From contig JBHPFW010000005.1 of NCBI GenBank assembly GCA_042571645.1, positions 1,536 through 65,535 of the forward strand: a stretch of DNA of 64,000 nt. The letters run 5' to 3'. Under the pieces are notes generated by a model that saw nothing but the letters and a program-made list of their open reading frames with translations, was not told the DNA's origin and did not search any database. The stretch is from Nanobdellota archaeon (GTDB lineage: Archaea; Nanobdellota; Nanobdellia; Woesearchaeales; JBHPFW01). Positions 1 through 64,000 of the stretch are shown here, one piece after another; positions within the stretch are counted from its first letter, which is position 1; every line of letters starts with the position of its first letter. The translations under genes and the position numbers were made by a program.

Positions 1-1
1 T

Positions 2-175
2 TACCAATCATTTCTAAAAGAAATTGAACTTGCAAAAGAAATTCACAAAAAAGTTATAATTATTGAATCTGACAAGGAATTCAAGTTTTCAATCACAGAC
101 TTTTCCCATACAAATGAATTGATTAAAGCTGGAGAAAGGATTGCTAAAAGAATGTTAAGACATATAATAGTATGA
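2..175 (+). CDS. 3' end of a gene entering from the left edge; patatin-like phospholipase C-terminus
   Basis: Frame 2 reads YQSFLKEIELAKE...SITDFSHTNELIKAGERIAKRMLRHIIV*; the DF...ELI..G ending resembles patatin C-termini. Not in the ORF track. Confidence 0.45.
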   Translation, partial: YQSFLKEIELAKEIHKKVIIIESDKEFKFSITDFSHTNELIKAGERIAKRMLRHIIV

Positions 176-264
176 GTTCTGAAAGGATTTTACTCAAATC
201 AACCCAAAGGTTTATATACTTTGAAGACTATATAATGCATTATACATTATCTGGGGGGATTAAT

Positions 265-393
265 GTGAATGCTATGACTAAATCGCTTGATGAACTCAAG
301 AAAGAATTAGAAGAAGAAAAAAGGAAATCATTCCTGGAAAAAAGGGGCTCTCTAAATCATCTTGAAGAACCTTTCATTGAGGAAGAAAACTAA
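265..393 (+). CDS. small hypothetical protein
   Basis: Charged helical peptide; a G-run (SD-like) precedes GTG at 265 within ORF 172..393. Confidence 0.35.
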   Translation: MNAMTKSLDELKKELEEEKRKSFLEKRGSLNHLEEPFIEEEN

Positions 394-438
394 CTTTCTA
401 GGACAAATTATTTAATATCTGCTTATTCTACTAATCTT

Positions 439-957
439 ATGACATCTAAAACACCTGTTTATTTATGGACTGGAGAAGGCTGGGGTAAAAGTACTTCTGC
501 AATTGGTGTTGCACTAAGAGCGGTAGGCCATGGAAGAACCGTTACCATAATCCAATTCATGAAAGGTTGGGGAGATAAAATTGGAGAGTATAAAGTCCGT
601 GAAAGATTACAACCAGAGTATGAGATTTATCAATTTGGCTCAGAAACTTGGATAGATCTAGAAAATCCAAAAGAAGAAGATATAGCCAGAGCAAAAAAAG
701 GATTAGAGTTTGCTAAAGAAAAACTTAAGGAAAAACCTTTTCTATTAATTCTTGATGAAATTAATATTGCAGTTGCAAAAAAACTCATTGAAGAAAAAGA
801 TGTTCTTGATTTTATTGATCAAGCTCCAGAACAAACAACTATTTATTTAACTGGAAGATATGCTACTCCTGCTTTAATAAAACGTTCTAATTTTGCTACA
901 GAAATCAAGCCAATAAAGAAAAGTGATTATATTGCAGGCGAAGGAATAGATTATTAA
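439..957 (+). CDS. cobO: cob(I)alamin adenosyltransferase (CobO/BtuR family)
   Basis: TGEGWGKSTSAIG P-loop variant, IQFMKG, LILDEI and LTGRYA motifs. Confidence 0.9.
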   Translation: MTSKTPVYLWTGEGWGKSTSAIGVALRAVGHGRTVTIIQFMKGWGDKIGEYKVRERLQPEYEIYQFGSETWIDLENPKEEDIARAKKGLEFAKEKLKEKPFLLILDEINIAVAKKLIEEKDVLDFIDQAPEQTTIYLTGRYATPALIKRSNFATEIKPIKKSDYIAGEGIDY

Positions 958-974
958 AAAAATAACAAAAAGTT

Positions 975-1166
975 TTATCTCTTTTTCTTTTTTTCTGGTT
1001 CAATACCCCAATATTTAGCTACAACACCTGACAAAATCCAGATTGCAATTGCCGCAATTAAGCCATTCATAAATTCATATGTTCCAGTAAACAAACCAAT
1101 TAATAGAACTATCAAGCCAATTCCTCCTAATAATTTAATCATTGCTTCTTTTTGGTTTCTTTTCAT
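975..1166 (-). CDS. small two-TM membrane protein
   Basis: Two hydrophobic helices and a basic C-tail; GAGGTG SD upstream of the ATG at 1166. Confidence 0.7.
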   Translation of the reverse strand: MKRNQKEAMIKLLGGIGLIVLLIGLFTGTYEFMNGLIAAIAIWILSGVVAKYWGIEPEKKKKR

Positions 1167-1301
1167 AAATATACACCTCAACTCTAATTTCAGTTAGTTA
1201 TTATATAAATATTGTGAAAAAATCTTATTAAGCTTATTCACAGCAAAATCAGCTATAGGCTTAAGATTAAGAATATCTTCTTCATTAAAGAATTAAAATC
1301 A

Positions 1302-2315
1302 TCAGTAACCATAAGAATCGTTAATAGGCATAGTATAATTATGATTAGAACTAGACGAACCATTAACAGGAACAGTATAACTTTGATTAGAACTAGACGA
1401 ACCATTAACAGGAACAGTATAACTTTGATTAGAACTAGGCGAACCATTAATAGGTGATGTCAAACATTCAATACTGCCTGGTATACAAGGGCAGTCTGCA
1501 GAAGGAGGTAAAATCTCATTAAATAAATCCATCACATCTAATTCAGATAACGCCACATCAAATATTTTTAATTCATCAATGCTTCCTTTGAAAGGACTGG
1601 CAAATCCTGTTCTTGCGCCAATAACAGTGCCTTGAGTATCTGTTAATGCTGCATGAGCAAGAGTATTTGTCAATCTTACTCCGTCAAGATATCCTTCTAC
1701 AAGTTTGTTTTGATTAATCATAACAACATGATGCCAACCGATAGTATCGCTAAAAAAAACAGATTTACTCGCATAATTCCTAGTTCTATCAGAATTATAA
1801 CCCTTATAATTAGTCAATCTAAGTCGTCCATTATATATTTGAATTCCCATTCGATTATTCCTGTTAACACTCGAAGTTAAGAGTGTCTTAACTCCTGAAG
1901 CATCATCTGCCTTAAACCACATTGATACTGTCCAATCCTTATTATAATCTAAATTAGATTGATATCCTATTGTTTGAATATATTTTCCATCACCATCAAA
2001 ATATGCTGCCTGATCACTTTTACCAGGAATGCAAACAACACCACTCACATTTTCACCAGTTATAGTTCCAGTAAGATCAACCACATCGTTATTAAATTGA
2101 TAATGAGCAATTAAATCAGATTGCGTAATGCCTTCAGTTGCTTGTCCTGCCAAATCACCCTCTGGTTCGCCAGGTATAATCAATGATTGTTCAGATATAG
2201 CATATCCTTTTGGCACAGGAGCACCTCTACCCACAAACAGTATAATCAACCCTACTACTGCCACAATACCAACAATCGCAAGAATCATTAATTCAGACTG
2301 ACTTTTTTTGTTCAT
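1302..2315 (-). CDS. LamG/concanavalin A-like surface protein with class III (pilin-like) signal peptide
   Basis: MNKKSQ followed by a hydrophobic stretch; WTVSMWFK, WHHVV and FKGSIDELKIFD LamG motifs. Confidence 0.8.
   Translation of the reverse strand: MNKKSQSELMILAIVGIVAVVGLIILFVGRGAPVPKGYAISEQSLIIPGEPEGDLAGQATEGITQSDLIAHYQFNNDVVDLTGTITGENVSGVVCIPGKSDQAAYFDGDGKYIQTIGYQSNLDYNKDWTVSMWFKADDASGVKTLLTSSVNRNNRMGIQIYNGRLRLTNYKGYNSDRTRNYASKSVFFSDTIGWHHVVMINQNKLVEGYLDGVRLTNTLAHAALTDTQGTVIGARTGFASPFKGSIDELKIFDVALSELDVMDLFNEILPPSADCPCIPGSIECLTSPINGSPSSNQSYTVPVNGSSSSNQSYTVPVNGSSSSNHNYTMPINDSYGY
1321..1454. repeat. about 3 x 42-bp coding tandem repeat (NGSSSSNQSYTVPV)
   Basis: Unit tgattagaactagacgaaccattaacaggaacagtataactt at 1342 and 1384, partial at 1426. 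Confidence 0.9.
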
Positions 2316-2358
2316 AACATCGCCTTTTAGCATAATAACACAATTAAACACTAACAAT

Positions 2359-3108
2359 TTATAAATATTGCGTGAATTGCTTTTTCAACTTCCCCACAGC
2401 AAAATCAGCTATTGGCTTTAAATTAAGAATATCTTCTTCATTATACTCTGCCAGCATTTCCAAATAAGCTTTATCACCAGTTGCTTTCCAGCATCTCCAT
2501 AATTCTGCAGCATCATCTCCGCCAACATACTTTAAACTCTCAGGACGTTTGATCCCGAGTTGTTTCTCAATATTTTTCAAGCCACCACTCAAGCCAACCT
2601 TTCTGCAAACATGCATTAAATCCATGTGCGGAATATCAAAATCTATGCGGAAGTATCTTTTCAGCACAGGAACATCAAAACTTCTGCCATTGAATGTGAC
2701 AAGCAATTTGTATTTGGCTAACTCTTTCTTGAGGGATTTAATATCTAAATTAATATCTCTTATCATTATTTTTGAATCATAACCATCACTTAGCCCAACT
2801 ACAGTGATATTTCCATAATAACTGCAGGTTTCTATGTCTAGAAATATTGCTTCATCTTTGAACTGCTCATATAATCTCCAATGTTCTTTCATTGGCAAAA
2901 GGTTTGTGAAATATTTAGAATTATCCTCTTCTAAATTCTGCTCAGCACTCTTGATTATTTTATCACAAGCATATTTTTTTTGCCTGGAAATGCCCTTAAT
3001 ATCTTTTACACCCAGAAAGTCATTCCAATCTTTAATGCCTTGCTTCCAGATATTCTGCTCTTTTTTCTGTGCTACTTTTGGAAAGATTTGAAAAGTATTT
3101 CGGATCAT
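2359..3108 (-). CDS. RNase H-like (DEDD) 3'-5' exonuclease, YprB/MrfB-like
   Basis: FLDIET, VTFNGRSFDVP, HMDL, GLKNIEKQLGI and YNEED motifs. Confidence 0.85.
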   Translation of the reverse strand: MIRNTFQIFPKVAQKKEQNIWKQGIKDWNDFLGVKDIKGISRQKKYACDKIIKSAEQNLEEDNSKYFTNLLPMKEHWRLYEQFKDEAIFLDIETCSYYGNITVVGLSDGYDSKIMIRDINLDIKSLKKELAKYKLLVTFNGRSFDVPVLKRYFRIDFDIPHMDLMHVCRKVGLSGGLKNIEKQLGIKRPESLKYVGGDDAAELWRCWKATGDKAYLEMLAEYNEEDILNLKPIADFAVGKLKKQFTQYL

Positions 3109-3153
3109 AGAAAAAGAAAGAACTTATTGGTTTAAATATGCTCCCCTCGTAAG

Positions 3154-3166
3154 TGTCCAGTGGGAA
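3154..3166 (-). promoter_or_regulatory. palindromic box 1 (TTCCCACTGGACA), 15 bp upstream of TATTTAAA
   Basis: Box end is 46 bp from the exonuclease ATG at 3108; the same motif and spacing occur at 22317, 36007 and 63038. Confidence 0.7.
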
Positions 3167-3170
3167 TTCT

Positions 3171-3773
3171 CTAAAAAACAACTATGCCCTTAACAACAAC
3201 AATAACATAAGCTATGATAATATATCTTATTGTTCTAGGAATTAAAGCAAAAAGAAGAAAGTCTCTTATTCTTACTCTAAAAATCCCTGAAATCCAGCAC
3301 ATCAGCACATAAGGCACAGGAGTCATAGCAGCTAAAGCCAAAGCAATTTTATCAAATCTTCTGAAAAAATTCTTCCACTTGCTATATTTTTCAAATCCAA
3401 AAATCACTTTAACAGCTTTTTCTCCATATGTGATTCCAAGTGAATAACTCATTAAACTGGCAAGATAACTTCCAAAAGAAATTATCATTATAACTATAAA
3501 GATATTAAAACCCAAAAGTATTCCTGTAATCAAAGCCACATCTGGACTTAACGGCTGACCTAACAAATCAGTAAGAAATGAACTCAAGAAAAGAGCTAAA
3601 TATCCATAAGTCCCAATTGATTCTTTGATGGTAACTTCAAGTTGTCTATAATTGAACAGAACATATACAAATATCCCCATAAATATAAGAAAAATAATAA
3701 CACTGATAACCTCAATAATTCTGATATTCCTTGGGTTTTCAATAATCTTTTCAACAACTTTACGTTTTTTCAT
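3171..3773 (-). CDS. DedA/VTT-domain (YqaA-like) membrane protein
   Basis: Multiple TMs; SYSLG, TPVPY and PRTIRY motifs. Confidence 0.8.
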   Translation of the reverse strand: MKKRKVVEKIIENPRNIRIIEVISVIIFLIFMGIFVYVLFNYRQLEVTIKESIGTYGYLALFLSSFLTDLLGQPLSPDVALITGILLGFNIFIVIMIISFGSYLASLMSYSLGITYGEKAVKVIFGFEKYSKWKNFFRRFDKIALALAAMTPVPYVLMCWISGIFRVRIRDFLLFALIPRTIRYIIIAYVIVVVKGIVVF

Positions 3774-3874
3774 GTGAAAACCCTAAACCAAACTGAGTTT
3801 ATATACTTTTTCAAAATCCACTTTCATCAGATTTATAGATAATATTTAAAAAGCTCTAAAACCGGGATTTCGAT

Positions 3875-6103
3875 ATGAAGACAAATAAGCCAACTCCTAA
3901 GAAACTGAAAGGAATATTTAAAAAAGGCATTGAGAGAAGTCTCATATATTCAATACAGAAACAAAGCCTTCTGAATTACTTCAAGAAAACAGTCAACAAA
4001 ATCAATGAAAAATGCAAGCACTTAGATATTAAAGATGTTTCCTCTATGGATCAGCTTCTACAGGCAATGACTAAGATCTCTGGTTTTGAAGAATATGAAA
4101 CATTTAAGAAAAATATTAATATGTACTTGAAAAAAAGAGCAATAATCAGAAGAAAATTCTCAAAAGATGAAATAGACTTTCTGTGGATACTCCACAGTAA
4201 AGATTTTGATAGTTTTGAAAAACACAAACTCACAAAATTATACAAACATCTCAAAAAAGAACATATGTTCTTAAGAAAATCAATAGACTTCCTGATAGCT
4301 CTGAGAGAACAGAGACTTGATCTAATTTTCACCCGATATCCTAAACTCAAGGTCTTTTACAGGCTGATTGATGAACTAACTAGAGCCAAACCAACCCAAA
4401 GATCACCTGTCAGTACAGTAAAAGCCATAACTCGAAGAGAAATAGATAATCTAGAAAAAGCCCAAATAGAGGAATTCCTAAAGAACATACAAAGAGAAGA
4501 ACTGCTAAAAAACAATCTTCAACACACGCTTATTGATTTCTTTACTAACAACAAAATAACAGAACCGCCAAAACATAAAAGAATAAATTCAAGACAAATG
4601 ACCTCATTAAGTCTCCTACTTTATCAGTTATTTACCTTTGGTTTAACCGGCTGCGGAGAAATGCCTAGCAGAACAGGTTCTACAGGTTCTGAATCCTATG
4701 GTGAAAGTGCAACAACTCCAACCGAAACAACGCCGAGTGAAGCAACAACACCAGAAGAAGAATGTAATCTTCCAGAAATTGGCAGCGACATTGATAATTA
4801 TTTATTGCTAGTAAAAGGTGAAGAAGAAGTTAAAGAAATTATTGCTAATTTAAAGTCTATTGAACATCTGCCTCATTGGAATGAAATTGAACTAAATCTG
4901 AAATTCTGGACACATTATGAACCTAGTGATTTGAAAGAAGAATTCAAATGCGCAAGTAAAGACATAAAATTTATTCTTTTAACACGTGAAGAAACTAATA
5001 AAGTTTGTAATAGTGGACTAGCCTGTCTGATGACTTTTCCTGATAATATTTATAGATATATTGTTTTGCCATTTCCAACAGAATTTAACTCTGTAAAGAA
5101 CTTTATATCTACAGCTGCTCATGAGGCTTATCATGCTATGGGAAAAAGCATAGGTCTCTCCCCATTTACAAAAGGAAAAATTGATCAAGTAGTAGATAAA
5201 AGTGAAAGAGTAACAGTTATTTTAAGTGAATTTGTTGATTTTTTGCAAGAAATTCGTTATGCAAAAGATTCAACTAACTTCTATCTAGAGTTCTATCATT
5301 ATATGAAAAGAGTTAAGAAATCATTTGTATCTCTATCAAATCTCCCACTACAAGAAGAACAACAGTGGTTTAATCACGATGACGCAGTTCAATGGGCTAT
5401 TCATAATCTTCTTATGGTATGGAAAGAAGATTCTTCACTTAATACCATAAGAGATTTCTTTTCTAATTTGAGTTATTCAACCGAGGCCGCGCCTAAAAAT
5501 TTTAGACTTACTTCTGAAGAAATTGAGCAGTTTATGAAACTTTTGAGCGATATAATTAATACACCTGAAATGGGTAAGATCATTAATGGAAATATTCATA
5601 ACCTTCTTGAGAATGCAGATTCATATGATGATAGGGAATCTTTGGAAATAGTAAGAGCAAAGATAAAGGCAGCCATTAGGGGCGAAATTACATTTGAATT
5701 CAATGAGGATTCTAAACAAAGAATACACGACGAAAATATTCAACATTTCAATGAAATTTCAGAAGAAGGGTTCTTTGAAAGATTCTACAATGTTGCGCCC
5801 ATGCTTCAATCCACTATTGAAATGGTTTTTCACATCATTATGAGCACAAAAAATTGCGATCCAGAAGAGATTTATGAGATTATGAAAAGAATAATTAGAT
5901 TAAATGAACTAAATGAGGATGGAAATGGATTAATCATTTATTATTTTGAAAGCTTATTAGAAGAAGAATTATGGAAAAAATTTAATGACTTATCATTCCC
6001 TACAGAAACATTCGAATATCTGCAACAATTCGAAGAACTGCGCGAACATTCTCACTTTATAGAAGAATTAGATGAAAGAATTGCAGAGTTAGAAAACCAA
6101 TAA
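3875..6103 (+). CDS. large hypothetical protein with internal TM/lipobox and HExxH zincin motif
   Basis: LSLLLYQLFTFGLTGC at about aa 245-260, then a T/E-rich linker and AAHEAYHAMG. Confidence 0.6.
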   Translation: MKTNKPTPKKLKGIFKKGIERSLIYSIQKQSLLNYFKKTVNKINEKCKHLDIKDVSSMDQLLQAMTKISGFEEYETFKKNINMYLKKRAIIRRKFSKDEIDFLWILHSKDFDSFEKHKLTKLYKHLKKEHMFLRKSIDFLIALREQRLDLIFTRYPKLKVFYRLIDELTRAKPTQRSPVSTVKAITRREIDNLEKAQIEEFLKNIQREELLKNNLQHTLIDFFTNNKITEPPKHKRINSRQMTSLSLLLYQLFTFGLTGCGEMPSRTGSTGSESYGESATTPTETTPSEATTPEEECNLPEIGSDIDNYLLLVKGEEEVKEIIANLKSIEHLPHWNEIELNLKFWTHYEPSDLKEEFKCASKDIKFILLTREETNKVCNSGLACLMTFPDNIYRYIVLPFPTEFNSVKNFISTAAHEAYHAMGKSIGLSPFTKGKIDQVVDKSERVTVILSEFVDFLQEIRYAKDSTNFYLEFYHYMKRVKKSFVSLSNLPLQEEQQWFNHDDAVQWAIHNLLMVWKEDSSLNTIRDFFSNLSYSTEAAPKNFRLTSEEIEQFMKLLSDIINTPEMGKIINGNIHNLLENADSYDDRESLEIVRAKIKAAIRGEITFEFNEDSKQRIHDENIQHFNEISEEGFFERFYNVAPMLQSTIEMVFHIIMSTKNCDPEEIYEIMKRIIRLNELNEDGNGLIIYYFESLLEEELWKKFNDLSFPTETFEYLQQFEELREHSHFIEELDERIAELENQ

Positions 6104-7750
6104 CTAAATCTTAATCGCAACAGCATTAATCATTCTTTTTTGTTCTTTCTTGATGCTGTCAACAACTTTCTTTAATTCTTCTGGATCTAATTTGCCGTTC
6201 TTTTCAACAGAATAAATTCCAACTGCATTTTTCTTGTCAGAACTTTGATTTACTCCTGATTGTCTAATATTATAGCCGGCATTTGCAAATGTTTCTGAGA
6301 TAAAAGCATTCATGCCTGGACCTTCTTCATATTGGAATATTGCAATAAGCTCTTCCTTAGTTAATTCAAAGCCTACTCCAATTCCATCAATGGTTGTTAT
6401 CTTTGGAACTCCATCAACCAAAGTAGCTCTAATTACATGTCTAATCTTTCCTTCATCTGCTTTATACTTTACCTCGATAACATAACCATGCTCTCCTGTT
6501 TCCTCTGTTGAAGATTTTATTTCTATTCCAGAAGTTTTTGCTTTAGCTAGTGCTTCTCCTGGCTTTATAGTCGAGGCTTCTCCCTCTGCTTCAAAGACTC
6601 CTTTGATAACGCAGCCAGAAAGTTGTTTTGCATATTTGCTTAAACCACTGAATGCAGTAAGCTTTAGTCTTTCTGGAGATCTATCATTAGCCAAACCATA
6701 AGCTATCATTCCAAGATCTGTTGCTAATCCTGCATAATCCCTCATCTTACTCGGTATTGGAGAGTTAACTGCATTAACAACTATGCCTTCTGTTAAAAAG
6801 TCAACTACTTGTCTTGCAGCAGCAGTTGCTGCATTAAAATTTGCTTCCGAAGTATTTGCCCCTATATGCGGAGTAAAAATTGCATTGCTTAATTCAATCA
6901 TCTCAGAATCTGGTGCTTCTCCTTCATGAGAGACATCTGCTGCATATTTAAAATCAAGATTCTTTTTGAGATGTAAAATTAATTCTTTTTTATCTACAAC
7001 CTCTGCTCTTGCTGAATTAATTAACAAACCATCCTTTTTCATCAATCCCAATAATTTTAAGTTAATTGAATTTGTTGTTTCTGGTGTTGCAGGAATATGT
7101 AATGTGATAATATCTGCCTCTGCATATAATTTTTGCAAATCGTCAACTAATGTTACTCCAAGTTGTTCTGCAACATCTGGCATTACATACGGATCAAAAG
7201 CATATATTTCCATGCCAAATCCGTGAGCTATTTTTGCAACAATCTGTCCAATATTCCCAAAGCCGTGTATGCCTAGTTTTTTTCCTTTTAGTTCTCTGCC
7301 TGCACATTCTTTTTTTAGAAACTCACCATTTGTCAAACCAATATGTCCCTTAGGTATATTCCTTTTTGCACTTACAGCTAGCCCGAAAACCAGTTCTGCT
7401 ACAGCATTAGAATTCTGGCCAGGAGTATTCATTACAGTTACACCTTCTGCTTCTGCAGTTTTTGTATCAATTGTGTTAAACCCTGCACCGCCTCTTACAA
7501 TTAGCTTGAGAGAATTGTCTTTATTGCTTTTTCCTGCTGAAATCTCTTCTGGATTTATCTTATCACTTCTGACAATTACTGCATCATAACCTTTTTTCAG
7601 CTCATTTCGTAGATCGTTTTCTGATTTATATGACTTAAGAACATTTACTTTTAATCCCGCAGCTTCCATTATCTTGACTGCTGTCTGCTCTGCTTCTTTT
7701 GCATATGGTGATTTTGTTGCTATTAGGACTTTTTTCTTTTTATCTGACAT
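6104..7750 (-). CDS. serA: D-3-phosphoglycerate dehydrogenase (long form with C-terminal regulatory domains)
   Basis: VRS, RGGAGFN, NTPGQNSNAVAE, GIHGFGNIG, INSAR and TPHIGA motifs; GAGGT SD before the ATG at 7750. Confidence 0.85.
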   Translation of the reverse strand: MSDKKKKVLIATKSPYAKEAEQTAVKIMEAAGLKVNVLKSYKSENDLRNELKKGYDAVIVRSDKINPEEISAGKSNKDNSLKLIVRGGAGFNTIDTKTAEAEGVTVMNTPGQNSNAVAELVFGLAVSAKRNIPKGHIGLTNGEFLKKECAGRELKGKKLGIHGFGNIGQIVAKIAHGFGMEIYAFDPYVMPDVAEQLGVTLVDDLQKLYAEADIITLHIPATPETTNSINLKLLGLMKKDGLLINSARAEVVDKKELILHLKKNLDFKYAADVSHEGEAPDSEMIELSNAIFTPHIGANTSEANFNAATAAARQVVDFLTEGIVVNAVNSPIPSKMRDYAGLATDLGMIAYGLANDRSPERLKLTAFSGLSKYAKQLSGCVIKGVFEAEGEASTIKPGEALAKAKTSGIEIKSSTEETGEHGYVIEVKYKADEGKIRHVIRATLVDGVPKITTIDGIGVGFELTKEELIAIFQYEEGPGMNAFISETFANAGYNIRQSGVNQSSDKKNAVGIYSVEKNGKLDPEELKKVVDSIKKEQKRMINAVAIKI

Positions 7751-7815
7751 ATTCATACCTCTTGTCTTGAATAATAATGACAATTTAGGCCATTATTTAA
7801 AGGTTTTTACTGGGT

Positions 7816-8205
7816 TTATTCTTTTTCCTCTTTTTTCTTAAAAAACAACCAGTTTTCAGGACCGGATTTGGAGAACTTAACCAAAACAAATTGCCCATTT
7901 AATTTTTTACCATTAAGCTTGAAAACAATCTTAGAGTCTTTTTTATCAATTGATTCATAAGTTCCTCTATCCCATATCTTCACAGTGCCAGCACCATATT
8001 GTCCTTCAGGTATTTCACCCTCAAAATCAGCATAATCAAGATCATGGTCTGCCACACTCACAGCAAGTCTTTTTACTTTTGGATCAGTACTTGGCTCTTT
8101 GGGTATAGCCCACGATTTCAGCACTCCATCAATCTCTAATCTAAAGTCCCAATGAAGATGGCTTGCATCATGCTTTTGCACTACAAATATTGGTTTTTTT
8201 GGCAT
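7816..8205 (-). CDS. stand-alone LigD-type 3'-phosphoesterase (PE) domain protein
   Basis: FVVQKHDASHLHWDFRLE, LKSWAIPK and FEGEIPEGQYGAG.V.IWDRG motifs. Confidence 0.92.
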   Translation of the reverse strand: MPKKPIFVVQKHDASHLHWDFRLEIDGVLKSWAIPKEPSTDPKVKRLAVSVADHDLDYADFEGEIPEGQYGAGTVKIWDRGTYESIDKKDSKIVFKLNGKKLNGQFVLVKFSKSGPENWLFFKKKEEKE

Positions 8206-8240
8206 ATTGAGGCTTAGGAGATAAATATTTATAAGTATTA

Positions 8241-9971
8241 TTGCCTGAAATGCCTATAATGCCAAATAAACAGCTTGAAGATTATATAAAAAAAGAGGAA
8301 GTACAGGGTTATACCCCTGATCAACTTTATCAACTTCTTGTTAAACAAGGCTATAATCCAAATGAAGTCAGGGAAGCTATTGATGCTGCAGCTGGAAATC
8401 CTGCAGCTCCTGACCAACCAGGTAATAATGTAACTGCACAAACTTCTGCACCAAAAAGCAACTTAGGTCTGATTATAGGTGTTCTTTTCCTGATAATTAT
8501 TATTGCAGGCGTGGCTTTTTGGTTTTTTACCATGCCTGTATGCGGTGATGGAAAAATGCATGAATCGGAAACATGGCAGAACTGCTGTGCTGATGTTTCA
8601 TGTCCTGGTCAGATGACCTGTGATTCTGAAAATATGGTTTGTAAAGATCCTGTATGTGCTGAGTGTCAGTATTTGGAGAATCATGTCTGCAAAGATTACG
8701 AATGCTGTAAAAACGAAGATTGTACTGAAACTCAAATCTGCCAGGATCATAACTGTGCTGAGTTAGAATGCGGTGAATGCCAGTATGCAGAGAACCATGA
8801 ATGCAAGGATCATGAATGCTGCGACAATGACGCCTGTCTGGAGACAGAGAAATGTCAGGACAACAAATGCATTGAGGTGGTGGGATTAACTGAAGAGGAA
8901 ACAGTGACAGAGAAAGATACTGGGGATTTTTATTGTGCTGAATCTGAAAACGAAGAGATCCCTATCAGCTTCTGCTCAGAAAAGTCAAATTATGAGCTAC
9001 AGGAAGACACATTTTTTGATATATCCACAGATTATACCGGTGAACCGAAAGAAGTTGCTATGATAACAAAAAGATATCGAGAAGGATTTGAAAGAGTTTT
9101 TTATAAGGATTATACTGCTAATCTATCAAACTCTGAAATAAAATATATCTCTATAGTAAGAGATACTTCTTTTAAGAATGACAAACAGGCATTTATTATT
9201 ACAGATAAAAGTTCTTCAGCTCCAAAAACATCATTCATTTATGAAGGAAACTACATTTATTTGCTTTATGTTTATGATTGCGAAGAGTTGCTATCTCATA
9301 ACCTCGATTGTACACTTAATGGGTTAGAAGATACAACCAAAGACAGGTTTAAAAGTCTGTTCTTTTGGAAAGATACTGATTTTGAGAATATGATGACAAA
9401 TGTCTCAAATATTGCTTCTCTTAAGTTGGATATATCTGTAAGCGGAGGAAAACTTCAATGTACAGAAGATCAGGAATGCCAGCAACCCTGTGAATCTTGC
9501 AATGAAAGTACTCACAGATGTACTCCAGAATTCAGATGTGTTGAATGCACTTCAAAAAAACATTGTAAAAAAGGGTATGAATGCAGATGGAATAAATGCA
9601 TCCCTGATCCAGAATATTGCGAGGATGTATCTGATTGTTCTGAGTGTGGTGGTTGTTCTCCTGGTGCAGTCATTTGTAGAAACAACAACTGTGATTATTG
9701 CAGTCCCTTTTCCGGAAAGGAAAATTCCTGCCTTCAGGGATATACTTGTGAAGATTGGGGTTGTGTAGATGTCAACGTGCTTGATAATGTCCCAAAATGC
9801 AAAATAGGAATCTGTGCAATATCAAATAAAACCATTAATCCAGAAATCGGATGTGTGGCCAGCTCAGAACCAAGTAAACATCTAAGATGCATGGAATGCC
9901 ATAGCAATCTGAATTGCAAATCAGATTACTATTGTCATAATTATGAATGCGTACAGCTTGATACAAATTAA
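8241..9971 (+). CDS. membrane-anchored Cys-rich repeat surface protein
   Basis: Short N-terminal cytoplasmic domain, one TM, then many C-x-x-D-x-x-C type modules; the start may be the ATG at 8250. Confidence 0.75.
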   Translation: MPEMPIMPNKQLEDYIKKEEVQGYTPDQLYQLLVKQGYNPNEVREAIDAAAGNPAAPDQPGNNVTAQTSAPKSNLGLIIGVLFLIIIIAGVAFWFFTMPVCGDGKMHESETWQNCCADVSCPGQMTCDSENMVCKDPVCAECQYLENHVCKDYECCKNEDCTETQICQDHNCAELECGECQYAENHECKDHECCDNDACLETEKCQDNKCIEVVGLTEEETVTEKDTGDFYCAESENEEIPISFCSEKSNYELQEDTFFDISTDYTGEPKEVAMITKRYREGFERVFYKDYTANLSNSEIKYISIVRDTSFKNDKQAFIITDKSSSAPKTSFIYEGNYIYLLYVYDCEELLSHNLDCTLNGLEDTTKDRFKSLFFWKDTDFENMMTNVSNIASLKLDISVSGGKLQCTEDQECQQPCESCNESTHRCTPEFRCVECTSKKHCKKGYECRWNKCIPDPEYCEDVSDCSECGGCSPGAVICRNNNCDYCSPFSGKENSCLQGYTCEDWGCVDVNVLDNVPKCKIGICAISNKTINPEIGCVASSEPSKHLRCMECHSNLNCKSDYYCHNYECVQLDTN

Positions 9972-10011
9972 AACCCATAAACTTAAATAGCTAATTTCTC
10001 CTCCATACAGC

Positions 10012-12177
10012 ATGTGCGGTATAATAGGTATATTTGGACAAGAATCTGCAAGCAAATATGCAGCTGAAGGCCTGAAAATCATTGAAAACAGAGGAAAAGA
10101 CAGCTTCGGAGTATTTGACGGAAAAAAGGTTTTCTTTGAAAAACAACTAAATCAGCTGAATAATAAAATAAAAAACAACACCTCAAATAACTGTCTTGCA
10201 CACAATCTTCATTCAATTGTTAATTTTGTTCCACAACCAATTAAAGGAAAACAAGGCATACTCGCAGCTAACTGTGAAATATATAATTGGAAAGAACTTA
10301 ATGAAAAATACAAACTTAAAGCAAAGAATGATTCTGAACTTCTACTAAACTTAATTGAAACAAAAGGAATTAAAAAAATTAAGGAAATTTTAAAAGAAAT
10401 TAGGGGTGTTTATTCTTTTGCTTATTGGACAAATAATGAAATAATTATTGCCAGAGACATAATCGGTGTAAAACCATTATGGTACTTTAATGATAAAAAT
10501 ACATTTGCATTCTCATCAGAAAGAAAAGTATTAGTTAATAATAATTTTATTAAAAATGACGATATTGAGGAATTAAATCCCAGAACAATTCTAATTTATA
10601 ACATTAAAACCAAAACTCTCAAAAAAATAAAAAGAAATTTCTTCAAAACAACTCCTCAAATAAAAAAAACCAAAGAAAAAATAAAAGCGGAACTAAAAAA
10701 AGAAATAATTGAAGCAATAAAGATAAGAATCCCGGAAAAACAGAAATTTGGCATACTCTTCTCAGGCGGCATAGACTCCACAACTATTGCCCAAATCTCA
10801 AAAAACCTGGACAAAAATTTCACCTGCTATAGTGCTGTTCTGGAAGAACCTGGAATGGAACCAGCTAAGGATTATATTGCTGCACAGAAAGTTGCCAAAA
10901 AACTTGGTTTTAAGTTAAAAGTTAAGAAAATCAAGCTGAAAGATGTAGAAAGATACCTAAAGAAAATTGTTCCACTAATCGAAGACAATAATGTTGTCAA
11001 AGTTGGTGTTGCTTTAACTTTCTATGTTGCCTGTGAATTAGCTAAAAAAGACAATATCAAAGTAATTTTCTCTGGCTTGGGTGCAGAAGAGTTATTTGCA
11101 GGCTACCAGCGCCATGAAAACAGCACAGATATCAACAAGGAATGCCTTAAAGGATTTATTGAAATCTACGAGAGAGACACTTACAGGGATGATGTTATTA
11201 CTATGAATAATAACCTAGAACTCCGAGTGCCGTTTATGGATAAAAATCTGATAGACCATTGCCTCAAGATCCCATCAGAACTAAAGCTAAAAAAAGAAAG
11301 GGGGGATTGGAGAAATAAAATTATTCTAAGAGAAATAGCTAAAGATCTTGGAATTCCAGAAGAATTTGCAGAACGCAAGAAAGTAGCTGCGCAATACGGC
11401 AGCAAATTCGACAGAGCAATACAGAAACTTGCTAAAAAACAACACCAAAAGAAATCAGAATATCTCAAACAATTCTACAATAAAGGAAATGTTCCTTTAG
11501 GAGTACTATTCTCAGGAGGAAAGGATTCTGTTTATGCAATGCATACAATGATTAAGCAGAATTACGATATTAAATGCCTAATAACAATGAAAAGCATTAA
11601 TCCAGATTCCTATATGTTCCATACTCCAAATATCAATCTTGCTGAACTCCAAGCAAAAGCAATGGACTTACCGATTATTGAGCAATCTACTCACGGCAGA
11701 AAAGAAGAAGAACTTAAAGACATGGAAAAAGCCATAAAAAAGGCTATGAAAGAATATCAAATTAAAGGAATTGTTACAGGAGCATTATATTCCAATTATC
11801 AACGTGAACGTGTCCAGAAAATCTGTGATAAACTTGGCCTAAAAACATTCTCTCCATTATGGCATATTGATCAAGAACTTGAGATGAGGAGTTTAGTCAA
11901 ACAAGGCTTTGAAGTTATTATTAGCTCTATTGCAGCAGATGGTTTAAGCAAAGAAGATCTAGGCAAAACCATAGACAACAAATTCATTGACAGAATAGTC
12001 AAACTAAACAAAAAGAACCAAATAAATATTGCAGGAGAAGGTGGAGAGTTTGAGACTTTAGTACTAAATTGTCCTCTATTCAATAAAAAGATAAAAACAG
12101 AAAAAGCACAAATTGTCATGGAAAACCAATGCACAGGCAGATATATCATCAAAAAAGCCTCCTTAATGAATAAGTAA
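10012..12177 (+). CDS. fusion of glutamine-dependent asparagine synthetase B-like domain and diphthine--ammonia ligase (Dph6)
   Basis: MCGIIG Ntn start, NCEIYN, SGGIDS and SGLGAEELFAGY; then a second PP-loop SGGKDS, SYMFH and GEGGEFET. Confidence 0.88.
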   Translation: MCGIIGIFGQESASKYAAEGLKIIENRGKDSFGVFDGKKVFFEKQLNQLNNKIKNNTSNNCLAHNLHSIVNFVPQPIKGKQGILAANCEIYNWKELNEKYKLKAKNDSELLLNLIETKGIKKIKEILKEIRGVYSFAYWTNNEIIIARDIIGVKPLWYFNDKNTFAFSSERKVLVNNNFIKNDDIEELNPRTILIYNIKTKTLKKIKRNFFKTTPQIKKTKEKIKAELKKEIIEAIKIRIPEKQKFGILFSGGIDSTTIAQISKNLDKNFTCYSAVLEEPGMEPAKDYIAAQKVAKKLGFKLKVKKIKLKDVERYLKKIVPLIEDNNVVKVGVALTFYVACELAKKDNIKVIFSGLGAEELFAGYQRHENSTDINKECLKGFIEIYERDTYRDDVITMNNNLELRVPFMDKNLIDHCLKIPSELKLKKERGDWRNKIILREIAKDLGIPEEFAERKKVAAQYGSKFDRAIQKLAKKQHQKKSEYLKQFYNKGNVPLGVLFSGGKDSVYAMHTMIKQNYDIKCLITMKSINPDSYMFHTPNINLAELQAKAMDLPIIEQSTHGRKEEELKDMEKAIKKAMKEYQIKGIVTGALYSNYQRERVQKICDKLGLKTFSPLWHIDQELEMRSLVKQGFEVIISSIAADGLSKEDLGKTIDNKFIDRIVKLNKKNQINIAGEGGEFETLVLNCPLFNKKIKTEKAQIVMENQCTGRYIIKKASLMNK

Positions 12178-12242
12178 TTCTTAATCAAAAAACAGAAATA
12201 CAATAAATATATTTAAATATAGTGAAATCCCAAATCCTTAAT

Positions 12243-13889
12243 ATGAGTTTAATCCGGAAAATCAAAGATCTTGCAAGATTTGAACAGGTAATTTCTACAT
12301 TATTCAAATATGATCTTGGCTATTTAATCAAAAGAATAAAACTGCACAAATTTCTCTCAGCAAAAGACAGGCTAAAAAAGCAGAAATTTCTTGAAAAAGA
12401 GTACAAACCAAAGTTATTAAGAAAAGCTCTGGAAGAGCTGGGCGGAGGATTCATAAAACTAGGCCAATTACTAAGCTTACGTCCGGATCTTATACCTAAG
12501 GAATATTGTGATGAATTTTCAAAACTTCAGGATGAAGTCAAGGCTTTCCCTACAGAAGAAGCAAAAAGTATTATTGTAACTGAACTGAAAAAATCCATGA
12601 AAAAAATTTTCAAAGAATTCAGTGATAAGCCTATTGCAGCTGCTTCCATAGGACAAGTTCATAGAGCAACATTAAAATCAGGAGAAGAAGTTATAGTAAA
12701 GGTACAAAGACTTGGTGTGAAAGAAAAGATTCAGCAGGACATTGACATCCTAAAATATTTAGCAGAACTTATTGACGAGCATCTTAGTCTTGAGTTTGTT
12801 GATTTTGAAGGAATTGTTAAGGAAATAGAACGCTATACAAAAGATGAACTTGATTATCTGAAAGAAGCGCATAATATAAATACCTTCCGCGAACATAATA
12901 AAGATGACAAAACAATTATAGTTCCAAAAGTATATAATGATCTCACAACTAAAAAAGTTTTGGTGATGAGTTTTATTAATGGTGTGGAAATAAAAAAGAT
13001 TAAAAAACCAAATAGAAAACTTGCTAACATAGTTGTTAATTCTGTACTAAAACAGGTCTATATTGACGGATTCTTTCATGCTGATCCCCATCCCAGCAAT
13101 ATTTTAGTAGTTCGGAACAAAATTGCTTTTATTGATTTTGGGATTATTGGCAGATTTAACAGGGATTTGAGAAAAAAGATGTTTTCATTGTTTCAGTCAT
13201 TAATAGAAAGAAGCTCTGAGGATCTGGTAAAAGCATTAATCAATCTAGGTGTTGTCGAGGAAGAGATTGATCAAGAAACTATTAAAGAGGATTTTAGTGC
13301 TAATTTTGATAAATATTATAGTTCTAAGCTCGAAGAAATTGATTTTGGAGAAGTATTCCATAAAATAACTGAAATAGCAAGAAAATATAAGATAAAACTT
13401 CCTGTTGATTTTGTACTCTATGGCAAAACAGTTATAACTGTTGAAAGTGTTGCTGAAAAACTCGATCCCAAATTCAATATTGTTAAAACAGCCAAGCCTT
13501 TTATTGAGAAACAACTTAAAAAACAGCTTGATCCATTGAATATTTTTGATGAAATAAAAGATAATGCAACAAGACTTGCAGATTTTCTGAAGAATGTGCC
13601 GATAAAAACCAGAAGGATTTTAAGTAAAATTGATAAAACTGAAAAAAGTCTAAAAGAAATAGATAAAGATCTAAAAATTTTCACAGAAGAAGTAGATAAA
13701 TCAAGCAATAGAATTGCATATGCCATGATTCTCACAGGAGTGCTGATATGCTCTGCTTTGCTTTTCAATGAAAAGACTTATACTATTCTTGGGATTTCGG
13801 CATTTTCCTTTGTTGGATTTATAATTGCCGGCATAATAACAATGATGATAATAGTTTCTGTTTTAAAAGAAAAAAGATTCAAAAGATGA
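12243..13889 (+). CDS. ABC1/AarF/UbiB atypical kinase family protein
   Basis: FIKLGQLLS.RPDL, AAASIGQVH, VKVQR, FFHADPHPSN and IDFG motifs; two C-terminal TMs. Confidence 0.92.
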   Translation: MSLIRKIKDLARFEQVISTLFKYDLGYLIKRIKLHKFLSAKDRLKKQKFLEKEYKPKLLRKALEELGGGFIKLGQLLSLRPDLIPKEYCDEFSKLQDEVKAFPTEEAKSIIVTELKKSMKKIFKEFSDKPIAAASIGQVHRATLKSGEEVIVKVQRLGVKEKIQQDIDILKYLAELIDEHLSLEFVDFEGIVKEIERYTKDELDYLKEAHNINTFREHNKDDKTIIVPKVYNDLTTKKVLVMSFINGVEIKKIKKPNRKLANIVVNSVLKQVYIDGFFHADPHPSNILVVRNKIAFIDFGIIGRFNRDLRKKMFSLFQSLIERSSEDLVKALINLGVVEEEIDQETIKEDFSANFDKYYSSKLEEIDFGEVFHKITEIARKYKIKLPVDFVLYGKTVITVESVAEKLDPKFNIVKTAKPFIEKQLKKQLDPLNIFDEIKDNATRLADFLKNVPIKTRRILSKIDKTEKSLKEIDKDLKIFTEEVDKSSNRIAYAMILTGVLICSALLFNEKTYTILGISAFSFVGFIIAGIITMMIIVSVLKEKRFKR

Positions 13890-13900
13890 GGTGTTAGAAA

Positions 13901-14284
13901 ATGTTGAAAGAAATTAGAAAAGGTTTGGTTTTGAGTGTTGGTCTGACAGCTCTTGTTACAAAGAGAGTTTCAAGAGAATTGGATAAAGCCCTCAAAAATA
14001 AACACATAACAAAGAAAAAAGCAAAAGAAATAGCTACTAAGGTTGCTAAACTTGCAATGAAAGAAGGCAAACGAGTAGAGATGACAGTAAAAAAAGAGCT
14101 TATCAGAGAACTTGAAAAATCTATGCCTAAAAAAACAGCAACAAAAAAGAAGAAAGTTACAAAGAAAAAGAAAACCACTAGAAAAAAGGCAGCTAAGAAA
14201 AAGGCGGGGAAAAAAGTTAAGAAGAAAAGAACTGTCAAAAGAAGAAAAAAGAAAACCACAAAAAAGAAACGAAAAAAGAGGTAA
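13901..14284 (+). CDS. phasin-like protein with histone H1-like Lys-rich tail
   Basis: N-terminal GLVLSVGLTAL...LKNKHITKKKAKEI helix pattern, then a KKKT/KKAA-rich tail; GAGGTG SD; follows the UbiB-family gene. Confidence 0.6.
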   Translation: MLKEIRKGLVLSVGLTALVTKRVSRELDKALKNKHITKKKAKEIATKVAKLAMKEGKRVEMTVKKELIRELEKSMPKKTATKKKKVTKKKKTTRKKAAKKKAGKKVKKKRTVKRRKKKTTKKKRKKR

Positions 14285-14437
14285 TTTTTTAACTGGTTTT
14301 ATATATTTTATATTTATTCCTTAGTTATAAATCCCGGGCTTAGCTATACTTGAAAGAACTTGGAAACCAATAACTATTTAAATCAAGCTTGCGTATAATA
14401 CATCTAGAAACAATTCTTAGAAAGACAGGCAAAGAAG

Positions 14438-14635
14438 ATGATAGTCCGAACAGAAGGGGAACGCCTAGAAAGGCTCAGGAAGCAGATTCAGAGTATTGAA
14501 TGGGATATCGAATGCGATTCATTCCCTCCAGGCAAAATACCTTATTATAAGGAACTTATTGAAACCTATAATTCCTTAGCTGAAGTATCGTCTATGCCAA
14601 AACTTCAGCCTAAACAATCAAAGATTAAGAAATAA
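14438..14635 (+). CDS. small hypothetical protein
   Basis: 65-aa ORF with a plausible upstream TATA; no recognised motif. Confidence 0.5.
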   Translation: MIVRTEGERLERLRKQIQSIEWDIECDSFPPGKIPYYKELIETYNSLAEVSSMPKLQPKQSKIKK

Positions 14636-14655
14636 GAATAAATTTATTTTAACTT

Positions 14656-15234
14656 CTAAAAATTCATAAAAGGATTTTTCTTCTTTTCATTTCCAATTGT
14701 AGAAGTCTGTGTCTTGCCGTAATCATGACCTGGATATACTACAGTATCTTCAGGTAAAAGGGACAGTCTTTTTAGTGACTGCAATAACATACCTTGATCT
14801 CCTCCTTCTATATCAGTTCTGCCTGCGGTACCTATAAATAATGTATCCGAAGTAAAAAGTTTAGGTGGTTTGTCATCAACAAAAATGCTAATTCCATCTG
14901 GAGTATGGCCTGGTGTATATAACACGGTTAGTTTACACTTTCCAAGCTCAATCTCCTGATTATCATTAACACCAATATCCCTATCTCCTTTTATGCCCTG
15001 ATGTGCTACTAATTTAATCTGCTTTTCCTTATATTTCTCCAAATCTTTGGTATGATCAAAATGAGAATGCATGATAAATGCATATTTGATCTTCAGCTTT
15101 TGTTGTTTTGCTTCATGAAAAATGAATTCTGCCTGTAGCGCAGTGTCTATAACAGCTGCTTCTTTTGTATCTTCATCCCAGACCAAATAAGCAAGATTTC
15201 TATCAAATCCGCCACAAAAGGTTTCAACTCTCAT
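14656..15234 (-). CDS. MBL-fold hydrolase (glyoxalase II-like)
   Basis: HSHFDH, TPGHT, SDTLF and YPGHDY motifs. Confidence 0.9.
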   Translation of the reverse strand: MRVETFCGGFDRNLAYLVWDEDTKEAAVIDTALQAEFIFHEAKQQKLKIKYAFIMHSHFDHTKDLEKYKEKQIKLVAHQGIKGDRDIGVNDNQEIELGKCKLTVLYTPGHTPDGISIFVDDKPPKLFTSDTLFIGTAGRTDIEGGDQGMLLQSLKRLSLLPEDTVVYPGHDYGKTQTSTIGNEKKKNPFMNF

Positions 15235-15318
15235 AAAACTCTAATAATTAGGGAAACTTTAAAAAGATTATTTATTAAAAGATCAACATAACAAAAAGAA
15301 CCAAAAAGAGGCTCTAAA

Positions 15319-17091
15319 ATGCAAGCAGAACTAAAAAAAGAACCAAAACCCGAATTTATTGAGAAAGATCCTGAAAAACTCAAGCTTAAACCAAATCTTG
15401 AGGATTATGATTATATGAACCATATTTTTTGCTGGGATGATGCTAAAAATGAGATTGAATTCTTTGAGGATGGCAAATTAAATATTGCTCATAACTCTCT
15501 TGATAGGCATAATACTCCTGAAAAAAAGAATAAAACTGCTTTAATATGGGAAGATGATGACGGAAATATAGAAAAATACACTTATGAAGATCTTGTCAAG
15601 GAAACAAATAAGTTTGCTAATGTCCTGAAAAAACATGGAGTAAAAAAAGGCGACAGGATTTTTATTTTCATGCCAAGAATTCCTGCTTTATACATAAGTT
15701 TCTTGGGAACATTAAAAACAGGTGCTATTGCTGGAACATTATTTGCAGCATTTGGCCATGATGCTTTGCTTGACAGATTAAGTGATAGCTCAGCTAAATT
15801 TGTTGTTACGCATTCTACACTAAAGGACAGAATCTACAGTGTAAAAGATGACTTACCTAATCTGAAAAAAATAATAATTACAGACGCCCCTACAGAAAAT
15901 GATTTTGAGATTGACTATAAAAAAGAAATGAAAAAAGCAAGTGATGAGTATGAAGTAGAACACATGGATCCTGAAGATGAAGCTTTCATGCTCTATACTT
16001 CTGGAACAACTGGTAAACCAAAAGGTGTTGTTCACAGACATTTAGCTGTTGCTCAAGAACATTTAACTGCTAAATGGGTTCTTGATATTCATGAAGAAGA
16101 TATGTACTGGTGTACTGCTGATCCTGGATGGGTTACTGGGATTGCATATGGCATTATTGGGCCTTTATCTAATTATACAACAATGCTTGTTCACGGAGGA
16201 AGATTTAGTGCAGAGAGATGGTATGAACTCATTCAAAAATATAAAGTTACAATTTGGTACACTGCTCCTACTGCTGTAAGACTTCTTATGAAAAATCCAG
16301 ATATTCTAAAGAAATATGATTTATCCAGTTTAAGATATGCTTGCAGTGTTGGTGAACCATTAAATCCTGAAGCAGTCAGGTGGGGTAATGAAAAACTTGG
16401 TTTGCCATTCCATGACAATTACTGGCAGACCGAAACAGGCAGTATTGTTATTGCAAATTATCCTTCTATGCCAATTAAGGTTGGTTACATGGGTAAACCT
16501 TTCCCAGGAATTGTTGCTGGGATAATCGACGAAGAGGGCAATGAATTACCAGATGGCGAAGAGGGGAATTTAGCATTAAAGCCTTGTAACACAGATAAAG
16601 ATTACTGGCCTTCACAAATGTTGGAAATCTGGCATAATGAAGCAAAGTTCGAGAGCTATTTCAACAAAGGATGGTATTTAACTGGAGATAAAGCTAAAAA
16701 AGATGCAGACGGCTATATTTTATTTGTCGGCAGAGCAGATGATGTAATAAAAACTGCAGGCCATAGAGTTGGTCCGTATGAAGTTGAATCTGCATTAATT
16801 GAACATCCTTCTATTGCAGAAGCGGGAGTGATTGGAAAACCAGATGAAACTTACGGCGAGATAATCAAAGCATTTGTTGTTTTAAGACCTGGAGCAAAAA
16901 AAGCAGATGTAACTATGGAGAATGTTAAACATTTCATGAAAGACAAACTTGCAGGTCATGCTTATCCAAAAGAAGTTGAAGTTGTTAAATCTCTTCCAAA
17001 AACTAGATCTGGTAAAATAATGAGGCGTATGTTAAAAGCTAAAGAACTTGGCCAAGATTTAGGAGATACTAGTACACTTGAGAAGGATTGA
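15319..17091 (+). CDS. acsA: AMP-forming acetyl-CoA synthetase
   Basis: LYTSGTTGKPKG, SVGEPLN, YWQTETG, GRADDVIK and LPKTRSGKIMRR motifs. Confidence 0.92.
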   Translation: MQAELKKEPKPEFIEKDPEKLKLKPNLEDYDYMNHIFCWDDAKNEIEFFEDGKLNIAHNSLDRHNTPEKKNKTALIWEDDDGNIEKYTYEDLVKETNKFANVLKKHGVKKGDRIFIFMPRIPALYISFLGTLKTGAIAGTLFAAFGHDALLDRLSDSSAKFVVTHSTLKDRIYSVKDDLPNLKKIIITDAPTENDFEIDYKKEMKKASDEYEVEHMDPEDEAFMLYTSGTTGKPKGVVHRHLAVAQEHLTAKWVLDIHEEDMYWCTADPGWVTGIAYGIIGPLSNYTTMLVHGGRFSAERWYELIQKYKVTIWYTAPTAVRLLMKNPDILKKYDLSSLRYACSVGEPLNPEAVRWGNEKLGLPFHDNYWQTETGSIVIANYPSMPIKVGYMGKPFPGIVAGIIDEEGNELPDGEEGNLALKPCNTDKDYWPSQMLEIWHNEAKFESYFNKGWYLTGDKAKKDADGYILFVGRADDVIKTAGHRVGPYEVESALIEHPSIAEAGVIGKPDETYGEIIKAFVVLRPGAKKADVTMENVKHFMKDKLAGHAYPKEVEVVKSLPKTRSGKIMRRMLKAKELGQDLGDTSTLEKD

Positions 17092-17092
17092 T

Positions 17093-17977
17093 TCAGTCTC
17101 TAATAAACCCCAACTTCCCTAAAGTCCCAAGAATCACATTAAGTGTTTTCTCTTCTTTATCTTTTTCTGGCAGATAATTACTAATACTCACAGCTATAAT
17201 ATCAAAATTATCTTTTAAAAATTCAGCTATACCATATAATTCTTTTTTATATAATCCGCCGGGTTCTGGGTATAATGTTGCGCCACTTTGGCTAGGATCC
17301 ACTACATCCTGATCAAAATGCAGATATAATTGACGGATACCCTTTTCTTTAAACTTATTTTTTATTTCAGACAAAATAGCATCATATCTTTCTCTTATTT
17401 CCTGTGGAGAATAAGTTGTTATTTGTTTTTCTCTAATTAAATCCATTTCGCCTGGATCTAGGTCCCTTGTTCCAATCAAAACAAGATTTTCCTCATTTAC
17501 TGCAGGTTCATTATTATTTAATGCTAAGATTTCCGGATGACCATAGCCTAAAACATGAGCAAGCCCCATACCATAGAAACAGCCGCTAGGGCTAGTTTCT
17601 GGAGTATTTAGGTCTCCATGAGAATCAAAATATATTATGCCAAATGGTTCGTCTATTGCAGAATAAATCCCATAACTTATTCCAGCTACAGCAGAATCAT
17701 CTCCATGAAGAATTAGTGGTGTTTTTCCGCTTCTCAATACCTCTTTTACATTCTGTTTCAAATCTGCACAAATCTTTTTTACCTGCGGTAGGTTCTTGGC
17801 TTTTTCATACATTCCAGTTTTATGGACTGGTTTAAGTTTTGGCACAGTAATTTCTATAATGTTTTCAATTAAAGGAGGATATTTTTCTTTCAAAGCTGAT
17901 ATCATCTTAATAGGGCCTTTATCTGTTCCTTTTGTAGGAGCTCCAAAATCATATGGAACTTTAATTATTTGATACAT
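17093..17977 (-). CDS. arginase/ureohydrolase-family protein with atypical active site
   Basis: DSHGDLNTPETSPSG and HFDQDVVDP present; GGDH is HGDD, the catalytic His is Tyr, and the E-x-N-P motif reads NYLP. Confidence 0.85.
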   Translation of the reverse strand: MYQIIKVPYDFGAPTKGTDKGPIKMISALKEKYPPLIENIIEITVPKLKPVHKTGMYEKAKNLPQVKKICADLKQNVKEVLRSGKTPLILHGDDSAVAGISYGIYSAIDEPFGIIYFDSHGDLNTPETSPSGCFYGMGLAHVLGYGHPEILALNNNEPAVNEENLVLIGTRDLDPGEMDLIREKQITTYSPQEIRERYDAILSEIKNKFKEKGIRQLYLHFDQDVVDPSQSGATLYPEPGGLYKKELYGIAEFLKDNFDIIAVSISNYLPEKDKEEKTLNVILGTLGKLGFIRD

Positions 17978-19119
17978 TTTTGATCAGAATAATGTGGTTT
18001 GTAAGTCGGCTCTCTGTGAGGCAAATCTTTTAATCTTTCATATGACGGCAGGATTTCAGTAACTGTTCTTTTGAAAATTGGTGTTGAGATTGCCCATTTT
18101 TCTATCCTTTCTAATTGAGATGTATTCCAACATAATTTTTTAGCCCAATTAAAAAACTCTCTCCTATAAGCATGATATAAGGAACTAATTTTCAGATAAG
18201 ATTCAACTGCTTCATTGCTATCCTGAACAAAATCAATAATTGGTAAGCTTCCTTTAACAACTTCAACAAAACATTGAAGGAAAAATCTTTTTAGAAATTC
18301 TTCATCTGGTTTTTCAGGAATTTCAACAATTCTAAATGTATCAAAATCACACAAATATAACTCAGAAGTATCGCCATTTGCAAACTCTATAACATCATTG
18401 CCAATATTGCTGTTTAATAAATCTCTAAATCCTCCATTAAAATTCATAGTAACAAGCAATAACGCTTTTTTATAGATATACCGAGCAACATTAATTCTGT
18501 CTAAATTAACTTCTGCTCCGAGATGGCATCTTAATCCTATTGTTTTTCTTGAAGCTTCTTGGATTATTAGTTTGTGTGTATCTATTTCTTTAAAATCAAA
18601 GAATGATTCTATTCTTGATTCACAAACTGTATGCTCAACAAGAGTACAGCCATTATGATTGGAATAAACACAAATCGGTCTTATATTTGTTTTTAAACCA
18701 TGTTTAATAAAAAAAGCATAACCTAAAATTTCTCTCATTACTTGTTCCTTAGTTAAAATCCCATAAGGAATTGTCTTTATATCAACATGCTCTTTGCCAA
18801 AAAAAAAGCTCTCGCTTGGGAATGTTTTGGAGTTATTTGCCGGATTGCATCCTTTGAACTTAATATTTTTTTCTGGCCAATAAGCAGATCTTTCTCCATG
18901 CCTTTCAACCATTATTGTTTTGCTTTTTCTTTTTTTCAACCAATCTGCTCTTGTTCTTGGTATTTTTAAAAAATTGGGAACATCTTTTTCTTCTGGTAAT
19001 AATGCATACTTAAGAATTTTTTTTTCCTTATCATTCAAATTGGTTTTATCAATATATTTTCTAACAAATTCAGCTGCTGAAATAACTTTCCCATTGAATT
19101 CAAATAATTCTATTCCCAT
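17965..19119 (-). CDS. hypothetical protein, probable SelO-like/protein-kinase-fold nucleotide-binding enzyme
   Basis: Ordered motifs HGERS, KFKG, G.L....RE, GF....SNIGN and LCDFD parallel SelO's GDGR, LKG, RE, HG..NTDN and IDYG. Confidence 0.5.
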   Translation of the reverse strand: MGIELFEFNGKVISAAEFVRKYIDKTNLNDKEKKILKYALLPEEKDVPNFLKIPRTRADWLKKRKSKTIMVERHGERSAYWPEKNIKFKGCNPANNSKTFPSESFFFGKEHVDIKTIPYGILTKEQVMREILGYAFFIKHGLKTNIRPICVYSNHNGCTLVEHTVCESRIESFFDFKEIDTHKLIIQEASRKTIGLRCHLGAEVNLDRINVARYIYKKALLLVTMNFNGGFRDLLNSNIGNDVIEFANGDTSELYLCDFDTFRIVEIPEKPDEEFLKRFFLQCFVEVVKGSLPIIDFVQDSNEAVESYLKISSLYHAYRREFFNWAKKLCWNTSQLERIEKWAISTPIFKRTVTEILPSYERLKDLPHREPTYKPHYSDQKCIK

Positions 19120-19122
19120 GAT

Positions 19123-20928
19123 TCACCTTAAATGCTCGAAAAACTTCTTCAGGCTTAAATCTGAGCGAGTAATTAATTTTAAATCAAATTCTCCTTTTCT
19201 CACAGCCAAATAATCCCCCATAGCAAGAACATCAATTTCAGAATTAAGAAAAGTGTCAAGAGCCTGACTTGGACTCTCAACTATGGGTGAGTTTATATTA
19301 AATGAAGTATTAACAAGAATCGGCACGCCTGTTATCTCATGGAAAGATTTTATTAGATTATAATATCTTTCATTAGTATCTTTGCTTACTGTTTGTATCC
19401 TTGCAGTATCATCTACATGAGTTATAGCTGGAACTTGTCCAATTTTCTCTGGCCTGAGTTTATAAGCAAATAACATGAAGTCGTCGGAATCAGAACCAGT
19501 TGGTCTATAAAACCATTTGTCTACTTCTTCTTTTAAGATGCTTGGAGCTAACGGCCTGAAATGTTCTCTGCCTTTGACGTCTATACTTACTTTTTTATGC
19601 ATAGAACTATTTCTTGGATCAGCTAGTATACTTCTATTGCCTAAGGCTCTCGGCCCAAGTTCCATTCTTCCCTGAAACCAGCCAATTACTAATCCATTTG
19701 CGAGAAAATTTGCAGTTAATTTTTCAATTTTATCTGTTTTTATGTATTCAATTTTTGTATTTTTCTTAAGTGTATTTTCAATCTCTTCATTGGAATACTC
19801 TGTACCAAGATAAGCACTCATCGCACTAGTTTTCCTCTTATTATCAAGAATATGATGCCAAATATAAAACGCCGCACCCAAAGCAGTCCCCATATCATTT
19901 GCAGCTGGCTGAACAAATATTCTTTCAAAGGGTCCATGTTCTAAAAGATGAGTGTTTGATAAGCAATTTAAGCTTACTCCTCCCGCTTTGCATAAATTCT
20001 TAGAACCTGTTTGCGTGTATAAGTACTTAACTAAAGATAATGTAACCTCATTTGTAATTTTTTGCAATGCCGCTGCAAAATCCATATGGCGTTGTTCTAC
20101 TGATTCGTCAGAATCTCTTGATTTTCCAAATAATTTTTCATATTTAGAATGCGAATTGTATCTAAACTGAAGTTTAACACCATCAACCTTAAAATTTCCG
20201 TTGTTATCCCACGTAACAAATTCCTTGAATTCCTTGTAGAATCTTTCTGGATCGCCGTAAGATGCAAGAGCCATTACTTTGCCTGCACCATACTCACCCA
20301 TACCGTTAACTAATAATCCAAGATATCTTGAAGCTTTTGTCCAAAGAAAACCAATTGAGTTTGGATAATTTATTTCTTTTATTACTTTAATCTTATTTCC
20401 TTTTCCATAAGCAAGCATTGTACTGGCAAACTCACCTATGCCATCTGTTGTCAAGATAGCTGCGTTTTTATAAGGAGCTGCAAAATAAGCACTTGCAGCA
20501 TGAGATAAATGATGTGGAATCCAAATAAATTTTCCTTTAACATCTGTTTTATACTTTTTATTCAGTAATTTAGGTATAGTCATTAAAAGATTATAGAATT
20601 TTTCTTCACCTTCTTTACTTCCCCAATCTCCTGGATCAACCTCTTTGTCCACTCCGATATTTCTCTTTAATCTTTCCTCTGGCAAAAAAGAAAACCCTAT
20701 ATGGCTCACATCACCTATTGTTATACCAGCAGACTTTAAGCAATAATTAATAGAAGAATATGGAAGTTCATGGGGATTGTAAATCAAGGCAGGTTTTCCA
20801 TGCCTCTGTCTACTAAATCTTTCTTCTTCTACTGCAGCGATTATTTTCCCATCTTTCAGCAGACATGCTGCTGGCTCATGATATGCTGAATTTATACCCA
20901 ACACAAATACTGGTTTCTTATAATCCAT
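19123..20928 (-). CDS. carbamoyltransferase (NodU/CmcH/TobZ family)
   Basis: AAVEEERFSR, HHLSHAAS, DGIGE, GKVMAL, GGVSLN, GPRALGNRSIL, FRPLAP and NTSFN motifs; GGAGG SD before the ATG at 20928. Confidence 0.95.
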   Translation of the reverse strand: MDYKKPVFVLGINSAYHEPAACLLKDGKIIAAVEEERFSRQRHGKPALIYNPHELPYSSINYCLKSAGITIGDVSHIGFSFLPEERLKRNIGVDKEVDPGDWGSKEGEEKFYNLLMTIPKLLNKKYKTDVKGKFIWIPHHLSHAASAYFAAPYKNAAILTTDGIGEFASTMLAYGKGNKIKVIKEINYPNSIGFLWTKASRYLGLLVNGMGEYGAGKVMALASYGDPERFYKEFKEFVTWDNNGNFKVDGVKLQFRYNSHSKYEKLFGKSRDSDESVEQRHMDFAAALQKITNEVTLSLVKYLYTQTGSKNLCKAGGVSLNCLSNTHLLEHGPFERIFVQPAANDMGTALGAAFYIWHHILDNKRKTSAMSAYLGTEYSNEEIENTLKKNTKIEYIKTDKIEKLTANFLANGLVIGWFQGRMELGPRALGNRSILADPRNSSMHKKVSIDVKGREHFRPLAPSILKEEVDKWFYRPTGSDSDDFMLFAYKLRPEKIGQVPAITHVDDTARIQTVSKDTNERYYNLIKSFHEITGVPILVNTSFNINSPIVESPSQALDTFLNSEIDVLAMGDYLAVRKGEFDLKLITRSDLSLKKFFEHLR

Positions 20929-20990
20929 TAATATTCCCTCCAACCTTATTTTATCACGACTTAGTGGAGTTATGAGCCCTTATTAACATT

Positions 20991-21012
20991 TATTCTCCTT
21001 TTTTGGAGAATA
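20991..21012. promoter_or_regulatory. 8-6-8 inverted repeat, candidate TrmB-family operator
   Basis: TATTCTCC-tttttt-GGAGAATA directly abutting TTTATATA (21013-21020) in the divergent promoter region. Confidence 0.5.
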
Positions 21013-21042
21013 TTTATATAGAAGCTCTGCTTTACCAGAATT

Positions 21043-21789
21043 ATGGCATTAGACACATCCATACTACAAGAAATAGGACTTACAAATGCCCAGATAAGGG
21101 TATATTTGGCACTAATAGAGCTTGGGCAAACAACTTCAGGTCCAATTATAAAGAAATCAGAGCTTCAGAACTCAGTAGTATATAATGCCCTTAATCAACT
21201 AATGGAAATTGGCTTAGTAAGCTTTGTGATAAAAGGCAAAAGAAAACATTTCCATGCAATAGATCCAAAAGCACTATTAAAATTAATTGATGACAGGAAA
21301 GAGAAGCTTGAAGCATTAGTTCCAGAATTAGAAGCAAAACATGAACTTTCAAGAACAAAACAAGAAGCTCAAGTATTTGTTGGGTGGAAAGGATTACAGA
21401 CAGCATTAAATATTGCCATTGATTCTGTCCCTATGCGAGGCGAATATATTGGTTTTCCTGCTGGATATGAAGAACAATATACAGAAGAAACCAAAAAATT
21501 CTTCAGAGAAATCCAAAAAAAGCGTGCACTAAAAAGATTAGATGTGAAATTTATTGCTAATGAATCTGCAAGAGACCAAGTTAGCACATATAGATATTAT
21601 GAAAAATTCAGCATTCCTAAATATAAATTTGTTCCGGGCTTTGCTCCTGTTGGAGTTCTTATCTTCGGCGATAGTATAATGAACATCGCATTCGAAGAAC
21701 AACCTCTAGCAGTAATAATTACATCAAAACAAATGGCAGAATCATATAGAAGATTTTTCTATGCATTATGGGAAGTTGCTAAGAAATAA
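21043..21789 (+). CDS. TrmB-family transcriptional regulator
   Basis: LQEIGLT..QIRVYLALIELG wHTH, VYNAL..L.E.GLV, and a C-terminal effector domain. Confidence 0.88.
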   Translation: MALDTSILQEIGLTNAQIRVYLALIELGQTTSGPIIKKSELQNSVVYNALNQLMEIGLVSFVIKGKRKHFHAIDPKALLKLIDDRKEKLEALVPELEAKHELSRTKQEAQVFVGWKGLQTALNIAIDSVPMRGEYIGFPAGYEEQYTEETKKFFREIQKKRALKRLDVKFIANESARDQVSTYRYYEKFSIPKYKFVPGFAPVGVLIFGDSIMNIAFEEQPLAVIITSKQMAESYRRFFYALWEVAKK

Positions 21790-21791
21790 AA

Positions 21792-21902
21792 TAAGTTCAT
21801 CAGCGCCTAGAGTGCTAAGGATTCTTTGCAAACAATTGCGTGAATCTTTCATGATTGCAAGGTACAACTAATTCATAGTTGGCACTCGCTCTGATGAACT
21901 TA
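21792..21902. other. structured intergenic element (MITE-like, ncRNA or bidirectional terminator)
   Basis: Perfect 12-bp terminal inverted repeat TAAGTTCATCAG/CTGATGAACTTA enclosing nested stems GAGTGC/GCACTC and CAACTA/TAGTTG. Confidence 0.55.
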
Positions 21903-21912
21903 AAAACAAAAA

Positions 21913-22242
21913 TCAAGAAACCCTAACCTTAACCTTCTTACTAAGATGTTTTTCAGTTTCTTGCAAAAGCAAAGTATCATACAATTTAATCAATTGTTTA
22001 ACTGCAGGAGTGTCTTCATTTAATTTGAAAAGTTTGGCTCTGCCAATTTCTCTTGTGGGTTGAACCATTTTTAAGTTTACCAAATTATCCCAAATTCTAT
22101 GTAATGTTGTCCAACCAATATTTGAATTTTCTGCTATATCTGTTAATGAATAATCTAATCCTCTGCCTTCTATCAAAAAGTCCAGAACTCTTATTACAGG
22201 AGAATCTCCTAAAGCTTCTCTAAAGACTGTTGTTTCTTTCAT
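21913..22242 (-). CDS. winged-HTH DNA-binding protein
   Basis: GDSPVIRVLDFL, YSLTDIAE...IGWTTL and REIGRAKLFKLN motifs. Confidence 0.85.
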   Translation of the reverse strand: MKETTVFREALGDSPVIRVLDFLIEGRGLDYSLTDIAENSNIGWTTLHRIWDNLVNLKMVQPTREIGRAKLFKLNEDTPAVKQLIKLYDTLLLQETEKHLSKKVKVRVS

Positions 22243-22316
22243 TGTATTAAAAAGAAAAGTACAACAAATATATAAAACTTTCTATTAGGGTACATTAATA
22301 TACCAAAATAGAGTTA

Positions 22317-22329
22317 TACCCAGTGGACA
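22317..22329 (+). promoter_or_regulatory. palindromic box 2 (TACCCAGTGGACA), 15 bp upstream of TATAAAAA
   Basis: TATA at 22345; ATG at 22375 is 46 bp from the box end. Confidence 0.7.
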
Positions 22330-22374
22330 AGTACAGCCCAGAAGTATAAAAATAAGCCCTACAACCAATTTAGC

Positions 22375-22653
22375 ATGCAAAAGCTTCTAATCCAAAAGAA
22401 AATTCTAAGAAAGTTAATATCTATGAAACCTCACAAATGGGGTAATTCTCATACAGAAGAAAAGAATCTTTTCAAAGGTTTGCCAAGTCATTTAAGAGGT
22501 AATAAAATAGTCAATAATGCAATAAAAGAACTATATCAATTAGAATTTCTAACAAAACTAAAGAAAACAGGAGAATGGCATGTCTCATTGAATCCAAGAA
22601 AAAAGGAAGAAATATTTAGATTTTTAGATATAAATCACGATTATGAATGCTAA
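22375..22653 (+). CDS. small basic hypothetical protein, probable wHTH
   Basis: KWGNSHT...KGLP...AIKEL...VSLNP; clear TATA upstream. Confidence 0.7.
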   Translation: MQKLLIQKKILRKLISMKPHKWGNSHTEEKNLFKGLPSHLRGNKIVNNAIKELYQLEFLTKLKKTGEWHVSLNPRKKEEIFRFLDINHDYEC

Positions 22654-22657
22654 AACC

Positions 22658-23794
22658 CTAACTCTCCAAAACCTTACTCAAAACAATTATTGGAATAAAG
22701 GTAGTAACTAATATCATCAAAAAGAAACTAGAAAACAAACTTTCTGGCAATATACCTAAACCCATACCAACTGCTAATATTGCCAAACAAACCTCTCCAC
22801 GAGGAATCATTCCTATTGCTACAGCTAGAGAATCTTTAATATTAAGTTTCGTGGCCATAGCAATAATCCATGTTGGCAAAAACTTTGATAATATTGCAAT
22901 AACTGTCAACCATACAGCAAACATAGAGAAAAATCCTGCGGTAAAATCTATTTGCAGCCCAATCCATGCATAAAATAACGGGATAAACATTCCTTCGCTG
23001 ACTGCATCCAGTTCTGTGATGAATTTTCTTTCTTTTAGTTTTGGTACTCGAGATAAAATTACTCCAGCTACAAATCCTCCTAATATCACACTTAAACCCA
23101 AACTGCTTGCTATTGCTGCCAGCACAATTACTAAAACTAAAGTTATTGAGAACTGCGCTTCTTCAACAATTAATATTTTGAGATGAGAAAATATTTTTGG
23201 AATAAAATATTCTGCTAACCCAATAACAATACCAAACAAAACAAACCCTAAACCTAACTCAACAAGATTTGAGAACAAAGGCATATTTGGATTGATAACA
23301 AAACTTGCTACAATCACTAAAAATATCACTCCAATTAAATCATCTATTATAGCAGAACCCAAAAAAGTTCTTCCTGCTTTTGTATCAAGTTTTTTTGCAC
23401 TAATAAAATTCCCTAAAGGTATTGAGATGGATGTTGCAGATAAAGCTATTCCAACAAACAATGCAACAGGCAAATCAAAATAAATTAATCCAAAACTAAA
23501 TCCTACAAGAAAAGGGATAAAAGCAGAGGTTATGCCAATCAATATTGATCTTGTCTTTTCCTTAAGCAGATTCTTAAGATTTACTTCCTCAAAACCAATT
23601 CTGAATAATAATAGAATTATTCCTACTTCTGCAAACTGTGCTAAAACATCTGCCTGCACTAACCCCAACCAAGGCCCAAATATTATTCCTGCGATTACTG
23701 CCCCGAATAACTCTGGAAGCTTGAATATTTCAAACAGATCTGCACAAAGCTTAGCCGCAATCAACATTATAGCCAGCTGTATTAGGAATTCCAT
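22658..23794 (-). CDS. cation:proton antiporter (CPA2/KefB/NapA family)
   Basis: Many TMs; SATSI, AIIDD, FIPLFY and GMIPRGEV motifs. Confidence 0.92.
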   Translation of the reverse strand: MEFLIQLAIMLIAAKLCADLFEIFKLPELFGAVIAGIIFGPWLGLVQADVLAQFAEVGIILLLFRIGFEEVNLKNLLKEKTRSILIGITSAFIPFLVGFSFGLIYFDLPVALFVGIALSATSISIPLGNFISAKKLDTKAGRTFLGSAIIDDLIGVIFLVIVASFVINPNMPLFSNLVELGLGFVLFGIVIGLAEYFIPKIFSHLKILIVEEAQFSITLVLVIVLAAIASSLGLSVILGGFVAGVILSRVPKLKERKFITELDAVSEGMFIPLFYAWIGLQIDFTAGFFSMFAVWLTVIAILSKFLPTWIIAMATKLNIKDSLAVAIGMIPRGEVCLAILAVGMGLGILPESLFSSFFLMILVTTFIPIIVLSKVLES

Positions 23795-23855
23795 AATAGA
23801 AAGGAAATAAGCATGATATAAATAACTTTCTTTAGAGTACTACTTTAGAGTAGAA

Positions 23856-24422
23856 TTAGGAATGCTCATCGTGAGTCCTTTGATAATACCCAGGTTTGCC
23901 TTCAACACGATCAACTGAATGACCATAAATAGGATGTATCTCGCTTAAACTCCTATTTGCACCGCATCCTCTGGGAATATAATCTCCACAAACACTATCT
24001 ACTAAAGAACCAATCCAATTCTTAACACCTTTATATGCAGAACATGCTGCAGGCTCATTAAATGCTATCCTAGCCCAGGCATCAGCCATAGAATGAATAT
24101 ACCCTCCCATTATAACCAATTTTGATTGCACATCAACATATTCAGCATCTCTAAATTTAGCTATTAGATAAAGCAGTCCCACTACTTTACAAACATCCAC
24201 ACCTGCAACAAAAAGATTAAATTTCCTATCTCCTGAATTAAAGACTGATCCTATTGATGCATCACTGAAACTAGACTCCATTACAGAATCATAAGAACCT
24301 GTATTCAAAGTTCCATCCTCACAAGAACTATCTGGTAAACCAACATTAACTTCTTCCGCAGAGGAAATCTGCCCAGATCCATCACTACCCCCCGAAGCAA
24401 TACTATCTAAATCTTCTGCCAT
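23856..24422 (-). CDS. hypothetical protein (acidic Ser/Gly-rich N-terminus, possible TM)
   Basis: Likely ATG at 24422; the longer ORF overlaps the divergent HAD gene. Confidence 0.5.
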   Translation of the reverse strand: MAEDLDSIASGGSDGSGQISSAEEVNVGLPDSSCEDGTLNTGSYDSVMESSFSDASIGSVFNSGDRKFNLFVAGVDVCKVVGLLYLIAKFRDAEYVDVQSKLVIMGGYIHSMADAWARIAFNEPAACSAYKGVKNWIGSLVDSVCGDYIPRGCGANRSLSEIHPIYGHSVDRVEGKPGYYQRTHDEHS

Positions 24423-24529
24423 TAATAAACACCCAACCCATTGGTCTGCAAAGAAAATGATATTATATAAAATTTTCTCAAGTCTTTTTAAACAAAAAAT
24501 ATTAAAACAAATCAAAAACCAAGTATAAT

Positions 24530-25210
24530 ATGATAAAAGCAGTAATATTTGATGTTGATGGAGTAATTGTTGATTCTGAACCAATTCATTGGAAAACTTT
24601 CAATATTGATTTAAAACCATATGATGTTAAGATTCCTAAAAAAAGATGGATGAAGGAGTTTGTTGGCACTGGTTCTTTGCATATAATGAAGACAATAGTC
24701 AAGGAAAACAATCTTATTGAAAGATTTAATGTTGATATTGATAAAATGGTCAAACACAGAAAATTTGCCTTTCAAAAATATCTAAAAGATCATAAGATAA
24801 AAACAATCCCCGGTTTTAAAAGTTTTAAAAATAAATTAAAAAAAACTGGAGTAAAGATGATAATTGCTTCTGGCGGACATAGAAATAATGTTATGGCTTC
24901 ATTAAAAGCCTCTGGTGTTGATCATGAATTCAAAGATATTATTACAGGGGATGAAGCCAAAAAACGCAAACCCAATCCAGATATTTATTTGCAGGCAGCT
25001 AAACTCATAAAACTAAAACCAAAAGAATGCATGGCAATTGAAGATTCTCCTGCAGGTGTAACTGCAGCAAAAAAAGCAGGAATGTTTACAATAGGATTAT
25101 TAACAACATCTTCTAAAAAACAAATCAATCATGCTGACTTTATTATTGAAGATTTTATGGATAAGAAAGCTAAGAAATTGTTGAGGATGATTAAGCCACA
25201 GCAAAGTTAA
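24530..25210 (+). CDS. HAD-family phosphatase (beta-PGM/CbbY-like)
   Basis: FDVDGVIVDSE, KPNPDIY and IEDSPAG motifs. Confidence 0.92.
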   Translation: MIKAVIFDVDGVIVDSEPIHWKTFNIDLKPYDVKIPKKRWMKEFVGTGSLHIMKTIVKENNLIERFNVDIDKMVKHRKFAFQKYLKDHKIKTIPGFKSFKNKLKKTGVKMIIASGGHRNNVMASLKASGVDHEFKDIITGDEAKKRKPNPDIYLQAAKLIKLKPKECMAIEDSPAGVTAAKKAGMFTIGLLTTSSKKQINHADFIIEDFMDKKAKKLLRMIKPQQS

Positions 25211-25547
25211 TACTTTGAGTTTTTGCAGAACCATGTCCTAAATCAACTGTTAAAGGTATTGTGATGTCTTTTTCTTTCTCTTTAAATTGCATTACTAAAT
25301 AGATATAGACATAATTAGGCTTGTAAGTAACAACCATTGATGCTTTCTTTAAACCTTCTAATTGTTTTTCTGATAATTTTAGATTTCGGGAAGCATTTAG
25401 TATTTCTATGCCTGTAATAAATCCTCCTGAATCTACATCAATTATAAAATCACCTACATCTATTGAAGCTTTTACTTTTCTTTCTTTAGATAAAAACAAA
25501 ATATCTTCTTCTTTATCATAATTTATTTTTGCTTTGTTTTTTGCCAT
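25191..25547 (-). CDS. DUF2283-family protein (putative antitoxin)
   Basis: YDKEEDILFL and DVD..G.ITGIEILNAS motifs. Confidence 0.8.
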   Translation of the reverse strand: MAKNKAKINYDKEEDILFLSKERKVKASIDVGDFIIDVDSGGFITGIEILNASRNLKLSEKQLEGLKKASMVVTYKPNYVYIYLVMQFKEKEKDITIPLTVDLGHGSAKTQSINFAVA

Positions 25548-25843
25548 TTTCTATCTGTATTCCAAGCAGTTATTATATATAAGTCTTTCTTTAGGATAGC
25601 AACCACTACAACTAAGCTGTATTTATTGCTTAATTTTATCCATAATTTATATTTCTTTTCTTCCTCTCTTCTTGATTGTTGTTCTTCAACCTTTAATAAC
25701 TTATCTGTTTTCTTTAAATACTCTCTTACAAGAACTTCTGAAATAGGTCTATCCTCTGTTCTGTAGTAAAAATGTTTCTTAAATTTTATATTCTCATCTT
25801 TTAATTCTTCTAAACAATTTTTAACTTTTTCAAAACAGGACAT
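25523..25843 (-). CDS. DUF4258/RelE-BrnT-like putative toxin
   Basis: KHF..R...R.IS and LYIITAW motifs; overlaps the DUF2283 partner, giving a toxin-antitoxin pair. Confidence 0.65.
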   Translation of the reverse strand: MSCFEKVKNCLEELKDENIKFKKHFYYRTEDRPISEVLVREYLKKTDKLLKVEEQQSRREEEKKYKLWIKLSNKYSLVVVVAILKKDLYIITAWNTDRKWQKTKQK

Positions 25844-26006
25844 AAATTATGAGAATTTCCAATTTTATTTAAACCTTAAGACAAAAACGGGATAAACTCA
25901 TTTTCCTGTCAGACACTGATTATTACATACTATTTTAAATATAATAATCATACCCCTATATTCTAAGATAGGTTTATTAAGAATATTTTATATTCAAAGA
26001 ACTAAC

Positions 26007-26777
26007 TCACTTCAATTTCTTAAAAGACTGGCTTTTTTTCAAAAACTTATAGAAATTTTCTCTGTTATGAGGTTTGTTTAATGAACTAGCTTTAAATATC
26101 TTGCCGATTTCTTTTAATCTTTTTATGTTATCTTTTGATTGGCTTTTGCCATATTTCTTTAGAACATGTTTAACTTCATGATTTTGAGAAAAGGATATTA
26201 ATTTTCTGTCTAGATTGCTGGATTTAGTTGTTTTCTTCTTCTGCGACTTTTTTGAACTTGATTTCTTAACAGATTTCTTTTTTGTAGCTGCTTTTGTGGA
26301 TTTTTTCTTCTTAGCTGGTGTTTTAACTTTCTTGACTTTTGAATTTAATCCATTAATATCATAATGATGCTTCAGTATTACACTTTGATGGCTTTTTACC
26401 ATGTCTTTGAGTTTCTGCATATCTGATGTCTGTGCTAATGCCTCACCTGGTGTTGGAATACCCATAGCAGCACTTGCTACATGATCAATCTTTTTGTTCA
26501 AAGCTGCAATATGTCTTTGCTGCATTTGAATCTTAGCATCTACAGCTAAAGCATCAATTTTCTTATTTAGAATCTCTATAGCTCTTTGTTGGGCTTCTAT
26601 TATCCTATTTTGCCTTTCTATGACTGAATTGAACTGTTCTGCACTAAAATCAAGCTGAGAAGCCTTTAAAACTTCAATTTGGTTCAATAATACATTCATA
26701 TCCCCTTTTACCCTAATAAAAGCTGTTCTAAGCCTTTCATCGCGCCTTATTAGCTCTGATTGCATTGAAGGTTCCAT
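26007..26777 (-). CDS. coiled-coil protein with Lys-rich linker and small C-terminal domain
   Basis: Heptad repeats, a KKKS/KKTT stretch, and DRKLISFSQNHEV (DUF3606-like). Confidence 0.6.
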   Translation of the reverse strand: MEPSMQSELIRRDERLRTAFIRVKGDMNVLLNQIEVLKASQLDFSAEQFNSVIERQNRIIEAQQRAIEILNKKIDALAVDAKIQMQQRHIAALNKKIDHVASAAMGIPTPGEALAQTSDMQKLKDMVKSHQSVILKHHYDINGLNSKVKKVKTPAKKKKSTKAATKKKSVKKSSSKKSQKKKTTKSSNLDRKLISFSQNHEVKHVLKKYGKSQSKDNIKRLKEIGKIFKASSLNKPHNRENFYKFLKKSQSFKKLK

Positions 26778-26912
26778 AAACACTGAAAAACAACCTGAGT
26801 ATTTAAACATTTTGATTTTTAGTTATCAAAGAGTGGTAACGATGGAAAGGTTTATAAAGGGATACAAAAGTCCTTATCATCTAAAGAATATAAACTACAA
26901 ATGTGATAATTC

Positions 26913-27746
26913 ATGGCAAAAAAAAAGATTGACCTGGCAACATTTAAAGCAATGCAACAACCCACAGCAGCAGATTTCTTTGACGGCCAGCCAGAGGATA
27001 GTCCTTTTGCAAAACTAAAAGTTCTTATGACTTATCTTAATATGAGTCCTAAACTTAAAGGGGGAAAATCTCATGTAGATTATGGCAAAATTGTTCTTGA
27101 TGGTATCGGAGAACAAAGAGGAGATACAGAATCAGAAAGATATGTTGATAGATTTAATGATCTCAGTATTCTTTGCATGCCTTCTAAAGTTGGTCCTGTA
27201 GTTGCTTTAATTTCTGCAGTATTAGGTATGAAACCATATCAAGTTTGTGATAGTGAAGAGAATGCAGAAACTCTTTTAGAAACTATTGCTGAACTTTCTA
27301 CTTTTGGAATCATAGAACCAGATTCAATTGCAATTGCATATGGCGGTGGTTTAGATCTAGAACTACTTAAAAAAATGGGTGAAATAAACCCTCCTTATAT
27401 TAATGAATTGATGCCAACCCCTCAAGACAGAGTTGTTGGTGGTAGAGTTGGTAATTTTGATCCTAGAACACTTGACCAATTTGGAATTGGTTTTGATAGA
27501 TTTGATTATGTATTTTTAGATGAACAGGGCAGTGTTAATCAAGCTTCAGCAATTGCTTATTTTGCAACACAAGCAAAACCTGGTGCTGGTCTTATTGTTA
27601 CAGGAAAAGATCATGTTGCAAAACTTGCTGATTGGGCCAATGGCCATCCTAGTTTAAGGCCGGGTGAAACAAGATATACTGGCACAGAAGCTCAGCCTGG
27701 AATTTCTTATAAAATTATAGAGAAACTTGATTTGACTTCAGATTAA
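26913..27746 (+). CDS. hypothetical protein
   Basis: 277-aa ORF with upstream TTTATAAA; no family recognised. Confidence 0.6.
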   Translation: MAKKKIDLATFKAMQQPTAADFFDGQPEDSPFAKLKVLMTYLNMSPKLKGGKSHVDYGKIVLDGIGEQRGDTESERYVDRFNDLSILCMPSKVGPVVALISAVLGMKPYQVCDSEENAETLLETIAELSTFGIIEPDSIAIAYGGGLDLELLKKMGEINPPYINELMPTPQDRVVGGRVGNFDPRTLDQFGIGFDRFDYVFLDEQGSVNQASAIAYFATQAKPGAGLIVTGKDHVAKLADWANGHPSLRPGETRYTGTEAQPGISYKIIEKLDLTSD

Positions 27747-28135
27747 TTTTCTCTTTTCTCATTATCCTGCATTTGGTCATAATTACAATGACAATAGGTC
27801 TTAGAAGGTCGAAAAAATGATGCCTTTAGTGTTATTGTTTTAGACGGAATAGTTGCAGCATATGGACATATATTCTTATTAAACCAATCTTTATCCCAAT
27901 ATCTCGAGCTATATCTGCAAATGCCAGGTATTCTTCCTCTGTCAGTTACCAACTCTACTTGATGGCATAACCCATTACTCCTGATATAATCATAAGCATA
28001 TCTAATATAATCATGGGATGCAGTGATTGTTTTTTTTACTGTACGGGTGCCAGCACCTCCCAAAGCCAAAACTAAATCTGCCAAGCAATTGATTAAATTG
28101 TCGCTTTGACCTCTGTAATAATTTTTTTGAGACAT
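27743..28135 (-). CDS. hypothetical Cys-containing protein
   Basis: 130-aa ORF with upstream TATA; no family recognised. Confidence 0.5.
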   Translation of the reverse strand: MSQKNYYRGQSDNLINCLADLVLALGGAGTRTVKKTITASHDYIRYAYDYIRSNGLCHQVELVTDRGRIPGICRYSSRYWDKDWFNKNICPYAATIPSKTITLKASFFRPSKTYCHCNYDQMQDNEKREN

Positions 28136-28205
28136 CTTAGATCAAATATGTGAATTTTTGAATATTATATAAACCTGTTGGAAAAGGTTTTTAAATCCAA
28201 AAAAC

Positions 28206-29795
28206 TCAGAGAATCTTAAAATCCACACAAATTCTAAAAACTCTTGGAGAAAACTGCCCGCACTTCACTAGATCAAGAATTTTATATTTCACATTATTCC
28301 TCTTGCAAGCTTTTTTTACTTTTTCCTTGGCAAGATTGAATTCGTCTTCTGCTAAGAAATCATAGAAATGTATTATTGTACCTTTTTTTGCAGCTAATAA
28401 AGCTGTATCAAGAAAATCCTCTGCTGATTTTGGTAGGGGCATTAGTATTCTGTCAAACTTCTTTATATTATGTTCAACTTTGAAATAACTCTTAATCATT
28501 TCTTTTGCTTTTTTCTCATCCTTGTTTCTAACTTCAACAACACCTAAATTAACATAAGGCAAAATCTTTGAGAAATCTATAGAACCTTTACCAATTTCAC
28601 AAGTATGAGCTTTATTATTATGATCGGCAATATGAAAATAAGTATTGAAATTCTTTCTTATTTCTTTAATATGGTCTTCAATTTTATTATTGTTCTTATA
28701 CAATATGAATAAATGAGCAGTATCAATACAAATGTTCTTAATTCCCGCTTTTTTGCCTATTCTGACTATGTCTTCTGTTCTTGAAAAAAGACCGTCAATA
28801 ACATTCTCAAAATAAAAATAGTCATAATACTTACTTAATTTCATAATATTCTCAACTAAGATATCTTCATAATTCTTTGAATCGGAATCAGAGGCGGGAT
28901 GCACAATAGCTTTAATATGATATTGTTTGCATAAAGACCCCAAAATATTAAACATTCTAAGCTCTTCAGCTATATTCTCTTTAGCAAGATTATATTTTTC
29001 TCCATTCTTTTTATGAAATGGCATGTGAAGAACAACTTGTATTCCTTTAGCCTGTAAATCCTGAATTGCATTTTCTAACTTATCAATCCCCTCAAAAAGA
29101 TCATTATCAAAAAGATGTATCTCCATTATTACTGGATGATTCAATAACCTTGTTTTTAGTTGTTTTTCTGAATCAGAAGATTTTAAACCAATCAAATAAT
29201 GATATATATTAGGAACAACATCATTAACATCTCCATTAATCAGCACAACATTATGAAGTTTATTTAGTTTTAAATTCTGCATAGCATAATTATGTGCATC
29301 AGGATTTATTTCCATACCAAAAACATTCCTTGCTTCTGTATTTTTTGCAATAACACACGTAAAAGGCCCACAGCCTGAAAACATTACTAAAACATCTTCT
29401 CCTGGCTTAACTTGCTGGAATATTCTTTTTCTTTCTGTTGCGGATCTAGAAGAAAAATATGTTTTTTCTAAGTGAAGTTTGATTCTGGCATTGTTTTCTT
29501 TATGTATTGTTTCTTTTGTTCTTTTACCGACAATAATTTTGTATTTCTGCAGCCTGAATTCTCCTTTGTGCTCAGATGCTTTTTTTACAACAGTTTTTAT
29601 TTGCTTGTTAATCTTCAGTATTTCCTCTGCAATTTTCTTTTCTTTTTTTACAAGTTCATCCGGAATCTCCATTATAGCGATACTGCCCACCATATCGTAA
29701 GCAGTTCTGACTATTTCCAGTTCTTTTTTTGTGAGAATTTTGTTTTTTTCTAATGCTTCTTTTAGTTTCATTTTAACCATAACACTATGAATCAA
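28206..29795 (-). CDS. trm5: Trm5/Tyw2-family tRNA methyltransferase with inserted endonuclease IV/xylose isomerase-like TIM barrel
   Basis: YD.VG.IAI, YFSSR..TER, MFSGCGPF and EINP motifs; about 247-aa insert (HMP, HP, FEN, DTAH, HIAD, VEV); then FDRILMPLPK...IHFY. Confidence 0.85.
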   Translation of the reverse strand: MIHSVMVKMKLKEALEKNKILTKKELEIVRTAYDMVGSIAIMEIPDELVKKEKKIAEEILKINKQIKTVVKKASEHKGEFRLQKYKIIVGKRTKETIHKENNARIKLHLEKTYFSSRSATERKRIFQQVKPGEDVLVMFSGCGPFTCVIAKNTEARNVFGMEINPDAHNYAMQNLKLNKLHNVVLINGDVNDVVPNIYHYLIGLKSSDSEKQLKTRLLNHPVIMEIHLFDNDLFEGIDKLENAIQDLQAKGIQVVLHMPFHKKNGEKYNLAKENIAEELRMFNILGSLCKQYHIKAIVHPASDSDSKNYEDILVENIMKLSKYYDYFYFENVIDGLFSRTEDIVRIGKKAGIKNICIDTAHLFILYKNNNKIEDHIKEIRKNFNTYFHIADHNNKAHTCEIGKGSIDFSKILPYVNLGVVEVRNKDEKKAKEMIKSYFKVEHNIKKFDRILMPLPKSAEDFLDTALLAAKKGTIIHFYDFLAEDEFNLAKEKVKKACKRNNVKYKILDLVKCGQFSPRVFRICVDFKIL

Positions 29796-29798
29796 AAA

Positions 29799-30833
29799 TT
29801 AGAAAAATTCACCTAAACCTTTTTGGGAATTCTTGGATTTTTCCTTTTCAATATTCTCTATTGAATCTTCAATTCTTGTTGTTGAGAAATCATGCTCGCT
29901 GCACAGTATCTCCTTAACCCTGTCATTGTTCATTGGTTTCCATACCAAGTCATAATCATTTGTTACTGGCATTTTTGTTATTGTATAATATACTTCAGTC
30001 CAAGGAAAGTCAAAATGATCATCCCATTTCACTTCTTTGAATAAAGCGTCAAGGTCTGCACCGTGTTTCTTGACAAGCTTTAGGGCATTGACAGGTCCAA
30101 CACCCTTTATGCCTCCGATATTGAAATCTGTTCCAACTAACATACCTAATGCAATCAGCTGTGTATGGTCTATGCTCAGATTATTTAGGTTTTCTGAAAG
30201 ACTAACTAATTGCGGTTTTATAGTTTCATATGCGAGTTTGCTTTGTTTTTTTTGGCGTTGTGTAAGTGTAAGGTTCTGAATCATTCTTTCTACTCCAAAC
30301 AACAAACAATCCTGGTCTTGAGATATTTCTGCATATGCGTGTCCGTTTTTAACTATTTGTGCTGCTTGAGCTTCTCCTTCTGACGGTGCTTGTACAATCG
30401 GCATTCCCATTGCTTTAATGAGTTTTTTTGCATCCTCAATCATTTCAGGAGTCATTACTGTTGTTCTGGCTGCGTATTTTTTCATTCCCTCAAAATCTTC
30501 TCTTTGTTTTGCTACTTCATATTCTTCTTTTGCATCTTCTTTCAATCTACGACGTCTTTCTCGTTCCTTTTTCTTCAGATCTGGTGCTTTTCCATCAAAC
30601 ACAAAGGATATTTTCATTCCTTTCTGCATTAACTTAGAAGTCCTGTGAAACAAACCAGAAAGATGAGATGTTACATTGCCTTTTGAATCTGTCAGCAAAC
30701 TCCCATCATATTGTCTTATTGAAGCAAGAAACTGATACAGCATATTCATTGCATCCACTACAAGAATCTTCCCTCTAAGAGATTCAAATGTTATTTCTTT
30801 TTTCACCAAGATGTCTTTTAGTTTTACTCCCAT
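29799..30833 (-). CDS. fen: flap endonuclease 1
   Basis: MGV start, YQFLASIRQ, VFDG, APSEGEAQ, SQD.D and GTDFN motifs; C-terminal PIP box QKGLGEFF. Confidence 0.97.
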   Translation of the reverse strand: MGVKLKDILVKKEITFESLRGKILVVDAMNMLYQFLASIRQYDGSLLTDSKGNVTSHLSGLFHRTSKLMQKGMKISFVFDGKAPDLKKKERERRRRLKEDAKEEYEVAKQREDFEGMKKYAARTTVMTPEMIEDAKKLIKAMGMPIVQAPSEGEAQAAQIVKNGHAYAEISQDQDCLLFGVERMIQNLTLTQRQKKQSKLAYETIKPQLVSLSENLNNLSIDHTQLIALGMLVGTDFNIGGIKGVGPVNALKLVKKHGADLDALFKEVKWDDHFDFPWTEVYYTITKMPVTNDYDLVWKPMNNDRVKEILCSEHDFSTTRIEDSIENIEKEKSKNSQKGLGEFF

Positions 30834-30851
30834 TTTAATTTAATACCTAAC

Positions 30852-31847
30852 TCAACCCAATTTCTTAACAGTCATGTTCTTGAATTCTTTCTCAAGCAGT
30901 TCATTTGCTTTTTTAGTAATATCTCCTAATGTAATAAATAATATTGGTAGTTTTTTCATCTGTCCTTGGATAAATGCTGTGCTTAAATCGCCGTCATTAA
31001 TTTTCTTTTTTGTTTTTGCTTTGCAAAAATACTGAAGTTTCCCAACTGCAGAAGGTACATTTATAACAAAATCTACTTCTGAATTTTTTCTTATTATTGT
31101 TTGTTCTATTATTTCAATCTCATTTCTACTGAAGTATTTTTTTATTCTTCTTGAGAACTCATCATCTGGTTTTTCTTCTTCTTTCTTGATTCTGATTTCT
31201 TCCTGTTGATTTTCAGCTAATTTTGTTTGTGATTCTATTGGTTTTTCTTGTTGAACTTGAATCTCAGAAACAGATTTTGGAATGGATGATTTTTCTTGAA
31301 CAACAGCTGGTTGAGGAGTAACTTGCGGTTGTTCTGGCTGAACTTGGTGAGGAACAGTTTGTGGTTGTTCTGGTTGAGCTTGCGGCTGTTCTGGTTGTTC
31401 CTCTGCAAACCCTAATTTATCTTTAATTATTTTTTCTGCTTCTTCATCAGATGTTTGGTACCATTTCCAAAACAAAGCAGTATGTCCGTAAGCAGTGATC
31501 TCCAAAGGCTTGGAAAAATCTTTTATTGCTCTTAATGCTGCTCTGATTACTGGTTCTTGCTCTTCATCTGCAAGAATCTTTTGTTGCTTTAATCTGTCAA
31601 ATGCTTTTTGTTCTTTTTCATGAAGATATTTGTAAAGCATCTCTAGTTTTGGTTCTTGGCCGTCAACATAATACACTGGGGAACTGCCGAATTTTGCTGA
31701 GGATATTTTTATCTTTTTTTTGTCAACTAATTCAGAAAGCATGGCTCCTGCAATTAAAACACTTGTATCCATCTCTTTATTTATCTGAGCTGGCATCACA
31801 GGGCCTTTTGTTCGGATTATCCTCATTAATTTCTCGTAATGATCCAT
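30852..31847 (-). CDS. hypothetical protein (N-terminal wHTH-like, Q/P-rich linker, C-terminal nuclease-like fold)
   Basis: GPVMP..I, GAMLSEL, GSSPVYY and DF...FCKAK motifs; upstream of fen on the same strand. Confidence 0.6.
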   Translation of the reverse strand: MDHYEKLMRIIRTKGPVMPAQINKEMDTSVLIAGAMLSELVDKKKIKISSAKFGSSPVYYVDGQEPKLEMLYKYLHEKEQKAFDRLKQQKILADEEQEPVIRAALRAIKDFSKPLEITAYGHTALFWKWYQTSDEEAEKIIKDKLGFAEEQPEQPQAQPEQPQTVPHQVQPEQPQVTPQPAVVQEKSSIPKSVSEIQVQQEKPIESQTKLAENQQEEIRIKKEEEKPDDEFSRRIKKYFSRNEIEIIEQTIIRKNSEVDFVINVPSAVGKLQYFCKAKTKKKINDGDLSTAFIQGQMKKLPILFITLGDITKKANELLEKEFKNMTVKKLG

Positions 31848-31977
31848 GGTAAATAATAGCTCTGACTGGGTTTTTATATGTTTTGGGTGGTTATATACCA
31901 AAAAGGCTTATAACGCCACTTTTAAGTAATAATTAAAGCAAGGTTTAAATAATTGTTGATTTCCACCTTATTCTAAA

Positions 31978-33378
31978 ATGGGGAAGGTTTTAAATTTAGA
32001 TCAACTTGCACAGCAAAGAGATATTGCTTATTATGGCTTGAAAGCTGAAGGCTTGGTTAAACTACAAAGAATGATTCCTGATGTTTCTAGAGAATCCGGA
32101 TTAAATTTCCCTATTCTTATTCCTGATATGTTTGCAGTTCCTGTTGATGTACCTTTAGAAAGTTCTGAGATTAGAGAAGCATATTTTAACATGACAAAAA
32201 GTTTTGATAATTTTACTATAGTTCTTGCAAGAAGTTCTGATCCTAATGAAATGCCGGGAATATTTGAAAGCCATTCAAGTTTGTATGATCCAAGAAATCC
32301 TAAACAGAGTTTTCAGAATTGGCTTACTGCTGCAAGAAAAGTGAAAAAATCAGGTGCAAGGGCATTAATTGGCCAAGTATTAGCAGCTGATTATTGTGAA
32401 AATGTAAATGAATTTATCCATAGGTATTATGAAAACAGATCAAAGATTCCTGGTTTTGGAGGAGATGTTACTGGTTTTGTTGGTAATTCAACTAATTTTA
32501 TCTATGGCAATAATGCTGAAATAATTTGTTCTTGGGGCTTGCCTACTAAAGTTATCAGACTAGACAAAGATGTTTGCGAGATTAGAGAACTTCCCAATAC
32601 TTACAGAGAATATATACTCTTTAAAGAAAATCACGATTATAGAACTTCTGGCTTTGCTAGAACAGAACAAGATGCTGTTGATATTATAACATTGGATAAT
32701 CCTGATATAATAAGAACTCTTTCTTATACAAATCATGCAGAATATCCCGATAAAGGAGGTCATTTACCTTTTTCTTCTAAACTTATGGGTAAATTTGATC
32801 CGTGGGATATATTTTCTCTAATTTCTGCTATTAAAAAAAGAACTGAAACTGAAGTAGAGATTGAGGGTCTTGTTAATTATGATGCTCAAACCCGGAAACC
32901 AAGTATATCTATTTTTCAATTAAGAGAATACGAATTGCCACAAAAAGATTTTACAGAATTATCTGAAGTTCCAGAAGAGAAAAGACTTATTCTTGACAAA
33001 ACAGCTCTGGGTTATAAAAGATTTCAAGGTGATTTATATGTTTCGGACAAGGAAATAGAAGTACCAGAAGATGCCATATTCTTCTATAATAAAGGTTACT
33101 TAAAGAAAAATACAATATCACATCCAAAACTAATCATTCCATATCAACAGATTGCTAAGCAAGGAATGCATAATTACGGTTATTTAATTGAAATAATTAA
33201 AGATTTAGAAAACAGAGGTGTAAAGGCTATTGCTATGGACAAAGAAGTTTATTTTTCACTTCCTCGTGTTGAGAATCTTCCTGCAGATAGAATTAAAAAA
33301 ATTGATCCTAGAACTTATATTATAAAAAATGTAACAGTTGAATGTGATGGAACAAATGCACAAATATATTTGAATTAG
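31978..33378 (+). CDS. PEP/pyruvate-binding (PPDK/PEP synthase N-terminal, ATP-grasp) domain protein
   Basis: YGLKAEGL, ARSS..NE.PG.FES, EIEG and FQLR motifs; no pyruvate-binding TIM barrel. Confidence 0.6.
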   Translation: MGKVLNLDQLAQQRDIAYYGLKAEGLVKLQRMIPDVSRESGLNFPILIPDMFAVPVDVPLESSEIREAYFNMTKSFDNFTIVLARSSDPNEMPGIFESHSSLYDPRNPKQSFQNWLTAARKVKKSGARALIGQVLAADYCENVNEFIHRYYENRSKIPGFGGDVTGFVGNSTNFIYGNNAEIICSWGLPTKVIRLDKDVCEIRELPNTYREYILFKENHDYRTSGFARTEQDAVDIITLDNPDIIRTLSYTNHAEYPDKGGHLPFSSKLMGKFDPWDIFSLISAIKKRTETEVEIEGLVNYDAQTRKPSISIFQLREYELPQKDFTELSEVPEEKRLILDKTALGYKRFQGDLYVSDKEIEVPEDAIFFYNKGYLKKNTISHPKLIIPYQQIAKQGMHNYGYLIEIIKDLENRGVKAIAMDKEVYFSLPRVENLPADRIKKIDPRTYIIKNVTVECDGTNAQIYLN

Positions 33379-33381
33379 AAA

Positions 33382-33915
33382 TTATGGCTTTACCCACCTA
33401 ATTTCCCAATAACTCACATCATTCTCGTCATCTACTACACCAACAAGAAGTCTCTTTTTTGTGCTATGGGCTACTCTGTTTTTGGCAGAAAACTCAAACC
33501 AGGTTAGACCAGAAGTTTCTAATACAGGATACAAAATCCATTTTGCATGATCTTCTCCTGGTTTTACACCACGATCATAAATCCTGAAATCTGCACCAAA
33601 CTTTAGTGCAGTTTTGACAATATACCCTCTATTTCTCATATCATTAAGCACACAATACCTTGTCCAAAAATTTGGCTCTAATTTTTTTGCTTTTTTTACA
33701 TATTTTTCAAACTCTATTAACTTGCCACGACCATCAGTCACTTCTAAGCGTCCTTTCTCCATTAGATGCAATGCCTCAATCATTGACATTTGAACACGAC
33801 CATCCTTTAGCATAGTGCCAAATCTGCTTTTATCATAGAATTCTCTAGCAGCATCAGTACTTTCAGTATAGACTCTATTATCAATCAATTGTGCTTGTAC
33901 AGTTTCTTTTGGCAT
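33382..33915 (-). CDS. endA: tRNA-splicing endonuclease
   Basis: EALHL, RGYIVKTALKFGADFRIY, DHAKW and RVAHSTKK (Y-H-K triad). Confidence 0.95.
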   Translation of the reverse strand: MPKETVQAQLIDNRVYTESTDAAREFYDKSRFGTMLKDGRVQMSMIEALHLMEKGRLEVTDGRGKLIEFEKYVKKAKKLEPNFWTRYCVLNDMRNRGYIVKTALKFGADFRIYDRGVKPGEDHAKWILYPVLETSGLTWFEFSAKNRVAHSTKKRLLVGVVDDENDVSYWEIRWVKP

Positions 33916-34033
33916 ATTTAGAAGGATAAGAAGGGGGTATTTAAAGGTTTTTAAAAAGAAAGTAAATAATTACTATATAGAAAATAATTCTTCCTCAAAA
34001 ACCCTTATAAACCTCAGACTACTCCTAAACCCT

Positions 34034-34936
34034 GTGGAACTTACAATCCTGGGCACAGCTGCAATGGTGCCTACTAAAGACAGAAATGTCTCAGCAACTT
34101 ACTTAGACTATAAAGGAGAAGGTATTCTATTTGACTGTGGAGAAGGCTCTCAAAGGCAAATGAACCTAGCAGGTATTAATAGAAATAAAGTCAACAAAAT
34201 TCTATTAACTCACTGGCATGGAGACCATATTGGGGGAATAATCGGCCTATTACAAACCATAAGCAACAAAGAATCAGAAAAAAACATAGAAATTTTCGGA
34301 CCAAAAGAAACTAAAGAACGTTTCAACAATCTAATGAAAGCATCTGTGTTTGATAATCATTTGAAAATAAAAGTTCATGAACTCCCAGATACAAACACTC
34401 CAAAAAAATGTTTTGAAAACAATGATTACATAATAGAATATATCTCCCTGGAACATTCTTGTCCAACAATAGGATTTTCATTTATCGAGAAAGATAAAAT
34501 AAAAATAAACAAAGCATATCTTAAAAAACATAAAATCAGAGACGGTCCCCATCTAAAAAAACTGCAAGAAGGAAAATCTATAACATACAAAGGAGAGAAA
34601 ATTGATGTTAAAGAAGCAGCAACTGTAGTTAAAGGAAGAAAGATAACTTATGCCTTGGACAGTATCCAAACTCTAAATATTGTTCAACTTGCTCAAAATG
34701 CAGATGTCTTGATCTGTGAATCTACTTATCTGAATAAACAAGAAGAAAAAGCAGAACAATACCAGCATCTTACTGCCAAACAAGCTGCTTATATTGCAAC
34801 TCAAGCAAATGCAAAGAAACTTGTCTTGACTCATTTCAGCCAGCGCTATAAAAATAATGAAGAACTTGAAGAAGAAGTTAAATCTGGATTTGATAATTCA
34901 GCATGTGCATATGATCTAATGAAGATGAGAATTTAA
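34034..34936 (+). CDS. rnz: ribonuclease Z
   Basis: LGT...P...RN, FDCGEG, THWHGDH, CESTY and LTHFSQRY motifs. Confidence 0.95.
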   Translation: MELTILGTAAMVPTKDRNVSATYLDYKGEGILFDCGEGSQRQMNLAGINRNKVNKILLTHWHGDHIGGIIGLLQTISNKESEKNIEIFGPKETKERFNNLMKASVFDNHLKIKVHELPDTNTPKKCFENNDYIIEYISLEHSCPTIGFSFIEKDKIKINKAYLKKHKIRDGPHLKKLQEGKSITYKGEKIDVKEAATVVKGRKITYALDSIQTLNIVQLAQNADVLICESTYLNKQEEKAEQYQHLTAKQAAYIATQANAKKLVLTHFSQRYKNNEELEEEVKSGFDNSACAYDLMKMRI

Positions 34937-34998
34937 GAATATTTTTAAATAGCATAGTAAAACATATTAAATATAACATTTCATAGAAGAATAGAAAA

Positions 34999-35544
34999 AT
35001 GAAATTATACAAAATCACCATAATTATCCTTCTTCTTATCAGCTTACTATTACTCTCCTCCTGCATGAATGGAACTAAAGTCATCACAGCAGATGAGAGA
35101 AGAGCTCTTGAAGACCAAGATGCTCAGCAGACTGATTCTCAAGAAGCTGCAGAAACAACAACTCAAGAAGATCCTTCAACAGAAGGTATTGATGTTGTTG
35201 AAACAGAAGATTCATCTGAAGCTGATGAAGCAGTGATAACTGATTTTGAAGATTCTGAAAAAATACTGGATGCTGATGTAGTTCTCCAACTAAGAGAACA
35301 AAAAGGCGATAGAAGAGATTACGGCGCAAGAATTACAGGAAAATTCAGAAATATTGGTAAAGTTGATGCTCCATATGTTCCAGTTTATGCTTATGTCTAC
35401 AAAAATAGTGAGTTTGTTGCAGAGAATAAAAAGATCTATGAACAGGAACTTCCTATTGGAGAAGACCTGTTTTTCTATATTGACATAAACACAACAGAAG
35501 CCTGGACATCATATAAAATTTCCTATAGACCAGCCATGAAATAA
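34999..35544 (+). CDS. lipoprotein with acidic linker and FxLYD-like beta-sandwich domain
   Basis: Signal peptide ending LSSC; ITG..RNIG motif. Confidence 0.65.
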   Translation: MKLYKITIIILLLISLLLLSSCMNGTKVITADERRALEDQDAQQTDSQEAAETTTQEDPSTEGIDVVETEDSSEADEAVITDFEDSEKILDADVVLQLREQKGDRRDYGARITGKFRNIGKVDAPYVPVYAYVYKNSEFVAENKKIYEQELPIGEDLFFYIDINTTEAWTSYKISYRPAMK

Positions 35545-35550
35545 ATTATT

Positions 35551-35961
35551 TTATTTATTAATCTCAACCAATTCCTCAAACAACAATCCTTTTCTTTTTG
35601 CAGAATCTAAGCTGATTACAAAATTTTCTCCTTCTGTTTTATCCAAATCTTCCAAATTCATAAAATACCAACTATTATCATCAACTGACTTATCAAACCT
35701 CACCCCAACCCATGATTCTGTGCCAAAGATCAATGAGAATTCTTTCAATTCCCCAATTTCTTTTTTTGTTAAGTACTGTTTTGCATTTCTTGTGGCTTTA
35801 CATTCTATAGCAAGCTTTCTAATCAGGTTTCCCGCGATTATATCTGGACAGGGATACTTTATAGCGCCAGAGCTTGGAGCTCTCATGCAAGCAAATCCTT
35901 CTGCCCACAACATGTGAATAAGTTCTCTTTCTGCATTTGTGCCTTTTGATTTTTTGTTCAT
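35551..35961 (-). CDS. hjc: archaeal Holliday junction resolvase
   Basis: KG..AEREL, RAPSSG, PDIIAG and IECK motifs. Confidence 0.95.
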   Translation of the reverse strand: MNKKSKGTNAERELIHMLWAEGFACMRAPSSGAIKYPCPDIIAGNLIRKLAIECKATRNAKQYLTKKEIGELKEFSLIFGTESWVGVRFDKSVDDNSWYFMNLEDLDKTEGENFVISLDSAKRKGLLFEELVEINK

Positions 35962-36006
35962 AACCTTATCTTAACACCTTTTCTTTTTAAACATCCCCAC
36001 CAGAAA

Positions 36007-36019
36007 TGTCCAGTGGAGA
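36007..36019 (-). promoter_or_regulatory. palindromic box 3 (TCTCCACTGGACA), 15 bp upstream of TTTAAAAA
   Basis: TATA at 35991-35984; hjc ATG at 35961 is 46 bp from the box end; a GGGG run lies in the spacer. Confidence 0.72.
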
Positions 36020-36216
36020 AAGGTATTTTTGGACTTTTATGAGTCCTTAATCAATTTTAAGGCACTCAGAAAAGAGAAAACAGCATAAAAATCACTTCTT
36101 TTGCATGAAAAAAGCTCAAATAGGCCTCTTTTTGGCCTAAAAACCGAAATATTTATATATAAAGCTGTTTCCCTTATTTTTAAAGAACAATCATAAATAA
36201 TGGGGGGTTAAACAAA

Positions 36217-36435
36217 ATGACCGCACAACAATCAAAGAGACTATTGCCTTTAGCAGCAATGGAAAAAATTCTTAAAAACGCTGGTGCAGACAGAGTATCA
36301 GACAAAGCAAAAGAAGCTCTCAAAGAAATAGTTGAGGACATTGCTCAAGAAATTGCAGAATCAGCGGTTAGATATGCTAATCACGCTGGCAGAAAAACCG
36401 TCAAAGGCGGAGATATTAAGTTAGCTTCTAAATAA
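36217..36435 (+). CDS. archaeal histone (HMf family)
   Basis: [18 protein letters not shown] and [11 protein letters not shown] motifs; TTTATATA promoter and G-rich SD. Confidence 0.95.
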
Positions 36436-36461
36436 ATATATAATAATTTTAAATTTTTTAA

Positions 36462-37031
36462 TTATTTATTCTGTTTTTCTTCCAAAACTGTTCTCAATTT
36501 CTCTATCTGATCCCAGCTCTTCTGCATCTTTTCATTAGCAACTTCAACAAGATATTTCAGGTAATCATCACTAATTAATTTCTCACTGTCAAAAACAGGT
36601 GCCTCTAAAAACTCAGAACCTGCAATTTCAACAACAATCTTTTTTCTAGTAGAAAGAATTGCTGGTCTTTTAAAGCTGTTTTGCCTTGCTAAATCAACTA
36701 AATCCTGAGCAATCTCAATACTCTGACAACCAATATGAATTATTGGGGGTTCTTGTTTGAAGATAATTTTTTCTTCTCCAGAATATTTATTCAGTGCATC
36801 CTTAAACTCATCACTATTTGCTAAATCATGTGTAACAACTAACCATTCACATAAATGTTTCTTTGCACATGCCTTCAATAAACATATTCTCCCTGAACAC
36901 GAAGACAAAGTAACATAATCATCTTTAGAATTAACTAATTCACACAAATCCTTAATCTTCTCATCAACTGATCCTTTTCTTGATTTATCTATCCTGGATA
37001 AAACATCCTGTTTTAATTGCTCAAAGCCCAT
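36462..37031 (-). CDS. taw3: tRNA wybutosine/wyosine methyltransferase Tyw3/Taw3
   Basis: D.S.KGSVD, TLSSCSGRI and EPPIIH motifs. Confidence 0.9.
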   Translation of the reverse strand: MGFEQLKQDVLSRIDKSRKGSVDEKIKDLCELVNSKDDYVTLSSCSGRICLLKACAKKHLCEWLVVTHDLANSDEFKDALNKYSGEEKIIFKQEPPIIHIGCQSIEIAQDLVDLARQNSFKRPAILSTRKKIVVEIAGSEFLEAPVFDSEKLISDDYLKYLVEVANEKMQKSWDQIEKLRTVLEEKQNK

Positions 37032-37068
37032 AATAAGAAAGAATCAAGTATCGTATAAATATCTTTTG

Positions 37069-37812
37069 CTAAGAAGTAAAAATATAGCCTTTTCTGAACA
37101 TCTCCGGCTTTATTCCTTTTTTCTTTAATTTCTTGGCAAGTTCTTTATACTCTTTATCACAATTTTCTTCATTAAATTCTCGTAATGCTTTAGCTGCTCT
37201 GGGATCATATTTTTCTAATATGTGTTTCCATTTGGATAATAATTTTCTTGATTTTTTGCAATCGATTGAACATGGTGTTTGTGAAGGCATCAAATAAAGA
37301 AACTCTTCTGGAATTTTCTTTTCTTCTAATAATTTTTGTACATATTCTATCTCAAAAGTAAATGCCTTATGAGCATAAGGTGGTTCAAAAAACTTTAAAA
37401 TCCCCCCATTAAATTTCTCTTCATAAGTAGGGTTTGAATATTCCTTTCTGCAACATTCTGGATAGCCTAAAAGTTTACCAAAAAGATCATGATTCCAAAA
37501 AGCACTATCATTTAAATCCAAAACAGTATTAAGAATTTTCTTATTAGCACAAACAGTATACACCTTACTAGGTAAAACTAAACCCGGATTTATTCGCCAA
37601 TATTTTCTCAAACCTCTTGCTTCAGTAAAAAATATTTTGAGTTCGCTGCTTAAATAATCCTTAATACTTTCTACATCACTAGAATCACAATAAGCCATTG
37701 GTTTAAGACCTTCTACCACTAAAATAATATGGGCCCTGTCCACAGGATCAATACTTCTCCAAGCAGCTGACTTATAAACTTCTCTGTTTGGTTTATCTTT
37801 CCAAATAAACAT
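37069..37812 (-). CDS. DUF483-like protein
   Basis: FGKLLGYPECC and PCS.DC motifs. Confidence 0.55.
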   Translation of the reverse strand: MFIWKDKPNREVYKSAAWRSIDPVDRAHIILVVEGLKPMAYCDSSDVESIKDYLSSELKIFFTEARGLRKYWRINPGLVLPSKVYTVCANKKILNTVLDLNDSAFWNHDLFGKLLGYPECCRKEYSNPTYEEKFNGGILKFFEPPYAHKAFTFEIEYVQKLLEEKKIPEEFLYLMPSQTPCSIDCKKSRKLLSKWKHILEKYDPRAAKALREFNEENCDKEYKELAKKLKKKGIKPEMFRKGYIFTS

Positions 37813-37856
37813 AGTAATAACAAAAGAACTGATTTATATAAAATTAACCAAATTTC

Positions 37857-38690
37857 CTAATAAACCTTAAAAGCTTTCCTCAATGCCATACTAAATATTA
37901 TCGAGAGAAGAATGTAAGTTCCCAGCCATCCTGGATGCCAACCGAATATGCTTAAATTGCCCATTGGCTTTACAGGCCTCTGCTGGATTGTTATTCTTGT
38001 AAATGGACTTGTTGACTGCATATATCCTTCAGGCGCACTATAAACGATTAAGAATATCTTTTCAAAAAATGAGGATTTCCGTTTCATAGACTGGGCATAT
38101 TCTATTGGATCTCCTATGATGATCCTTTTTGTTTGAATATAATTCTCTCCTAATTTATATGCCAGCATATAATCCCCTGCTTTTCCTTTTAATGTCCATG
38201 TTGCCAGCTTATTCTCAATTGTCTTTGTTGAGTCTGATAAAATCTCTAATCCTTCTGGAACTTCAAGCATGACATCTCCAAATACATCCTTCTCAAAGTT
38301 TGCTGTTACATTGAACTCCTCATCTACAACCAAAGGAAAATTAGCTAAATGAGCATTTGCCCAGCCAAAAATTATTATTATTGGTATTATTGTGTAAAAT
38401 GTTGATTTAAAGCTGTGCTTCATGTATTTTGTATTTATTTCCATCAGCTGTTTCTGAATCTTCATGGCTTTAGATGGATCTTTTCTGTACTGTTTCATTT
38501 CAGCGGATAGCTTTTTCTGCTGATCCTTTAAAGACTTCATCTCTTTTTGGTCTGTAAAGAATTTATAGAATAAAGTTATCATCAAAGTTACTAAGAACGC
38601 CAATAGTAAGATCGCCCAAAAATGCCCTATACTAACTAATGGATTGAATATTGCAGCAAATACCGGATCTAATATATTAAATAATCCCAT
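37857..38690 (-). CDS. DUF106 / EMC3-TMCO1 (Oxa1 superfamily) membrane insertase
   Basis: TM1, DQ..MK coiled coil, TM2, and GWLG.YI C-terminal TM; ATG at 38690 follows a GGGGG SD. Confidence 0.85.
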   Translation of the reverse strand: MGLFNILDPVFAAIFNPLVSIGHFWAILLLAFLVTLMITLFYKFFTDQKEMKSLKDQQKKLSAEMKQYRKDPSKAMKIQKQLMEINTKYMKHSFKSTFYTIIPIIIIFGWANAHLANFPLVVDEEFNVTANFEKDVFGDVMLEVPEGLEILSDSTKTIENKLATWTLKGKAGDYMLAYKLGENYIQTKRIIIGDPIEYAQSMKRKSSFFEKIFLIVYSAPEGYMQSTSPFTRITIQQRPVKPMGNLSIFGWHPGWLGTYILLSIIFSMALRKAFKVY

Positions 38691-38717
38691 GTTAACCCCC
38701 GCTAATGAATGTGAAAC

Positions 38718-38872
38718 TTTTGCAGAGACTCGCTTTGCTCGGGCACTGTCGGGCTCGTCTGTTGCATGAAACCTTACATGACCGGGGATCCCCGTAGGGG
38801 GCAACCCCCTCCCCTCATAGCAACATTAATTTTCAGTAGACTCGCAAATTGACAGTGCCGCACTCTGCAAAA
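38718..38872. other. GC-rich nested-hairpin element (candidate ncRNA or MITE)
   Basis: TTTTGCAGAG/CTCTGCAAAA, GGCACTGTC/GACAGTGCC, TGTTGCATGA/TCATAGCAACA and GGGG-GCAA-CCCC stems. Confidence 0.6.
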
Positions 38873-38879
38873 ACTTAAA

Positions 38880-39091
38880 CGAATAAATAAACTACTCCAT
38901 GAACTTTCTCATCATTGGATGCATACCGCATTAAATGGTCTTGCTCATTTCCACAAAAATCTTTAGATTTTTGGGAGCCAAAAACCATTTGGTTTTTGTG
39001 CTGATACGCGCCATCAAGGACAACATAAACTAAAGTTTAGTTGTCCGAATAAACTAATCACTCCATGAACTTTCTCATCATAGGATGCATA
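38880..39091. mobile_element. 166-bp-period direct repeat duplicating the secY 3' end, enclosing three hairpins
   Basis: 38880-38925 and 39046-39091 match at 41/46 nt; both encode MHPMMRKFME-stop. Confidence 0.5.
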
Positions 39092-40509
39092 TCCATCATG
39101 TGTTGTTTGGCAATCTCTTCATATAATCTGTAAATGATCATTACTGCAAGCAAAATACCTGTTCCATTTCCTAATGCTCCAGACAAATCTGCCAGTGCCG
39201 CCAAGAATCCTATTGCTAAACCACCCATTACTGTCAATGGACCTATATATCTTTCCAACACTCTCTCAAGTATTCTTGGATCTCTTCTGAATCCAGGTAT
39301 TTGTAATCCTGATGACATTATGTTTTTTGCCTGAGATTTTGCATCCATACCAGAAGTCTGAACCCAAAATATTGAAAATACCATTGAACCAAGCATAAGT
39401 ATCAGCATGTAAACCAAACCATGAAGCACATCAGAGTTTGAAAAAGTCTGCCATACTGATCCCAAAAATCCCAAATCAGGAGCATAGTTAAAATTTAATA
39501 TGTTTAAGTTCCCATCAATTATTTTCCTGACAATATTTGGAGGGTAAAGCCAAGTTACAAAACCAGATATTGGTGTATTGCCGGAAAATGTTCCCAATAA
39601 AGGATAGCCTGCTCTCTCAAGCAATCTTGCCCATAACTGAAAATTCGCCATCAAAGCAGCAATCAAAATAACAGGAATATTAGATGTATACATAAAACTC
39701 AAAGGCCACCTTATACCATGACCTCTTACCCTGCCAAAAGACAAAGGAATCTCAACTTTCATTGCTTGGCCATAAACTGCCACAACAAAAACAACAATAG
39801 TAAAGAATACTGCAAAAAACAATGTCAATGCTCCAGTTACATCATTATTTGCTAAAGCTTGAAACAAGCCAGGTATGGCACCAGTCATCATTTCTGGATT
39901 TGATGGAGAAGGCAAAGGCGATAATGCTCTTACAAATATTCCCTGCGATACATTTGCTGCAATAAATAGGCTAACTCCGGATCCGAAACCCCACTTACTA
40001 ATAACTTCATCCATGAACAATATCAATATACCTCCCACAAAAAGCTGTATAACAAGAATAATTTCAAATATAAAATATGCTGGTGTTCCTCTAAAAATTT
40101 CTGCAGGAGCCAACCCACCCATGAAAACATATATGGCTGCTTCAAACAATATGAAAAATACTGCAAGAACTTTCTGGATTCCTTGGAATCTTTTCTTACC
40201 TTCATGAGTGTTGAGATCAAATTTCACTATGCCTGATCCATTGAGCAATTGCAATACAATTGAAGCAGTAACTATTGGCCCGATTCCTAGAGATATTATT
40301 GATCCGAATTGAGCTCCCAAGATTATAGACAAGGCCTCAAACTGCGCCAAAGCATTTACACCAAGTCCAAACAAAGGAACTAATCCAAGAACATAGAATA
40401 ATACTAAAATTGCTGAAGTCCATTTCAATTTCTCTTTAAATGAAAGCCTCTTCTGTGTTGGAGGAGCAACCTCTGGCAGATTTGATAGAATATCGTCAAT
40501 TAAACCCAT
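39058..40509 (-). CDS. secY: preprotein translocase SecY/Sec61alpha
   Basis: LGIGPIVTASIVLQLL, SKWGFGSGVSLFIA, YTSNIPVIL, QIPGFRRD and GTGILLAV motifs. Confidence 0.98.
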   Translation of the reverse strand: MGLIDDILSNLPEVAPPTQKRLSFKEKLKWTSAILVLFYVLGLVPLFGLGVNALAQFEALSIILGAQFGSIISLGIGPIVTASIVLQLLNGSGIVKFDLNTHEGKKRFQGIQKVLAVFFILFEAAIYVFMGGLAPAEIFRGTPAYFIFEIILVIQLFVGGILILFMDEVISKWGFGSGVSLFIAANVSQGIFVRALSPLPSPSNPEMMTGAIPGLFQALANNDVTGALTLFFAVFFTIVVFVVAVYGQAMKVEIPLSFGRVRGHGIRWPLSFMYTSNIPVILIAALMANFQLWARLLERAGYPLLGTFSGNTPISGFVTWLYPPNIVRKIIDGNLNILNFNYAPDLGFLGSVWQTFSNSDVLHGLVYMLILMLGSMVFSIFWVQTSGMDAKSQAKNIMSSGLQIPGFRRDPRILERVLERYIGPLTVMGGLAIGFLAALADLSGALGNGTGILLAVMIIYRLYEEIAKQHMMDMHPMMRKFME

Positions 40510-40580
40510 GATTCTGAACCCCTTTTCGCTGAATGCTGAAAATTGCTAATATCTGATATGATCAATGCACAAAAAGATCA

Positions 40581-41159
40581 TCATTCTTTTAAATCTTGTT
40601 TTTTTGGTGAATTTTCTGAAGGAGCATCTTCTGCTGGTGTTTTTGCAGGAGCTGATTGTGATTCTGTTTGTTGTGGTTCATTTGCTTCAATGCTTTCTGT
40701 TTGGGCAACATCTTGATCCAAAGTATCAACTGAACCGCCTTTTTCTTTTACTTTTGCAACAGCAGATTCTGAAGCATACTGGGTTTTTATCTTGAACTTG
40801 CTCTTAACTAAACCTGATCCAAGAAGTTTATTATAACCTAAAGACTCCAGATCCACTGAGTAAGCTCCTGCTTCCTCTTTTATTAATCCCTCACTTAAAT
40901 ATTTGCTTAGATTTTGTTGGATTTGGCCTATATTGATAGGAGTTATCTTGATAACTACTCCTTTTTTCTTGAATCCGAACTTACCAAATTTTATTCTAGC
41001 TTTCCAGTCAGAAGGTTTTTTTGTATCTGCTCTTTTGCCAGAGCCAGCTCTTCCTCTTCCTCCTCTGGAGCCTGCTCCTCTATGTTTTTTCTTCTCACCC
41101 CAGCCATGACTGCTACTGCCGCGCTGTCTGGAATTCTTTTTTCTTTTGTTGAATGTCAT
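40581..41159 (-). CDS. rpl15: 50S ribosomal protein uL15 with acidic C-tail
   Basis: RGS.SHGWG.KKKHRGAG.RGGRG, GK.GF and KLLG.G motifs. Confidence 0.95.
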   Translation of the reverse strand: MTFNKRKKNSRQRGSSSHGWGEKKKHRGAGSRGGRGRAGSGKRADTKKPSDWKARIKFGKFGFKKKGVVIKITPINIGQIQQNLSKYLSEGLIKEEAGAYSVDLESLGYNKLLGSGLVKSKFKIKTQYASESAVAKVKEKGGSVDTLDQDVAQTESIEANEPQQTESQSAPAKTPAEDAPSENSPKKQDLKE

Positions 41160-41178
41160 AAAAAGCACCTTAATGAGA

Positions 41179-41709
41179 TCATATCATTTTCTTAATAAGA
41201 TCAATTATTTTCTCGCCTCGATAACCCAATGCTCCGCTCATGGTGAATGGGACTTTTATTCCTCTTCTCTCAAAGCCGCCTTTAGGAGGGCTCAAGTTAA
41301 ATGATTTTATCTTGACTTCTGTATTTTTTTGATTTGGTCTTTTTTGTTCCAATAATTTTAATGTTGCCTCATCAATTTCTCCCCAGGTTGCATAATCCTT
41401 GACTTTAATTGCCATTCCCCTGGATGATTTTGTTAAAGGTAGCACAGCACAACTATTCTTTTTTTGAAGCCTTAGCATTTTGAATGTGTCATTTATTTCT
41501 TTTTGAACACCAATAGCCCCTCTTATTCTTATTATTGCGATGTTTCCTGAATCTTTTGATTCCTTTTTAGGAGTTGGTTTAGGTTGTTCCTGTGGTTTTT
41601 CAACTTTTTCAACTTCAAGTTTTTCAACTACTTCTAACTCTTTTTTACTTTCTTCAGGAACTATGTCCTTAGTTGGTTCCTCTGCCGGTAATGTTGTTTC
41701 TTCTGTCAT
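41179..41709 (-). CDS. rpl30: 50S ribosomal protein uL30 with acidic N-extension
   Basis: AIIRIRG, VKDYATWGE, L.PPKGG and LGYRG motifs. Confidence 0.92.
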   Translation of the reverse strand: MTEETTLPAEEPTKDIVPEESKKELEVVEKLEVEKVEKPQEQPKPTPKKESKDSGNIAIIRIRGAIGVQKEINDTFKMLRLQKKNSCAVLPLTKSSRGMAIKVKDYATWGEIDEATLKLLEQKRPNQKNTEVKIKSFNLSPPKGGFERRGIKVPFTMSGALGYRGEKIIDLIKKMI

Positions 41710-41730
41710 TTTAATCTAATAACCTTTAGC

Positions 41731-42870
41731 TTAATCTTTTTTTGGCTCTTCTGCGCTAACTGGTGATTCTCCTTCTGCCAATTCTTTCATTTCATCACGA
41801 GATGATTCAATATCTGAAGCTTTTAATTTTCCTTCGACAATTCCTAAAGTGCTGTAATGATCCTCTTTGACCTTTGTTGAGCTCAATTGCTTTAAAGCCT
41901 CGAAGCATGCTTTTACTAGGTTCGTCTTTGTTCTTGATTGTCCTGAAGTTTTTGACCAAACATCTTTTATTCCTGCAAGACTTAATATCTTTTGGCATTC
42001 TTTTTCTACTTTTAAACCTGTACCTTTAGGCGCAGGAATTAATGTTATGCTTACAGAACCTTCTCTTCCAGAAACCTTGAATGGAATGGATGTTGGTTCT
42101 GTAGTCTTTGATTCCCATGAGCCCGCACCCCTCCTTATTTTGATTATATTTAATTTAGCCTTTCTAATTGCCTTTTCTCTGGCAGGCACTGTCTCTTTTG
42201 ACTTTCCATAACCTATGCCAACTATACCATCTTTGTTGCCTACTGCTGCACAAGTAGCAAAACTTGGCTTGTTGCCTTCTCTAGTTTTCTTTTGTGTTTG
42301 TTTGAATATTCTTCTTGCGCCGCCTCCAAATTTACCTTTGGACTGACCGATCATCAAAAGCTCTGTTTCAATATTAGGCAAAAGAAGTTCTACAACCTCG
42401 ATTTCGAGTATCTTCTTACCAACATCCAAAATATCTTCAATATCTGTTAATTCACCTGATTTAACAAGCTTACCCATCTCTGTTTTTGGCTTCCAGACCG
42501 CAAGAATTTCTTCTGAAGATCTCTGCTGAGGTCTTTGCTGTCTTCGTTTAAAACCCTTTTCTCCTTTTGAACCTGATCTTTTTGGCTTCTCTCTTTTTTC
42601 TTCTGATTGCTTTTTTTCTGATTGCTTTTTTTCTGATTGCTTTTTTTCTGATTGCTTTTCTTCTGATTCTGCCTTATTCTCTTTGGAATCATCTAAAGCT
42701 TTGCCTGTTTCAGCTTTGCCTGTTTCTTTTTCATTATCATCTGATAATTTTTCTGCTTTTTCTGCCTCTGTTTCCTTGGCTTCCTTAACAGAACTAATGT
42801 TCTCTGCTCCTTCTACCTTTTCTGTCTCAGGCTGAACAACTTCATTTGATTCTTGTTGTGATTCTGTCAT
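41731..42870 (-). CDS. rps5: 30S ribosomal protein uS5 with long charged N-extension
   Basis: WKPKT.MG, VGN.DG.VG.G, PAPKGTG and AGI.DVW motifs. Confidence 0.96.
   Translation of the reverse strand: MTESQQESNEVVQPETEKVEGAENISSVKEAKETEAEKAEKLSDDNEKETGKAETGKALDDSKENKAESEEKQSEKKQSEKKQSEKKQSEEKREKPKRSGSKGEKGFKRRQQRPQQRSSEEILAVWKPKTEMGKLVKSGELTDIEDILDVGKKILEIEVVELLLPNIETELLMIGQSKGKFGGGARRIFKQTQKKTREGNKPSFATCAAVGNKDGIVGIGYGKSKETVPAREKAIRKAKLNIIKIRRGAGSWESKTTEPTSIPFKVSGREGSVSITLIPAPKGTGLKVEKECQKILSLAGIKDVWSKTSGQSRTKTNLVKACFEALKQLSSTKVKEDHYSTLGIVEGKLKASDIESSRDEMKELAEGESPVSAEEPKKD
42601..42668. repeat. about 4.5 x 15-bp tandem repeat encoding (K)KQSE(K) in uS5
   Basis: ttctgattgcttttt repeated at 42601, 42616, 42631 and 42646. 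Confidence 0.92.
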
Positions 42871-43460
42871 TATGATGTTCCCCCTTGAATTTTGGACTTT
42901 ACTTGATCAAACATAACTCCCAAAGATTCAGGATTTGAGTTTTTCTTTTCATAACCTGAAAATTGTTTTTTATACTTCTCTGAATTGTCTGATTTCAATT
43001 TTTTTGCATAATCCTCAATGTGCTTGCCTTTTATTCTTTCCTCTGAAGGCAAAACTTCCTCGCCATGGGGTATCTCTAATCCCCCATCGATTGCTCCTTT
43101 CAATGCTGCAAAGAGTCTTGAACCTACTGTCCCTCTCTGCAAACCAATATCCAATAAAGCTTTCTTTATTCCTGAATTTTGTGCTTTTTTAGCCAATAAC
43201 AATCCGGTAAGATATGCGCTGCTGAGATTTGATTTGCTAACTGGCCAACCATATTTATTGAGTTCTGTGCTTCTCGCACAAGCCTTTACTTTATCTCCAG
43301 AGGCACTATAATCTATCAATTGAACTAATATATTCTTCAGAGATTTTCTCACTACTAATCTGGGCAAAGATCCTTTCAATATACTCAATCTTTTCTTGTA
43401 GTCTGTTTTTCCAGCTCTCTTTCTTCTTTGCCTGACTGTGAACTTTGCTTTTCTTTTCAT
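42870..43460 (-). CDS. rpl18: 50S ribosomal protein uL18
   Basis: RR.R.GKTDY..R, AYLTG, LDIGL and GL.IPH motifs. Confidence 0.96.
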   Translation of the reverse strand: MKRKAKFTVRQRRKRAGKTDYKKRLSILKGSLPRLVVRKSLKNILVQLIDYSASGDKVKACARSTELNKYGWPVSKSNLSSAYLTGLLLAKKAQNSGIKKALLDIGLQRGTVGSRLFAALKGAIDGGLEIPHGEEVLPSEERIKGKHIEDYAKKLKSDNSEKYKKQFSGYEKKNSNPESLGVMFDQVKSKIQGGTS

Positions 43461-43936
43461 TTGGTGACCTTCTCCTTAGATTTCTTAGCTGTTGTTATCA
43501 TTTTTGCTTCAGTCATGTAAAGTTTCATGTGCCTTAGGTTTCTGAAAAACCCGCCTTTGGCTTTAGAGTATAATTGCCTAAAATCTTTTTGTGAAATCTT
43601 ATCTTCAGTTTTTAGTTTTTGTAGTAGTTCTCTTTGTTTTCTTATTTTGTTTATCCAAACTGTTTTTGATGATAATCTCGCATTTTTAGATCCTTTCTTT
43701 GAACCTGCATTGGATCTTCTGCCTTTGCTTTTTTGGGTTTTAAGTTTTCTTGTTCTTCCTTTTGAAATCCCAACTTTAGGCTTCTCTCTTATTGTGCCGC
43801 TATGAATTAGTCTTCTTATGTCTTCCTTTGTTATTCCTTCTTTTATTTCGTCTAATCTTGATTCATCAAACCATACTCTTTTCTCTGAGCATTTCAGTAA
43901 ATGTGCTGCAAATCTTTTTTGTGCGCCTAATTGCAT
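43457..43936 (-). CDS. rpl19e: 50S ribosomal protein eL19
   Basis: QKR.AA.LL, GS.KG, W..KIR and LY.KAKGG.F motifs. Confidence 0.96.
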   Translation of the reverse strand: MQLGAQKRFAAHLLKCSEKRVWFDESRLDEIKEGITKEDIRRLIHSGTIREKPKVGISKGRTRKLKTQKSKGRRSNAGSKKGSKNARLSSKTVWINKIRKQRELLQKLKTEDKISQKDFRQLYSKAKGGFFRNLRHMKLYMTEAKMITTAKKSKEKVTK

Positions 43937-43964
43937 TGTCTTTACCCTTCAGGTGAATATTTTT

Positions 43965-44576
43965 CTACTGTTTCTTTGTGAGTACTTTGTCTTTTTCTTC
44001 TTTTTCCAGCTTTGCTGCCAATTCATCAGATGACTCTGTTTTTTCAGCTTCTCCTTCCTTGGTCTGCTCTTTGGCTTTTTCTTCTGCCCGTTTCTCTGCT
44101 TCTTTCTTCATCTCTTCTTTTTTCTTGGACGTTTTTTCCTTTTCTTCTTTCTTCTTTTTCATATCTTCATCTGTTTTAGTCAAAAAAGCATCAATATCTT
44201 TAACATTGCTGGATTTTATACCTAGTTTTTTTGCTTCTTTAAGTATTTCTATTTTCTTTTTCAGACCGAGTTTTGAAGACAGCGTGATAATCTGCGAATC
44301 CTTGTTTATATTGCTCAATTCATTTTTAGTTTCTACTCTGATTTCCTCAAGGCCTTCTTTATTTAAACCTTTAACTTCTTTTGGAGATCCGAAACCTTTT
44401 CTAACGCCTATTTTATATCCTTTAATATTCAGTCTCATCTTATTATGTCTGCCTTTTGGTTTTCTCCATTTTTGGCCTACTCTTTTTTTCTTATTAGCAT
44501 CATGTCTAATAAAATCTGGCTTTTTTTGTTTTATTTTCTTTCTCAACTCAAGTAATTTTGAAACTTCCATGATCAT
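43965..44576 (-). CDS. rpl32e: 50S ribosomal protein eL32 with charged C-tail
   Basis: KKP.F.R, WRKPKG..NKMR and G.GSP motifs. Confidence 0.94.
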   Translation of the reverse strand: MIMEVSKLLELRKKIKQKKPDFIRHDANKKKRVGQKWRKPKGRHNKMRLNIKGYKIGVRKGFGSPKEVKGLNKEGLEEIRVETKNELSNINKDSQIITLSSKLGLKKKIEILKEAKKLGIKSSNVKDIDAFLTKTDEDMKKKKEEKEKTSKKKEEMKKEAEKRAEEKAKEQTKEGEAEKTESSDELAAKLEKEEKDKVLTKKQ

Positions 44577-44587
44577 TACCCTCAGTA

Positions 44588-45148
44588 TTAAACTGTTTTC
44601 CCATCTTTTTCAATTATGTAAATGCCGTCCTGAAATATTCTCGTGTCAAAGCCCGGTCTTTTTGTGAGTCTTTCTATATCTGCAGCCACCTGTCCTGCTG
44701 TTTCCTTATTTAGGCTTTCGACTGTTATTATATCGCCTTCAACTTTAACATCCGCGCCCTGCTTAATATCTAATCTTCTTGAATCTGCCTCTCCTATGAA
44801 GTTCTTGATTTCGAGCTTGCTGCCTGAAACACTCACATTCATTGGAAAATGACCAGAGCATATTTTAAGCTTGTAAACATGACCCTCACTCACACCACTA
44901 ATCATATTCTGTATGTGGGATTTTATTGTTCCTATCATCTTCTTTTCTCTTTGTGTGGCATTGGTAGAGGAGGTAACAACCACATTATTCTCCTCTTGGG
45001 TCACTTTTATATTTGGGATTGTGAAATCTCTCTCGAGATTGCCTTTTTCTCCTGTTATCTTAATTAAACCATTAGTAATTTCTGCCTTAACTCCTTCAGT
45101 AAGTAATATACTCTGCTTTATTACTCTCTGTTTTTTCTTTTCAGCCAT
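44588..45148 (-). CDS. rpl6: 50S ribosomal protein uL6
   Basis: HFPM, NFIGE, GQ.AA.IE and D.RIFQDGIY motifs. Confidence 0.96.
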   Translation of the reverse strand: MAEKKKQRVIKQSILLTEGVKAEITNGLIKITGEKGNLERDFTIPNIKVTQEENNVVVTSSTNATQREKKMIGTIKSHIQNMISGVSEGHVYKLKICSGHFPMNVSVSGSKLEIKNFIGEADSRRLDIKQGADVKVEGDIITVESLNKETAGQVAADIERLTKRPGFDTRIFQDGIYIIEKDGKTV

Positions 45149-45201
45149 TTTAACTCTTTAATTATTCCAATAGCAATATTTAACAAGATTATTTAGCAAG
45201 A

Positions 45202-45591
45202 TTAATAGCAATATGCTATAAGTTTTCCCCCGATTGCTTTTTCCTTTGCTTCTTCATGAACCATTAACCCTTGTGATGTTGAAACTATCAAAACTCCAAA
45301 GCCTTTTGCCGGCAAAAATCTTTTTTCAAATTTCTCATAATCCTTTAGTTGTATACTATGTCTTGGAGTTATAACACTGCAATTATTTATACTTCCAATT
45401 AAGCTTACTTTGAGTAAACCTCCTTTTCCATCATCTACTTCTTGGAAAGAACCCACATATCCTCTATCTTTTAGTATCTTGAGGACATTCTTTATTGTCT
45501 TTGAAAATGGCTTGATCAAACATTCATTCTTGCCCACTTTCTCAGCATTAAGTAATGAGGAAAGAGCATTTGCCAACGGATCATTTAACAT
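45202..45591 (-). CDS. rps8: 30S ribosomal protein uS8
   Basis: DPLANAL, LPA..FG.LIVSTSQG and GG.LIAY motifs. Confidence 0.97.
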   Translation of the reverse strand: MLNDPLANALSSLLNAEKVGKNECLIKPFSKTIKNVLKILKDRGYVGSFQEVDDGKGGLLKVSLIGSINNCSVITPRHSIQLKDYEKFEKRFLPAKGFGVLIVSTSQGLMVHEEAKEKAIGGKLIAYCY

Positions 45592-45630
45592 TTGTTTTCA
45601 CCTTCATATCTATACAATCTCAACATATTA

Positions 45631-45861
45631 TCAGGAATATTTCTTAAAACCTATCTTCGTAGCAATATCTCTAAAACACTGTCTGCATAAGCCCAAACCA
45701 TACTTGCTTATATGGCCTTTTGTATTTCCGCACCTGACGCAGTGCTTTGTGTCCATTCCGTGTTTTCTAGGCTTTGGCACATTATGTTTTGTGTACTTTT
45801 TCAATTTGCCTGGTTTCACTTTCAATTGAACAAGTACTTTTTTGTGATCGCTTTGTGTCAT
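45631..45861 (-). CDS. rps14: 30S ribosomal protein uS14 (Zn-binding)
   Basis: CVRCG...KYGL.LCRQCFR...GFKKY. Confidence 0.95.
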
Positions 45862-45862
45862 T

Positions 45863-46399
45863 TTATTCTTCTTCTCCACCTATTTTAATATTGAATTTTG
45901 ATTTCATGAAATTTATTGCTTCTTCTTTTGTTATTAGATGTTTTTTTGATAATTTTGAGTTTTTTAATGCTCTTCTTTTAACTCTGTAACCAGGCCTTTC
46001 AAGAGTTATACTGACTTCTAAGCCAATTATCCCAACATCCGGATCATATTTTGCGTCTTTAATATCTATATATTCTGGTATCCCGAATGAGACTGTTCCT
46101 GCTGTGGAAAAATTTGAATCTGCGAGTGTAAATACTTTTGCATCCAGTAATCTAGGTATTAATAATAACGCCTTTTCTCCTCTTAATGTAAGCTTGCAAC
46201 CAACCGGCAAACCAGGCCTTAAACCCCAAGTAGGAATTCTTTTCACTGTAACTGTCTTAACAGGATCTAAACCAGTAATATTCTTTATGAGCTTTATTCC
46301 TTTCTCTAATTTACCTTGATCCTTCCCTGCACCAATATTTAAGGTGAGTTTCTCGATCCTGATTTCTCTCATCCGGTTATTATTTTTTGCTTCTGACAT
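45863..46399 (-). CDS. rpl5: 50S ribosomal protein uL5
   Basis: KLTLNIG.G, SFGIPEY, YDP.VGI.G and RPGYR motifs. Confidence 0.97.
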
Positions 46400-46415
46400 G
46401 TTTCTTTGATTGTTT

Positions 46416-47210
46416 TTATTCCTTTTTTTCTTGTGTCTTTTTTTCTTCTGATTTTTTGTCTTCTGATTTTTTTGAGGATGATTTCTTCTCTGTTGTTTCC
46501 TTTGTTGTTTTTGCTTGTTTTGACAAAGCTATTTCTGGCTTATCCTTCCCAACAACAAATAAAAACTTCTTAAATGTTTGATACACTTCCTTTTCAGGAG
46601 TTCTAAATGTTATCATGTTTCCTTCAATATTCTCAATGGATCCTGTACTTCCCAAATGCTTCCCACCTATCAGATATATTGAAGCACCCTTCTCTAGCTT
46701 GAGAACCTTGTTTATTTTCTGATCTGGCAGACCAATCACAACAGTATCGCCAACAGTATACTCATCTTTTTCAATAATTATATTCCTATTGCTGCCTAAA
46801 TTAAGCTGAATCTTTTTACCACGCAATAATGTTTTTGACATTACTTTGCAAAGCTTGAGATTTACTTCATTATCAGCTATCTCAATTGTTTTTAGTTTTC
46901 CCCTATTGTCAAGTATCATCCTGTACGATTTCTTTAGTTGAGGTATTGTTATTATATCCATGAGTCCCACTAAAGATTTTTGATCCTTTCTTCTTTTACC
47001 ATCAACCAATAACTCTTTATTGTTTAGTATATCCTTTACTTCCTTTGTGGTCTTTGCCAAACCAAGTAACTCTTTTATCACTATGCCTAATGGCATTCCG
47101 TGTTCTAGTTTATGAGCTCCGGGGTGGGGTCTAGTTATGAAAGTACTTACTTTTCTTTTTATCTCCCAGGTTCTGGGCATGTTCAATCTTTTTAGGTGTC
47201 TCTTTGGCAT
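46416..47210 (-). CDS. rps4e: 30S ribosomal protein eS4
   Basis: HLKRL..P..W, P.PG.H, VDG, GLMD and GG.H.G motifs. Confidence 0.96.
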   Translation of the reverse strand: MPKRHLKRLNMPRTWEIKRKVSTFITRPHPGAHKLEHGMPLGIVIKELLGLAKTTKEVKDILNNKELLVDGKRRKDQKSLVGLMDIITIPQLKKSYRMILDNRGKLKTIEIADNEVNLKLCKVMSKTLLRGKKIQLNLGSNRNIIIEKDEYTVGDTVVIGLPDQKINKVLKLEKGASIYLIGGKHLGSTGSIENIEGNMITFRTPEKEVYQTFKKFLFVVGKDKPEIALSKQAKTTKETTEKKSSSKKSEDKKSEEKKTQEKKE

Positions 47211-47266
47211 TTTTATCCTGTCATCCTTTTCTTTGTTTTGATATATAATTTATTTACATAATTGAT

Positions 47267-47788
47267 TTATAATTGTGGTTTTGTCACGAGACTTTCTGGT
47301 TTTTTTTCTGGTTTAGTTGAGGAAGTTACTGTTTTTTCTTTTCCTTCTGATGATTCAGATGATTCAGATCCTGCCTGAGGCTTTTCTGTTGTTGAATCTG
47401 ATAATGGTGTCTTTAATTTCAGTGATCTCTCTCTTTTCTTATCATCAAGATTGAGCTCAGTGATCGTGAGATTTGAGGAATGGATTCCGACTGGCACTTT
47501 AGCACCCTCCTTTTTAATCACTTCAAATCCTTCAATGAATATTTTCTGACTTTTTCTATCAACCCTCGAAATTTTTCCTGTCTTACCTTTAAAACCGCCT
47601 GAATTGACCAGTATCTTATCCCCCACTCTTGCAGGAATAGATCTCTTGCTGTATTTTTTCCTCAGATCTTTTGATAGAGCTGACGAAACAAACTTGACTC
47701 TAGTATGTAAAGGTGCTTTTTTCAGATATTTTCTCTGTTTGTTTGGTCTGGAACTGCTCTTCCAAAGACGTGAAAATTTCTTTTTCAT
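47267..47788 (-). CDS. rpl24: 50S ribosomal protein uL24 with C-tail
   Basis: S.RP.KQRK, APLH, LS..LR.KY and GD...G..KG motifs. Confidence 0.95.
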   Translation of the reverse strand: MKKKFSRLWKSSSRPNKQRKYLKKAPLHTRVKFVSSALSKDLRKKYSKRSIPARVGDKILVNSGGFKGKTGKISRVDRKSQKIFIEGFEVIKKEGAKVPVGIHSSNLTITELNLDDKKRERSLKLKTPLSDSTTEKPQAGSESSESSEGKEKTVTSSTKPEKKPESLVTKPQL

Positions 47789-47815
47789 TTTTATCAAGTT
47801 ATCCTCATGATCTTA

Positions 47816-48217
47816 TTATACAATAATACTTGCAACCTTAGCAACAGCAGGCCATCTTTCAGATACTTCCTTTGCTATTGGACCTTTGAATATTGTGCCT
47901 TTAGGATTTCCCTTATCATCTTTAAGCACAACCGCAGCATTATCTTCAAATTTCACTCTTGTTCCGTCTGCCCTTCTGAATGACTTTCTCTGTCTGACGA
48001 TTATTGCAAAAACCACTTTTTTTCTCATATCAGGTTTTCCTCTTTTTACAGAAGCTAAAACCATATCCCCTATTCTGGCCGAAGGAGACTTTCCCTTAAC
48101 TGTTTTTGCACCTTTGACTCCGAAAATTCTGATAGTCTTTGCTCCTGAATTATCACAGGTATCCACAGAACATCCCACAGGAAGTCCTGCTGTGATTTTT
48201 GCTTTGATTGCTTTCAT
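47816..48217 (-). CDS. rpl14: 50S ribosomal protein uL14
   Basis: DNSGA, IVRQR, FEDNAAV and GPIAKE motifs. Confidence 0.97.
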   Translation of the reverse strand: MKAIKAKITAGLPVGCSVDTCDNSGAKTIRIFGVKGAKTVKGKSPSARIGDMVLASVKRGKPDMRKKVVFAIIVRQRKSFRRADGTRVKFEDNAAVVLKDDKGNPKGTIFKGPIAKEVSERWPAVAKVASIIV

Positions 48218-48222
48218 AATTA

Positions 48223-48699
48223 TCAACTTTTGTTGTCTCCTGAATCCTCAGGAATTTCATTCTTTGTGGTTTTCTCAATATTTCTCTCAGTCTTGGTTTT
48301 CGATGATTTGTCTTTATCCTGATCTCTTTCCTTCTTCTCTTCCTGAGAGATGAGCTGTTTGAGATCTTGCTTTTTCTGAATTTCTATTATCACATAATTT
48401 TTAGTCTTGCTTAATGGTCTGGTTTCCATTATTCTAACTATATCGCCTGGTTGAGCATTTATGCATGGAGGGTTATGAACCTGTAGCTTTGTTCTTCTCT
48501 TTTCATATCTCTCGTACTTTTTCACCTTCACTAATCTGTCCCATTCAACTGTAGCTGTTTTCTGAGATCCTGTCTTTGTGACATTTCCCAAAAATTGCCT
48601 TCCTCTGACTGATATTTTACCATGGAATGGACAATTCTGATCATCACAGCTCTCTTTAGGTGGTGTTACATTGATTCCGATGTTTTTTTCTTTTGCCAT
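48223..48699 (-). CDS. rps17: 30S ribosomal protein uS17 with C-tail
   Basis: C.D.NCPFHG, KYERYEKR and ETRPLSKTK motifs. Confidence 0.96.
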   Translation of the reverse strand: MAKEKNIGINVTPPKESCDDQNCPFHGKISVRGRQFLGNVTKTGSQKTATVEWDRLVKVKKYERYEKRRTKLQVHNPPCINAQPGDIVRIMETRPLSKTKNYVIIEIQKKQDLKQLISQEEKKERDQDKDKSSKTKTERNIEKTTKNEIPEDSGDNKS

Positions 48700-48718
48700 T
48701 ATAATACCCTTGTAATAA

Positions 48719-48814
48719 CAAAAATCGGCTAAAATAGATTTTAGTTTAGTCGATTTTTGGAATTAAAAATGACGCACTTAAGTGCAGAGTTTTAAACCCC
48801 GCGCCATTTTTAAT
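48719..48814. other. two long intergenic hairpins inside the r-protein operon
   Basis: CAAAAATCG...CGATTTTTG (48719-48759) and ATTAAAAATGACGC...GCGCCATTTTTAAT (48762-48814). Confidence 0.6.
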
Positions 48815-48872
48815 AATTTATTTCCTGTATGCTTTGTGCTTTGATAGCTTTGATATCATGTTTGTATATCTG

Positions 48873-49118
48873 TTACTTCCCTTTTATTCTTTCATGGAGT
48901 CTTCCTTGAATCTTTTCACCATCTATTATTATATTTTCTTCAATGAGTTTGATTTTTATTCCTTTTTTGCTGAATTTTTTTGTCTCTTCCTGTTCAGTTA
49001 AGATGGATATTGTATTTTTTGTTTCATCTATGATTTTTCCTATGTGAACTTTTTTCTGATCATTCATGATAATTTCAGCTTTCTTGCCGATAAGGTTTTG
49101 GTTGAGTATAGATCCCAT
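48873..49118 (-). CDS. rnp1: RNase P protein subunit Rpp29/Pop4
   Basis: LIG, GKIIDETKNT and IDG..I..R..ERI motifs; canonical position between sui1 and S17. Confidence 0.85.
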   Translation of the reverse strand: MGSILNQNLIGKKAEIIMNDQKKVHIGKIIDETKNTISILTEQEETKKFSKKGIKIKLIEENIIIDGEKIQGRLHERIKGK

Positions 49119-49146
49119 GATTCTTGCAGTTATGCTTTTTTTATAT

Positions 49147-49455
49147 CTATTTTATATCAATTGTGTTTGAAGCAAAACCAAGCTCAACCAATGCTGATTT
49201 GGTTTTTAACTTATGATCGCCTTGGAGTTCTATTGTCCCTGACTTGAATGTTCCTCCGCAAGCAAATTTATTTTTGAGTCCCTTTGTAACATCTTTTATG
49301 TTGATATCCTTAGTGTCTATTCCTTCTATTATAGTGTATTTTTTCCCAAATTTCCTTTTTTCAATACTTACTGATATCTTCTGGTCTTCCTTCACTATGG
49401 TGTCCCAAGCAGATAGCTCTTTTGGCAAACCGGTTACAGGGTCTATTTCTTTCAT
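49147..49455 (-). CDS. sui1: translation initiation factor aIF1/SUI1
   Basis: GLPKEL, LK.KFACGGT and IELQGDH motifs. Confidence 0.95.
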   Translation of the reverse strand: MKEIDPVTGLPKELSAWDTIVKEDQKISVSIEKRKFGKKYTIIEGIDTKDINIKDVTKGLKNKFACGGTFKSGTIELQGDHKLKTKSALVELGFASNTIDIK

Positions 49456-49679
49456 TTCTTGCTTAATCCTCCTTTATTTTTCACAATTTTTTTCTGATTA
49501 AGTATTCCAAGTATTGTGGCTTTTGTTCTTTTTGTATTCCTTATTTCCATTGGACTCTGTGGATTTGTTCCTGTAGCCACTTGAGCATTCAACTTTATTA
49601 ATGACTTGTCAAGCTCCTTTAATTTGGAGTTCAAGTCTTCCTCAGACATATTGATGAATTCTTTTGATTTTCGCGACAT
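49452..49679 (-). CDS. rpl29: 50S ribosomal protein uL29
   Basis: MS.E.L..KL.EL...L..L and IR..KR..A.IL motifs; operon position. Confidence 0.88.
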   Translation of the reverse strand: MSRKSKEFINMSEEDLNSKLKELDKSLIKLNAQVATGTNPQSPMEIRNTKRTKATILGILNQKKIVKNKGGLSKK

Positions 49680-49706
49680 TTTAAGCATCTATTTTTTTAT
49701 ATTATT

Positions 49707-50567
49707 TTATTGTTCAGATTTTTCAGATTGTTTTTCTGTATCTTTCTCTGCATCTTTGTCTGAAACTTTCTTATTCTGTTGTTCTTTTTCCTGTTCTTTT
49801 TCCTTAATTTCTTCTTCAGCTTTTGAATCCTCTTTTGAATCCTCTTTTGCAGACTTTTTGGTTTGTGGTTTTTGTCTGCTTTTTGTCGATTTCCGTCTGG
49901 TTGAAGGTTTTTTCTTGGCTTTGCCTGATTTTTCTTCTGCCTCTTCAATGGATTCTTCTATGATTGTCAGTTCTTCATTGATTTTTATCCTATCAGGTAG
50001 CTCTGTTTCAGGCGGCATTATTCTTACTTGTATGCCTACAGTTCCTGTTTTGAGTTCTGCTGTTGTATAAGCAATATTTACACCGCTTGTCGATATATCT
50101 CCTGATTTTTTCAGATAACCCTGATAAAATCTCCATACTTTTGCTCTGCTGCTTGGTATCTTACCGGATATCAAAAGCTCAACTCCCCATGCTCCTGCAT
50201 TCATTATCTCAGAAAGCACTTTGTGAGCAATTCCTTTAAATCTTGCTGAACCAAATCTTTCTAATGAAGACGATATCATTTCTGCCACAATCTTGGCATC
50301 AAGATGTATATTCTCCACCTCATTTATTTCTATTTGTGGATTATCAAGTGTGAATTTCTTTTTGAGTTCAGTGGTTATTCTCTTTATACTTTGACCTTTT
50401 CTTCCCACAACCAAGCCAGGCCTTGATGCATAGATTATTATTTTCTCTCCTAAGGGTGTTCTCTGCAATTTTGTATGGCTTAACCCAACATTTCTTAGAC
50501 TATTCGATATAAATTCCTCAATCTGGAATTCCTTCATTTTTTCTGCCACAAACTTTCTTTCAATCAT
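49707..50567 (-). CDS. rps3: 30S ribosomal protein uS3 with charged C-tail
   Basis: TPLG, RPGLVVGRKG (KH domain), ISGK and G.VG.QV.IMPP motifs. Confidence 0.96.
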   Translation of the reverse strand: MIERKFVAEKMKEFQIEEFISNSLRNVGLSHTKLQRTPLGEKIIIYASRPGLVVGRKGQSIKRITTELKKKFTLDNPQIEINEVENIHLDAKIVAEMISSSLERFGSARFKGIAHKVLSEIMNAGAWGVELLISGKIPSSRAKVWRFYQGYLKKSGDISTSGVNIAYTTAELKTGTVGIQVRIMPPETELPDRIKINEELTIIEESIEEAEEKSGKAKKKPSTRRKSTKSRQKPQTKKSAKEDSKEDSKAEEEIKEKEQEKEQQNKKVSDKDAEKDTEKQSEKSEQ

Positions 50568-51313
50568 TGTGATTCCTCTTGTTGTGCTGATTGTGATTTT
50601 TTAGGAGCTTCTTTTTCTGTTTTCTCCTCTTTTATCTCTTCTTTCTTTTTTTCAGGACTATCTGCTGCTATATTAGATTCAGTTTTTTTCTCTTCAGTTG
50701 CTGTTTTCTTTTCTTCTGGTTGTGCTTTTTTCTCTTCTGCAATTGTCTTTTCCCCAGATTTCTGCTCTGCAGAAATTGGGCCCGATTGAGCTTTGCTCAA
50801 TTTGGGTTCTGTTGCTGTTTCTTCCTTTACTTCCTCTTTCTTTACAGGATGCTTTTTTTCTCTCTTAGGCGAAGCAGAAGACTCCTCTAATACAATTTCA
50901 AGGTGTGTTCTTTTCATTAACCTTCCTCTTCTACTTCCACCATGAACAGGTCTCGAAGATTGCTGAACAGATAGATGCCTTATAATCATGTTTGAAGTGT
51001 TAAGCCCTTTGGTTTGAGCATTCTTTTCAGCTGATTCTAACATCTTTAGTATCTCAAGTGATGCCTTAACAGGATATCTACCCGGACCTATACCTGGCTT
51101 ATGCGCCATGCCCCCTGTGAATCTTCTATACTTCACCGGTTTCTTCAAAGTTGATACTTGATTCAGAAACTCTTTGGCCTTTTGGATGTTTGTCTTTCTG
51201 ATCTCATTGCATATCTCAATTGAATGCTTCGATGAAATACTAAGATCACTGCCAAAAGCTCTTGCCATCTTTTCTGAATCATAATCCTGGAATGAATATT
51301 TTTTATCCGCCAT
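50564..51313 (-). CDS. rpl22: 50S ribosomal protein uL22 with long C-tail
   Basis: S.KHS.EIC, GRYPVKA, NA..KGL and THLEIVL motifs. Confidence 0.95.
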   Translation of the reverse strand: MADKKYSFQDYDSEKMARAFGSDLSISSKHSIEICNEIRKTNIQKAKEFLNQVSTLKKPVKYRRFTGGMAHKPGIGPGRYPVKASLEILKMLESAEKNAQTKGLNTSNMIIRHLSVQQSSRPVHGGSRRGRLMKRTHLEIVLEESSASPKREKKHPVKKEEVKEETATEPKLSKAQSGPISAEQKSGEKTIAEEKKAQPEEKKTATEEKKTESNIAADSPEKKKEEIKEEKTEKEAPKKSQSAQQEESQ

Positions 51314-51362
51314 CTTGATCTTTATTTTTCCTTTTGTTAGACTGGTTTATTCTTTTCTATTC

Positions 51363-51746
51363 TTATCTGACTGCTACATTGGCGCTTGATCTGGTTGCAC
51401 CCACACCAGGAGCATTATGACCTACTCTTTTTCTCGTGAGAGAAAACTCTCCTAATATATGACCCACCATATGAGGCCTTATCTCTAGCGGCTCAAAGGT
51501 TTTCCCATTATATATTCTTATCAGCATACCTATCATCTCAGGCAGTATAATCATATCTCTACAATGAGTTTCTATGTTCTTTTTTCCTGATCTGATCTTT
51601 TTCAACAATGCCTTCTGGGTTTCAGTAAAACCTCTTGAAAGGCTTCTTCGTTGTCTTGCAGGAATAATCTCCATAAACTCAACGAGACTCATAGCCTTAA
51701 TTTCTTCTTCTGTTTTCCCTCTATAAATGAATTCCTTTTTTGCCAT
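51363..51746 (-). CDS. rps19: 30S ribosomal protein uS19
   Basis: YRG, P.RQRRSL, TH.RDM, GH.LGEF and PGVGATRSS motifs. Confidence 0.97.
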
Positions 51747-51814
51747 TTATTGTTCACCATGAATTTAGTTAGTGCTCATATGCCCTTGCTTTGTTTGCAG
51801 TATTTATTTATTGT

Positions 51815-52531
51815 TTATTTCTTTTTTCTTCCTGTTCTTCTCGGCCTCAACATACCGACCTTTCTTCCAGGTGGAGCATTTCTTGGAACAGGTTTTGCTT
51901 TTGATTTTCTTGATGATCTTTTATTTCCAAATGGATGTGATACAGCATTCATTGCGCCGCCTGAAACTACTGGATACAGTCCTCCTCTTGACCTTACTTT
52001 GTGGAATTTTGTTCCTGCTTTGAGCAATGGTTTTTCAAATCTGCCACCACCTGCAACACTTCCTATGTTAGCTCTGCAAGTTTCGTGGAAAACCTTTTTC
52101 TTTTTTGAAGGCAGCTCTATAACCACCTTGGTATTTGATTTTGATAATACTCTTGCAAATGTACCTGAAGCTCTCACAAACTTGCCTCCATCTCCAGGCA
52201 TTGCTTCAATATTGTATACAAAGGTTCCTTCGGGAATATCTTTAAGCAATAAACTGCTTCCTTTTTCTGCTTGAGCACCAATTCCCGCTTCAACAAAATC
52301 GCCTACTTTTACACCTTCTGGTGCAATCAATAAACAATGTTCTCCATTATCATATTCAACAAACGCCAATGGAGCTGAATGACCGGCACAATGAACAAAA
52401 TCACGAATAATGCCCTCACTAAGCTCTCCACTAACTGAAGGATGGCCTGCCTTCCCCTTAAATCTAAAACTATTTACTGTTAAGACAGGGGATGCTTTTC
52501 CACGTTTCTGCTGTATTATTCGTTTGCCCAT
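51815..52531 (-). CDS. rpl2: 50S ribosomal protein uL2
   Basis: MGKRI..Q.RG, PGDGGKF.RASG, AMNAV.HPFG and APPGRKVG motifs. Confidence 0.97.
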   Translation of the reverse strand: MGKRIIQQKRGKASPVLTVNSFRFKGKAGHPSVSGELSEGIIRDFVHCAGHSAPLAFVEYDNGEHCLLIAPEGVKVGDFVEAGIGAQAEKGSSLLLKDIPEGTFVYNIEAMPGDGGKFVRASGTFARVLSKSNTKVVIELPSKKKKVFHETCRANIGSVAGGGRFEKPLLKAGTKFHKVRSRGGLYPVVSGGAMNAVSHPFGNKRSSRKSKAKPVPRNAPPGRKVGMLRPRRTGRKKK

Positions 52532-52587
52532 TTTTGATCTTTAATTTTGGTCTTTATTGAACTATTATTTTTGAACATTATATTTTA

Positions 52588-52842
52588 TTACATCAATCCC
52601 AATTGCGTTGCAACATCTATTGCAGGTGTTTCATCTTTCAGTTTAACATATGCTCTTTTCTGAGATTTTGGTGTAATATAAGTATTAACTTTTTCCACTT
52701 TAACATTAAAAATGCTCTCTACTTCTTTCTTTATCTCTGCTTTTTTTGCTTTTTTGTCAACTACAAAAATAAGTTTATTCTCTGATTCCATCAATCTGAT
52801 GGATTTTTCTGTTGACAACGGGTATTTTATTATGGCTGACAT
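52588..52842 (-). CDS. rpl23: 50S ribosomal protein uL23
   Basis: P..TEK, N.L.F.V, VNT and KRAYVKL motifs. Confidence 0.96.
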
Positions 52843-52858
52843 TTTTTATCGTTAGTTC

Positions 52859-53725
52859 TTATTTTTTAACTGATTTTTCTTCCTGTTTTTTTTCTGTTGC
52901 AGATGGTGCTTTGTAAGATTCTGTGAAAAGTTTTTCCTGCGATAGTTTACTTATTGCTGATTCTGTCCATAAGGTCAATCTTCCCGGTTCTGCTCCAGGA
53001 GCTAATAGATCTGTATTTATTTTCTGAACTAAAACAACATCCACGCCAGGAATATTTGCTCCTGAATTAAGCAAAGCACAATCATCTCCCACAACAATCA
53101 GTGGCCCAATCTTGTTTTGATATTTTCTTCCTCTGGCTTTTCCCCTTCCAGCTCTAATTTTAGTTTTTGAAGATCTGATAAGCTCTTCTTTCAAACCAAA
53201 CTTCTCTAGTGTTGAAATAACTTCTTTTGTTTTTGACAAAGATTGAATTTTATCTTCGATTATGAAAGGATAATTATCTGGAACCTTGTGGCCTTTTTGA
53301 GAAACAATATCTTTAATGACTGAAGCTGACATAGCAGATCTAATTGCTTTTCTTCTTTCTTTTTTGTTTACTTTCATTTTTAGTAATTTTGATGTTTTTG
53401 GTGGATGAGCTCTTCTACCTCCAACTGTATTTGGAGCAAATGCTCCAACCCAATACATTCTAGTGCCTCTTCTGCTGAGTATTTTTCTTGGGGTCCTTGA
53501 AATTCCGTAACCATAACTTGTTCTATATTTTCTTCTTCTCTTTGGAATATCTGAACTTACTTTTTTTCCTGCCTCTGGATCAGCACCATGAGACTGTCTC
53601 TTATGACTCCGAATTGCTAAAACTGCTCTCTTGATTATGTCATCTCTCACAGGCTCATTGAATTGACTGGGCAATTCTACTTTTCCTTGTTCCTGATTTT
53701 CAATTGTTAGTTTCGGTACTTGCAT
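52859..53725 (-). CDS. rpl4: 50S ribosomal protein uL4
   Basis: VGGRRAHPPK, RAGRGK.RGR and LAPG..PGRLT motifs. Confidence 0.96.
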   Translation of the reverse strand: MQVPKLTIENQEQGKVELPSQFNEPVRDDIIKRAVLAIRSHKRQSHGADPEAGKKVSSDIPKRRRKYRTSYGYGISRTPRKILSRRGTRMYWVGAFAPNTVGGRRAHPPKTSKLLKMKVNKKERRKAIRSAMSASVIKDIVSQKGHKVPDNYPFIIEDKIQSLSKTKEVISTLEKFGLKEELIRSSKTKIRAGRGKARGRKYQNKIGPLIVVGDDCALLNSGANIPGVDVVLVQKINTDLLAPGAEPGRLTLWTESAISKLSQEKLFTESYKAPSATEKKQEEKSVKK

Positions 53726-53752
53726 TTTTATTTCCTATTTGATTTCCTCTAT

Positions 53753-54751
53753 TTAGGCTTCTGTTTTTGCAGATTTTAAATTAAAATTGATTGATTTTAT
53801 CTCTGGAGCTTGATTTGGGATTCTTTTGCTGGGTCTTGTTGCGAGGTTTAATCTAATCATCCTTTTTGCAGGTCCTAAAATACTTCCCTTAAGAACTATG
53901 TAAGGATTTTTTATAACACCATACTTCCTGAATCCGCTGTCTGGATTTATTTTGGAAACATCTTTATCTAAACTTAATATCCATTTATTATAATCTGTTC
54001 TGTTATGGCAACCTGTTTGTCCTGCATGAGCAACTCTATACATCACGTGCTGCTGGCAGGTCCATCCACCTAAAGATCCTGGAGCCCTTCTTGATTTCTC
54101 TGACTTATGACTTTTTAGACCAATACCGAATCTTTTTACAGGACCTTGATATCCTTTACCTTTTGTTACTGCATGTATATCTACTTGCTGCCCTGGCTGA
54201 AGAATTTCATCAACATGAATTTCCTTGTTTAGATGGTCTTTTACGAATGTTATTTTGTCAGCATTATTGCCGCCCATTGACATTTCAAATAATTCTGGTT
54301 TTTTCTTGCCTAATCCTGTAAGTTTTGGCTGGGTATAAACAATAAGTGTCATATCATCATATTCATCTGCATTAATTGAATCAATTTCTTTTTCAGAAGT
54401 CTTTTTTCTTTTTGGAATTTTTCTCAGGAGATCTTTATCAATAGGAAAAGCAAGTTCTTTGGCAGGCTGCAAACCATTGTGCTTATTTTTATAGAATCTT
54501 ACTCCGCATATTTTTAATGGCGGGCATTCAATTATTGTGACAGGACAACTAATGGTCTCTCCTTTTGTAGTTGAGGCTTTTCTATTGTCTGTAAAAGTAA
54601 CATGTGTCATACCAACTTTATATCCTGCAAATCCTAAGGGCTTGCTCTCTTTAATGTTCTTTGCCTTAGAGCTAACTCTAGAATATTGTCTTTTAGCGCG
54701 TTTTCTAGGCCAAACTCCCATGCTTCCATGTCTTGGGTTTCGTGCTTTCAT
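53753..54751 (-). CDS. rpl3: 50S ribosomal protein uL3
   Basis: PR.GS...PRKR, GYKVGMTH, TKGKG.QGPVKRFG and GQ.G.H.RT motifs. Confidence 0.97.
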   Translation of the reverse strand: MKARNPRHGSMGVWPRKRAKRQYSRVSSKAKNIKESKPLGFAGYKVGMTHVTFTDNRKASTTKGETISCPVTIIECPPLKICGVRFYKNKHNGLQPAKELAFPIDKDLLRKIPKRKKTSEKEIDSINADEYDDMTLIVYTQPKLTGLGKKKPELFEMSMGGNNADKITFVKDHLNKEIHVDEILQPGQQVDIHAVTKGKGYQGPVKRFGIGLKSHKSEKSRRAPGSLGGWTCQQHVMYRVAHAGQTGCHNRTDYNKWILSLDKDVSKINPDSGFRKYGVIKNPYIVLKGSILGPAKRMIRLNLATRPSKRIPNQAPEIKSINFNLKSAKTEA

Positions 54752-55049
54752 TTTGTTGATGTGTTATTGATTTATGTTATTGTTGTGAATTTGATGGATA
54801 TGACTAAATTTCTTGAAAAACCGCTATTGAAAAACACCAAAATAAGACTAATTTAGCTAAAAAAGCAAATTTTGGGGTCTATTTGCCTTAACAACCTATT
54901 ATTTCAGCCTTTCTTTCAGAAGAAGTCTATTTAACGAACCTCGTACTGAAAGACTGTTTTTCAGGCTTGGCTTTATGATTTACAATGCTTAAATCCTTAT
55001 TTTTTATGTTTAAGCACTCCTACTAAGCTATTTGGTAGATTAAATGGGC

Positions 55050-55057
55050 CTTTATAA
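55050..55057 (-). promoter_or_regulatory. probable TATA box of the ribosomal superoperon
   Basis: TTTATAAA about 300 bp upstream of the rpl3 start, implying a long leader. Confidence 0.4.
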
Positions 55058-55113
55058 ATATTCCGGGTTTAGAAACCAAGAAAAAGAACTGCTAATTTCT
55101 ACTAATTTGTAAT

Positions 55114-56577
55114 TCATCCCTTCCTAACAACATCCCTAAACTCCCTCTCATATTTCTTAGCCCATGAATTATAGAATCTGATTGCTCCAATTGAAGTTAA
55201 TGGTTCTGCTATTCCATAACCTTGGACATTATGACATCCACTTGAGTAAAGAGATCTCATTTGGTCTGGGGTGTTAACACCTTCTGCTATAACAGTAATT
55301 CCATACTTGCTGGCTAAATCTATTACAGCTTTGATCTCTTCTGCATACTTCCTATAATTTTTCCCGGTAATTATCGATTTGTCAAGTTTTAGTATGTCTG
55401 GCTTTAGATCCTTTAATTTAAATAAACTTGTTGCTTTTGATCCAAAATCATCTATAGATATTCCAACTCCTAGTCCTCTTAGATCATTTATAATCTTAAT
55501 AGCATTATCATCAACAACAATATCCTCATTTAATTCCAAAACAATATATTGAGGATCAACTTTGGAAAGTTCTAATGCATCTTCTACAGTCTGTACATAT
55601 TTTTCTGAAAAGAATTCTTTTTTACTAACATTTACTGAAACTGTAAAATCATTATATCCTTTATCTAGCCATTTTTTTCTTTGTTCACCTGCATGATATA
55701 ATACCCAACCACCAATGTCTAGAATTAATGACTTTCTTTCGGCAAATGGTAAGAAATCATCTGGCATGATAATTCCGCGATCAGGATGATCCCATCTTAT
55801 TAATGCTTCATATCCTTTTATTTCCCCTGAAGAAAGATCTACAATTGGTTGATATTGCAAAAAGAATTCATGCTTTCTAATTGCAATTATTAAATCTTCT
55901 TGAAGCTGATGAAGGTCTTTAACTTTTCTCTGTAAACTAGAATCATAATAAGCAACATTTTTCCCTTGCTCCCTGGCACTTAACATTGCAAGATCTGCTT
56001 GAGTCACAAGATCTTCTGGAGTGAGTTCATTGCTTTGTTGAGGATAAGTTGTTATACCAATAGTTGATAATATTTGCAACTCTATTCCTTGATATTGGAA
56101 AGGGTGTTCAAGTGCTCGTGTTATCTTTCTTACTTCTCTGTCAATATCAAATTCATTGTTAATTCCTGAATAAACTAATACAAATTCATCACCAAAAGTT
56201 CTTGCAGCAATATCTTTATCAATTACAACCCTGCTAAGTCTCTCGCCTGTTTCTCTTAAAAGTTCCTCAGCTACTGTTCTTCCATGATTCTGGATAATAT
56301 TCATAAATCCACTTATATCTAAAAGCATTACAGTAAAATCATCCTCAGCAGCTATTAAATCTTCAATATGACTGTACAATTTTGTTCTGTTTGCTAAGCC
56401 AGTTAAAGAATCCCGATAAGCAATATTTTCCAAATCATCAAGCTTCCCTGTGAGTTCATCCAGCTGTCCAAGTATATCTCCGGTATCAGTTTCTGACCCT
56501 GTTTTTCTTAGCCCAGCAAGCAACTCTTTTATCCTACCAACTAAATCAAAGTCCCTCATAGATTTTGGTAATAGCAC
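55114..56577 (-). CDS. GGDEF-EAL protein (degenerate cyclase, apparently intact EAL phosphodiesterase)
   Basis: DSLTGLANR and RTFGDEF; QPIV, EALIRW, SVNVS, LELNE, IDDFG, LKLDKS, AEGV and QGY motifs. Confidence 0.92.
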   Translation of the reverse strand: MLLPKSMRDFDLVGRIKELLAGLRKTGSETDTGDILGQLDELTGKLDDLENIAYRDSLTGLANRTKLYSHIEDLIAAEDDFTVMLLDISGFMNIIQNHGRTVAEELLRETGERLSRVVIDKDIAARTFGDEFVLVYSGINNEFDIDREVRKITRALEHPFQYQGIELQILSTIGITTYPQQSNELTPEDLVTQADLAMLSAREQGKNVAYYDSSLQRKVKDLHQLQEDLIIAIRKHEFFLQYQPIVDLSSGEIKGYEALIRWDHPDRGIIMPDDFLPFAERKSLILDIGGWVLYHAGEQRKKWLDKGYNDFTVSVNVSKKEFFSEKYVQTVEDALELSKVDPQYIVLELNEDIVVDDNAIKIINDLRGLGVGISIDDFGSKATSLFKLKDLKPDILKLDKSIITGKNYRKYAEEIKAVIDLASKYGITVIAEGVNTPDQMRSLYSSGCHNVQGYGIAEPLTSIGAIRFYNSWAKKYEREFRDVVRKG

Positions 56578-56670
56578 AGAAGATATAAATCTTTCGAAGC
56601 ATAACGTCTACAAAGTAGTTACATTCATATAGCTTGAAACTTAAGAATTCAATGGTTTAAGACAATAAGG

Positions 56671-57360
56671 TTATTTATTCTCCTTCCTAACAATCTTCAA
56701 TAATTCTCTAACATCCCCTATTTCATAATCAGCATAATCTTTTGGAATGCCTCTGTGCTTGACACTATAACCATACTTTGCAAAACAAGTTTTCATGCCT
56801 AATTTCTTTGCTCCCCTGACATCTCTTTCAGGCCAATCCCCAATCATTAATACTTCTTCTGGTTCTAATTTGAGTGAAGTTAAAGCTAATTTGAAAGGCT
56901 TTGGATGAGGCTTAAATTTCTTAGTATCATCATGTGTTATAACTAAATCAAAATAATGTGTTAATCTTAATGCAGCCAACCTAGTCCAAGCTCTCATTCT
57001 AGGAGCATCACTTACAACTGCCAACTTAATTCCTTTTTGTTTTAATCCCATTAATGTTGAATTAACATGAGGATATGTATTCAAAAATCCTTCTTTAACT
57101 TTTCTGTAAGAAACAATTCCATTAGCTAAAATACAATAATCAATTTTCTTATTTAATTTTGTGAGTACTTTCTGGAATATTGTTTTGTCTTCAATGCCAT
57201 GTTTATCATAAAGCTCGTAAAGAATCTTTAGGCCCTTTTTCTTATCAACATTCAATCCAGCATCTCTCATTGCAGACATTGCCTCTTCACAGGCATGCTT
57301 CTTCATCTTCATGAAATCCATTAGTGTATTGTCCAAATCAAATAGTACTGCTTTTATCAT
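56671..57360 (-). CDS. HAD-family hydrolase (YjjG-like nucleotidase class)
   Basis: FDLDNTL, KPHP and IGD...DV.GA...GM motifs. Confidence 0.9.
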   Translation of the reverse strand: MIKAVLFDLDNTLMDFMKMKKHACEEAMSAMRDAGLNVDKKKGLKILYELYDKHGIEDKTIFQKVLTKLNKKIDYCILANGIVSYRKVKEGFLNTYPHVNSTLMGLKQKGIKLAVVSDAPRMRAWTRLAALRLTHYFDLVITHDDTKKFKPHPKPFKLALTSLKLEPEEVLMIGDWPERDVRGAKKLGMKTCFAKYGYSVKHRGIPKDYADYEIGDVRELLKIVRKENK

Positions 57361-57418
57361 ATCAAGAAAAAATACACTTTAGCTTATTAAGTTTATGGAA
57401 GAAAAAGGATAAATATGG

Positions 57419-59251
57419 TCAAAAACCAAAATATTTCTTATAATTTTCCTGCAAGACCTTTTTTGACTGTATTAATCTAATTATCTCTTGCATCTTCTTT
57501 TCCTTAGTTAGTATGTTCTTGATTTGTTTTGGATATTTTTGCTGGAGTTCCTCTTCCAAAACAAGAGCAGTATCAAGATAACCATCAAAATTAGAAGAAT
57601 AAGATGCATCTACAATATGCTTATAACTACTCCGATAAGGCAGATTTATTAAATCTGTTGGCTTTGTGAATTCACATAATCTTGCCGCAATTTGATCTTC
57701 AGAGAAGTTAGAATAAGTATGAATTTCATTTGAAACAAAAATATTCACAAGATCCACTAAGTTATTCAATAAAACCAAAAGCACTGCAATTTGTTTGTTA
57801 AATCTTTTGTCTTTATAGTTTTCATTTATAATCTTAAAGCTGCTATGAATAATACGTATTGTTTCAAAAATAATTTCTGAATTCTTAAAAAGACCATTTT
57901 CATGTTCTCCTACATTATGATTTTTTCTTATAAACTTAGTAGCTAAATGAGCTTGGTTTTGATAAGTCGAAAACTCCCTCGATATTGTACCTACATCTGC
58001 AGATTCATATGAAAAATATGCATTTAAAGATTCTTTTGCAAAAGATTCTAATAATTTATGGTGTGGGGAATAACCATAACTGGGATGAGCGAGTTCAGAT
58101 CTCCCAACCTTAAGCAAAAAGTTATTAGCTGCATTATACACGCTGCCTTGTTCAACAATCAATAAACCTATACCTAACTTATGAAATTGTTTTCTTATTT
58201 CCTCTAACTCCTCATCTGTTTTGAAAATACTTTTAGCAACAATTACAAAGGAATCTGGAGGTATCTTTAAATTTCCTTCTACAAACGTATCACTAGGCCC
58301 AAATTTAATAATTCTATGTTTAGGAAAATTATACATAGGTATGATGATTACGACTTTTTTATCTTTCCAAGAATGTGATTCGCCAACAGCATCTACATCT
58401 TTAACAACATGGTTTAAAGTAAAATGTATTGTTGAAAATGTAGGAAAAATACCATGTGTTTCGTCAGTAAAAACATTTTCGTGAAGAGATAGTGAACTTC
58501 TTATAACTCCTTTGTAAGGAAATTGATTTGTTAGATGAACTAGAAGAAGACCCTCTATTGTCCCGGGATATTTTAATGATGATTTAGAGCCCGCATAATA
58601 AGAAAAAATTAATGAGTACTCCATTAGTATGCTGGAAAATTCGGAGACTATTAATTGAAATAATTTTTGAGATAACTCATTTTCTTTGTTTAAAATCTCA
58701 TTGATTTCATCATAATCTTCTTTTTCTTTGTAAAAAATGTTAAACTTGGGCAGGACTTCTTTTTGTTTTTCTAATACTTCTTTTAATTGAGGAACAGTTG
58801 TTCTAATCTCCTGATCTAATGCATGGATTTGTTCTGTTAATGCTTTTGTCTTTTTAATTTGGACTATTAATTCTAAATCTTTCTTAAACCTCTCAGTTAT
58901 TCCTGCGCCCAAAAATGACTCTTTATTAAACACGCCATTTAAAAAATTCAACAACGGATTCTCTTTTTCTAACAAAGCTATTTCAGAATTAATTATTTTA
59001 ATCTGTTTGTTTGAAGCTTTGATTAATTGTTTTTTTAGAAATTTTCTTTTGTTAAAATTCATATCTGCAATTTTTTCCAATATATCAACTTTTAATTTAG
59101 AAAGATATAAAAAATTATTAAGAAGTGTTTTATTTTGTTTTAAATAATCTTTTAAGCTATTTAGTTTCTTTGATACTTCAGGAGGATTCTCTTTTAATAC
59201 ATCCTGAATGAATTGTTTTAAGTTCATATACTCATCTAAAACAAGATCCAT
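57419..59251 (-). CDS. hypothetical protein with helical N-terminus and central putative catalytic domain
   Basis: LVHLT..FP, TIHFTLNH.V, SW...IIIP and SDT motifs. Confidence 0.6.
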   Translation of the reverse strand: MDLVLDEYMNLKQFIQDVLKENPPEVSKKLNSLKDYLKQNKTLLNNFLYLSKLKVDILEKIADMNFNKRKFLKKQLIKASNKQIKIINSEIALLEKENPLLNFLNGVFNKESFLGAGITERFKKDLELIVQIKKTKALTEQIHALDQEIRTTVPQLKEVLEKQKEVLPKFNIFYKEKEDYDEINEILNKENELSQKLFQLIVSEFSSILMEYSLIFSYYAGSKSSLKYPGTIEGLLLVHLTNQFPYKGVIRSSLSLHENVFTDETHGIFPTFSTIHFTLNHVVKDVDAVGESHSWKDKKVVIIIPMYNFPKHRIIKFGPSDTFVEGNLKIPPDSFVIVAKSIFKTDEELEEIRKQFHKLGIGLLIVEQGSVYNAANNFLLKVGRSELAHPSYGYSPHHKLLESFAKESLNAYFSYESADVGTISREFSTYQNQAHLATKFIRKNHNVGEHENGLFKNSEIIFETIRIIHSSFKIINENYKDKRFNKQIAVLLVLLNNLVDLVNIFVSNEIHTYSNFSEDQIAARLCEFTKPTDLINLPYRSSYKHIVDASYSSNFDGYLDTALVLEEELQQKYPKQIKNILTKEKKMQEIIRLIQSKKVLQENYKKYFGF

Positions 59252-59284
59252 TTAAATATGTTTTCAAAAAATAAAGTTCTCAAA

Positions 59285-60763
59285 TCAAGAATTAGATACT
59301 TTGGATAGCTCTTTTTCTTCCTTCAATTCTTTCTCTTTTTCTTTTTTCATCTTTCTAAATTTTCTTCTTGCTTCCTTCTGCTCCTCAGTTAATGGCTCGC
59401 GTTTAGCTTTTGGTTTATTTAACTTGTCTTCTTCTTTTTTCTTCTCGCGATTTATTCCGCGGATTTTTTTAATAGCATAATTAGCAGGATTCTTGACATA
59501 ATTACAATAACTATCTGGCGTGCATATCTGCATTCCTTTGTAATACATGTCATTATCACAATTTGGCGGCAGAATTTTCTTTTTGTGCTGTTTGTGATAT
59601 CTTAGCTGACCAACAATTAAGTTCTCCCGCAAAGGTTCTGGATTTTTTTCATTCCACTGCTTCATTAATTCCTCTATTTTTTCATAACTCCAGCCGCAAG
59701 TTGTTAAGAAATTAATCAGGATAAACATTGATCTTTTTTTTCCATCCTGTAATCCTTTTAAAATATTTTTTATGCATGGAGGGAATAATTCTTCAGGTAT
59801 TGCATTTTGTATCTGGGCGAATTCCTTGTGTTGTTTCTCTGCAGAATCACTTGAAAATATTTTTTCTCTTCTTTCTTTTTCTTTTACATCCTCTTTTACT
59901 TCAAAATCATAGGCATTTATTAAAAGAGATTTTGCTTCTCCTGATTTTGCTTTTTCTCTGTCAAGAAATTTGTATTTATTGACTTCAACCTTTTCTGGCT
60001 TGGCTGATTCCTTATCAAATTCTAAGATTTTATTCGGATCTACTGGTACAGAAACTAACCCTGATTTTTCATTAAATGAATAAGGCATTCTATAAAGATG
60101 CCTTGAAGATATTAGAATTGTGTCGATTGCTAGTACTTTGAAAGGATCAAAGATATTATTTTTTACAACTTCATTAAATTCTTTTCCTGTCTTTTTTATT
60201 ATCTCAGTAACTTCTTCTTTATCCAATAATGCTTTTGCTAATTTTTTTCTTATCATCTCCTGAAGATATAGTGCAACTCTTTTCGGGCCTTCTGGAAATA
60301 ATAATCTTGCTTCATTTCCAGTAATTGTTTCTGGAAATGATTCAAACGGCACTGCTATATGAAAGCCGTGATTTCCAGAGAATTTTATGGATACTGCATT
60401 TATGTCATGATATTGCAATGCTTTTACAATTAAATCTGCGGCAATACTAGAATACTCCAGAACAGGACAATCTATATCCAGCATTAAATCCCACCCAATC
60501 CTTAAATCATCCATTTCCTGTTTCTTTAGAGATGTATTTATCTGCAATGGATTATGCCATAATTCTTCAGAAGCATGAAAACTTGTAGCGCCCTGTTTGG
60601 CAAACTCCAAAACATCATTTGGATAATGTAAAGAATCTGGGCGTTTACCAAAACCATTATCCCCAAATTTAACAGCTATTTCCTTATTTTTTGCAGCTGC
60701 CACTATTGCTTTCTGTATTTCTGGTCGTTTGTAAAATAACAAAGTTGTACTTATATTGAGCAT
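59285..60763 (-). CDS. fused archaeal DNA primase (PriS catalytic + PriL Fe-S domain)
   Basis: LDID, KFSGNHGFHI and RMPYS motifs; then FPPCI, PPNC, C....C and NP. Confidence 0.92.
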   Translation of the reverse strand: MLNISTTLLFYKRPEIQKAIVAAAKNKEIAVKFGDNGFGKRPDSLHYPNDVLEFAKQGATSFHASEELWHNPLQINTSLKKQEMDDLRIGWDLMLDIDCPVLEYSSIAADLIVKALQYHDINAVSIKFSGNHGFHIAVPFESFPETITGNEARLLFPEGPKRVALYLQEMIRKKLAKALLDKEEVTEIIKKTGKEFNEVVKNNIFDPFKVLAIDTILISSRHLYRMPYSFNEKSGLVSVPVDPNKILEFDKESAKPEKVEVNKYKFLDREKAKSGEAKSLLINAYDFEVKEDVKEKERREKIFSSDSAEKQHKEFAQIQNAIPEELFPPCIKNILKGLQDGKKRSMFILINFLTTCGWSYEKIEELMKQWNEKNPEPLRENLIVGQLRYHKQHKKKILPPNCDNDMYYKGMQICTPDSYCNYVKNPANYAIKKIRGINREKKKEEDKLNKPKAKREPLTEEQKEARRKFRKMKKEKEKELKEEKELSKVSNS

Positions 60764-60875
60764 CTGACACCCCTATTAGACGGGTAGGGATAATTTGTTT
60801 ATAAGCTTTTTGAAGTATTAATAAAAGGTTTTAAGCCATAATATTAATAAGTGGAGAAAATCTAAACATATAATC

Positions 60876-61268
60876 ATGACACCAAAAACACCTTTACTGG
60901 CAGTTGACATAATAATTAAACACTCTGATGGTATTGTCTTAGTTGAAAGAAAATATGAGCCATTTGGATGTTGCATTCCAGGGGGATTTGTAGATATTGG
61001 AGAAACAGTTGAACAAGCCGCCATCCGAGAAGCAAAAGAAGAAACTGGTTTGGATGTTGAATTAGAAAGGCAATTCCACACTTATTCTGATCCTTCAAGA
61101 GACCCCAGAAGTCATTCTGTTGCAGTTGTGTTTATTGCAAATGCTAAAGGAGAACTTAAAGCAGGAGATGATGCTAAAGAAGCAAAAATATTCTCATTAG
61201 ATAATCTGCCTGAATTAGTTTTTGATCACAACAAAATTTTAGAAGATTTCAAGAATAATAAATATTAG
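60876..61268 (+). CDS. NUDIX hydrolase
   Basis: PGGFVDIGETVEQAAIREAKEETGL Nudix box; RDPR and AGDDA motifs. Confidence 0.95.
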   Translation: MTPKTPLLAVDIIIKHSDGIVLVERKYEPFGCCIPGGFVDIGETVEQAAIREAKEETGLDVELERQFHTYSDPSRDPRSHSVAVVFIANAKGELKAGDDAKEAKIFSLDNLPELVFDHNKILEDFKNNKY

Positions 61269-61271
61269 AAA

Positions 61272-61628
61272 ATGGAAATTATTGACTTAGAATATTGGCT
61301 TTCTGAACTAAAACATTCTGACAAACTAATTCTTGTAGAAGGCAAAAAAGACATTACTGCTCTCACTAATCTTGGAATTAATGAAACTAATATTGTTTCT
61401 CTTTCAAAAAAAGATTTATTTAATTTAGCAGAAGATATTTCCAAAAAACACAAAGAAATAATCTTATTAACTGACTTAGACAAAGAAGGCAAACTTCTTT
61501 ACGGCAAACTAAAAAAACTATTTGATGAAATGGGTGTTAAAGTTGACTTAACATTCAGAGAATGGCTGCAGAACAATACTAAGTTAAGTCATATTGAAGG
61601 AATTGATACTTATTATGAGAAAAATTAA
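61272..61628 (+). CDS. small stand-alone Toprim-domain protein
   Basis: LVEGKKD and LLTDLDKEG motifs. Confidence 0.9.
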   Translation: MEIIDLEYWLSELKHSDKLILVEGKKDITALTNLGINETNIVSLSKKDLFNLAEDISKKHKEIILLTDLDKEGKLLYGKLKKLFDEMGVKVDLTFREWLQNNTKLSHIEGIDTYYEKN

Positions 61629-62110
61629 TCTAATCCTAATTCTATTCTCAAATAATCAACTGCTGTGTCTGTGTCATTAAAGCCTAGTTTTTTTCCTTTT
61701 AATTCAGGTCTGGAAAAATCTTTTCTCACAACATACATTCCATTATCATCTGATGAACAAATATAACCAATATCTAAATCAGAACGCTTTATAGAAATTC
61801 TATCAACAGACAAATCAGGACCTTGTCCATTATATCCCTTTATCGGTTGAGTTATTGGAATTGTTCCAGTTATTCCACCTTTTGATAATCCCAAATAAAT
61901 ATCTCTGTATGGTTGGGGTGTTGTTTTCTTTATTCTGATTCCTTGGCCTGCCACTTCATAATCTGCACCTATAAAAAATTCACGTAAAATTAACTCAACT
62001 AATTCTGGTTTATCAAGCTCTCCTAAAAAATTAGTTCCTACTTTGCCTTTGCCCCCTGAAGCTATTCCTGCATATTCACTTAAAAATTGCTTTAATTCTG
62101 TAGTAATCAT
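61625..62110 (-). CDS. hypothetical protein
   Basis: Likely ATG at 62110, downstream of a TTTATAA-like box. Confidence 0.55.
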   Translation of the reverse strand: MITTELKQFLSEYAGIASGGKGKVGTNFLGELDKPELVELILREFFIGADYEVAGQGIRIKKTTPQPYRDIYLGLSKGGITGTIPITQPIKGYNGQGPDLSVDRISIKRSDLDIGYICSSDDNGMYVVRKDFSRPELKGKKLGFNDTDTAVDYLRIELGLD

Positions 62111-62190
62111 TTTAGAGGGGTTTTGATAACCTTTTATAAGTTTTATCAAGGATCAACTTTAAATATAACTTCTTCATTACTGTTTATAAA

Positions 62191-63036
62191 ATGTTCAACA
62201 GACTAAAAACAGCAGTACTCTTAGCATCTTTAGCTGGATTAATGTTATTCATAGGCTATCTTCTAGGCGGCTATCAGGGCTTAACTATTGGTCTAATTAT
62301 TGCTTTAATATTTAACTTTGGCAGTTATTGGTTTTCTGACAGAATAGTATTAGCTATGTACAAAGCTAAGGAAGTAAAAGATCAGGGTCATCATTTGTAT
62401 AAAATTGTAAAAGATGTCTCTCATTTAGCTAATATTCCTATGCCTAAGGTTTACATTATTCCTTCTGCTCAAAGCAATGCTTTTGCTTGTGGTCGTGATT
62501 ATAATCATTCAGCTGTTGCAGCTACAGAAGGCCTCTTAAATTTAATGAATCAAGATGAACTTAAAGGAGTAATAGCTCATGAAGTATCACACATTAAAAA
62601 CCGAGACATTCTGATCCAAACAATTGCTGCTACTATTGCTGCAGTTATTTCTTATGTTGCTATGATGGCTAGATGGGCTGCTATTTTTGGTGGGTTTGGC
62701 GGCAGAGACAAAAACAATTCTGGCATCTTGGAATTTTTGGCTCTAGCTATTCTGGCACCTATACTTGCATTAATTATTCAATTAGCTATTTCCAGAAGCA
62801 GAGAATATCTTGCAGATGCATCAGCAGCTAAACTTCTTCATAGTCCATTTGGCCTAGCTAATGCTTTAGAAAAACTTGATGTAGATGGGAAAAAGAACCG
62901 CATGAGACTTGGAAATCCTTCTACAGCACATATGTTTATCTCAAATCCATTTAGAGGCAACTTCTTGATGTCTATTCTTAGCACACATCCTCCTGCTAAA
63001 TCTAGGATTAAAAAACTAAGAGATATGAACATATAA
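62191..63036 (+). CDS. htpX: zinc metalloprotease HtpX (M48)
   Basis: NAFA.G, AHEVSH, SRSREYLAD and STHP motifs. Confidence 0.96.
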   Translation: MFNRLKTAVLLASLAGLMLFIGYLLGGYQGLTIGLIIALIFNFGSYWFSDRIVLAMYKAKEVKDQGHHLYKIVKDVSHLANIPMPKVYIIPSAQSNAFACGRDYNHSAVAATEGLLNLMNQDELKGVIAHEVSHIKNRDILIQTIAATIAAVISYVAMMARWAAIFGGFGGRDKNNSGILEFLALAILAPILALIIQLAISRSREYLADASAAKLLHSPFGLANALEKLDVDGKKNRMRLGNPSTAHMFISNPFRGNFLMSILSTHPPAKSRIKKLRDMNI

Positions 63037-63037
63037 C

Positions 63038-63050
63038 TTGCCACTGGACA
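63038..63050 (+). promoter_or_regulatory. palindromic box 4 (TTGCCACTGGACA), 15 bp upstream of TTTATAAT
   Basis: TATA-like sequence at 63066; the next gene is the LAGLIDADG ORF at 63200. Confidence 0.65.
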
Positions 63051-63199
63051 TTTGTGGTCACCAGATTTATAATACAATTACTATTTCTTTTTTGATATAT
63101 TCACATTTTAAATTCCAAAATAGTTCATTTCCAAATAATGATTTTTGTTCTCACTAAAAATCAATTAGGGAAATCTCACTCAATAAATAATGATTTAAA

Positions 63200-64000
63200 A
63201 TGGTTTTAAAAAATAATGATCAAAAAACTCAAATAAGCAAATTTCATATAAACCAGCTTCCGTCAGATAGGATTTTTATTTTGTTAGAACAAAAATTTCA
63301 TAAAGAAATATTCTCAAGAATTGAATATAAAAAGCTGCCCAAAATCAACAAGTTGTTTTTTAAAAATCATCTAAATGCACATACTGTTAAACAGTGGAAA
63401 AGCAGAAAACACTTCATACCGCTTTGGTTTCTAATTAAATTAAACAAATTGTTCCCCGAATATTCCATACAAAAAATAGAGAAAAACATTCTTGCCTATA
63501 GGGGGCCATCTACATCTGCCATAATAAAAAATCCTGATTTTCCAATAAAAGAAGACTCAAGATTATTAAAAATAATGGCTCATCTCCTCGGAGATGGTTC
63601 TGTGGGTGGCGGTTTTGGAAGTAACCTTCCTAAAGGAAAACAACATTCAGAATATAGAAATTTCACACCTGAATTATTAGATGGTTTCGAAAGGGATTTA
63701 TCTGTTTTTGGAGAAGTTCCAACAACTAAAAATTACGAAAGGGGAACATTAATAATTCCTAATCTTATCGGCTATATCTTAGAACATATTTACAATATAA
63801 AATTCGATACATTTAATTCAAGAATTCCTGAGAAGTTATTTGAAATTGAGCCTGAATTAATTGCTTTTTTCTTAAGAGCATTTGCTGATGATGAAGGACA
63901 TGTTTATGATAGCTCAATTGATTATTATTCAAATAACAAGAAACTTTTAACAGACATACTCTCCTTAATAAATAAAGCATTTACCAGAGTTAAGACTTCA
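63200..64000 (+). CDS. free-standing double-motif LAGLIDADG endonuclease-like protein (runs off window)
   Basis: Manual translation from ATG 63200 is open to the window end: MVLKNND...TVKQWK..KHFIPL (HTH-like)...IMAHLLGDG...FLRAFADDEG. Not in the ORF track. Confidence 0.85.
   Translation, partial: MVLKNNDQKTQISKFHINQLPSDRIFILLEQKFHKEIFSRIEYKKLPKINKLFFKNHLNAHTVKQWKSRKHFIPLWFLIKLNKLFPEYSIQKIEKNILAYRGPSTSAIIKNPDFPIKEDSRLLKIMAHLLGDGSVGGGFGSNLPKGKQHSEYRNFTPELLDGFERDLSVFGEVPTTKNYERGTLIIPNLIGYILEHIYNIKFDTFNSRIPEKLFEIEPELIAFFLRAFADDEGHVYDSSIDYYSNNKKLLTDILSLINKAFTRVKTS

Follow-up and report, generated by a model that had tools for sequence, protein, structure and literature searches.

A bacterial-type GGDEF-EAL gene with a degenerate cyclase half and a complete EAL catalytic set, resident in a Woesearchaeota-type archaeal genome

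PdeA (CC3396) of Caulobacter couples a degenerate GGDEF domain to an active EAL domain and is a GTP-activated phosphodiesterase. Receptors of the LapD/FimX type possess an EAL domain without the catalytic metal ligands, together with an N-terminal membrane/HAMP or REC/PAS module. The conserved loop 6 motif of EAL domains is worded DFG(T/A)GYSS. This loop was reportedly found by Rao et al. in 2009 to be important for both dimerisation and catalysis. [quoted passage not shown] Here we describe a GGDEF-EAL gene from an archaeon of the Woesearchaeales (assembly GCA_042571645.1), encoded within a window of 64,000 nucleotides, the whole stretch of DNA that was analysed, in which it has the following features and neighbours.

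53753-54751, minus strand: rpl3 (Ribosomal_L3, E 6.6e-64)
54752..59284, minus strand: 4.5-kb lineage-specific block between the fused primase gene and rpl3, holding an orphan 610-aa gene, the HAD hydrolase gene and the GGDEF-EAL gene
55078..55088, minus strand: T-rich run TTCTTTTTCTT, 26-36 nt past the GGDEF-EAL stop codon (read from the sequence)
55114..56577, minus strand: GGDEF-EAL gene (ORF list; Pfam GGDEF and EAL; AlphaFold2 model; structural match 5m3c_B)
55201..55896, minus strand: EAL domain (Pfam; alignment to 119 bacterial homologues)
55957..56421, minus strand: degenerate GGDEF domain, FGDEF (Pfam; alignment to 119 bacterial homologues)
56416..56556, minus strand: N-terminal pair of helices, residues 2-20 and 26-48 in 481-aa numbering (DSSP on the model; no Pfam match there)
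56583..56589, minus strand: TTTATAT, resembling a TATA box, with its centre 27 nt upstream of ATG 56559 (read from the sequence)
56671-57360, minus strand: HAD hydrolase gene (TIGR02253, 190.2 bits vs. a cut-off of 169.75)
59285-60763: fused primase gene

The open-reading frame is intact and, in the program's ORF list, runs for 487 codons from a GTG at 56577, beyond which the frame stays open for only 10 more codons (497 aa). The likelier start is probably the ATG at 56559, giving a protein of 481 aa, the length of its database copy (P0001). Pfam matches GGDEF (PF00990) at residues 53-207 (E 2.1e-30, 106.1 bits vs. a cut-off of 23.8, profile 1-160 of 161) and EAL (PF00563) at residues 228-459 (E 9.3e-63, 212.2 bits vs. 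31.3, profile 3-236 of 236). An AlphaFold2 model of the 481-aa form shows a confident, compact predicted fold (pLDDT 92.5, pTM 0.82), for which the top fold-search match is the PA0575 GGDEF-EAL structure (5m3c_B, TMq 0.72), and helix 26-48 is predicted to form a stalk into the GGDEF domain. The initial annotation had described a protein with neither a transmembrane segment nor a sensor domain, and this holds: no membrane or hydrophobic segment was found (top 19-residue Kyte-Doolittle mean 1.14), and no sensor or additional domain was detected by Pfam or in the model, where only two N-terminal helices stand ahead of GGDEF. No signal peptide was seen. Upstream of the gene the TTTATAT element is preceded by a purine-rich CGAAAG, and we infer that together they form an archaeal promoter from which a leaderless mRNA would be transcribed, whilst the downstream TTCTTTTTCTT run is possibly an archaeal oligo-T terminator.

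Residue status was read from a MAFFT alignment against 119 bacterial homologues. Of the 22 positions with at least 95% conservation among the homologues, the GGDEF domain keeps 15, its losses being substrate-binding and catalytic residues. Nine signature positions are changed (D89S, K92M, N95I, D96Q, H100R, G103A, D104E, R119I and G128F), and the GTP-binding or motif changes amongst them (K92M, N95I, D96Q, G103A, D104E and G128F) fall at positions conserved in 114-119 of the 119 homologues. Active cyclases carry GG(D/E)EF with the Lys, Asn and Asp of FKxxND and the Gly-Asp; here these are replaced and the motif itself reads FGDEF. The RxxD I-site, an optional cyclase feature, is absent and reads IDKD, with Ile in place of the Arg of 101/119 homologues (R119I). 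Judged by these residues, the GGDEF half is without catalytic function and has probably lost GTP binding, and with the N-terminal stalk helix it most likely acts as a scaffold or dimerisation module only.

The EAL domain keeps 31 of the 36 positions conserved at that level, and its catalytic and metal-binding set is complete at 10 of 10 positions (E257, R261, N316, E348, E351, D376, D377, K397, E432 and Q452), each invariant or nearly so in the 119 homologues. The motifs quoted in the initial annotation ('LDISGFMNIIQ', 'FGDEF', 'EAL', 'NVS', 'LELNE', 'DDFG', 'KLD', 'AEGV' and 'QG') are all present, and its description of a degenerate cyclase beside a retained EAL catalytic set agrees with the alignment. 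As the set is kept and the cyclase half is degenerate, the phosphodiesterase-only enzyme that it proposed is the best reading of the sequence, and since all metal-binding and catalytic residues are kept, hydrolysis of c-di-GMP to linear pGpG would be the most likely activity.

The EAL domain also departs from the homologues at T350N, at four loop 6 positions (G381K, Y382A, S383T and Y387K) and at E435N, and the initial annotation makes no mention of T350N, loop 6 or E435N. At the sites of T350N and E435N, 114-117 of the 119 homologues share the usual residue, and E435N turns EGVE into EGVN where 117 homologues have Glu. Loop 6 reads GSKATSL (within DFGSKATS) against a near-invariant GTGYSSL, so departing from the loop that marks the active EAL class, with G381K, Y382A and S383T replacing a G, Y and S found in 115, 110 and 116 of the homologues, respectively. 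The deviations in loop 6 and at the second EGVE Glu leave activity uncertain, and the sequence criteria quoted in a passage of PMC12900916 likewise grade such an EAL domain 'uncertain' for activity. With that proviso, the protein is most likely a sensor-less c-di-GMP phosphodiesterase.

The same departures, the degenerate loop 6 and the change of EGVE to EGVN, bear on an alternative in which the EAL domain is catalytically silent or very weak and the protein binds c-di-GMP as a sensor or scaffold (class II/III EAL or LapD/FimX type), signalling by protein contacts instead of hydrolysis. The protein shares a degenerate GGDEF domain with LapD and FimX, which both turn up among the sequence and fold matches, and known receptors are absent from the genome and near-absent in the order (PilZ in 4/351 genomes), so that any use of the messenger would require a receptor of a kind yet to be recognised. 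The catalytic-base Glu and every metal ligand are however kept, residues that the EAL domains of LapD and FimX are not known to have; the loss of the I-site Arg makes c-di-GMP binding by the GGDEF half unlikely, and the protein carries neither an output nor a partner domain. We consider a sensor or scaffold role unlikely, though a serious contender.

The closest relatives of the protein are bacterial GGDEF-EAL proteins sharing 36-38% identity, those that are named belonging to Pseudomonadota, and the protein is a singleton among 5.8 billion proteins, of which the best other one shares 36% identity. The homologues carry PAS, MHYT, REC and CHASE sensor domains, which it lacks. A phylogeny, suggested in the initial annotation as a means of telling a DPANN clade from a recent transfer, was run on 61 EAL domains (the target, five archaeal rows of the order, and the first 20 plus a random 35 of the 119 bacterial hits, 55 in all; the weak EALs of genomes G094 and G315 were excluded), in which placement is biased as the bacterial rows were picked by their likeness to the target. 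The target sits on a terminal branch of 1.18, against a median of 0.23, and no well-supported clade of this tree holds it, and several long branches meet; we draw from it neither a donor nor an order of events. Our preferred reading, to which we give about an even chance, is that this bacterial-type gene was horizontally acquired long ago, is now fully adapted to a Woesearchaeota-type (DPANN) genome and likely encodes a c-di-GMP phosphodiesterase.

An old transfer could also have left a decaying remnant without present function, and a singleton gene on a long branch, with 12 substitutions at positions at least 95% conserved in its homologues and with their sensor domains gone, is what such decay might produce. 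Against this, the 1.46-kb frame is still open in AT-rich DNA, the losses are concentrated at the GGDEF active site whilst 10/10 EAL catalytic positions survive at ~40% overall identity, and the gene has native codon usage, a promoter-like element and a confident, compact predicted fold. We regard a remnant as distinctly unlikely.

For the preferred phosphodiesterase, the rest of the genome supplies possible partners. The genome search that the initial annotation had advised was partly productive, recovering a second GGDEF gene (HGDEF) and an HD-GYP-like gene, but no PilZ and no MshEN; nor was a DAC or SMODS cyclase found in the genome. The second GGDEF protein, on contig 14, is an orphan in which the metal Asp is retained along with Lys, Asn, Asp and His, and the guanine-contacting Asp is changed to Asn. 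Its one match at E<=1e-30 among 1.84 billion representatives is itself, matches are confined to the GGDEF domain (27-43% identity), and residues 1-217 are covered by no homologue match. The HD_5/HD-GYP-like gene lies 3.6 kb from this cyclase gene (57.2 bits vs. a cut-off of 27.2; LHDMGK and HHHVRYSDGYP motifs); in the alignment of its product to PmGH (4mcw, E 1.3e-9) there is a gap of one residue ahead of GYP, and HHE is replaced by HHH. On contig 14, no Pfam or Rfam match was obtained for the spacer or for the small ORFs. Neither c-di-GMP-I nor c-di-GMP-II riboswitches were matched in the 82%-complete assembly; the c-di-GMP-I blank says little, as the control for it passed its cut-off in 0 of 14 control genomes.

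A census of the source order recorded GGDEF in 197/401 genomes, HD-GYP-type domains in 96/401, EAL in 7/401 and PilZ in the 4/351 given above, whilst a phylum-wide draw, which overlaps the order draw and adds little, placed EAL over the cut-off in 7 of 391 genomes, nine having any match, all from the 'same order'. The initial annotation started from the premise that c-di-GMP signalling is essentially absent from archaea, which the GGDEF count and the cyclases described in the passages of PMC13725321 cited above render out of date. In Woesearchaeota-type archaea cyclase genes are thus common, not occasional, with HD-GYP as the usual hydrolase, EAL as a rare, repeatedly imported extra and PilZ almost absent; the present small genome provides one definite example in which the three turnover domain types (GGDEF, EAL and HD-GYP) are all found.

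As the genome also has the second GGDEF and the HD-GYP-like gene, an internal c-di-GMP circuit is plausible, and we infer that the two contig-14 genes and the EAL gene could form a single circuit. The EAL protein would in this case lower the dinucleotide made within the cell by the contig-14 HGDEF protein, the only recognisable cyclase in the genome, and would act alongside the HD-GYP-like hydrolase. A more elaborate proposal, which we hold to be quite doubtful, is a self-contained cyclic-dinucleotide circuit in which the orphan HGDEF cyclase perhaps makes a product other than plain c-di-GMP, the EAL and HD-GYP-like proteins are its two hydrolases, and the receptors are of a new kind, possibly the small proteins outside any known family whose genes lie between the HD-GYP-like and cyclase genes on contig 14. 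If true, a whole archaeal order would use the messenger via receptors not yet described, given GGDEF in about half and PilZ in ~1% of the genomes searched. The short, soluble, sensor-less EAL protein would suit the same reporter assays as the archaeal cyclases.

The initial annotation also raised the alternative of an active phosphodiesterase that acts on outside dinucleotides, from a host or neighbouring bacteria, or on another dinucleotide such as 3'3'-cGAMP. An enzyme with no sensor domain may indeed be constitutive, the sole cyclase candidate is unorthodox (HGDEF, with the base-reading Asp changed to Asn), and a 'cyclic di nucleotide phosphodiesterase' EAL protein (6ifq) is among the weak PDB matches. 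However, the protein has neither a signal peptide nor a membrane segment, and an enzyme in the cytoplasm would depend on substrate import, to which nothing points; its EAL residues for substrate binding are those usual for c-di-GMP. We consider an outside or different substrate improbable.

The gene, which we continue to read as an old and adapted acquisition, resides in native archaeal DNA. Its position between rpl3 and the HAD gene had been taken in the initial annotation as a sign that it is not stray, and flanks, GC, codon usage and the primase-rpl3 neighbourhood all concur. The gene has a GC content of 33.9%, against 34.4 +/- 2.6% for long ORFs in this 34% GC genome, and its codon-usage distance is at the 23rd percentile among 192 ORFs of similar length. 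Across 80 rpl3 loci from Woesearchaeota/Nanoarchaeota genomes, the primase is upstream of rpl3 on the same strand in 40, and less than 600 bp from it in 24 of the 61 loci having at least 2 kb upstream; the two genes adjoin directly in many Woesearchaeota. Homologues of the three block genes were found in 0/80 of these loci (tblastn E<=1e-5). Amongst the block genes, the HAD gene passes the cut-off of TIGR02253 only (NCBIfam), whilst the 610-aa neighbour has no Pfam family, a single NCBIfam match far under the cut-off, and sub-threshold leads only in an Atlas search; the 362-bp spacer before rpl3 gave neither a meaningful Rfam score nor a tRNA. An assembly chimera or bacterial contamination is most improbable, for although the gene is known from one 77-kb contig only and its nearest relatives are all bacterial, both flanks are archaeal and lie side by side in related genomes, the gene matches its genome in GC and codon usage though the named relatives are Pseudomonadota, the contamination estimate is 0.06%, and identity to bacterial proteins does not exceed 38%. 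A look-up of sequencing runs for positions 53600-57600 listed none.

The best solved-structure sequence matches are PA0575 (5m3c) and MorA (4rnh) of Pseudomonas aeruginosa (query 50-462, E 1.6e-68 and 3e-63), which have the same two-domain core, fold and EAL catalytic residues and also lead the fold search. The archaeal protein shares only 31-34% identity with them and differs in its host and in loop 6 (GSKATSL here, GTGYSSL there); their GGDEF motifs are intact in the alignments, whereas it reads FGDEF and no longer has the residues that bind substrate. The 5m3c entry is titled as GTP-bound. PdeA is similar in pairing a dead cyclase domain with an EAL domain whose catalytic set is complete (E ~1e-37 for the EAL match; the PdeA EAL structures 3u2e, 3s83 and 4hjf are among the sequence and fold matches), but the archaeal protein has no PAS sensor and an altered loop 6, and GTP activation in the style of PdeA is unlikely because the A-site Lys, Asn, Asp and Gly-Asp are replaced. 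LapD and FimX (3pjw, 6pwk, 4j40 and 7lkq) share the tandem of degenerate GGDEF and EAL domains and occur among the sequence and fold matches, the sequence matches being much weaker (E 1e-19 to 1e-22, 18-23% identity); neither hallmark of that receptor type is found here, as the metal-binding and catalytic residues are kept and membrane, HAMP, REC and PAS parts are lacking. The best NCBIfam matches, DibA (NF045675), PRK10060 and DosP, cover the GGDEF-EAL core, their C-terminal two domains only, and orthology to a named NCBIfam enzyme was rejected with scores far below the equivalog cut-offs (DibA, 290 bits vs. 980). The proteins of Sidorov et al. (PMC13725321), among them a Methanocella GGDEF-HD-GYP protein and Woesearchaeota MAG proteins, are similarly bacterial-type turnover domains in verified archaeal DNA, mostly of DPANN, but as described in its passages they are cyclases, one with HD-GYP, and its main-text and supplement passages considered here contain no archaeal EAL protein. 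The GGDEF-EAL gene is a rare archaeal example of an ordinary, known enzyme type and not a new system.

The GGDEF-EAL gene encodes a protein which, read from its sequence, is sensor-less, cyclase-dead and of bacterial ancestry. Its open reading frame (minus strand) runs for 487 codons from a GTG, and the open frame extends just 10 codons further 5' (497 aa in total). A TTTATAT element preceded by CGAAAG is centred 27 nt 5' of an ATG at 56559, which would fit an archaeal promoter of a leaderless mRNA and would agree with a 481-aa form starting at that ATG, as in the database copy of the protein (P0001). The GGDEF and EAL domains reported by the initial annotation are both full-length in Pfam (residues 53-207, E 2.1e-30, and 228-459, E 9.3e-63), every motif it quoted is present in the protein, and no hydrophobic segment was found (maximum 19-residue hydropathy mean 1.14), in line with its statement that a transmembrane segment is absent. 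The top NCBIfam matches are bacterial GGDEF-EAL phosphodiesterases, e.g. DibA, PRK10060, GepA and DosP, all far under equivalog cut-offs and aligned only over the two-domain core. The AlphaFold2 model (45 sequences) is confident (pLDDT 92.5, pTM 0.82), with the GGDEF and EAL domains preceded by a pair of helices at the N terminus (2-20 and 26-48, numbered on the 481-aa form), and Foldseek ranks the GGDEF-EAL protein PA0575 first (5m3c_B, TMq 0.72), then MorA and DosP.

Comparison with the 119 nearest bacterial homologues, and with alignments to PA0575 and MorA, set the two domains apart. In the GGDEF domain, D87 (the first metal Asp) and the motif's 'GDEF' survive; much of the rest of the signature is substituted (D89S, K92M, N95I, D96Q, H100R, G103A, D104E), as are the I-site Arg (R119I) and the motif's initial Gly (G128F). 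The domain keeps 15 of 22 positions of at least 95% conservation, and six of the seven lost are substrate-binding or catalytic residues. Cyclase activity is very unlikely on these residues, those that would bind GTP as an allosteric ligand are gone as well, and the degeneracy described initially amounts to nine signature substitutions. The EAL domain keeps 31 of 36 highly conserved positions and, as claimed, its catalytic set, with all ten hydrolase residues in place (E257, R261, N316, E348, E351, D376, D377, K397, E432, Q452), departing at T350N, in loop 6 (G381K, Y382A, S383T, Y387K) and at E435N. A published rule, in the available text of PMC12900916, grades EAL domains with all signature residues as active, those missing the catalytic-base Glu of EGVE as inactive and the rest as 'uncertain', and this domain would be graded 'uncertain'.

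We consider the chances about even that the protein is a c-di-GMP phosphodiesterase. That it only binds, as a sensor, is rather unlikely; the loop 6 changes and E435N are compatible with it, and the complete hydrolase set speaks for catalysis. A decaying relic would account for the substitutions at conserved positions, and the protein is without orthologues, but we infer that the EAL site is probably still under selection, since the loss is so uneven, with the cyclase site wrecked and all ten hydrolase residues intact at ~40% domain identity; decay is accordingly improbable.

The phosphodiesterase reading gains a context from the rest of the genome, where a search for GGDEF, PilZ, MshEN and HD-GYP proteins, as the initial annotation had proposed, yielded the first and last of these, all on contig 14:

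7067-8488, minus strand: second GGDEF gene, 473 aa, between the aIF2-gamma and rpS15 genes
3.6 kb from that GGDEF gene, minus strand: HD_5/HD-GYP-like gene, 353 aa, adjoining an Orc1/Cdc6 gene
~7067-13530 (3068-9531 of retrieved locus L131), minus strand: the whole string, comprising Orc1/Cdc6, HD-GYP-like, a 160-aa orphan, doubtful ORFs, a 221-aa orphan and GGDEF

The second GGDEF protein retains the metal Asp, Lys, Asn, Asp and His, its motif is HGDEF and an Asn replaces the guanine-contacting Asp; its N-terminal ~260 residues gave no match, and both of the large protein searches show it as an orphan. The HD-GYP-like protein carries LHDMGK and DGYP motifs and aligns to the HD-GYP enzyme PmGH (4mcw). 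Between the two genes lie the family-less 160-aa and 221-aa ORFs and 1.3 kb of doubtful coding, and these small proteins are candidate partners or receptors. Searches of the assembly, which is 82% complete, gave no PilZ, MshEN, c-di-GMP riboswitch, DAC c-di-AMP cyclase or SMODS. An enzyme acting on foreign or other dinucleotides, with which the missing sensor domain and the altered guanine contact of the second GGDEF protein could be reconciled, is improbable for a protein with no hydrophobic segment and the usual c-di-GMP residues at its EAL substrate site.

After the GGDEF-EAL protein itself, the best-matching proteins are bacterial GGDEF-EAL proteins, 32-38% identical and aligned across 84-93% of the query; they bear PAS, MHYT, REC, CHASE or GAF sensors that the archaeal protein lacks, and those with a named source are mostly from Pseudomonadota. 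Other EAL proteins of the same order share only 25-32% identity and are built differently: three PAS-GGDEF-EAL, two stand-alone EAL, one EAL-HDOD (L040, from G315, a genome flagged unpublished) and one weak EAL. Both stand-alone EALs (L036, L042) belong to one genome, G355, where one of them has an HDOD-domain gene and thymidylate synthase as neighbours. Most archaeal EAL copies have a degenerate loop 6. As to a DPANN clade versus recent transfer, a tree of 61 EAL domains, itself without resolution, has the protein on a long branch (1.18 vs. median 0.23) and not sister to the other archaeal EALs. Since bacterial GGDEF-EAL proteins are nearest, and the other archaeal EALs are more distant, differently built and not sister, the unit appears to have been imported from bacteria in one piece, independently of other archaeal EALs, from a donor that cannot be named.

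The surrounding DNA (G000:C5:1536-65535; assembly of 1.49 Mb in 55 contigs, 82% complete, 0.06% contamination) reads on the minus strand as primase, 610-aa gene, HAD, GGDEF-EAL, spacer, then rpl3 and the ribosomal protein operon, with rpl3 and HAD flanking as first described:

59285-60763, minus strand: fused PriS-PriL primase, 492 aa, one ORF matching PF01896 (small subunit) and PF04104 (large subunit)
57419-59251, minus strand: orphan 610-aa ORF
56671-57360, minus strand: HAD hydrolase, TIGR02253-type (NCBIfam)
55114-56577, minus strand: GGDEF-EAL ORF
54752-55113: 362-bp spacer between the GGDEF-EAL stop codon and rpl3

The 610-aa ORF has no Pfam family, a sole NCBIfam match far under cut-off, a low-confidence Atlas model (pLDDT 0.41) and only sub-threshold Atlas leads. 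Within the spacer a further TATA-like element, TTTATAA, lies near 55055, and neither an Rfam family at a meaningful score nor a tRNA was found in it. The closest relatives of rpl3 come from 80 loci (46-59% identity), nearly all labelled Woesearchaeota, Nanoarchaeota or Nanoarchaeia and two just 'archaeon'; co-assembly bins including L057, L058, L064 and L069 have Woesearchaeota-like rpl3 and gene order under the title 'uncultured Methanosarcinales archaeon', apparently a discrepancy in labelling. In 40 of the 80 loci, rpl3 is preceded on its own strand by the primase. In the 61 loci that extend upstream for 2 kb or more, the primase is <600 bp away in 24 and not seen in 21, whilst 16 have 0.8-5.9 kb of unrelated genes in between, so the junction is conserved in many Woesearchaeota, yet a variable slot. 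The slot contents (25 gap ORFs from 11 of these 16) include an ABC transporter, NAD(P)H-hydrate dehydratase, TBP, MCM and a rhomboid protease. No homologue of the GGDEF-EAL, HAD or 610-aa genes was detected in the 80 loci (tblastn, E<=1e-5). Given primase-rpl3 adjacency in relatives, the absence of all three genes there and the unrelated contents of other slots, they constitute a 4.5-kb lineage-specific insertion (54752-59284) in a conserved archaeal junction. The GGDEF-EAL gene matches the genome in GC (33.9% vs. 34.4 ± 2.6%, 838 long ORFs) and codon usage (its distance ranks at the 23rd percentile among 192 comparably long ORFs), with GC3 at 20% vs. 25 ± 4%, and its import would be old enough for a fully native composition. 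It is a genuine resident gene, archaeal by its location, and the initial view that it is no stray contig stands; an assembly artefact, which its status as a singleton on one contig (search of 5.8 billion clustered proteins) might raise, is barely credible against this composition and setting.

Samples of the one order, many of them incomplete assemblies and relatives not mutually independent, gave the following genomes over Pfam cut-offs:

GGDEF: 197/401 genomes (including G182, G205, G207, G209, G244, G303, G337 and G374, flagged unpublished)
HD_5: 96/401 genomes (including G120, G131, G205, G207, G303, G337 and G374, likewise flagged)
EAL: 7/401 genomes (order and phylum draws both include the flagged G315)
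PilZ: 4/351 genomes

GGDEF reached six matches per genome, and 27 of the best 30 GGDEF loci have a GG(D/E)EF motif (counting L018 from G205 and L024 from G337, both flagged genomes). In the available text of earlier studies, Galperin et al. 2018 (PMC5847659) recognised a single archaeal GGDEF, that of Methanocella, and were sceptical of those from MAGs; the 70 MAG-derived archaeal HD-GYP ORFs listed by Galperin and Chou 2021 (bioRxiv 10.1101/2021.11.05.467447) appear there as possible contaminants, and for Römling 2022 (PMC10086821) archaeal GGDEF had still to be confirmed. Sidorov et al. 2026 (PMC13725321), in the portion available, report cyclase activity for GGDEF proteins of archaeal isolates and MAGs, the active MAG proteins being mainly from DPANN, Woesearchaeota among them. 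These cyclases and our GGDEF count contradict the premise, adopted initially, that c-di-GMP machinery is essentially absent from archaea. Our literature search, with subscription journals outside its coverage, found no report of an archaeal EAL protein, and the gene is among very few archaeal EAL genes. Its value lies in context, with cyclase-type and HD-GYP-type genes in the same genome, and in an order where cyclase genes are common and known receptors almost absent; EAL/HD-GYP co-occurrence and receptors are named as open questions in the available text of PMC13725321. That text describes turnover proteins as seemingly occasional, not multi-copy, and GGDEF in this order is commoner and more multi-copy than that impression.
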